Part shown: positions 1 through 32,000 of the stretch, in pieces
How positions within the stretch are numbered: position 1 is the first letter of the stretch
Layout: the number at the start of each line of letters is the position of its first letter
DNA from: Candidatus Electronema halotolerans
GTDB taxonomy: Bacteria; Desulfobacterota; Desulfobulbia; Desulfobulbales; Desulfobulbaceae
Direction: 5' to 3'
Length of the DNA stretch: 32,000 nt
Assembly (NCBI GenBank): GCA_942493095.1
Contig: OW818675.1
Location: forward strand, 3,090,001 to 3,122,000
The notes under the pieces: model-generated
Seen by the model: the letters and a program-made list of their open reading frames with translations, nothing else
Told to the model about the DNA's origin: nothing
Databases searched by the model: none
Program-made: the position numbers and the translations under genes

Positions 1-732
1 GCCAATGCCTTTGGCCAAGGCGGCAACATCTGCGCCGACCGCCTCGCACACGGCAGCAATCTCGTTGATGAAGCTGATCTTCACGGCCAAGAAGGCATTG
101 GCCGCATACTTGGTCAGCTCGGCTGTTTCAACAGAGGTGCTGACAACCGGGGTTTCCCGCAGATAGAGCGGTTTGTAAATCTCCCGCAGCACTTGCTCTG
201 ACCGCTCTGACTCCACGCCGATCACCACCCGGTCTGGGCGCATGAAATCAGCAATGGCCGCGCCTTCACGGAGAAATTCAGGATTGGAGGCCACGTCAAA
301 GTCCGCCTCTGGATTGGCCTCCCGGATGATTCGGGCCACCTGCCGGGCCGTGCCCACCGGCACCGTGCTTTTGTCAACAATCACCGTATAGCCGCGCAGG
401 CTGGCCGCAATTTCCTTGGCTGCCGCATAGATGTAGCTCAGATCAGCGTAGCCGTCACCGCGCCGGGAGGAGGGTGTGCCCACCGCAATAAACACCGCCT
501 CAGCCTCTGGCACCGCTTCCTCCAGCTTGGCCGTGAAACGGAGACGGCCCTCAGCGACATTTTTGGCCACCATGACATCTAAGCCCGGTTCATAGATCGG
601 AATCTGCCCCTGCCGCAGCCGGTCGATCTTATCTTGGATTTTATCCACACAGACCACATCGTGGCCGAATTCAGCAAAACAGGTGCCAGTGACAAGGCCG
701 ACGTAGCCAGTGCCGATCATTGCTATTTTCAT
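1..732 (-). CDS. ugd: UDP-glucose 6-dehydrogenase (nucleotide-sugar dehydrogenase family), 5' part only; the gene runs off the left edge
   Basis: It is absent from the ORF track because no stop codon lies in the window. The reverse complement of 732..1 reads MKIAMIGTGYVGLVTGTCFAEFGHDVVCVDKIQDKIDRLRQGQIPIYEPGLD...NPEFLREGAAIADF... This shows the N-terminal GxGxxG Rossmann motif and the downstream motifs typical of Ugd. The frame is open for all 244 codons. Confidence 0.85.
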   Translation of the reverse strand, partial: MKIAMIGTGYVGLVTGTCFAEFGHDVVCVDKIQDKIDRLRQGQIPIYEPGLDVMVAKNVAEGRLRFTAKLEEAVPEAEAVFIAVGTPSSRRGDGYADLSYIYAAAKEIAASLRGYTVIVDKSTVPVGTARQVARIIREANPEADFDVASNPEFLREGAAIADFMRPDRVVIGVESERSEQVLREIYKPLYLRETPVVSTSVETAELTKYAANAFLAVKISFINEIAAVCEAVGADVAALAKGIG

Positions 733-828
733 CTATACCCTTCCTTTCTTCAGAAGTCTTTTTCACAGTTCAGGAAACACATTCTTCTACCTGAGAATGC
801 TGATGCCGCACCAGTGCTGACAATTCCA

Positions 829-857
829 TTGACACAGCCGTAATCGTGTCTTAATCT
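829..857 (+). promoter_or_regulatory. Candidate sigma70-type promoter for the hydrolase gene
   Basis: TTGACA (829-834), 17 nt, TAATCT (852-857) in the divergent ugd/hydrolase intergenic region, about 115 nt upstream of the ATG at 974. This is a sequence match only. Confidence 0.3.
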
Positions 858-973
858 GCCCGAATAGAGAAGCAGCCTTCCTCTTGTTTTCCCGTTTCAC
901 AAGAGAATCAGCATGAGCACGAGACAATGGCGGTCTCAAGCGCAGCAGGCCGCAATACGCAATATAATTGATT

Positions 974-1804
974 ATGCCTGACATAACACCAAGACTGCCT
1001 GCGACAGATTGGAGCAGCGGAATGCGGCGGCACTGGCTGAACAACGACCCGTCAGCCACCCATGTATTCAACGCCTGCTCGCTGATGGTTCCTCAGGCGG
1101 AGCGTTTCTTTATCAACGCAGTCCGCAACATGATGCAGATGCAATGCGCAAACCAGCTCCCGGCGGACTTGAACCGCTCAGTCAAGGATTTTCTCGCCCA
1201 AGAGGCCGTCCATACCAGCCAGCATCGTCAGTGCAATGCCATTCTGGAATCCTTTGGCTGGACAAGCCGCGCCCAGCAGGCAGCAAACTGGTTTGCGAAT
1301 CAGGCGCAGCAACGCATTTCACCGCTGAATCAGCTGGCCTTGGTCTGCGGCTGCGAGCACTGGACAGCAGTCATCGGCCTGCACCTGCTGGAAAAACCGC
1401 AGATTCTGGCTGCTGCTGACAGCGGCGTGGCTCTGCTCTGGAGCTGGCACGCAGCTGAGGAAATTGAGCACAGAGCCGTCTGCTTTGATCTGTATTTGGC
1501 AGTCGGCGGCGGATGGTTGCGGCGGGTTCTCGCCCTGCCGCTGGTAACTGCTGTCTGCGCTGTCATCTATTTTTGGCTGCTTTTTTCCCTGCTGCGGCAG
1601 GATGGCTGCCTGCGTCCCAGCAGACTCATGGCCACGCTGCGCAGCCTGTTCCGTTTTTTTTTCGGCCAAGCTGGCATGGCTTGGGCAGTCTTGCGCTCCG
1701 GCCTGGCGTGGCTGCGCCCCAGCTTTCATCCAGGCTGCGAGGAGCGCATACCGGTGCTGGAACAGTGGATAAACCAGCATCAGGACCAATTTCGCGGAGT
1801 TTAA
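974..1804 (+). CDS. Predicted metal-dependent hydrolase (PF10118-like), with a hydrophobic C-terminal half
   Basis: The ORF track gives 968..1804 with a TTG start. The ATG at 974 gives MPDITPRLP... The motifs HWLNNDP, QEAVHTSQH and WHAAEEIEH resemble the 'predicted metal-dependent hydrolase' family. I recalled that family from memory and did not search for it. Confidence 0.7.
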   Translation: MPDITPRLPATDWSSGMRRHWLNNDPSATHVFNACSLMVPQAERFFINAVRNMMQMQCANQLPADLNRSVKDFLAQEAVHTSQHRQCNAILESFGWTSRAQQAANWFANQAQQRISPLNQLALVCGCEHWTAVIGLHLLEKPQILAAADSGVALLWSWHAAEEIEHRAVCFDLYLAVGGGWLRRVLALPLVTAVCAVIYFWLLFSLLRQDGCLRPSRLMATLRSLFRFFFGQAGMAWAVLRSGLAWLRPSFHPGCEERIPVLEQWINQHQDQFRGV

Positions 1805-1830
1805 GAAACTGCGCAGGCTGCTGACCTGAG

Positions 1831-2517
1831 TCAGCTTCTTTCCCCAAAAATCGCCGTGCCGATGCGGATCATGGTTGCCCCTTCCTCAACAGCGACGACA
1901 AAATCTCCAGACAAGCCCATTGACAACTCCACTGCGCTGTTGTCATAAAACAGCTCCTCTTCGGCCAACTGCACGGAAAGCTGCTTCACGGTGCGGAACC
2001 AGAGACGGCTTTTCTCTGGTTCGTGGTCATAAGGCGGCATGGTCATCAGGCCACGCACCCGCAGATGGGCCAGCGGCTGCATGTCCCGGAGCAGCTCTTC
2101 AGTGTTCTCCGGCAGTGCCCCGGATTTCTGCGGCTCCTTGCCCACATTGACTTGGACCAGCACATCCAGGTGCTTGCCGAGCTGTTCGGCATGACTGTTC
2201 AAGGCGGCAGCGATTTTCAGCCGGTCAACAGTCTGAATCATCTGAAACAGCTCAACAGCTGCGGCAGCCTTGTTGCTCTGCAAATGGCCGATAAAATGCC
2301 ATTCCAACGGCTCTGCCGCCTGGCTGATTTTTTCCGCTGCCTCTTGGAGATAGTTTTCCCCAAACATAATCTGGCCGCAGGAATGCGCCGCTGCCACCCG
2401 GGCAGCGGAAACATGCTTGGACACAGCCACTATTTTCACTGCATCAGGATTTCTGCCAGTGCGCAAAGCCGCTTCACGGACCGTGCTGCGAATCTGCTCT
2501 ATATTGTCACAAATCAT
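1831..2517 (-). CDS. yggS: YggS-family pyridoxal-phosphate homeostasis protein
   Basis: 228 aa. Motifs AVSKHV (PLP lysine), FGENYLQEA, WHFIGHLQSNK and GLMTMPP, plus the length, are typical of YggS/PROSC. Confidence 0.9.
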   Translation of the reverse strand: MICDNIEQIRSTVREAALRTGRNPDAVKIVAVSKHVSAARVAAAHSCGQIMFGENYLQEAAEKISQAAEPLEWHFIGHLQSNKAAAAVELFQMIQTVDRLKIAAALNSHAEQLGKHLDVLVQVNVGKEPQKSGALPENTEELLRDMQPLAHLRVRGLMTMPPYDHEPEKSRLWFRTVKQLSVQLAEEELFYDNSAVELSMGLSGDFVVAVEEGATMIRIGTAIFGERS

Positions 2518-2535
2518 AGCTGCATCTCTAAAAAA

Positions 2536-3942
2536 TCAGTTCGCCCTGCCATAGACATCATCAAAGCGGACAATGTCATCCTCGCCCAGATAGCTGCCGA
2601 TCTGAATCTCGATCAGCTCCAGTGGAATCACGCCGGGATTTTCCAGTCGATGGACCGTGCCGAGCGGAATATAAGTTGACTCGTCCTCGCGAAGCAGCAG
2701 GCTTTGGCCGCCGTTTTCCACCTTGGCCGTGCCGCGCACCACCACCCAGTGCTCGTGGCGATGATGGTGCATCTGCGAGGAAAGCCGGGCACCGGGGGCA
2801 ACAGTGATCCGCTTGATCTGAAAGCGGTCATGCAGCTCCAAAGTGGTGTAGCTGCCCCAAGGCCGATACACGGTGCAATGACTACGAAATTCGTCCCGCT
2901 GCTTTTCTTTGAGTTGATTGACAATCTTCTTGATGTCCTGCGAGCGGTTCAGCGGCGCAATCAGCACTGCGTCCGCTGTCTCGACCACCAAGGTGTCGCG
3001 CAGGCCGACTGCGGCCACCAGCTTATGTTCTGCACGAATCAGACAGTTGGCCGCATCCTCCAGCAGCACGTCGCCGCTGACCACATTGCCTTGCGCATCC
3101 TTGTCCGCCACCTCGTGCAGCGCGCTCCAAGAGCCAATGTCGCTCCAGCCAAAATCCGCCTCCACTGCCGCCGCGCAGGCGGTCTTCTCCATCAGGGCAT
3201 AATCCACAGACTTGGCAGGCGATTGCTGCATGGCTTGTTCATCAAAGCGGAAAAAAACGCCGTCCTTGCGGCCCTGCTTCACCGCCGTTTCCATGCAGCG
3301 AAGAATTTCCGGGGCATGAGCACGGAACTCAGCCAGCAGCTTGTCTGCCGGGAAGGCGAACATGCCGCTGTTCCAAAGCCAGCCGCCTTGGGCAAGATAC
3401 TGCTCTGCTGTGGCTGAATCAGGCTTCTCGACAAAGGATTCCACTGAGCCGTCCGCAGCCCGGCGGATGTAGCCGTAGCCAGTTTCAGGCCGATCCGGGA
3501 TGATGCCAAAGGTGGTCAGCCAGCCCTGTTCCGCCTGAGCACTTGCTCTGGCCACAGCCTGAACAAAATCATCAGGCCGGGCAATGAGGTGATCCGCAGG
3601 CAGAACTAAGAGCAGGATGTCCTCCTGTGCCTGCTGGCGGAGATGCAGGGCCGCGCCGCAGACTGCCGGTGCCGTGTCCTTGCCCAGCGGCTCCAAAAGA
3701 ATCTGATAATCAGCAAAAAGATGCAGCTCCTCAACTTGGCTCTTGGTGAGAAAGCGGTGCTCCTCGCCGACCACAATCACCGGCGGCAGCACTTCCGGCA
3801 GCAGGCTGACCCGGAGCAAGGTGGTCTGGAGCAGGGAATGCTCGCCAATCAGACAGAGCAGCTGCTTGGGGTACAGCTCGCGGGAAAGCGGCCAGAGACG
3901 GGTGCCGGTGCCGCCGGCAAGAATAACAGGCTGGATGCGCAT
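2536..3942 (-). CDS. manC: Bifunctional mannose-1-phosphate guanylyltransferase / mannose-6-phosphate isomerase
   Basis: 468 aa. The N-terminus is MRIQPVILAGGTGTRLWPLSRELYPKQ (the nucleotidyltransferase G-rich loop). The C-terminal cupin region contains SSQMHHHRHEHWVVVRGTA. Length and order match ManC/CpsB/XanB. Confidence 0.9.
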   Translation of the reverse strand: MRIQPVILAGGTGTRLWPLSRELYPKQLLCLIGEHSLLQTTLLRVSLLPEVLPPVIVVGEEHRFLTKSQVEELHLFADYQILLEPLGKDTAPAVCGAALHLRQQAQEDILLLVLPADHLIARPDDFVQAVARASAQAEQGWLTTFGIIPDRPETGYGYIRRAADGSVESFVEKPDSATAEQYLAQGGWLWNSGMFAFPADKLLAEFRAHAPEILRCMETAVKQGRKDGVFFRFDEQAMQQSPAKSVDYALMEKTACAAAVEADFGWSDIGSWSALHEVADKDAQGNVVSGDVLLEDAANCLIRAEHKLVAAVGLRDTLVVETADAVLIAPLNRSQDIKKIVNQLKEKQRDEFRSHCTVYRPWGSYTTLELHDRFQIKRITVAPGARLSSQMHHHRHEHWVVVRGTAKVENGGQSLLLREDESTYIPLGTVHRLENPGVIPLELIEIQIGSYLGEDDIVRFDDVYGRAN

Positions 3943-3954
3943 GATGGCTTGTAA

Positions 3955-4554
3955 TTATTCAGTAATGCTCTTGAACTGCTTGAAGAGAATCAATCCGCCC
4001 CATGCCAGGGCCGCGCACATCAGGAGAACAGCAAGCAGATGGCTGGCTTGGGCAATGGCCGTGTCCTGCTGGCGCAGGCCGGTCTCGGTGAGCAGGTATT
4101 CCCAGTCATGAAAGCCATAAGGTGAACTTTGGCCCGTGTTGCCGCCGAGCAGGGGCAGGACTCCGGCTCGCGCATCATTGATGTACGGGGCAATGTCAGC
4201 AAAATTCTGGCCAAACCACCAGAAGCAGACGCTTGCGCCAAAAGCATCGCGGGTGCGGAGCAGGAGCGTGATCAGGCAGATCAGCGGCATGAGCAGCTGG
4301 CCCAAGGTGCCGCCCAGCGAGTGCAGAAAGCTGCCGCCAATTTGAAAAAAAACATGGCCTGCCTCGTGAAAGGGCAGGTTCACCAGATGGAAAAATCGTT
4401 CGCCGAGATAGCCAGTATAGCCTGCCTTTTTTCCAGCAGCGGCAATGGAGATTGTGCAGACCACGAGACAGAGCAGAAGCAGGCTGCGGGCGGCGGCGGC
4501 CAGCCAAGAGGTTTCTAGCTGATCAGGAAAAAGGATCTCCAGCAATTTGTTCAT
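3955..4554 (-). CDS. Hypothetical integral membrane protein with an HEXXH motif (HEAGH); possible zinc metalloprotease
   Basis: 199 aa with several hydrophobic segments and the motif PFHEAGHVFF. It lies 12-15 nt from its neighbours on both sides in the greA-manC gene string. I did not recognise the family. Confidence 0.65.
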   Translation of the reverse strand: MNKLLEILFPDQLETSWLAAAARSLLLLCLVVCTISIAAAGKKAGYTGYLGERFFHLVNLPFHEAGHVFFQIGGSFLHSLGGTLGQLLMPLICLITLLLRTRDAFGASVCFWWFGQNFADIAPYINDARAGVLPLLGGNTGQSSPYGFHDWEYLLTETGLRQQDTAIAQASHLLAVLLMCAALAWGGLILFKQFKSITE

Positions 4555-4569
4555 GGAATCAGGAGCATT

Positions 4570-5055
4570 TCAGCAGAAGGTTCCGGCCTGAATGTCGATC
4601 ACCTCGAATTCGCGCAGACCGCCCGGTGTTTTGACCTGCACCTCATCGCCCACCGCCTTGCCCAGAATGGAGCGTCCCAGCGGCGCAAGCACTGAGATGG
4701 AGCCGCTTTTCACATCCGCCTCTTCCGGCCCCAAGAGCTGGTAGGTGACTTCCTCATCCGTGTCCATGTCCATCAGTTTGATAACTGTGCCGAAAACAGC
4801 CCGCGCTGTGCTGACTTTGGTGCAGTCAATCACTTCAGCGCGACTCGTTTTATCTTTCAGCTCCAGTATCCGGCCCTCAATCAGGCTCTGCCGCTCCTTG
4901 GCCGCATGATACTCGGCATTCTCGCTCAGATCGCCATGAGCGCGGGCTGTCTCAATCGCCTTGACCACGTCGGGCCGTTCTGTTTTTTCCAGCCGCTCCA
5001 GTTCTTTTTTGAGCTGGAGGAATCCTTTCTTGGACATGGGGATGCGTTCAACCAT
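4570..5055 (-). CDS. greA: Transcription elongation factor GreA
   Basis: 161 aa. MVERIPMSKKGFLQLKKELERL...AHGDLSENAEYHAAKERQ aligns by eye with the conserved GreA N-terminal coiled coil (IPMT..G...L..EL, GDLxENAEYHAAK). Confidence 0.95.
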   Translation of the reverse strand: MVERIPMSKKGFLQLKKELERLEKTERPDVVKAIETARAHGDLSENAEYHAAKERQSLIEGRILELKDKTSRAEVIDCTKVSTARAVFGTVIKLMDMDTDEEVTYQLLGPEEADVKSGSISVLAPLGRSILGKAVGDEVQVKTPGGLREFEVIDIQAGTFC

Positions 5056-5088
5056 GATGCGGCACTCTTTCTCGTTCGTTTGTTGCGG

Positions 5089-5130
5089 AAGAAAATAAAA
5101 TTCCTGTCGTCGGAAAGGCGGCGGCAGGAA
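5089..5130 (-). terminator. Hairpin plus U-tract between the aminotransferase gene and greA (intrinsic terminator or greA-leader attenuator)
   Basis: The minus-strand RNA is UUCCUGCCGCCG-CCUUUC-CGACGACAGGAA followed by UUUUAUUUUCUU. Ten of 12 stem positions pair, with two C.A mismatches. The U-tract ends 33 nt before the greA ATG. Confidence 0.4.
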
Positions 5131-5151
5131 AACTGTCTTGTTTAATCAGGT

Positions 5152-6339
5152 TCAGGAGCGGTAAAAGTCTGCAATGACTTGGACGGCATATTCCTGCTGT
5201 GCCCGGCTCAGTTCAGGATAGATGGGCAGGGCCAAGGAATCTTGAGCCGCCTGCTCGGCTATCGGCAGGGACAGCCCGTTGCAGCCATGCTGTTTCATGC
5301 AGTCCTGCTTGTGCAGGCAAACCGGGTAATAGACCTCGCAGCCCACGCCCTGCTCGTGCATAAGCTGGCGCAGGGCATCACGGCGCGGGGCACGGATGAC
5401 AAACTGGTTGTAAATATGGTGATGATGCGCAGCCGCTTCCGGGCTGGCCGCATGAACCGCCTTGGGCAAAATCACTGGATTGTCTGTCAGACCGGCTTGG
5501 GCGAACAGCTCGTGATAGGCTTGACTGTTGGCTTGCCGCTGCCGGTGCCATTGCTCCAGATGGGGCAGCTTGACGCTGAGAACCGCAGCCTGAATGGGAT
5601 CAAGGCGGAAGTTGCCGCCAATTTTGGCGTGATAGTATTTCGGCTTGGCTCCGTGATTGCGATAGCAGCGCAGGGTCTCAGCAAAGCTGCTGTCCGAGGT
5701 GACAATCATGCCGCCGTCGCCAAGACAGCCAAGATTCTTTGACGGAAAAAAGGAGAAACAGCCTGCCAGCCCCATTGCCCCAGCCCTGCGCCAGACCGTG
5801 CTGCCGTCCTGCGCCAGCATGGGATATTCCGCGCCGATTGCCTGGGCTGCATCCTCAATCACCGGGATGTTATATTGCTCGGCCAAAGCCATGATCCGGC
5901 TCATGTTCGCGCACTGACCAAAGAGATGCACCGGAATAATAGCTTTGATCTTCCGGCCCTGCTTGGCATCTTCTGCCAGAATCTCAGCCATCTGCTCAGG
6001 GTCAATATTGAAAGTGTCCGCTTCAATATCCGCAAAGACCGGCTGCGCCCCAACTCGAAGAATGGCCCCGACCGTGGCAAAAAAGCTGTAAGGCGTGGTC
6101 AGCACCTGATCGCCCGGCCCGATTTCTAAAGCCATCAAGGCGGCCAGCAGGGCATCCGTGCCGCTCGACACGCCAATGCCCGCGCCCGCGCTGCAATAGG
6201 CTGCGACTTCCTCTTCCAGCTTCACGACCTTGGGGCCGAGAATGTAGCGGGTCGAGTCGATAACTTCAGTGACAGCGTGGAGGATTTCCTCACGAAGGGC
6301 CGCAATCTGCGGGTGCAGGTCTAACAGGGGAACGTTCAT
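5152..6339 (-). CDS. DegT/DnrJ/EryC1/StrS-family PLP-dependent sugar aminotransferase
   Basis: 395 aa. MNVPLLDLHPQ..., GVSSGTDALLAALMAL, IIPVHLFGQ and FSFFPSKNLG (PLP lysine context) are typical of this family. Confidence 0.9.
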   Translation of the reverse strand: MNVPLLDLHPQIAALREEILHAVTEVIDSTRYILGPKVVKLEEEVAAYCSAGAGIGVSSGTDALLAALMALEIGPGDQVLTTPYSFFATVGAILRVGAQPVFADIEADTFNIDPEQMAEILAEDAKQGRKIKAIIPVHLFGQCANMSRIMALAEQYNIPVIEDAAQAIGAEYPMLAQDGSTVWRRAGAMGLAGCFSFFPSKNLGCLGDGGMIVTSDSSFAETLRCYRNHGAKPKYYHAKIGGNFRLDPIQAAVLSVKLPHLEQWHRQRQANSQAYHELFAQAGLTDNPVILPKAVHAASPEAAAHHHHIYNQFVIRAPRRDALRQLMHEQGVGCEVYYPVCLHKQDCMKQHGCNGLSLPIAEQAAQDSLALPIYPELSRAQQEYAVQVIADFYRS

Positions 6340-6360
6340 TGTCGGCTTATGATAGAAGGT

Positions 6361-7362
6361 TCAGTGGAACTCTGCGCTGACTGAATCAGCCTGCCCGGCG
6401 GCAAGAAAGTCGCGGGCATCAGGCAGTTCTTTTTCAAATATGTCTTTCAGCTTTTTCAAGAGATTGGCCTCAATTTGCCGGACCCGCTCCCGCGAAATCT
6501 GAAAGCGGTCAGCAATGGTCTGGAGAGTCTCCGGCTCATCACTGAGCAGGCGGCTGTTGAGTATCAGCAGCTCTTTTTCATTGAGCATCCCTTCGATCTC
6601 GTTGAGAAGATTGAAGACCCGGTCGCGAATTTCATGACCGGCCACAATATCCTCAACCGCCGGGCCGCTGGCTGGATAGAAATTTTTTTGCTCGTCCTCT
6701 GAATCGCCCAGCACCGGAGCTTCCAAGGAGACTTCCCAGCTGTCCATACGCTGGCCCATCTCCACCACTTCGCTTTCCTTGACCTGAAGACGCTGGGCCA
6801 GCAGCTTGACATCCGGCTTGAAGCCTTGCGCCTCCAACAGCTTTTTTTCCTTATTCAGGCTGAAAAAGAGCCGCCGCTGGTTCTGGGTGGTGCCAATCTT
6901 CACCAGCCGCCAGTTGTCCATGATGAACTTGAGGATATAGGCCCGAATCCAATAGGCAGCATAATACGAGAACTTGACCCCCCGGTAGGGATCAAATTTT
7001 TTGGTCGCCTGCACCAGCCCGACATTGCCTTCCTGGACCAAGTCCATGAAGTTCTGCATCCAGTATTTCTGGAAATCCATGGCCACCTTGACCACCAGCC
7101 GCAGGTTGGAGGAAACCAAACGGTAGGCCGCCTCCGGGTCGCCGGTTTCGCGGAAGCGGATGGACAGCTCCTCGGTCTCCTCGCGGGAAAGCAGCTCGTA
7201 CTGGCTGATCTCCTGCAAATAGCGGTGCAGGGCCGGGTTGCTGACCGCAGGGAGCTGCTCGTCCGCAGGGGACGCAACCAGCATCACAGGGTGGTAAACC
7301 TGCTTCTCCTTCAGTTCTGCCTCAACAATGTTGTTTTCCTTGTTTTCGCTCATAAACGGCAC
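6361..7362 (-). CDS. rpoH: RNA polymerase sigma-70-family factor, RpoH (sigma-32)-like
   Basis: 333 aa. Region 2 reads LVQEGNVGLVQATKKFDPYRGVKFSYYAAYWIRAYI. It is followed by an RpoH-box-like QNQRRLFFSLNKEK (E. coli: QRKLFFNLRK) and region 4 QISRERVRQIE. The track start at 7362 is GTG. An ATG three codons downstream (7353) is equally possible. Confidence 0.85.
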   Translation of the reverse strand: MPFMSENKENNIVEAELKEKQVYHPVMLVASPADEQLPAVSNPALHRYLQEISQYELLSREETEELSIRFRETGDPEAAYRLVSSNLRLVVKVAMDFQKYWMQNFMDLVQEGNVGLVQATKKFDPYRGVKFSYYAAYWIRAYILKFIMDNWRLVKIGTTQNQRRLFFSLNKEKKLLEAQGFKPDVKLLAQRLQVKESEVVEMGQRMDSWEVSLEAPVLGDSEDEQKNFYPASGPAVEDIVAGHEIRDRVFNLLNEIEGMLNEKELLILNSRLLSDEPETLQTIADRFQISRERVRQIEANLLKKLKDIFEKELPDARDFLAAGQADSVSAEFH

Positions 7363-7457
7363 CGTGTTCGGCAGGAAAGCCTGATGGAGCCAGCTTACCG
7401 CATTCTGCTGAAAAAATCACGCAATACAAAGGAAAAACCTGAGCCGCACTGTATTGC

Positions 7458-7486
7458 TTGAAAAAGTTTACAATTCATTATATTTA
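7458..7486 (+). promoter_or_regulatory. Candidate sigma70-type promoter for lepA
   Basis: TTGAAA (7458-7463), 17 nt, TATTTA (7481-7486) in an AT-rich stretch about 60 nt upstream of the lepA ATG. This is a sequence match only. Confidence 0.3.
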
Positions 7487-7545
7487 TACAACCCTGTTCT
7501 TCAGGGATTCAAAGTAAACCTTTTTCAACCAACATACAAGCAAAT

Positions 7546-9339
7546 ATGAAAAATATACGGAATTTCAGCGTCATTGCCCATATCGACCACGGCAAGTCAA
7601 CCTTGTCCGACCGGATGATTCAGCTCTGCGGCCTGGTCACAGCACGGGAGTTCAAGGACCAGCTCTTGGACAACATGGACATTGAACGCGAGCGCGGCAT
7701 CACCATCAAGAGCCAGACCATCTGCATGCCCTACAAGGCCAAGGACGGCCAGCAGTATTACCTGAATTTGGTTGACACGCCCGGCCACGTGGATTTCAGC
7801 TACGAGGTCTCCCGTGCTTTAGCAGCCTGCGAGGGCGCGCTGCTGCTGGTGGATGCGGCCCAAGGCGTGGAGGCCCAGACCTTGGCCAACCTCTACTTGG
7901 CGATGGAGAACGACTTGGAGATCATCCCGGTGATCAACAAGATCGACCTGCCTGCGGCTGAACCGGAAAAGGTGGCTGAAGAGATCAGTCATGACTTGGG
8001 CTTGGGATCGGACACCATCCAGCTCTGCTCGGCTAAGACGGGCAAAGGTGTTGAGGACATACTTGAGGCTATCGTCCAGCACCTGCCGCCGCCCAAAGGC
8101 GACCCCAATGCGCCGCTGGAAGCTCTGATTTTTGATGCCAACTATGATGCCTACCGGGGCACGGTCATCTCGGTGCGGATTGTCAACGGCACCATCCGCA
8201 CTGGCGACCTGATCACCTTTATGCACAATAAGTCCGAGTACCGCGTCGAGGAATTGGGCCAGTACCTGCTCGTTCGCACCCCGCGTGAGAGCCTGAGCGC
8301 AGGTCAGATCGGCTACATCATTGCGGGCGTGAAAACCGTTGCTGACACCAAGCCTGGCGACACCATCACCCATAAAGCCGCACCCTGCCCAAAGGCACTG
8401 CCCGGCTTCAAGGAGGCCCAGCAGGTGGTCTTCTCCTCAATATATCCCATTTCTGCGGACGACTACGAGGACTTAGCCACGGCTTTGGAAAAGCTCCAGC
8501 TCAACGATGCGGCCCTGACCTTTCAGAAGGACTCATCCGCCGCACTTGGCTTCGGCTTCCGCTGCGGCTTCCTTGGCCTGCTCCACTTGGAAGTAGTGCA
8601 GGAGCGGATTGAGCGCGAGTTTGACATCTCGATCATTCTGACCGTGCCTTCTGTGCGCTATGCCGTGTATCTCCAGAACGGCGTGGAGAAGATGATCGAC
8701 AACCCTTCGTTTTTTCCTGATCCCGGCTCGATTGAGCGGATTGAGGAGCCGTACATCAAGGCCACGATTCTCATCCCTGACCGCTACATGGGCACCTTGA
8801 TGACCCTCTGCATGGAACGGCGCGGCGAGAATATCCACTACCATTATCCCACACCGGGCCGAATTGAGATGACTTGCGAGCTGCCGCTGGCCGAGGTGAT
8901 TTATGACTTCTACGACAAGCTCAAGTCCATCACTCAAGGCTATGGTTCCTTTGATTATGAACTGCTGGATTACCGGCCCAGTGATCTGGTCAAGCTGGAT
9001 ATTTTGGTCAATGGCGAACGGGTGGATGCGCTCTCTCAGCTCACCCATCGGCAGCGTTCTCGCGAGCGCGGCCTCAAGGCGTGCGAAAGCCTCAAGGACG
9101 AGATTCCCCGGCAGATGTTCAAGATTGCTATTCAGGCGGCCATTGGCGGCAACGTCATTGCCCGGACAAACATCTCGGCCATGCGCAAGGATGTCACGGC
9201 CAAATGCTATGGCGGCGACATCAGCCGCAAGCGCAAGTTGTTGGAAAAGCAGAAGGCGGGTAAGAAGCGGATGAAGACTGTCGGCAATGTCGATATTCCG
9301 CAGTCGGCGTTTCTGTCGGTGTTGAAGTCAGAGCAGTAA
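7546..9339 (+). CDS. lepA: Translation elongation factor 4 (LepA)
   Basis: 597 aa. It contains NFSVIAHIDHGKSTLSDR (G1), DTPGHVDF (G3), NKIDL (G4) and the LepA-specific C-terminal domain (...CYGGDISRKRKLLEKQKAGKKRMK). Confidence 0.97.
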   Translation: MKNIRNFSVIAHIDHGKSTLSDRMIQLCGLVTAREFKDQLLDNMDIERERGITIKSQTICMPYKAKDGQQYYLNLVDTPGHVDFSYEVSRALAACEGALLLVDAAQGVEAQTLANLYLAMENDLEIIPVINKIDLPAAEPEKVAEEISHDLGLGSDTIQLCSAKTGKGVEDILEAIVQHLPPPKGDPNAPLEALIFDANYDAYRGTVISVRIVNGTIRTGDLITFMHNKSEYRVEELGQYLLVRTPRESLSAGQIGYIIAGVKTVADTKPGDTITHKAAPCPKALPGFKEAQQVVFSSIYPISADDYEDLATALEKLQLNDAALTFQKDSSAALGFGFRCGFLGLLHLEVVQERIEREFDISIILTVPSVRYAVYLQNGVEKMIDNPSFFPDPGSIERIEEPYIKATILIPDRYMGTLMTLCMERRGENIHYHYPTPGRIEMTCELPLAEVIYDFYDKLKSITQGYGSFDYELLDYRPSDLVKLDILVNGERVDALSQLTHRQRSRERGLKACESLKDEIPRQMFKIAIQAAIGGNVIARTNISAMRKDVTAKCYGGDISRKRKLLEKQKAGKKRMKTVGNVDIPQSAFLSVLKSEQ

Positions 9340-9506
9340 TATGAACAGGCCGTTTTTCGCCGGGCGTATGGCAGATATTGCCCGGCTCATGGCTTTGGCA
9401 GGGTAGGCTTTTGTTTGGAAAGGATGCGTACAGGAAAAGGGATTTTTTTGCAGGAGTATGGTAAGAATGCGCTAAACAATGCTCGCCGTTTTCGCTCACA
9501 TCCGCA

Positions 9507-10244
9507 ATGGACAAACTGCCTGACAATCCGATGAACGCCGAAAGAAAAATCCTTATTTTCTCTGCTAATCCCCAAGATACCAGCCGCCTGCGCCTTGACA
9601 AAGAGCTTCGGGAAATCCAAGACAGATTGAGGCGGACTAAATATGGCAGTCAGTTCATCTTCAAATCAGCCCCTGCCGTCAGGATTCACGATCTTCAGCA
9701 GGAGCTGCTGGAACACGAACCCGACATTGTTCATTTCTGCGGCCACGGCGAAGAGGAAGGGATATTGGTTGAGGATGAACAGGGCAAGGCGGTCTTAGTT
9801 CCCTCTGAGGCCCTTGCCTCATTGTTCGCCCTGTGCGCAGAGCACGTTGCCTGTGTGCTCCTGAACTCCTGTCATTCTCATGTCCAAGCCGAGGCCATCT
9901 CGCAGCATATTCCGTATGTCATCGGGATGAAAAAAGCCGTTGGTGACGATGCGGCGGTGGAGTTTGCCGCTGGTTTTTACAATGCCTTGGGCTTTGGCAA
10001 GAGCATTGAGCAGGCTTTTGCCTTCGGCAAGAACGCTGTACAGCTCTACGATCTTCCCGATCATCTGACTCCCGTCCTGGTGCAACGACGGGCAGCGGTC
10101 AAGGAGCCGGAAAAGATCATTCTGCTTGCTGCCAATCCGTTGAATGAACCGCAGAACTGGAATCCCTATATCGAGATCAGCAGTGTCTGGTTAGTTTTTT
10201 GCAAGCGAATCTGTGAACAACAGACTGTCCGCTTGACAGCGTGA
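9507..10244 (+). pseudogene. Fragment 1 of an IS-split STAND NTPase gene: the CHAT (caspase-like) effector domain
   Basis: The fragment begins KILIFSANPQDTSRLRLDKELREI. It carries a His-Cys dyad context, DIVHFCGHG (His codon 9744-9746) and CVLLNSCHS (Cys codon 9870-9872). Authentic host sequence ends at 10177. The last 22 codons (SSVWLVFCKR...) are read-through into the left end of the IS4-family element. Confidence 0.85.
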
Positions 10245-10261
10245 CCGTGAGGTTTCATTAT
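10233..10261 (+). promoter_or_regulatory. Candidate transposase promoter inside the IS4-family element
   Basis: TTGACA (10233-10238), 17 nt, CATTAT (10256-10261). It lies 35 nt upstream of the GTG start, which is itself preceded by AGGGAG (10283-10288). Confidence 0.35.
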
Positions 10262-10295
10262 CTTCCTGTAATCAACAATAACAGGGAGATGCCTA

Positions 10296-11444
10296 GTGAA
10301 GCCGCTTGTTGTGAAGAAAAAAATCACGTCCCGAACGTATGATGAGTTCTGTCTGCCTCTGCGCGATATTTTGCGCAGCACTCCTGTGTTGAAGTCACGG
10401 GGAGACCGGCCTTTGCAAATGACGTTCGAGCATCAGCTCAATGCCCTGATCTGGTTTCATTTGCAGGAGCATGATTCGGCGCGGCATCTTGTTTCCGATC
10501 TCAACAGGAATGACTTTGCGAAGGAATTCATTGCGCCGGATGGAGGCATCAGCCGGAGCAGTTTTTCAGAAGCTGTTAATAATCGGGGACTTGAGCAGCT
10601 TCAGCATGTTTTCAATGAACTCTCAAAGCAGGCCCGCGCAACGCTTCCGGCTGACTTTCAGGCACTCGGCGAGCTTGTCGCAATCGACGGCTCGCTGATT
10701 GATACGGTTCTTTCCATGCACTGGGCTGATTACAGGAAAAAATCCAAGAAAGCCAAGGGTCATTTCGGGTTCGATATCAACCGGGGCATTCCGACCGGAT
10801 TCCATTTGACTGAAGGCAAGGCGGGAGAGCGTCCTTTTGTCGAGCAAATTCTCGCCGCAGGGCAGACAGGAGTGATGGACAGGGGGTATCAATCTCATAT
10901 TCTGTTCGATTCGCTTCAAAAAGCGGGAAAAAATTTTGTCTGCCGCATCAAAGCCTGCACAATAAAGAGTATTATCAAAGAAAATTGCGTCAAACCGGGC
11001 AGCAATGTCTTTCAAGATTCATCGGCGCATCTCGGCACGGCAAAAAATCGGACCGAGTTGCCGGTTCGGGTCATCGGGTATCTGGTTGAAGGAGTAAAAT
11101 ATTATGTCGCAACGAACAGGTTTGATCTGACAGCGGAACAGGTTGCGGAAATTTATAAGCTGCGCTGGAATATCGAAACGTTTTTCAATTGGTGGAAACA
11201 GCATCTGCATGTTTATCATCTGATTGCCCGAAGCAGATACGGTCTCACTGTTCAGATGCTCGGCGGATTGATCACATACCTGTTAATGGCAATGTATTGC
11301 CGGAAAAACTTCAATGAACAAGTTTCTGTTCAAAATATCAGACTGATACGGTCAAATATTCAGAATGAATTAATGGCGGCTGGACGAAATAACAGCGGAA
11401 CTTACTCCACGACATCCAGCGTAAAATTTTATGCAAAAACCTAA
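10296..11444 (+). CDS. IS4-family DDE transposase
   Basis: 382 aa. The GTG start sits 7 nt after the SD AGGGAG. The catalytic contexts are VAIDGSLI, VMDRGY and the IS4 signature Y(2)R(3)E(6)K in YKLRWNIETFFNWWK. The stop codon lies inside the right inverted repeat. Confidence 0.9.
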   Translation: MKPLVVKKKITSRTYDEFCLPLRDILRSTPVLKSRGDRPLQMTFEHQLNALIWFHLQEHDSARHLVSDLNRNDFAKEFIAPDGGISRSSFSEAVNNRGLEQLQHVFNELSKQARATLPADFQALGELVAIDGSLIDTVLSMHWADYRKKSKKAKGHFGFDINRGIPTGFHLTEGKAGERPFVEQILAAGQTGVMDRGYQSHILFDSLQKAGKNFVCRIKACTIKSIIKENCVKPGSNVFQDSSAHLGTAKNRTELPVRVIGYLVEGVKYYVATNRFDLTAEQVAEIYKLRWNIETFFNWWKQHLHVYHLIARSRYGLTVQMLGGLITYLLMAMYCRKNFNEQVSVQNIRLIRSNIQNELMAAGRNNSGTYSTTSSVKFYAKT

Positions 11445-11549
11445 CCGGACACTACTGATATCGAGATCATCAAGAAGAAGATTTCCTGCCCGATTGAGCA
11501 GCGCAGCCTGAGCATTGAGAACCTCAATAAGTTCCAAGACGATGCCTAT

Positions 11550-12998
11550 TTGCTGATATTGAGCAAGGTCAGTAAAAATAAACTGGTGATCGAGAACGAA
11601 TATCTCTGCAAAGACACGATCAGTTTTAAAGAACTTGACGACAACATCGGCAGCAGGCAGCTTGCCGGACTGTTCCTCTTTATCGATCAATTGCCGGAAG
11701 ACACGTTGCTTGATGAACTGACTTTGCCTGCCTTTTTGCTGCCGGTGGAGAATGAAAAGCAGCTCCGTAATGTGCTGTATCAGCTTTTCACCAAGAAGAA
11801 TATAGACTGCGACGACAAGAGCCGGATATTGAACAAGGCTGCTTTCCAGCTCTGCGCCCTGAATGGGAAACGTGATTTTGAGCACAAAAAGACCGATCTT
11901 CCTGAAAGCATCGACCGCCAGAAGCTAAAGGGCTTTGTGGGACGCAGCGATGACTTGGAGCATATCTGCCGCAAGCTCATGGAGCTGGACGAAGGCGAGC
12001 TGCTCACTGTCAAGGGCGCGGGCGGCATTGGCAAGACGCACACAGTGAAGAAGATTGCCGCTGCCTTGGCTGATCGGCACCTGTTCAGAGGCGGCATCCA
12101 CTTTATCGACTGCGAGCCGGTCACAGACAGCAAGCAGTTTCAGTTCAAGGCCGCTGCGGTCTTTGGACTGGAGCTGGCCGAAGACCTGTGGCAGCATCTC
12201 CGCGACCATCACGACGGCAAAGACCGCCTGATCATTTTCGACAACTTTGAACCGCTGCTCTATCTTGAGGAGCAGGACGAGATCAAAAAGATTCTCAGCA
12301 GGATTGCCAACTACGCCAAAGTGCTGGTCACGTCCAGAGAGCTGCTGGGCTTGGAATGCGAGCAAGTTCACCAGATGCGCCGCCTGACCACGGACGAGGC
12401 AGCCGAGCTGTTCACTGCTAAATTCAATGTGCCGGAGCAGGAACAGGAGTTGCTGCGCCAAGATATTCTCAGCAGGCAGTTGGACAACAATCCGCAGGCC
12501 ATCACGCTGATCACAGGTCAGCTACCCAAGGGCAAGAGCTTGGAGACGCTGCGGAAGGAGCTGGAAGAGAACCTGTTCGGCAAGGTCTGCGCCGATGAGC
12601 TGGAAGTCTTTGCCAGCGGCCCGGACAGCAATATTGAACGGAGGGACTCCATTTATGCCTCCATCCTCTATTCCTACCGCCGTTTGAATGCGGAGGAGAA
12701 AATGACCTTTGAGCTGCTTTCTTTATTCCCGGACGGCATTGAGCTGGAGAAGTTCAAGCGGTTGACCAGCACAGCGGAAAAGAAAGACAAACTGCCTCTA
12801 TCCCTGATCACAGACAGGCTGCTCAAGGCTTTGGAGGACAAGTCCATGCTGGAGAACAACAGCGGCCAGCTCAAACTCCAGTCGATGGTTGGCAGATTTG
12901 CCCAAGCCATGCTGAAGAAGCGGGAAGACTTTGCCCGTAAGCGATCACAGGGTACCGCTCAGACCCAGCTTAAATCCGGCATCTGTCCTCTGAAATAG
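11550..12998 (+). pseudogene. Fragment 2 of the IS-split STAND NTPase gene: a degenerate CHAT-like module plus the NB-ARC-type P-loop NTPase
   Basis: Walker A is GAGGIGKT (12015-12038) and Walker B is LIIFDNFE (12228-12251). It also has VLVTSR (the NB-ARC TTR/RNBS-B-like motif), RRLTTDEAAELF (ARC1-like) and NPQAITLITGQL (GLPL-like). The host frame is already open from 11468, directly after the duplication copy. Host sequence ends at 12936, and the last 20 codons read into the IS66 left end. Confidence 0.85.
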
Positions 12999-14422
12999 CA
13001 GCGCATGGCCTCGGTGAGCACCTCGAAAGTGGATTTTCCCCGAAGCAGGCATGTCTGCCGGAGGGAAAGGATTCGTTCAACCCAGCGGTTTCCCTTGTCG
13101 CTGTCAGTGCCCTGACTCCGTTTGCGCCACAGCACGCCGAAGCGGAGCATCCGTTCCGCTGGATTATTTGTCGGCTCTACGCCTTCTTCGAGCAAGAAAG
13201 TGAACAACGCCTCCATTTCCTTGTCAATATGACGGACAAACCTCCCCGCATCACTGTCGCAATCGCGCCAGCGTAGGATAAGTCGGCAGAGCCGGGCATA
13301 AAATGCGGACCATTCACCTTTGGTCGGCGGGTCTTTCGCCATGCGGCAGAGCCGCCGCAGTTCCGCAGCGGACCATTTGCCGCAGGCAGCCAGTTCAGGG
13401 TCAGCGCGCTCCGCAAGGCCGTCTGCCCGGCGGATAAGATGCGCGAGGCAAGTCTGCCGCTTGCCGACCCATTTTTGGTACACGTTGTATCCGTCGCTGA
13501 TGAGAATACCGTTCCAAGCGCCGATCAGTTCTTCAAAGGCTTCCTTAGAGCGTTTCGGATGAATCATGAAGAACGCGGCCTGCCGGTTCGCCATAACCCA
13601 TAACCAGCGCAGCCTGCCGCCAGTTTTCCACGTTGTTTCATCAACATGTCCGATATCCCCGCTTGTGACGGCAGCCCGGACGGCCTCATAGTGCGGCGCG
13701 ACAGCCGCCGGAGCTAGGTCAATGATCTTCTGCACCGCCCCGGCGCTGATAGGAACGCCGAGCACGGAACGGATGAACTTCCGCACAGTTCCCCGGCTGC
13801 TGCCGTCCATGCCGCTCAGTTCGGCAACCAGCGCGGTGAACCGCGCCCCGAAACCGGTTCTGAATTCATCGGGAACACAGCCTCTGACGGTTTTGCCGCA
13901 GGCGGCGCATTCCCCTTTATAAAGAAGGAAATGCCTGACCTGCATCACGATTTCCGGCAGTTCAATATGCTGATGCGTATAATATGACCGTATGTTTTTG
14001 AATTTGCCGCAACCGCAGGAGCAGGCGGAAGGATACATTTTTTGCGTTTCTGTCGGCGGCATCAGCTCCTGACGATATCCACGCCGCTTTTTCCGGGGCT
14101 TCCCCGCCTGATCTCTCTGCCGTTTTTCTGTAAACGGAGAGTCGGAAGAAGGCGGCCTGTTCGAGTTCGAGGAATCTTCGCCGAGTTTCGCCTCAAGCTC
14201 TTCGACCCGTTTTCTCAGCCGCGTTACCTCAGCGATCAAAAAAGACAGCAGCTTCCGCACCGCAGGAGGTGTAGCGGCAAGGTCTTCCTCGCTTATCTCA
14301 AAATTTTCACGATGGAACGGGGCGGTCACAGCTTTCTCCTGCGGAAAAAATTACTGCTCACAATTTATCCAGTTGCGATGCCAAGCGCCAGTGTTTTTTA
14401 GAGACACCCTGTGATCAGTTAC
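12937..14422 (-). mobile_element. Complete single-ORF IS66-family insertion sequence (1486 bp)
   Basis: The ends are GTAAGCGATCACAGGGT (12937-12953) and the reverse complement of 14406-14422, GTAACTGATCACAGGGT (15 of 17 identical). A GTAAGCG terminus is typical of IS66. The element is flanked by a perfect 8-bp direct repeat, CTTTGCCC, at 12929-12936 and 14423-14430, which is the usual IS66 duplication length. It has no tnpA or tnpB accessory ORFs. Confidence 0.88.
12959..14329 (-). CDS. IS66-family transposase (TnpC-type)
   Basis: 456 aa. The GTG start sits 5 nt after AGGAGA. It has an N-terminal leucine-zipper-like helix (VTRLRKRVEELEAKL) and a zinc-finger region with CSCGCG and CAACG. The DDE contexts are GHVDETTWK, LISDGYNVY and TNNPAERMLR. 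Confidence 0.9.
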   Translation of the reverse strand: MTAPFHRENFEISEEDLAATPPAVRKLLSFLIAEVTRLRKRVEELEAKLGEDSSNSNRPPSSDSPFTEKRQRDQAGKPRKKRRGYRQELMPPTETQKMYPSACSCGCGKFKNIRSYYTHQHIELPEIVMQVRHFLLYKGECAACGKTVRGCVPDEFRTGFGARFTALVAELSGMDGSSRGTVRKFIRSVLGVPISAGAVQKIIDLAPAAVAPHYEAVRAAVTSGDIGHVDETTWKTGGRLRWLWVMANRQAAFFMIHPKRSKEAFEELIGAWNGILISDGYNVYQKWVGKRQTCLAHLIRRADGLAERADPELAACGKWSAAELRRLCRMAKDPPTKGEWSAFYARLCRLILRWRDCDSDAGRFVRHIDKEMEALFTFLLEEGVEPTNNPAERMLRFGVLWRKRSQGTDSDKGNRWVERILSLRQTCLLRGKSTFEVLTEAMRCYFRGQMPDLSWV

Positions 14423-14603
14423 CTTTGCCCAGCTTTATCACAATGCCTTTACCTACAACCGAAGGTTAGCCTTTGCGCTGGCTCAGAAACTAATAACAGA
14501 TGAGGAAAGTAAGGCCCTAGAGAACTTCAGTCGTCAACAGGGAAATTTTCTTGCTGCCATCAAGTATTGCGATCGCTTTGAGGCAGATAAGGAAGAACTG
14601 CTG

Positions 14604-15566
14604 GTGTATCTTGCTAAATTAGTAGATTTATTTACTGGCATTTGTTCGTTAGACGGATTTATCAGTAAACTTTCGAGCAAGATGCACTTGTTTCAAGACA
14701 AAGAACGGCAATCTGTCGATGTAATCCTGCTATGGGCTAAATATTACAATGGTTATTTTCTGCAATCATTTTCAGAACTTCAACGTTTGCTACCGTTGGA
14801 GCAGATTAAGTTGTTGGACAGATTTGCTCTCAAAGAAAAACTTATAGCTAAATATGCTCGTGATATTTATGAAATGGAAGGTGAGGCACTATGGGCAGCA
14901 GAATATTACGCCCAACATCATGTTCCCCTCATTCTTTATCCTGATGCACTGCTATATCTCGGTGAATACAAATCACATTTGGTAGACGTCGGTCAGAATT
15001 GTTTTTGGAGCTTTGAAGTACTGAGCAATCTTGGTCAGCGGCCCTTAGAGAGGATTGATGCCTACCTTGCTGGGCTGCATGAAAAAAATCATATTGAGCG
15101 GATGCAAACCAGCTACACCCGTGCCAAGCTGAAACCGCTGCCAAAAGAGGTTATAGAACCTCTGGTCATCGTCAATCCCTACACCAGAGGGCTGAAAGAG
15201 CTGATGCTGGCCTTTATTGAGGAAGATGCGGAAAAGGCGGATGAACTCTATCAAGATGCGGCGGATCATCTCTGGCATATCAGGTACTATCATGTGGAGT
15301 CGCTCTATTTCTACGCCAAGTTTCTCCAGCAGCAAGGGGATGCGAAGTTTGAAGATGTCCATCAGCAAGGTCTGAAGCTCTCGCAAAAGCACCATTACCG
15401 CTTTTTGCAATATCGTTTTGAGGAACTGGTGCAACCCAGCGGCCTTGCCTACGATTCACGCAACTATCCCCTTCCTGACAACAAGGATTTCAGCGAGTAC
15501 ATCAACTTCCTGATCAAACTGAACCGCCAGCGGAACGAGCATCAGAAAAAACACCGTCTTCGCTGA
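14604..15566 (+). pseudogene. Fragment 3 of the IS-split STAND NTPase gene: the alpha-helical, TPR-like C-terminal (sensor) region
   Basis: The same reading frame is open from 14431, directly after the IS66 duplication copy, through the track start at 14604 (GTG) to the stop at 15566. The sequence is helical-repeat-like (e.g. YYAKFLQQQGDAKFEDVHQQGLKLSQKHHYRFLQYRFEEL). This stretch is visibly AT-richer than its surroundings. Confidence 0.8.
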
Positions 15567-15594
15567 GAGCCGCAAGACCTGCGCAGCAAGGCAA

Positions 15595-15847
15595 CAAAGG
15601 AATGTTGTTTATCACGCAAAGGTTGTTGTTCATCAACAGAGAAGTTTTGATAGCTGCGCAAGAAGTGTTTCTTCCTGCCAAAGGATTGTTGGCGGACTCC
15701 AAAAAAATGAATGCTATCAACAAAAGGTTAATACCTATCAACAAAGAGTTATTGATAGCTGCGCAAAGAGTTTTGTTCGCTAACAGATGAGTTGCAGGAG
15801 ATATTCAACGAATGAATGCTTCTTGCAAAGGAGCGATAGGAGTTATA
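15595..15847. repeat. Array of about 12 degenerate 21-bp tandem repeats with a 105-bp (5-unit) higher-order period
   Basis: Units are anchored on CAAAG-like starts at 15595, 15617, 15637, 15659, 15679, 15700, 15721, 15742, 15764, 15784, 15806 and 15826, with spacing of 20-22 nt. An exact 15-mer, TTGATAGCTGCGCAA, occurs at 15647-15661 and 15752-15766 (offset 105). Units n and n+5 are the most similar pairs. Confidence 0.7.
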
Positions 15848-15881
15848 CAGGCTCTCCGATAATTTCCGGGGTTGTATAATT

Positions 15882-16250
15882 CTAGTCGCGGATGTTGCAT
15901 TGAATCACTTCATCCTGCCCGGCAAGATAGACATTGCTGACAAACTCCACCGCAATCAGCCGTCCGTCTTTGGTCTCAAGCGGCAGATCATTGTAGCGGA
16001 CATATCTTTTCTGCTTCAATTCAGAGAACGCGGACTTTGATGCGTCAATATCTTTGAATGCCCCGATCTCCCAAAGATTTTTCCCTAAGAAATCCTCACG
16101 GGAATACCCCAGCATTTCTATCAAAAAGGGATTCACGTCTGCAATCTTCCCGGTCTTGGCATCAAGGATCAGAATTCCGTCTCTGGCCGCTTCAAAAAGC
16201 CGCCGATAACGGATTTCTGAAGATATCATGCGTTGCTCGCTCTGTTCCAT
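15882..16250 (-). CDS. Stand-alone PAS-domain protein (probably a truncated sensor remnant)
   Basis: 122 aa. RYRRLFEAARDGILILDAKTGKIADVNPFLIEMLGYSREDFLGKNLWEI...AVEFVSNVYLAGQDEVIQCNIRD is a complete PAS fold with no output domain. It lies 53 nt downstream of the glucan synthase gene on the same strand. Confidence 0.85.
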   Translation of the reverse strand: MEQSEQRMISSEIRYRRLFEAARDGILILDAKTGKIADVNPFLIEMLGYSREDFLGKNLWEIGAFKDIDASKSAFSELKQKRYVRYNDLPLETKDGRLIAVEFVSNVYLAGQDEVIQCNIRD

Positions 16251-16303
16251 GTTGCCTTAGATGGAAGAAAGAAGAATGGATATGTGCTTTTTTGCAAACG
16301 CTG

Positions 16304-19300
16304 TCAGGCTTGAGGAGCCTGCAAGCCCATAATCACCTCGACGTGATGCTCCCGGCGGTCGTCCACAAGAGGGAGCATAGCCTGCCGCTGCTCGGTATTA
16401 TCCAGCACGATGCCATCGGCTGTCACCCGGATCGCCTGCTCCGACGTTTCATCCGCGCTCCTGATGGTGATGTGATACACCGTCTCACGATAACGGTAAT
16501 GGATTTTATAGGACTCCCAATGGTCTGGGATGCACGGTGCAATGAGGAGGTGATCCCCTTCCCGCCGCAGCCCCAGGAGTGTTTCCACGGTCAGCCGGTA
16601 CATCCAACTTGCTGCTCCGGTGTACCAGGTCCAGCCGCCTCGACCGGTGTGCGGCGGCGCCCCGTATATATCCGCGCCCATGACATACGGCTCGACCTTA
16701 TAGCGTTCGACTTCCGCAGGCCCGCTGCCGTGGTTGACAGGATTGATCATGGCGAACAGTTCCCAGGCGCGTTTCCTGTCACCCATCATGGCAAAGGCCA
16801 TCGCGGTCCAGATCGCGGCATGGGTATATTGGCCGCCGTTCTCGCGCACACCGGGCACGTAGCCTTTGATATAGCCGGGTTCAAGATCCGAGGTGTCAAA
16901 GGGCGGGGTCAGCAGCCGGATTAACTGCGCATCGCGTTGCACCAGATGTTTATCCACCGCCTTCATGGCCTGCTCGGCACGTCCGGGGTCGCCGCCGCCG
17001 GAAATGACTGCCCAGCTCTGGCTGATGGAATCAATCCGGCATTCGTCGTTGACAGACGAACCCAAGGGGGTGCCGTCATCGAAATAGGCCCGCCGATACC
17101 AGCCGCCGTCCCAAGCATTGGCCTCAATGTTGGCACGCAGCAGGGCCGCCTGTTCAGTGCAGACTTGAGCAAAGGCCGCATCGTTTCGGCTGCGTGCCAG
17201 ATCAGCAAACAGCCCAAGGTTGTCGTAGAGAAACCAGCCCAGCCAAACGCTCTCGCCCTTGCCGTCACGACCGACGAGATTCATGCCGTCGTTCCAGTCG
17301 CCGCAGCCCATCAGCGGTAATTGATGCTCACCCAGGCGCAAGCCGTGTTTGATTGCACGGACACAATGCTCATAGAGGCTGGCCTGTTCAGTCGAGCGTT
17401 GCGGATAGTCGAAATGAGCCTCTTCTTCGGGATTCAGCTCGCGACCTTCCAGAAAATGCACTGACTCGTCAAGCACCCCGGTATCGCCGGTCGCCAGCAC
17501 ATAATGACAGGTTGCATAGGGCAGCCACAGGTAGTCATCGGAAAAATGGGTGCGCACGCCCTGTCCGTCGGGTGGATGCCACCAGTGCTGCACATCACCC
17601 TGGAGGAACTGGCGTTCGGCGCAACGGATCAACTGCTCGCGGGCGAGCCACGGGGCTGCATGGACTAGGGCCATAGTGTCCTGCAATTGATCGCGGAAAC
17701 CATAGGCTCCGCCGGACTGATAATACCCGCTCCGGCCCCAGAGCCTGCTGGACAGGGTTTGATAGATCAGCCAGCCGTTGGCCAGCACGTTCAAGGCTGC
17801 ATCCGGTGTATCCACGTTCACCGCGCCCAAGGTGCGGTTCCAGTATTCCCACACTGATTCCAATGCCAGCCGGGCACCGGCTGAACCGCTAAATCGCCGG
17901 ATGAAATCCTGCGCTTCGTCGGTGTTGCGGGCCGCGCCGAAGATGAAAACAATCTCACGCTCCTGGCCTTGGGCCAGTTCGATCCGGGTCTGGATTGCTG
18001 CGCATGGATCCAAACCGGCCCCTGTCCTGCCGGACAAACGCTTGCGCCGCATAGCCGCCGGGTCGGCCAGTGTGCCGTTGCGGCCGATGAACCCTGTACG
18101 GTTTCCGCTCACCGTGCGGGCAAGCTCGCTGACCTGGACAAAGACGACCCGATCTCCACATTCGCGACCGTAAGCATTGCGGGCGAAGAGCGCCCCGCTG
18201 TGCGGATCCGTTTCGGTGACAATGTGCATCAGATTGGTGTGCCGCCATTCACCCAGCACCAGCTCCCAATAGCCGGTCAGTGATACTTGACGCGGGCGTT
18301 TTGACGTATTGCGAAGTGTTATGACCGCAAACTTCACCGGAGCGTCCATGGCAACGTAGGTGAACAGTTCCGAGGAAATACCGGCTTCCTCATGCTCGAA
18401 CACGGAGTACCCGAAGCCGTGCCGACAGACATACCCGGACCGTCCACGGGCAGGCAAGGGCATCGGCGACCAGAAGGCTCCTGTTTCCTCGTCCCGGATG
18501 TAGAACGCCTCGCCGCTGCTGTCGCAGATGGGGTCGTTGTGCCAGGCGGTCAAGCGGAATTCGTGCGCATTTTCCACCCAGGTATAGGCACTGCCGCTCT
18601 CGCTGACCACGGTGCCGATATGCGGGCTGGCAATGACATTGACCCAAGGTGCCGGCGTATTCTGATCAGGTTCAAGGGTGATGATGTATTCGTGGCCATC
18701 GGGCGTGAACCCACCGAAACCATTGTAGAAAATTCGTTCGCGGGCTGACAGCGGATGAACAGTTTCAGCTGCGGGCTGCTGCAAGGGCGCCAGATTATCC
18801 GGCATGCGCTTCAGCGACACACGGCGATTCATCTGCTCGATCAAGGTCTCGGCGGTATCGGTGAAGACAATGCGGGCGACTGTCTGAAACAACACCCGGT
18901 CTTCTTCGGAAAGCTCATCGGCGCGCCGGACAAAGACCCCTCCCGGCTTCTCGAACATCTGCGCTTCCTGACCGGCGTTGATCAGCCCCATGATCCGGTC
19001 GTGCAGAACCGCCCGGTAGCCGGAAAAATCCTCGTTCACTATCACCAAATCCGCGATCAATCCTTTCTTCCGCCAATAGGCATGGGCTTGCAGCATCTGT
19101 TTGACCAGATTGATGCGGTTTATGTCGCTGATGTGTATCAGGACAATGGGCAGATCCCCTGAAATGGCAAAGCGCCAAAGCCCGGACTGACCAAGCCGGT
19201 TGCGGGCAATGATGCCGGATGCGGCGCGGCACCGGGCATTGCTGTAAATGATTGAAGCGGCCAGGCGGCCGAAGAGTTGCGCATCAACTTCGGTTGCGCC

Positions 19301-22300
19301 CAGGTTGCGCAAGACCTCCTGACTTTGGAACCATGCCATGTCAAAGGCGCGCTCAACAAAATGCCGGTCGCAATACTTGTCAAGCAAGGCCAAGGCCGCC
19401 TCCCGCGTGTCCGCGACACCGGAGATGATCTGCACGGTCGCGGATTCGTCGGAAGACAAGGTGATGGTGCGGCGGATAGCGACGATGGGATCAAGCACCG
19501 AACCATCAGTATTTGACAACATCGACGGCCCGGTCTTCTCCATGACCACCGGGTTGGCCGGAGTTCGCCCTCGACCGATAAATCGGGCGCGGTCTGTCTC
19601 GAAAGACGGCTCGTCGGCAATCGTGCCGGGTGCTGCCAACAGGTGAAACATCCACGGCACCTGCTCTCCCGGTGTGCGGCGGCGGCGGGTGCAGAGGATC
19701 GCTTGTCGGTCGGCAAGAATTTCGGTCTGCACAAACAGATTGCTGAAAGAACGGTGGGCCAGGTCGGTATTCAACGGCGCCAGGACGACCTCTGCGTAAC
19801 TCGTCGTCTCGATATGACGGGTACGACTCGACTTATTCGTAAGCGTAACCCGACGAATTTCGACATCGTCTTCAGGTGAAACGCTGATCTCGGTGTACGC
19901 TTCAACAGCCTGATCGCAGCGCCGGTATTCAGCCCGCGCCTGCACAAAAATCGCCTCGTAATGATCAGCCTTGCGCAAAGTCGGTTGATGTGCGGTTGAC
20001 CAATAACGACCGGTGTCGCGGTCCCGCAAATAAATAAATGTTCCCCAGCAATCGGAAGTCACGTCTTCGCGCCAGCGGGTGACAGCCATATCCCGCCAGC
20101 AGCTATACCCTCCGCCGGCATTGGTCGCCATAACGTGGTACCTGCCGTTGGACAAGAGGTGAACTTCAGGTGTCGGCGTGTCCGGGTCAGTAAAGACGCG
20201 CATGATCTCACCTGCTTCAGCGGGGGAGGGATGCTCGGCGGCACTCACTTCCGCTGCATGAGGGTGCAGGGTGGATTCTTTTTTCGGCACCCGCTCCTGC
20301 AATAATAATTCCGTCGCCCGGACAAGAGGGTCGGACATAAATCGGCGCTGCATCGGCCGGTTGAGCAAGACGTGAGCAAAAGACAGCAGGCTCATTCCTT
20401 GATGATGCGCCATGAAGGTACGGACAACGGCGTGATTCTTCCCTCGCGGCACCCGGGACGGCGTGTAATCCACGGCATCGTAAAAGCCGCAGCTGCCGAG
20501 AAACCCGTTGGCTGCCAGCGTCTGCAAGTTGCGGCACGCTGCCTGCGGCATCACTGTCAGTGCCAGTGCGCTGGCGTAAGGAGCAATGACCAAGTCGTCT
20601 CCCAGCCCGCGTTTGAGGCCCAAACCGGGAACGCCGAAGGCCCTGTATTGATAGACCTGATGTATATCCCTGGCATTATAACAGGACTCGGAAATGCCCC
20701 ACGGCACAGCGCGTTGCCGACCATATTCTATCTGGCGGGACACGGCGGCCTTGCAGGCCTGCGCCAACAAGGTGTTCTCGTAACTCGGCATGATCAGTGC
20801 CGGCATGAGGTATTCAAACATCGAACCGCTCCACGAAATCAAGCTCACATCACCCCCGTGACTTGTCAGCAGGCGACCGAGTGAGAACCAATGCTTCTGC
20901 GGCACTTGGCCCTGTGAGATGAGCAGAAAACTGGTCAGCCGCGCTTCTGATGCCAGCAGGTCGTAGCAGCCCGGATCGCTCCGCCGTTCGCCCGCATCGT
21001 AACCTATGGTCAGCAGGGAGCGTGACGTATCGTAGAGAAATTCAAAGTCCATTTCCGCAAGATTGCGGCAACGATGCACCAGATCGTCGATAATGCCGAG
21101 CCGAGCCGCCGCGCCCTGACAGCACGCTCCTGCGGCTGAGGTTTCCTCGGTCGATCCGGCTGGTTCCGCCAATTCCGCCAATGTCGGGATGTTACTGAGC
21201 TGCCGCGCTGCCGGTGCAAAAAAATTCAGGTCATCCCGAAGAGCTTGCAATTGCCGGTCAAATGCCTTTGCCCAGTAATAAAGCTCTCCGTCAGTATCAA
21301 TATCCGTCGGCAGGCACGAAACCAGTTCCCCGCCAAGACGGTGCATCTCATCCAGCAGAATTTCGGCGGCAGCCAGTGTCCGGGGCTGGCCGGTGAGCGT
21401 GTATGAGCGGACTGTATCCAGCAGCACCTTGATCTTTTTTGCAAGATCAGGATATTGCGAAGAGGAAATCTGTTCAGCGAAGACCTCCAAGGTGTCCTGT
21501 AATCCAAAAAAAGCATTTAATGACAACACCGGTTGGTTTTTTAATTCGACCAATCCCGCTTGCAGGGTGACTAAGCTGCCGACCAGATTGCCGCTGTCCA
21601 CCGAAGAAATATATTGCGGACGCAGCTGTTGCAGTGTTCGCGTGTCGTACCAGTTGTAAAAATGGCCGCAATAACGCTCCAGCTTTTCCATGGTGGTCAA
21701 GGTGTTTTCGGTCAGCTGCAGGAATTCTCCGGCGGCAATGTAACCGAAATCGTATGCGGCCAGGTTGGCAAGCAAGGACATGCCGATATTCGTGGGCGAG
21801 GTCCGCGAGGCAATGGTTGGAACCGGATGTTCCTGAAAGTTGTCGGGCGGCAGCCAGTTGTCCTCTGGCCCGACAAAATCCGCAAAGAAACGCCAGGTTC
21901 GCCTGGCCGACATCCGCAGGAATGACCGTTGCTCATCGCTTAAATCCGGTGAGGGTGACAATAGCGGCCTACTGATCCACCAGCCGACCATTGGCGATGC
22001 CAGCCAGAGCAGCAGGACGGGCGCGGTGAAGAGCAGCTCTGCCGAAAGGCAGCCTGCCATCAATGCCAACGTCAAGCCTAATCCCGCCGCCAGAACCGGT
22101 GCAATCCACATCTCGATAAAAAAATCAGCCCAGGAGCGACGCGCATTGCGTCGTGCATAGGACGGCAAATGCCAGAGCAATAATCCACTTTGCGTGAACA
22201 GCATCCTCACCCCCGAACGCAGGATTGCATCTAAGCAAATCAGCGTGTCATAAGGCAAAAAAACTATGGTCAGCAAAGCAAGCACAATCGGGCGGCCTGT

Positions 22301-25015
22301 GGATTTGCCGGTCACGATCAGGTGCATCGGCCAGGCACGTTCTTCGGGCTTACGGATGAGTTCAATCACTGCTCCCAGCAAGGACGGCAGAAATAATACA
22401 GCCGCGACGAACAAGGTCCAGAACCATGCCGATCCCGGACCGAACAGCCACCCGCCGACCAGCAAGGCAAATAGTGCCGGTGATACGAGACTGCGGCGCA
22501 GGTTGTCAAAAATTTTCCACACCGACAAGGTGCTGAGTGGGTTCGATTGCCGCGTTGCCTTTGCGCCGCATGACTCGGATGAGCCGGACGGTCCGAGCAC
22601 ACGAGGCAGCAGCCAGCCCGCAAGCTGCCAGTCGCCGCGTATCCAACGATGTCGTCGGCTGGCCTCCATAACGTAACTGGCCGGGTGTTCTTCAAGAAGA
22701 TCAACATCAGTCACCAACGCCGAACGCGCATAACCGCTTTCCAGCAAATCGTGACTGAGAATGAGATTCTCTGGAAAGCGTCCATCCACGGCCTGACGAA
22801 ATGCGTCCACATCATAGATGCCCTTGCCGACAAACGACCCCTCGCCGAAAATATCCTGATAGACATCTGATATTTCGCGAGTGTAGGGGTCAAGGCCTGC
22901 TTCACCGGCGAACAGCTTGGTGAACCGTGACTGGCCTGCGCTGATCAGACTGATCGAAGCGCGGGGTTGGAGAATTGCATAGCCTTGGACAACGCGCCCC
23001 TTGTCGGAATCATAAACAGGTCGATTCAGAGGATGGGCAATGTTGCCGATCAGAGTGCGGGCTGCGTCGCGGGGCAGTTGCGTGTCCGTATCCAGCGTGA
23101 TGACATACTTAATCGAAGGGAAAATGGAAGGATCACCGACAATATCAGAGAATGCAGTTTGCCCTTCGCCACGCAGCACACTGTTGAACTGCTCCAATTT
23201 GCCGCGCTTGCGCTCATATCCCATCCATATTTGTTCATACGGGTTCCAAACCCTGGGGCGGTGAAACAGATAGAAAATGCACGGGCGATCTTCGCTATAG
23301 GTCTTGTTGAGCACCTGGATTGCTTTGCGGGCGTAGGAGATCAGAGCGTCATCGTCCGGCAGAGTGCGTTCGGACGCATCATGGAAATCCGTCAGCAGGG
23401 CAAAGAACAGATGCGGATCGCGATTGCCGAGATAGCGGATTTCCAAGGCTTCGAGAAGATCATCAACGTCCTGCCGACTGCCCAGCAAAGTCGGGACAAT
23501 GACCATAGTGCGGTGAACAAATGGAATGCCTTTGGAAAAATCCAATCGCGGCAGGGCGCGAGGCGGCATGAGAAGCGTCGCCAATCGGTTCACCAATGGC
23601 ACGGCCAAGGCGGTGGAGCTGATTATGCCGGTGATCGCAAAAAAACAGAAACGCCAGACACCTGATACGAGTCCGTTGAACGAGGAAAGGACGACAGATG
23701 TCGCCAAGGCGGTGAGCAACAGGACAGGGCCGAGGAAAAGGCCAAGGCGGAAAGATCGGCTCGCTCGGCGGATTCGTGATTTCCATGACGAACGACATCC
23801 GACCGCCTGTTCCAGTGCCGGTCGTCCGTGATCGATCAGATAAAAACCGACATGCGCGGTGCGGTCATCAGTCCCGGATTGTTCTGCGGCAGTCCGGGCT
23901 AAGGCAACGGCTTGACGCGCCACCGCCAACTCACTGTGTGAGCTGCCTTTTGCCACGTCTTCGATGACATGCCGGTACCGGTCGCGGGTGGCGAAATCCT
24001 GGTCGGCATGTATCCCTGCCGGGTCGTCACGCAATGTCTGCTCGACGACACTCTGCGACTCGACAAAATCACTCCAGTCCATTGCGCCGATGAAACGCAG
24101 ACTGCCGATGCTGTTGGCGATGGAAATCTGGTTTGCCGCTGCTGTTCGTCCGGCCGCTGCCGACAACTGCGTTGCCGTCACCCCCTGTTCGAGGAGTTTC
24201 TGTTCGACCCAGGCTTGCACAAAGGACATAGCAGACCCCTGCGCCTGGAGTCTCTCGTAAAATTCCTCCACAAACGGCGCGGTCAGAGGCACATCGGCAT
24301 TGGCGAATTCGGCAAGCAGCTGGATAAGCTGTTTCGGTTCCCGTGCAGCCGTGACGAGCATGCGGTCGGCCCAGGTGACGGCCGCGTCGAGTTCCTCGCG
24401 CCGACGGGCGATAAGCCACCCGATCCGGCGAAGGTTTTCCAGCAGCGCCAGGCGCAGCATGATCGGGAAAGCCCACAATTCTCCCAGCATTAAGGGTTCA
24501 ACGGTCTGGTATGCGGCAATGAATTGGCTGGTGTTGTCGCTGTCGACACGACCGTCCATGTGTGAGATCAGCTCCAAAGCCAAGTCATAGATGCGGGGAA
24601 AACCGGCTGACAGGCCGTCGGCCAGTCGCGGCAACTGACGACTATACCCGCGCGGCAGATGCCGACGCGCTAAACTGATCTGCTGTTCAATGAGATAAAA
24701 ATTGTCGAGCAGCCATGCCTCTGCCGGGACGATCCGTTGTCCCGGTGCTGCTGCTGTCACAACATCATACGCCATCAGGAGAACGCGTTCATTGTCAGCC
24801 AGCCGGTGCAGCAATTTGTCCGGCCCGGGACGCGGTTCGATTGTATGCTGGCCGGCCAGCAGTGCCGCGTGACGCTTCAGTTGTCCGATGCTGAACAGCT
24901 CCGAGCGCAGCAACTCAGTATTTCCGCCGCTGTGTGGTGTATTCCGTGTGTATGTCGAGGATTCAAACTCTTTGATGACTATCTCCTTGCGCGAAGTGTA
25001 GGGGGCATGGCACAA
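16304..25015 (-). CDS. ndvB: Cyclic beta-1,2-glucan synthase (NdvB/ChvB/Cgs type: membrane GT84 domain, cyclisation region and GH94 phosphorylase-like domain)
   Basis: 2903 aa, the size class of Cgs/ChvB/NdvB. The N-terminal part has WLLDNFYLIEQQISLARRHLPRGYSRQLPRL. Transmembrane segments flank a GT domain with ITLDTDTQLPRD (DxD) and SRRHRWIRGDWQL. The C-terminal part has the GH94 motifs GFRDQLQD, CGDWNDGMN and ENGGQYTHAA. The start is uncertain: TTG at 25015 has an SD that is too close (see findings). Confidence 0.9.
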   Translation of the reverse strand: MCHAPYTSRKEIVIKEFESSTYTRNTPHSGGNTELLRSELFSIGQLKRHAALLAGQHTIEPRPGPDKLLHRLADNERVLLMAYDVVTAAAPGQRIVPAEAWLLDNFYLIEQQISLARRHLPRGYSRQLPRLADGLSAGFPRIYDLALELISHMDGRVDSDNTSQFIAAYQTVEPLMLGELWAFPIMLRLALLENLRRIGWLIARRREELDAAVTWADRMLVTAAREPKQLIQLLAEFANADVPLTAPFVEEFYERLQAQGSAMSFVQAWVEQKLLEQGVTATQLSAAAGRTAAANQISIANSIGSLRFIGAMDWSDFVESQSVVEQTLRDDPAGIHADQDFATRDRYRHVIEDVAKGSSHSELAVARQAVALARTAAEQSGTDDRTAHVGFYLIDHGRPALEQAVGCRSSWKSRIRRASRSFRLGLFLGPVLLLTALATSVVLSSFNGLVSGVWRFCFFAITGIISSTALAVPLVNRLATLLMPPRALPRLDFSKGIPFVHRTMVIVPTLLGSRQDVDDLLEALEIRYLGNRDPHLFFALLTDFHDASERTLPDDDALISYARKAIQVLNKTYSEDRPCIFYLFHRPRVWNPYEQIWMGYERKRGKLEQFNSVLRGEGQTAFSDIVGDPSIFPSIKYVITLDTDTQLPRDAARTLIGNIAHPLNRPVYDSDKGRVVQGYAILQPRASISLISAGQSRFTKLFAGEAGLDPYTREISDVYQDIFGEGSFVGKGIYDVDAFRQAVDGRFPENLILSHDLLESGYARSALVTDVDLLEEHPASYVMEASRRHRWIRGDWQLAGWLLPRVLGPSGSSESCGAKATRQSNPLSTLSVWKIFDNLRRSLVSPALFALLVGGWLFGPGSAWFWTLFVAAVLFLPSLLGAVIELIRKPEERAWPMHLIVTGKSTGRPIVLALLTIVFLPYDTLICLDAILRSGVRMLFTQSGLLLWHLPSYARRNARRSWADFFIEMWIAPVLAAGLGLTLALMAGCLSAELLFTAPVLLLWLASPMVGWWISRPLLSPSPDLSDEQRSFLRMSARRTWRFFADFVGPEDNWLPPDNFQEHPVPTIASRTSPTNIGMSLLANLAAYDFGYIAAGEFLQLTENTLTTMEKLERYCGHFYNWYDTRTLQQLRPQYISSVDSGNLVGSLVTLQAGLVELKNQPVLSLNAFFGLQDTLEVFAEQISSSQYPDLAKKIKVLLDTVRSYTLTGQPRTLAAAEILLDEMHRLGGELVSCLPTDIDTDGELYYWAKAFDRQLQALRDDLNFFAPAARQLSNIPTLAELAEPAGSTEETSAAGACCQGAAARLGIIDDLVHRCRNLAEMDFEFLYDTSRSLLTIGYDAGERRSDPGCYDLLASEARLTSFLLISQGQVPQKHWFSLGRLLTSHGGDVSLISWSGSMFEYLMPALIMPSYENTLLAQACKAAVSRQIEYGRQRAVPWGISESCYNARDIHQVYQYRAFGVPGLGLKRGLGDDLVIAPYASALALTVMPQAACRNLQTLAANGFLGSCGFYDAVDYTPSRVPRGKNHAVVRTFMAHHQGMSLLSFAHVLLNRPMQRRFMSDPLVRATELLLQERVPKKESTLHPHAAEVSAAEHPSPAEAGEIMRVFTDPDTPTPEVHLLSNGRYHVMATNAGGGYSCWRDMAVTRWREDVTSDCWGTFIYLRDRDTGRYWSTAHQPTLRKADHYEAIFVQARAEYRRCDQAVEAYTEISVSPEDDVEIRRVTLTNKSSRTRHIETTSYAEVVLAPLNTDLAHRSFSNLFVQTEILADRQAILCTRRRRTPGEQVPWMFHLLAAPGTIADEPSFETDRARFIGRGRTPANPVVMEKTGPSMLSNTDGSVLDPIVAIRRTITLSSDESATVQIISGVADTREAALALLDKYCDRHFVERAFDMAWFQSQEVLRNLGATEVDAQLFGRLAASIIYSNARCRAASGIIARNRLGQSGLWRFAISGDLPIVLIHISDINRINLVKQMLQAHAYWRKKGLIADLVIVNEDFSGYRAVLHDRIMGLINAGQEAQMFEKPGGVFVRRADELSEEDRVLFQTVARIVFTDTAETLIEQMNRRVSLKRMPDNLAPLQQPAAETVHPLSARERIFYNGFGGFTPDGHEYIITLEPDQNTPAPWVNVIASPHIGTVVSESGSAYTWVENAHEFRLTAWHNDPICDSSGEAFYIRDEETGAFWSPMPLPARGRSGYVCRHGFGYSVFEHEEAGISSELFTYVAMDAPVKFAVITLRNTSKRPRQVSLTGYWELVLGEWRHTNLMHIVTETDPHSGALFARNAYGRECGDRVVFVQVSELARTVSGNRTGFIGRNGTLADPAAMRRKRLSGRTGAGLDPCAAIQTRIELAQGQEREIVFIFGAARNTDEAQDFIRRFSGSAGARLALESVWEYWNRTLGAVNVDTPDAALNVLANGWLIYQTLSSRLWGRSGYYQSGGAYGFRDQLQDTMALVHAAPWLAREQLIRCAERQFLQGDVQHWWHPPDGQGVRTHFSDDYLWLPYATCHYVLATGDTGVLDESVHFLEGRELNPEEEAHFDYPQRSTEQASLYEHCVRAIKHGLRLGEHQLPLMGCGDWNDGMNLVGRDGKGESVWLGWFLYDNLGLFADLARSRNDAAFAQVCTEQAALLRANIEANAWDGGWYRRAYFDDGTPLGSSVNDECRIDSISQSWAVISGGGDPGRAEQAMKAVDKHLVQRDAQLIRLLTPPFDTSDLEPGYIKGYVPGVRENGGQYTHAAIWTAMAFAMMGDRKRAWELFAMINPVNHGSGPAEVERYKVEPYVMGADIYGAPPHTGRGGWTWYTGAASWMYRLTVETLLGLRREGDHLLIAPCIPDHWESYKIHYRYRETVYHITIRSADETSEQAIRVTADGIVLDNTEQRQAMLPLVDDRREHHVEVIMGLQAPQA

Positions 25016-25379
25016 CCCTCATTAAAAAATACACCAACTGCTTTTATTCCATAAGCTGACAGCTGATTACCTGTTAATCATAATTTTACAACTCTGCTTT
25101 GACAGGTGTTGAGGCATCAGGAAATAATGGCCTGTTTCGTTCGAGGCGGGGCAATCTGGAATTGAGTTCGGCATGTATTTTCATATTGTGAGATTAACAC
25201 GGCATCCTTCCGAAGGAAAGCATATTCAGCAGTTGGATTCTACGTACCTTGGGAACGGGAATTAAATACCTGCACGCCTCTTTCTCACGCCCGAACAGTT
25301 TGCTTTCAATCAAATTGCCGGGCAGTGCCGCGCAGTTGACCGTGATCAGCGCGGACTCATGGATTGGCGGCAGAGGAGT

Positions 25380-25405
25380 AAGGGCGGCCTCCTGTGGCCG
25401 CCCTT
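25380..25405 (-). terminator. GC-rich hairpin downstream of potD (possible pot operon terminator)
   Basis: It has a perfect 10-bp stem, AAGGGCGGCC / GGCCGCCCTT, with a 6-nt loop, and lies 68 nt past the potD stop. The trailing sequence on the minus strand (ACUCCUCUGCC) is pyrimidine-rich but is not a clean U-tract. Confidence 0.35.
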
Positions 25406-25472
25406 GGTATGTCCCGTCATGTCAGCGCGCGGTGAACGGACAGACGGGGTAGCCCTGTGAGCAATTGCGCAG

Positions 25473-26570
25473 CTATTCGCCGACAATAATATCCTGCCAG
25501 ACCTGATTGTAGTCCTTGAGCGACTCGCCAATATCTTCCTTGAACTCAGAGCGGGCCAGATCAGCAATCTCATAGTTCGGCTTGACCTGCATCAGGTCAC
25601 GGGCCGGAACATTGATGGACGGCAGCATGAGAAAGTCAGCAATCTGGGCATACACCTTTGGCTCATGAATATAGTTCATGAAGGTGTAGGCAATGTCCTT
25701 GTTCTTGGCTGTCTTGAGCATGACCATGTTGTCCATGTACATGGCACTGCCCTCTTTAGGAATGAAAAAGGCCACATCTTTCTTGGCTGCATCGTCTAAC
25801 TCAAGAAAGATATTTTCTTGATAGCCTTGCACCACCCAAAATTCACCCGCAGCAAAGCCTTTGCCAAAGGATTCTGCGTCAAACTTGACGATGTTCTTTT
25901 TCCACTGTTTGACTAAGTCCTTTGCCTTTTGCAGCTCCTCAAGGTTCTTGGTGTTGACTGAATAGCCCAATGTCACCAATGCGGCTCCCAGCACCTCGCG
26001 CATGTCGTCCAGCATGGTCATGCGGCCTTTCAAATCTTCCCGGTTGAAGATTGACCAGCTCTTGTCAAAATCTTTGACAAACTTGGTATTCACAGCCACG
26101 CCTGCCGCGCCCATCATGTACGGAACAGAATACTTTGACCCTTCATCAAAATGAATCTTAGCCAGCACCTCTGGATCAATGTTCTGGAAGTTAGGCACTT
26201 TTGCTTTATCAATCTCTTCCAGCATGTTCTCCTTGATCATGATGGAAACATAATCCCCAGAGGGAAAGACCAAATCATAGCCGCTGCCGCCCGCCTTCAG
26301 TTTGGTGAACATCTCCTCATTGGAGGAGTACATATCATAAACAACTTTGACCTTGTATTCCTGTTCAAAGTCTTTGATCACCTGATCAGGAATGTAATAG
26401 GTCCAGTTGTAGATGTACAGCGTCTTGTTTGTGTCTTGTTGTGGAGCAGGCGTTTGCGCCGCCTTATGTTCGGCTGAAGCCTCTTTCTTTTCTCCTTCTG
26501 AACATCCGCAAACAGCCATGCTGACAAATGCTGCTGCCAGCAGCATGAGCAAGGTTCCCTTTCTCATCAA
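25473..26570 (-). CDS. potD: Spermidine/putrescine ABC transporter substrate-binding protein (lipoprotein-type signal peptide)
   Basis: 365 aa. The N-terminus MMRKGTLLMLLAAAFVSMAVCGCSEG has a signal peptide with a lipobox-like VCGC. The region LYIYNWTYYIPDQVIKDFEQEYKVKVVYDMYSSNEEMFTKLKAGGSGYDLVFPSGDY matches the PotD/PotF family pattern. Confidence 0.85.
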   Translation of the reverse strand: MMRKGTLLMLLAAAFVSMAVCGCSEGEKKEASAEHKAAQTPAPQQDTNKTLYIYNWTYYIPDQVIKDFEQEYKVKVVYDMYSSNEEMFTKLKAGGSGYDLVFPSGDYVSIMIKENMLEEIDKAKVPNFQNIDPEVLAKIHFDEGSKYSVPYMMGAAGVAVNTKFVKDFDKSWSIFNREDLKGRMTMLDDMREVLGAALVTLGYSVNTKNLEELQKAKDLVKQWKKNIVKFDAESFGKGFAAGEFWVVQGYQENIFLELDDAAKKDVAFFIPKEGSAMYMDNMVMLKTAKNKDIAYTFMNYIHEPKVYAQIADFLMLPSINVPARDLMQVKPNYEIADLARSEFKEDIGESLKDYNQVWQDIIVGE

Positions 26571-26593
26571 ACCACCTTTTAGTGAAGTAATTG

Positions 26594-27373
26594 TTATCTC
26601 TTCAAGAGCGAAGAGTAAAGATTCTTGGTTGACAAGGCCACCAAGGCTGTGCCGACAATAATAACCACGGACAGGGCATTGATGGTTGGTGAGACACCAA
26701 AACGAATCATGGAAAAGATATGCAAGGGCAAGGTTGAGGAACCTGGCCCGGCGACAAAAAAGGTGATGACAAAGTCCTCCAGCGAGAGCGTTATTGCCAG
26801 CAGCAGCCCGGCAATAATGCCTGGCATGGAGATTGGTAAAATCACCCGCAGGAGCATATCCAGCTCTGTGGCTCCCAGATCATAAGCTGCTTCAACAATG
26901 GAAAAATCAAACTCCTCCAACCGGGCCATGACCGTCATCAGGACAAAGGGAATGTTAAAGGTGACATGGGCGAGAAAGACCGTAAACAAACTGAGATTGA
27001 GACCGATCTTGTTGAAGAAGATGAGAATGGAAACGCCGATGATGATTTCCGGCAGGATGACCGGAAAAAAGGTCAGGGTCTGAATTGCCTTTTTCATCCT
27101 GAAGCTGTACCAGCAGAGGCCGATTGCTCCCAAAGTGCCAATCACAGTTGCTACTGCCGAAGAACTTATGGCTACAATAATACTGTTCCAGAAGCTGTGC
27201 CAGAGCGGCCCGGAATTGTAGAACAGCTCATGATACCATTTGAGGGAAAAGCCTTCCCAGCGCATGGACTTGGAGCTGTTGAACGACGTGATGACCAAAA
27301 TGGCCAGCGGGATATGCAGAAATAAGGTGACAAAGAGGAAAACACCAAAGGAGAATTTGCCCGGCTTGTTCAT
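26594..27373 (-). CDS. potC: Spermidine/putrescine ABC transporter permease PotC
   Basis: 259 aa polytopic membrane protein with an EAA-loop-like IVEAAYDLGATELDMLLRVILP. It overlaps potB by 4 nt (ATGA). Confidence 0.85.
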   Translation of the reverse strand: MNKPGKFSFGVFLFVTLFLHIPLAILVITSFNSSKSMRWEGFSLKWYHELFYNSGPLWHSFWNSIIVAISSSAVATVIGTLGAIGLCWYSFRMKKAIQTLTFFPVILPEIIIGVSILIFFNKIGLNLSLFTVFLAHVTFNIPFVLMTVMARLEEFDFSIVEAAYDLGATELDMLLRVILPISMPGIIAGLLLAITLSLEDFVITFFVAGPGSSTLPLHIFSMIRFGVSPTINALSVVIIVGTALVALSTKNLYSSLLKR

Positions 27374-28206
27374 CGGCTGCTCTCCTTTTTGTTCTGCGAG
27401 CGCATGAAAAAGAGCACTGCCAGCATGGTCACTGAAGTCAGAACTACGGACATGGACGAGGCCAGCGGCCAGTTGCGGGTGATGTTCAGCTCGCGTTCAA
27501 TCAGATTGCCCAGCATCCAACTGCTTGTGCCGCCGACCAACTTGGGCACAGCAAAATTGCCGAATGTCGGAATGAACGTGAAGAGCACTGCCGTGGTGAT
27601 GCCGCTGCGAATATTGGGAATCATGATCTTCCACAAGGCAACAGTCTTGGATGCGCCTAAATCCATTGCCGCCTCAATCAGTGAGAAGTCAAATTTCTCA
27701 ATGGTTGAATAGAGCGGAAAAATGGCGAAAGGAATGGTGGTATAGACAATCACCAGAATAATGGCCCCGCGATTGTAGAGAAACTGCACCGGACTGTCTG
27801 TCAAACCCGCGCCCATGAGAAAGCTGTTGATCAGGCCGTTGCTGCCGAGAATGGCAATCCAGGCATAAATGCGGATGAGAAAATTGGTCCAGAATGGGAT
27901 GATGATCAGCATCAGGAGCAGATTTTTCACCGGACTGCGGGCTATGTAATAAGCTGTCGGCAAGGCCAGCGCAACCATCATTGCGGTGGAGAGCACGGCA
28001 ATGATGATGGTGTTGAGCAGCACCTTGAGCACTGCGGTGTTGAAGAGCGAGCGGTAGGCGGCAAGGGAAAGATGCGGCTCCACGCCGCCGTACAAGCCTT
28101 TTTCCAGGAAACTGTAGCTCAGGGTGATGAGCAGGGGCACGGACAGGAAGGCGCAGAGCCAGAAGGCAACCGGCCCGACATAGATTGGCCCGTAATTCTT
28201 GCGCAT
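27370..28206 (-). CDS. potB: Spermidine/putrescine ABC transporter permease PotB
   Basis: 278 aa polytopic membrane protein with the EAA loop LIEAAMDLGASKTVALWKIMIP. Its ATG directly abuts the potA TAA stop. Confidence 0.85.
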   Translation of the reverse strand: MRKNYGPIYVGPVAFWLCAFLSVPLLITLSYSFLEKGLYGGVEPHLSLAAYRSLFNTAVLKVLLNTIIIAVLSTAMMVALALPTAYYIARSPVKNLLLMLIIIPFWTNFLIRIYAWIAILGSNGLINSFLMGAGLTDSPVQFLYNRGAIILVIVYTTIPFAIFPLYSTIEKFDFSLIEAAMDLGASKTVALWKIMIPNIRSGITTAVLFTFIPTFGNFAVPKLVGGTSSWMLGNLIERELNITRNWPLASSMSVVLTSVTMLAVLFFMRSQNKKESSR

Positions 28207-29364
28207 TTACTTGCTGACCTCCACCATGAAGCTGTCTTTGCTGTTCCACCAGAGGCAGACCTTGTCTTTCCAAGTTATTGGCTTTTCGTCCATGAAATAC
28301 TGGACATGCTGGCGGAACACAATCAGCGGCTCTTTGTTTTGACTGACCCGGATGAAATATTTGGTCTGAAAGCCGGTGTAGATCATATCCTCAACTGTGC
28401 CGTGGAGGACATTGACATCCGGCGGCAGCTTGTCCGGCTTTTGCGGGGCAATGCGGATTTTCTCAGGCCGCACCGTCAGAGCAACCTTGCTGCCCGGCTG
28501 CACTTTCTTGTCCAAATAGATGCTGAAGCTGCCATAGTCAGGCGACTCGAAAAGCGCATGCTCCTCGTCAGTCAGAGCCGCAACCGTGCCGTGCAGGTAA
28601 TTGGTCTCGCCGATGAAGCGTGCGACAAATTCGTTGGCCGGGCTTTCATAAATCTCAGCCGGGCTGCCGATCTGCTGAATTTCTCCTTTGTTCAGCACAC
28701 AGACCTGATCCGAGACGCTCAGGGCCTCGGCCTGATCATGGGTGACGTAAATAAAGGTGATGCCGACTTTGTCATGAATCGCATCCAGCTCCAGCAGCAT
28801 GTGCTGGCGCAGCTTGGCATCCAAGGCCGAGAGCGGTTCGTCCAAGAGCAGGACACGCGGCTGGTTGATCAGGGCGCGGGCAATGGCCACCCGCTGCTTC
28901 TGGCCGCCAGAAAGCTGGCGCGGATATTTCTTGCTCTCGGTTTCCATGCGGACGAGTTCAAGATTTTCCTGCACCGCTTTTTTGATACCCGCTGCGGCAG
29001 TTTTCTTCAGTCGCAAAGGAAACGCGACATTCTCGAAAACAGTGAGATGGGGAAAAAGGGCGTAATTCTGGAAGATGGTGTTGACATGCCGTTTATTGGG
29101 CGGCAAAGAGAGAATGCTCACGCCATCAAAACAGACATCGCCTTGACTTGGCGTTTCAAAGCCGCCAATGATGCGCAGCAGCGTGGTTTTTCCGCAGCCG
29201 GAAGGGCCGAGCAGCGAATAAAAACCGCCGTTGGCAATGGTTAATGAGGCGTTTTGCAGAGCAAAAAAATCCCCGAAACTCTTGGACACATTTTCAACAG
29301 TAACCTGACTGCTTTTCACAGTATCAACCCGCTGCTGATGAAATCCCTCCCCTGCCCGCCTCAT
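28207..29364 (-). CDS. potA: Spermidine/putrescine ABC transporter ATPase PotA
   Basis: Walker A is [11 protein letters not shown], the ABC signature is [15 protein letters not shown] and Walker B is [14 protein letters not shown]-terminal TOBE-like region is present. The 456-aa track ORF (to 29577) is an upstream read-through. I start the gene at ATG 29364 (MRRAGEGF..., 385 aa), but no convincing SD is visible, so the start is provisional. Confidence 0.8.
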
Positions 29365-29603
29365 GCTGGCAGGGGGTATTTCTTTGCTGAAAAAAGTGCA
29401 ATTTTGCCTTATTGCAAGAGCTTTTCGGCGCAAACGGAAAAATACCCTGCCTGCTGGCACTATGTCAAGACAAAAGCATCGGCTGCGGCAGCAGTTGTCC
29501 AATGGTGCCGGAAAAGTGACTGAGTCAGGCTGCATAAGGCATGAGACGCAGTCCGCAGCTATTGGAGCAATTTCCAAATGCCCAAGGCACTCGCAAGCCG
29601 AGC

Positions 29604-29632
29604 TTGTTGCCGAGCAGTATAGGTGGTATTAT
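29604..29632 (+). promoter_or_regulatory. Candidate sigma70-type promoter for pyrK-pyrD
   Basis: TTGTTG (29604-29609), 17 nt, TATTAT (29627-29632), about 80 nt upstream of the pyrK ATG. This is a sequence match only. Confidence 0.3.
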
Positions 29633-29710
29633 AGGCACCTGCCAATTTTTTCAACCCGGCGGCAGTTGCGCCTGCATCTTGAATTCACGAAAAATCAGCT
29701 GAGAGAGCAG

Positions 29711-30481
29711 ATGCCCCAATCCAGTCAGCAAAACCGCATTCTCGCCAATGACCGTCTGAGCGCAGATGTTTTCCGGCTCACGGTTCATGCGCCGGAGCTG
29801 GCCGCTGTGGCCGCGCCAGGCCAGTTTGTCATGGTAAGGACAGCGGAAAGCCTTGATCCGCTCCTGCGGCGGCCCTTTTCTATCCATAGCCGGAACGCAG
29901 ACGGCAGCCTCAGCCTACTTTTCAAGGTGGTCGGCAAGGGCACGGCTTTGCTTGCCAAAGTCAAGGTTGGCGATTCGCTCGACCTGCTGGGGCCGCTGGG
30001 CCGGGGCTTTGATTTGACTGCTGCTGATCAGCCAGTCTGTCTGATTGGCGGCGGCATGGGCATTGCTCCGCTGCTCTTTCTTGCCCAGGAGCTGCGCGGG
30101 CCAAAATACGCCCTGCTCGGTGCGAGAAATCAGGAGGAGCTGGCCCCGTTGGCAAAACTGTTCGCTGAAATTGGCTGCGCTGTCCAGCTTGCCACGGACG
30201 ACGGCAGCCTTGGTCATCACGGTTTTATTCCCGATTTGCTGGAGGCAGTGCTGCCGGAGGTGCAACAAGTCTGCACCTGCGGCCCCAGCCTGATGATGCG
30301 CAGCGTGGTCAGCATAAGCCGTCAGGCCGGAACGTCCTGCCAAGTCTCGGTGGAAACTGCTATGGCCTGCGGTATGGGGGCCTGTCTTGGCTGCGTCATG
30401 CCGGGCGCGGATGGGCGGCAGGTGCATGTCTGCACGGACGGCCCGGTCTTCAAGGCGGAGGAACTGGCATGGCAGCTTTGA
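29711..30481 (+). CDS. pyrK: Dihydroorotate dehydrogenase (class 1B) electron-transfer subunit
   Basis: The 372-aa track ORF is an N-terminal read-through. The ATG at 29711, preceded by GAGAGAG, gives 256 aa: MPQSSQQNRILANDRLSADVFRLTVHAPEL..PGQFVMV..RRPFSI (FAD-binding barrel). The C-terminal 2Fe-2S motif is CGMGACLGCV...VCTDGPVF. Confidence 0.85.
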   Translation: MPQSSQQNRILANDRLSADVFRLTVHAPELAAVAAPGQFVMVRTAESLDPLLRRPFSIHSRNADGSLSLLFKVVGKGTALLAKVKVGDSLDLLGPLGRGFDLTAADQPVCLIGGGMGIAPLLFLAQELRGPKYALLGARNQEELAPLAKLFAEIGCAVQLATDDGSLGHHGFIPDLLEAVLPEVQQVCTCGPSLMMRSVVSISRQAGTSCQVSVETAMACGMGACLGCVMPGADGRQVHVCTDGPVFKAEELAWQL

Positions 30482-31401
30482 AACCTGACATGCGGGTCAA
30501 GCTCGGCCCGCTGGACTTGCAAAATCCGGTGCTGACCGCCTCTGGCACCTTTGGTTATGCCAAGGAATTTGAGCCGTTCGTCAATCTGAACCGGCTCGGC
30601 GGCATCATTGTCAAAGGCATTTCCTTGGAGCCAAGACCCGGCAATCCACCGCCGCGCATTGTCGAGACGGCCTGCGGAATGCTCAACGCCATCGGCTTGG
30701 AGAATGTCGGGGTTGACCGCTTCATCAGCGAAAAAATGCCCTATCTGCGAACACTGACCGCACCGCTGCTTGTCAATATTCTTGGCGATTCGCTTGATGA
30801 CTACCGCGAGCTGGCCCGCCGATTGGACGAAGTGCCGGGAATCAGTGCGCTTGAGGTCAACATATCTTGTCCAAATGTGAAAAAAGGCGGAGCAGCCTTT
30901 GGCGCATCGCCGGAGATGGCGGCAGCCGTGACAGCGGCAGTGCGCAAGGCTGCCCGGCTGCCGGTCATTGTCAAGCTCTCGCCTAATGTTACGGACATCA
31001 CCGTGATGGCAAAAGCGGTTGAAGATGCGGGCGCAGATGCGCTCTCGCTGATCAACACCCTGATCGGCATGGCCATTAACGCGAAGACGCGGAAGCCGCG
31101 CTTGGCAAATATCATCGGCGGATTGTCCGGCCCGGCGATTAAGCCGATTGCTTTGCGCATGGTCTGGCAGACGGCGCAGGCGGTTTCCATTCCGGTGATC
31201 GGCATTGGCGGCATCAGCACGGCAGAGGATGCGGTTGAATTTCTCCTCGCCGGGGCCAGCGCGGTGCAGGTCGGCACAGCCAATTTTTACGATCCCTCGG
31301 CAGCAGAAAAGATCGTCACTGGTTTGGAAGCGTATCTGCAAGAGCAGGGCGAGGAACGGATCAGCAATCTCATCGGCGCGTTGGATACGGGGAAGGACTG
31401 A
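30469..31401 (+). CDS. pyrD: Dihydroorotate dehydrogenase (class 1B) catalytic subunit
   Basis: 310 aa. The ATG sits 6 nt after GGAGGA and overlaps the pyrK stop by 13 nt. Motifs are LQNPVLTASGTFGY, NAIGLEN, EVNISCPNVKKGG (catalytic Cys context) and GIGGISTAEDAVEFLLAGASAVQVGTA. Confidence 0.9.
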   Translation: MAALKPDMRVKLGPLDLQNPVLTASGTFGYAKEFEPFVNLNRLGGIIVKGISLEPRPGNPPPRIVETACGMLNAIGLENVGVDRFISEKMPYLRTLTAPLLVNILGDSLDDYRELARRLDEVPGISALEVNISCPNVKKGGAAFGASPEMAAAVTAAVRKAARLPVIVKLSPNVTDITVMAKAVEDAGADALSLINTLIGMAINAKTRKPRLANIIGGLSGPAIKPIALRMVWQTAQAVSIPVIGIGGISTAEDAVEFLLAGASAVQVGTANFYDPSAAEKIVTGLEAYLQEQGEERISNLIGALDTGKD

Positions 31402-31491
31402 TGGAAGCAGGCAGGATTCGTCGTTCCATCGCTGGGGCATTTTTTTCACAACCAAGAGGAGGTATGTCATGCACGAGCACCGCACGGAACG

Positions 31492-31519
31492 GTAGGGGCG
31501 AAAAATTTTTCGCCCCTAC
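31492..31519. repeat. Perfect 28-bp palindrome (14+14) between pyrD and aroD; stem-loop of unknown role
   Basis: GTAGGGGCGAAAAA|TTTTTCGCCCCTAC is an exact reverse complement. It has a 9-bp GC-rich stem and an A5/U5 centre, and no U-tract after the stem. It lies 90 nt after the pyrD stop and ends 2 nt before the first in-frame aroD ATG. Confidence 0.9.
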
Positions 31520-31545
31520 AAATGACAATGATAACAATGAATACA

Positions 31546-32000
31546 ATGGAATTAGGAAAAATTTGCGTTTCCCTGACTGGAGCAGATGCGGCGGCAATAC
31601 AAGAGCAGGCACAGCAGGTGCTGGATTCAGCCGACGTGCTGGAAATCCGCCTCGACTACATGACCGCGCCGGAGCCGGAAAAATGCTGTTCCCTCCTGCG
31701 CCAGCCGCTGCTTTTCACCAACAGGCCGCTCTGGGAAGGCGGCAGGTTTGCCGGAAGCGAGGAGGAGCGGCTTGAACCGCTGCTGGAGGCGGTGCGGCTG
31801 CGGGCGGAGTATGTTGATCTGGAGCTGCGGGCTGCTCTGCACAGCCGTCATTGCTTATTGGAGGCTATAGAGGGCAGCCCGACCAAGCTGATTCTCTCGT
31901 GGCATGACTTTAAGGAGACTCCGTCCGCAGCCGAGCTGACCAACCTGCTCCATCAGATGATTGCCAGCGGCGCGCATGTCGGCAAGATTGTCACCACGGC
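31546..32000 (+). CDS. aroD: 3-dehydroquinate dehydratase, type I; 5' part only, running off the right edge
   Basis: It is absent from the ORF track because there is no stop in the window. The translation is MELGKICVSLTGADAAAIQEQ...DVLEIRLDYM...LLFTNRPLWEGGRF.GSEEERL..L..A..L.AEYVDLEL...KLILSWHDFKETP...GKIVTT, which matches type I DHQase motifs (E.RxD, T.R...EGG, D.E, S.HDF..TP, KI). Three further in-frame ATGs lie upstream (31522, 31528, 31537), so the start is uncertain. Confidence 0.8.
   Translation, partial: MELGKICVSLTGADAAAIQEQAQQVLDSADVLEIRLDYMTAPEPEKCCSLLRQPLLFTNRPLWEGGRFAGSEEERLEPLLEAVRLRAEYVDLELRAALHSRHCLLEAIEGSPTKLILSWHDFKETPSAAELTNLLHQMIASGAHVGKIVTT

Follow-up and report, generated by a model that had tools for sequence, protein, structure and literature searches.

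NTP-dependent conflict systems, as described by Kaur, Burroughs, Iyer and Aravind, combine caspase/CHAT, SIR2 or TIR effectors with STAND NTPases and repeat sensors, and are enriched in filamentous and multicellular bacteria (PMC8195603, PMC10907252). The protein considered here resembles them in architecture only. The Avs proteins (Avs4, structure 8dgf, and the SIR2-bearing Avs5 among them) are single chains that start with an effector, continue with a STAND NTPase and end in a helical, TPR-like sensor; they swap effectors on a conserved NTPase-plus-sensor chassis and are encoded by stand-alone accessory genes. These properties recur in the gene discussed below and its predicted product. In STAND proteins, activation requires that sensor, NOD and effector be covalently coupled. 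Accessory genes of the defence type commonly undergo decay mediated by insertion sequences (IS).

The gene lies in Candidatus Electronema halotolerans, within a window of 32,000 nucleotides (the whole stretch of DNA that was analysed). Three plus-strand open reading frames (ORFs), 9507-10244, 11550-12998 and 14604-15566, are present as first described, and the region 9507-15566 represents the pseudogene of a single protein of 1091 aa, interrupted by two independent transposition events. Taken as a whole, the locus is very probably a double-IS pseudogene of a STAND sensor, produced by near-neutral decay in a dispensable accessory gene. Its features are as follows:

9507 to 10177, plus strand: gene piece 1, codons 1-223 plus 2 nt, holding the predicted CHAT domain
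10168 to 10177, no strand: left copy of the IS4 target-site duplication, ATATCGAGAT
10178 to 11457, plus strand: IS4-family insertion sequence, 1280 bp, with a transposase ORF at 10296-11444 (382 aa)
11458 to 11467, no strand: right copy of the IS4 target-site duplication, ATATCGAGAT
11468 to 12936, plus strand: gene piece 2, from the last base of codon 224 to the first base of codon 714, holding the predicted caspase-fold domain and NB-ARC
12929 to 12936, no strand: left copy of the IS66 target-site duplication, CTTTGCCC
12937 to 14422, minus strand: IS66-family insertion sequence, 1486 bp, with a transposase ORF at 12959-14329 (456 aa)
14423 to 14430, no strand: right copy of the IS66 target-site duplication, CTTTGCCC
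14431 to 15566, plus strand: gene piece 3, beginning with the last two bases of codon 714 and ending with the stop codon, holding the predicted all-helical, TPR-like C-terminal (sensor) domain

In-silico excision of 10178-11467 and 12937-14430, followed by translation from 9507, yields an ORF of 3276 nt (1091 codons plus the stop codon) with no internal stop. At the first junction, in codon 224, NPYIEI continues into IKKKISCPIEQ, and at the second, in codon 714, KKREDFA continues into QLYHNAF, both as the preliminary description had written them. An IS-free allele at the same locus was found in a sister strain: a Logan contig of 3717 bp (L001, from SRR21856587) overlaps the 3' end of lepA with its left end, which places it at the same site after lepA, and encodes an uninterrupted protein of 1091 aa that is identical to the restored protein at 1048 of 1091 residues (96% nucleotide identity; 99.5% between the piece 1 region and positions 1-849 of the contig). 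Each target site is there in a single copy, ATATCGAGAT at position 838 and CTTTGCCC at 2309, with the same junction sequences. The stop-free restored frame and this allele together establish that the three ORFs are one gene. Uninterrupted orthologues of 1084-1097 aa are also found in Ca. Electrothrix, and an alignment with seven homologues of 1084-1162 aa (62-77% identity; six with CHAT, one with a caspase domain) is gap-free at both junctions. Between the restored gene and the intact allele, dN/dS is 0.16, which indicates that the intact allele persists in the sister strain under purifying selection.

The first element carries a full-length IS4 transposase (NF033592, 215.8 bits against a cut-off of 115; PF01609, E 3.9e-24) and shares with the IS4 family its DDE_Tnp_1 transposase, terminal inverted repeats and 10-bp duplication. 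The inverted repeats, CAGCAGTGTCTGGTTAGTTTTTTGCA and CAGTAGTGTCCGGTTAGGTTTTTGCA, are imperfect, matching at 23 of 26 positions; the 10-bp direct repeat that flanks the element is perfect, with a chance expectation of about 1e-6 at one given position pair. An identical transposase protein occurs under at least four accessions in the same genome, and a collapsed short-read contig of 1280 bp (L005) matches 10178-11457 at 100% identity, its two ends coinciding exactly with those of the IS. The second element encodes a full-length, TnpC-type IS66 transposase (NF033517, 234.7 bits against a cut-off of 180; PF03050, E 6e-33) with DUF6444, zf-IS66 and DDE_Tnp_IS66 domains, has the inverted repeats GTAAGCGATCACAGGGT and GTAACTGATCACAGGGT (the left end begins GTAAGCG), and is flanked by a perfect 8-bp repeat (chance expectation about 1.5e-5 at one given position pair). 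Several paralogues of this transposase, at 90% identity or more, are found in the same genome, and the junction between the element and the gene is spanned by a short-read contig (L013; window positions 14394-15962, 100% identity). The canonical IS66 accessory genes tnpA and tnpB are absent from this element, since its 1486 bp, which hold a single ORF of 1371 bp, are too few to contain them. It fits a single-ORF subgroup of the IS66 family and not canonical IS66; this subgroup, which we take to be the ISBst12 group of ISfinder, shares with it a TnpC-type DDE transposase, ends of the GTAAGCG type and the 8-bp duplication.

Both elements are intact members of their families, as had been proposed, with family models above their cut-offs, perfect duplications (10 and 8 bp) and one copy of each target in the empty site. 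The two insertions also look recent, as previously suggested: the duplications are perfect, the transposases intact and the gene pieces free of secondary damage, and comparison with the intact allele gives a low dN/dS. The elements are dated, clean cases of active IS4 and IS66 in a cable bacterium. The function of the gene has been lost in Ca. Electronema halotolerans, because piece 1 is severed from the NTPase and neither piece 2 nor piece 3 keeps its native start; the ORF of piece 1 as annotated runs on to 10244 through 21 codons that belong to the IS. These results correct the public annotation, in which pieces 1 and 3 stand as separate "hypothetical proteins" (GCAAIG_13920 and GCAAIG_13940): these two and the stretch between the two insertions are one IS-disrupted STAND gene.

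From profile matches and structure prediction, the restored protein comprises, in order, a CHAT protease, a caspase-fold domain that lacks the catalytic dyad, an NB-ARC STAND NTPase (NBD-HD-WHD) and a helical repeat domain. The CHAT domain (PF12770, residues 13-177; 43.5 bits against a cut-off of 24) is also matched by the PADLOC models 'chat' (E 2.8e-16) and SAVED_CHAT over residues 14-177. Its catalytic dyad, His80 (in FCGHG; 9744-9746) and Cys122 (in NSCHS; 9870-9872), is invariant in eight aligned sequences, one of them a Peptidase_C14 homologue, and in a Foldseek comparison the region aligns to SAVED-CHAT (8tl0) with an rmsd of 3.3 over 188 columns and 26% identity, its pLDDT being about 50-75. 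It is accordingly classed as a predicted cysteine protease of the caspase-hemoglobinase fold. The structural model (AlphaFold2, built for the orthologue P0003) has a mean pLDDT of 81.6, and its top Foldseek matches are the STAND-TPR protein 6mfv (E 3e-13), Apaf-1 (3sfz, E 6e-9), plant NLRs, Avs4 (8dgf) and SAVED-CHAT (8tl0). Between CHAT and the NTPase, at about residues 201-350, the predicted structure holds the domain of caspase fold without a His/Cys dyad, which modelled alone reaches a pLDDT of 87.9 and best matches SAVED-CHAT (TM 0.61, E 3e-4) and MALT1. The NB-ARC profile (PF00931) matches residues 385-580 with 30.4 bits against a cut-off of 23.5, and the NTPase part of the model (pLDDT 85-95) has the NBD-HD-WHD fold, followed by the repeat sensor. 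Motifs invariant among the homologues are the Walker A sequence GAGGIGKT (residues 407-414; 12015-12038), LIIFDNFE (D482), TSR (R514) and NNPxA (P566, A568); the Walker B region LIIFDNFE has D-N instead of the usual D-D/E throughout the family.

The C-terminus gave no match to any Pfam TPR model at E <= 1, and the NCBIfam FxSxx_TPR match is limited to residues 376-709, the NTPase part. Residues 716-1088 are all-helical in the model (pLDDT above 90), and the alignment to the STAND-TPR protein 6mfv extends over 791 columns, so that the TPR likeness is a structural resemblance only, read from a predicted fold. The CHAT-NB-ARC-TPR architecture first proposed therefore stands for the CHAT domain with its dyad, the NB-ARC and a helical C-terminus; its TPR assignment finds no profile match, and it had missed the fourth domain.

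Among homologues, the caspase-fold, NTPase and helical modules are kept at 50-77% identity, and the N-termini borne on this chassis include CHAT, SIR2, caspase (Peptidase_C14) and CHAT plus SIR2, as seen in the homologue list and PADLOC scans. The C-terminal domain family counts 176 cluster representatives in a set of 1.84 billion proteins, and the helical domain is C-terminal in the full-length proteins listed; the CHAT module of about 190 aa recurs in cyanobacterial multidomain proteins. Three of the seven family loci examined are inactivated: by IS4 plus IS66 here, by an IS5-family insertion in the SIR2 domain of the Methylobacter tundripaludum SV96 homologue (with a CTAG duplication, and a 1202-aa ORF upon excision), and by a +1 frameshift in a T6 run, possibly an error of the metagenome-assembled genome (MAG), in Ca. 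Electronema sp. KV.

That the gene is accessory, as had been claimed, is upheld by its surroundings: synteny with two related genomes ends exactly at the stop codon of lepA, and orthologues elsewhere lie in other contexts. The gene stands alone, and its chromosomal context differs in every genome examined; no obvious defence island was seen in the neighbourhoods examined, the exception being PIN and HepT/MNT genes at the lepA site of Electronema sp. KV. G+C content (1-kb windows) drops to 0.44-0.47 across 14001-16500, the 3' third of the gene, compared with 0.54-0.61 in 1-9000 and 16001-25000, and has further lows of 0.46-0.50 over 10001-12000, which partly cover the IS4 element.

The simplest history, and one that is enough for the data, is that IS elements accumulated, neutrally or nearly so, in an accessory gene that this IS-rich genome could dispense with; the second insertion costs nothing because the first already inactivates the gene. 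Such a split is an ordinary kind of gene decay, and raises no new question. Cable-bacterium genomes are rich in IS: in the sister species, 163 were counted in a closed genome of 2.93 Mb, or about one per 18 kb (PMC10030654, Table S3), and if the load is similar here, chance double hits are expected in dispensable genes. The inactivation of three loci out of seven could instead mean that loss was favoured. We regard it as unlikely that loss was positively selected, an option raised in the preliminary description. In that case a CHAT-STAND protein would have been a burden, or a source of autoimmunity, to a multicellular filament, whose electrical continuity could be interrupted by the activation of one cell, and IS knock-outs would have swept the population. 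Two insertions within one 3.3-kb gene, with no transposase in the other 29 kb of the window, would agree with such a sweep, as would the independent inactivations in Methylobacter and Electronema sp. KV; yet a single insertion already abolishes function, so that the second is uninformative on selection, seven loci (one of them with the doubtful KV frameshift) are too few for a rate estimate, and purifying selection maintains the intact allele in the sister strain.

Far less probable still is that the pieces remain in use as a split system, in which a freed CHAT protease and separate modules for NTPase and sensor would each be expressed on their own, possibly from outward promoters borne by the IS elements. 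The breaks do lie close to module borders (codon 714 at the start of the helical domain, codon 224 only just within the middle one), all three pieces are still open, and the public record annotates pieces 1 and 3 as coding sequences. Against this, piece 2 has no start before the TTG at 11550, and would thus be without the opening strand and helix of the middle domain, while the start of piece 3 at the GTG at 14604 would cost 57 residues of the sensor; the covalent coupling on which STAND activation depends would be broken as well. The homology searches gave no naturally split homologue of this kind, and short homologue matches look like contig-end fragments.

What was lost, probably by near-neutral decay, would, by analogy, have had an anti-phage or conflict role, and its mechanism may be sketched from how Avs and NLR-type STAND proteins are established to behave. 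When intact, this sensor would stay autoinhibited until its helical C-terminus bound a trigger, for which a phage protein is the likeliest candidate. Exchange of the nucleotide in the NB-ARC module would then make the protein oligomerise; its N-terminal CHAT domains would meet and proteolysis would be switched on, with cell death or growth arrest as the outcome. More broadly, and only tentatively, we suggest a rather doubtful further reading, that these proteins form a small NLR-like immune family with interchangeable SIR2, caspase and CHAT killers, whose carriage is costly enough for repeated knock-out, and whose chassis would consist of the dyad-less caspase-fold domain, the NB-ARC NTPase and a dedicated helical sensor; within that reading, the cable-bacterium CHAT version might take part in filament-level cell sacrifice. 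This would be a so far untested NLR-like family in which the same sensor occurs with a SIR2, caspase or CHAT effector, and in which the modules are directly comparable.

In comparison with known systems, the earlier description of the protein as Avs/bNACHT-like holds as a resemblance but not as membership. The likeness to the Avs4 structure is clear in the model (Foldseek E 1e-6); by contrast, PADLOC returned, besides the domain-level 'chat' match, only a weak partial Avs4 match and no named defence family. On the protein, that match (22.9 bits) covers residues 388-515, a stretch of about 128 in the P-loop region; on the profile, which has 1570 positions, it takes in 196-312. No Avs chain in the PDB, Avs5 included, was matched by sequence, and the SIR2-type relatives matched the LmuA and ThsA SIR2 models and, weakly, Avs4, but no Avs5 model. 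Membership in a named Avs family (Avs1-5) was rejected, there being no full-length match to any family model. Unlike Avs proteins, moreover, the protein has an NTPase nearer to NB-ARC/AP-ATPase and a predicted extra, dyad-less caspase-fold domain between effector and NTPase. At this locus we found neither a death-like or effector-associated adaptor domain nor a diversity-generating retroelement.

With Apaf-1, CED-4 and plant NLRs the protein shares an NB-ARC match above the cut-off and a predicted NBD-HD-WHD fold that matches Apaf-1 (3sfz) and plant resistosomes, as well as, in the mechanism proposed here, the logic by which nucleotide-driven oligomerisation would activate a caspase-type protease. 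It differs in that its protease is fused to the NTPase, whereas the Apaf-1 type recruits it via CARD, and in that it is bacterial and its sensor is helical, not WD40 or LRR. With the CHAT proteases of defence systems (SAVED-CHAT of CBASS/type III CRISPR, 8tl0, and TPR-CHAT/Csx29 of Craspase) it shares a compact CHAT domain with a His/Cys dyad; unlike theirs, its gene has no adjacent substrate gene, and activation would come from the fused STAND NTPase instead of a cyclic-nucleotide SAVED sensor or a CRISPR effector complex.

The stretch at 9507-15566 of the window is a pseudogene, disrupted by insertion sequences, of an uncharacterised STAND protein of Avs/NLR-like type. The preliminary description had read it as a single plus-strand gene cut into three pieces by two insertion sequences, and this layout was reproduced by ORF listing and repeat finding, which place the elements and their target duplications as follows.

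10178-11457, plus strand: IS4-family element, 1280 bp, with ends CAGCAGTGTCTGGTTAGTTTTTTGCA and CAGTAGTGTCCGGTTAGGTTTTTGCA, the latter read on the opposite strand
10168-10177 and 11458-11467: target duplication of the IS4 element, ATATCGAGAT, a perfect 10-bp direct repeat
12937-14422, minus strand: IS66-family element, 1486 bp, with ends GTAAGCGATCACAGGGT and GTAACTGATCACAGGGT
12929-12936 and 14423-14430: target duplication of the IS66 element, CTTTGCCC, a perfect 8-bp repeat

When each element is removed together with one repeat copy, the remaining 3276 nt translate into 1091 residues and then a stop, with 0 internal stops, and both junction peptides read exactly as had been predicted. A search for uninterrupted orthologues and for an allele free of insertions had been proposed as a check, and both were found. 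Full-length relatives occur in Ca. Electrothrix (P0001, P0002 and P0003, of 1085, 1084 and 1097 aa, with 77, 76 and 75% identity), other relatives of the restored protein share 57-66% identity, and an alignment with seven relatives has no gap at either junction. The 90% cluster of piece 3, the last of the three, includes a 1091-aa protein (P0157) whose contig, L001 (3717 bp, run SRR21856587), shares 96.3% identity with the restored sequence across 3688 aligned columns; it contains a single ATATCGAGAT and a single CTTTGCCC, each in the predicted context, and its left end corresponds to window position 9331, within the 3' end of lepA. L001 is the IS-free allele of this locus, from a sister strain.

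The transposases of both elements match family models with near-complete profile coverage: the IS4 transposase (ORF 10296-11444, 382 aa) scores 215.8 bits against NF033592 (cut-off 115) and also matches DDE_Tnp_1, and the IS66 transposase (ORF 12959-14329, minus strand, 456 aa) scores 234.7 bits against NF033517 (cut-off 180) and also matches DDE_Tnp_IS66. Because the IS66-type element has space for one gene only, it belongs to a single-ORF subgroup (presumably the one named ISBst12) rather than to the canonical three-gene IS66 elements. In the 3.2-Mb, one-contig genome of Ca. E. halotolerans the identical IS4 transposase is recorded under at least four accessions, and the IS66 transposase has several paralogues at 90% identity or more. 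Looked up on contigs, the IS4 transposase gave collapsed short-read contigs and no genomic copies, and an exact search with the IS66 transposase returned no contig. The 1280-bp short-read contig L005, which is 100% identical to 10178-11457 and terminates exactly at the IS ends, looks like the pattern expected of a collapsed multicopy repeat. L013, a contig from the same run, covers 14394-15962 of the window at 100% identity and so spans the IS66/gene junction; the Illumina data thus contain this junction, and it is not an artefact of the long-read assembly. No long repeats were found in the window, and hence no further IS copies lie there. The ORF at 28207-29577, which at 456 aa equals the IS66 transposase in length, was considered as a second IS copy and rejected: it encodes an ABC-transporter ATPase and has no similarity to the transposase.

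Comparison of the interrupted allele with the intact one in L001 gives a dN/dS of 0.16 and a dS of 0.13, and no stops or frameshifts were found inside pieces 1, 2 and 3; nearly all of the divergence thus arose under purifying selection, before inactivation. Along the gene the dS is mosaic, rising from 0.02 in codons 1-325 to 0.17-0.19 further on, apart from another near-identical block at about codons 800-950; this pattern suggests recombination between alleles.

Whether the loss was itself positively selected is a minor rival to simple decay of a dispensable gene. Suggestive in its favour is that homologues are broken in two further genomes, so that three of seven loci are inactivated. One is a SIR2-type homologue in Methylobacter tundripaludum SV96 (NZ_JH109152.1; L012 5522-10679), whose SIR2 domain is split by the following element.

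L012 5670-7226: IS5-family element, with ends GAGACTGTCGGATT; the CTAG duplication lies at 5666-5669 and 7227-7230

Removing this element restores a 1202-aa ORF with 57% identity to the homologue P0016 over the full length. The other is the CHAT-type orthologue of Electronema sp. KV (JAPEVH010000081.1; L010 8001-11274; 78% amino acid identity), which carries a +1 frameshift at about codon 456, caused by one additional T within a T6 run near L010 9366-9371. This is either another pseudogene of independent origin or a sequence error of a short-read MAG; the orthologue and the lepA of that genome lie on different contigs. Seven loci are, however, a small sample in which one case comes from such a MAG, and the data do not require selection, since a single insertion already inactivates the gene, after which the second would be neutral. 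The closed genome of a sister species holds 163 IS in 2.93 Mb (PMC10030654, Table S3), a count that covers that species only; if the load is similar here, double hits in dispensable genes are to be expected.

The CHAT-NB-ARC-TPR architecture proposed for the restored protein was borne out in its first two parts: Pfam places CHAT at residues 13-177 (43.5 bits) and NB-ARC at residues 385-580 (30.4 bits), both above their cut-offs, and no TPR family in Pfam matched. The His/Cys dyad of the CHAT domain is intact, as had been described, His80 and Cys122 being invariant among the aligned homologues, even in one with a Peptidase_C14 caspase N-terminus; in the NTPase the P-loop GAGGIGKT, D482, the TSR arginine and the NNPxA motif are likewise invariant. 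An AlphaFold2 model of the orthologue P0003 (21 sequences; mean pLDDT 81.6) is of high confidence from residue 205 on and all helix at residues 716-1088. Its Foldseek matches in the PDB include a STAND protein with a TPR sensor (6mfv, E 3e-13), Apaf-1, plant NLR resistosomes, portal-bound Avs4 (8dgf) and the CHAT protease of SAVED-CHAT (8tl0).

Between CHAT and the NTPase lies a separate alpha/beta domain (residues ~201-350; window 11468-11912), overlooked in the preliminary description, that is kept in all relatives irrespective of effector, including the SIR2 and caspase versions. Modelled alone (pLDDT 87.9), it is structurally closest to SAVED-CHAT (TM 0.61, E 3e-4) and the MALT1 paracaspase, and by our own inspection of the aligned sequences it has Ser-Lys and Asp-Gln where CHAT has Gly-His and Cys-His. 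We read this middle domain, on its modelled fold, as a caspase-fold domain that lacks the His/Cys dyad and has lost catalysis. It was also considered as a sequence duplicate of CHAT, which was rejected: hhalign aligns the first 15 residues only (KIxLLSANPxD; probability 22%), and the resemblance is therefore confined to structure.

Across the family, the chassis of NTPase plus sensor carries SIR2 (~1200 aa, the commonest), Peptidase_C14, CHAT, or CHAT plus SIR2 as effectors. The sensor domain (14433-15563), C-terminal in the full-length proteins listed, retrieved, when searched alone, no more than 176 cluster representatives out of 1.84 billion proteins. The same CHAT module, compact at ~190 aa, was also seen in two or three tandem copies (P0004, P0026, P0028 and other matches) and fused to TIR, AAA-like, pentapeptide-repeat, WD40 and metallophosphatase domains; the hosts of these proteins are mostly filamentous cyanobacteria.

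The gene had been described as an accessory insert between lepA and a glucan-synthase block, and this is supported on the left side. In two relatives with a matching upstream block (nucleotide identity 90% and 81%), synteny breaks off exactly at the lepA stop codon; the STAND gene is stand-alone, and its neighbourhood differs between E. aestuarii, E. gigas AU1_5 and Electronema sp. KV; and G+C in 1-kb windows is 0.44-0.47 over its 3' third (14001-16500) versus 0.54-0.61 in 1-9000 and 16001-25000, with lows of 0.46-0.50 at 10001-12000 that in part overlap the IS4 element. Two ORFs lie on the right.

15882-16250, minus strand: PAS-domain ORF, 122 aa, just past the 3' end of the 2903-aa ORF, lying between that ORF and the STAND gene
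16304-25015, minus strand: ORF of 2903 aa with GH94 supersandwich, GH94 catalytic and glucoamylase domains

In its domains the larger ORF resembles a cyclic beta-1,2-glucan synthase. The 3' flank of lepA appears to be a hotspot of accessory, conflict-type genes. Just after lepA, Electronema sp. KV (L008 10687-15069), one of those two relatives, has a gene for a PIN-domain protein, followed in our list by three ORFs without known function and a HepT/MNT toxin-antitoxin pair, in place of the STAND gene. A second variable spot spans about 733/800-1835 of the window (ORF 968-1804, PF10118 predicted metal-dependent hydrolase); it is missing from the syntenic block of KV, and L007 has a PDDEXK_4 gene instead.

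Sequence and structure show or predict the order of the domains, catalytic and nucleotide-binding motifs that are intact in the restored protein, effector swapping in the family and the physical disruption of the gene. By analogy with the established biology of Avs, Apaf-1 and NLR proteins, the helical domain would bind a trigger, the NB-ARC module would exchange nucleotide and oligomerise, and the CHAT domains, clustered and so activated, would cleave cellular targets and stop the infected cell. In the disrupted gene, piece 1 would yield the CHAT domain plus a 21-residue tail encoded by the IS, and pieces 2 and 3 are without native starts, so the system is dead in Ca. E. halotolerans. The original observation was correct as described and its interpretation largely right, the Avs/bNACHT-like assignment holding for architecture and fold and failing for membership in a named family. 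PADLOC reported effector domains only, plus a weak partial Avs4 match at the P-loop region; a profile search of PDB sequences returned mostly SIR2 relatives, with one weak NB-ARC match for the NTPase (9h2l, E 0.0056), and no Avs chain was found by sequence among PDB entries. Families of defence-associated STAND proteins number at least 90 in a recent survey, the majority of them untested (PMC12803255). The restored protein stands outside the named Avs families, but in architecture and fold it is like the sensors of Avs/NLR type.
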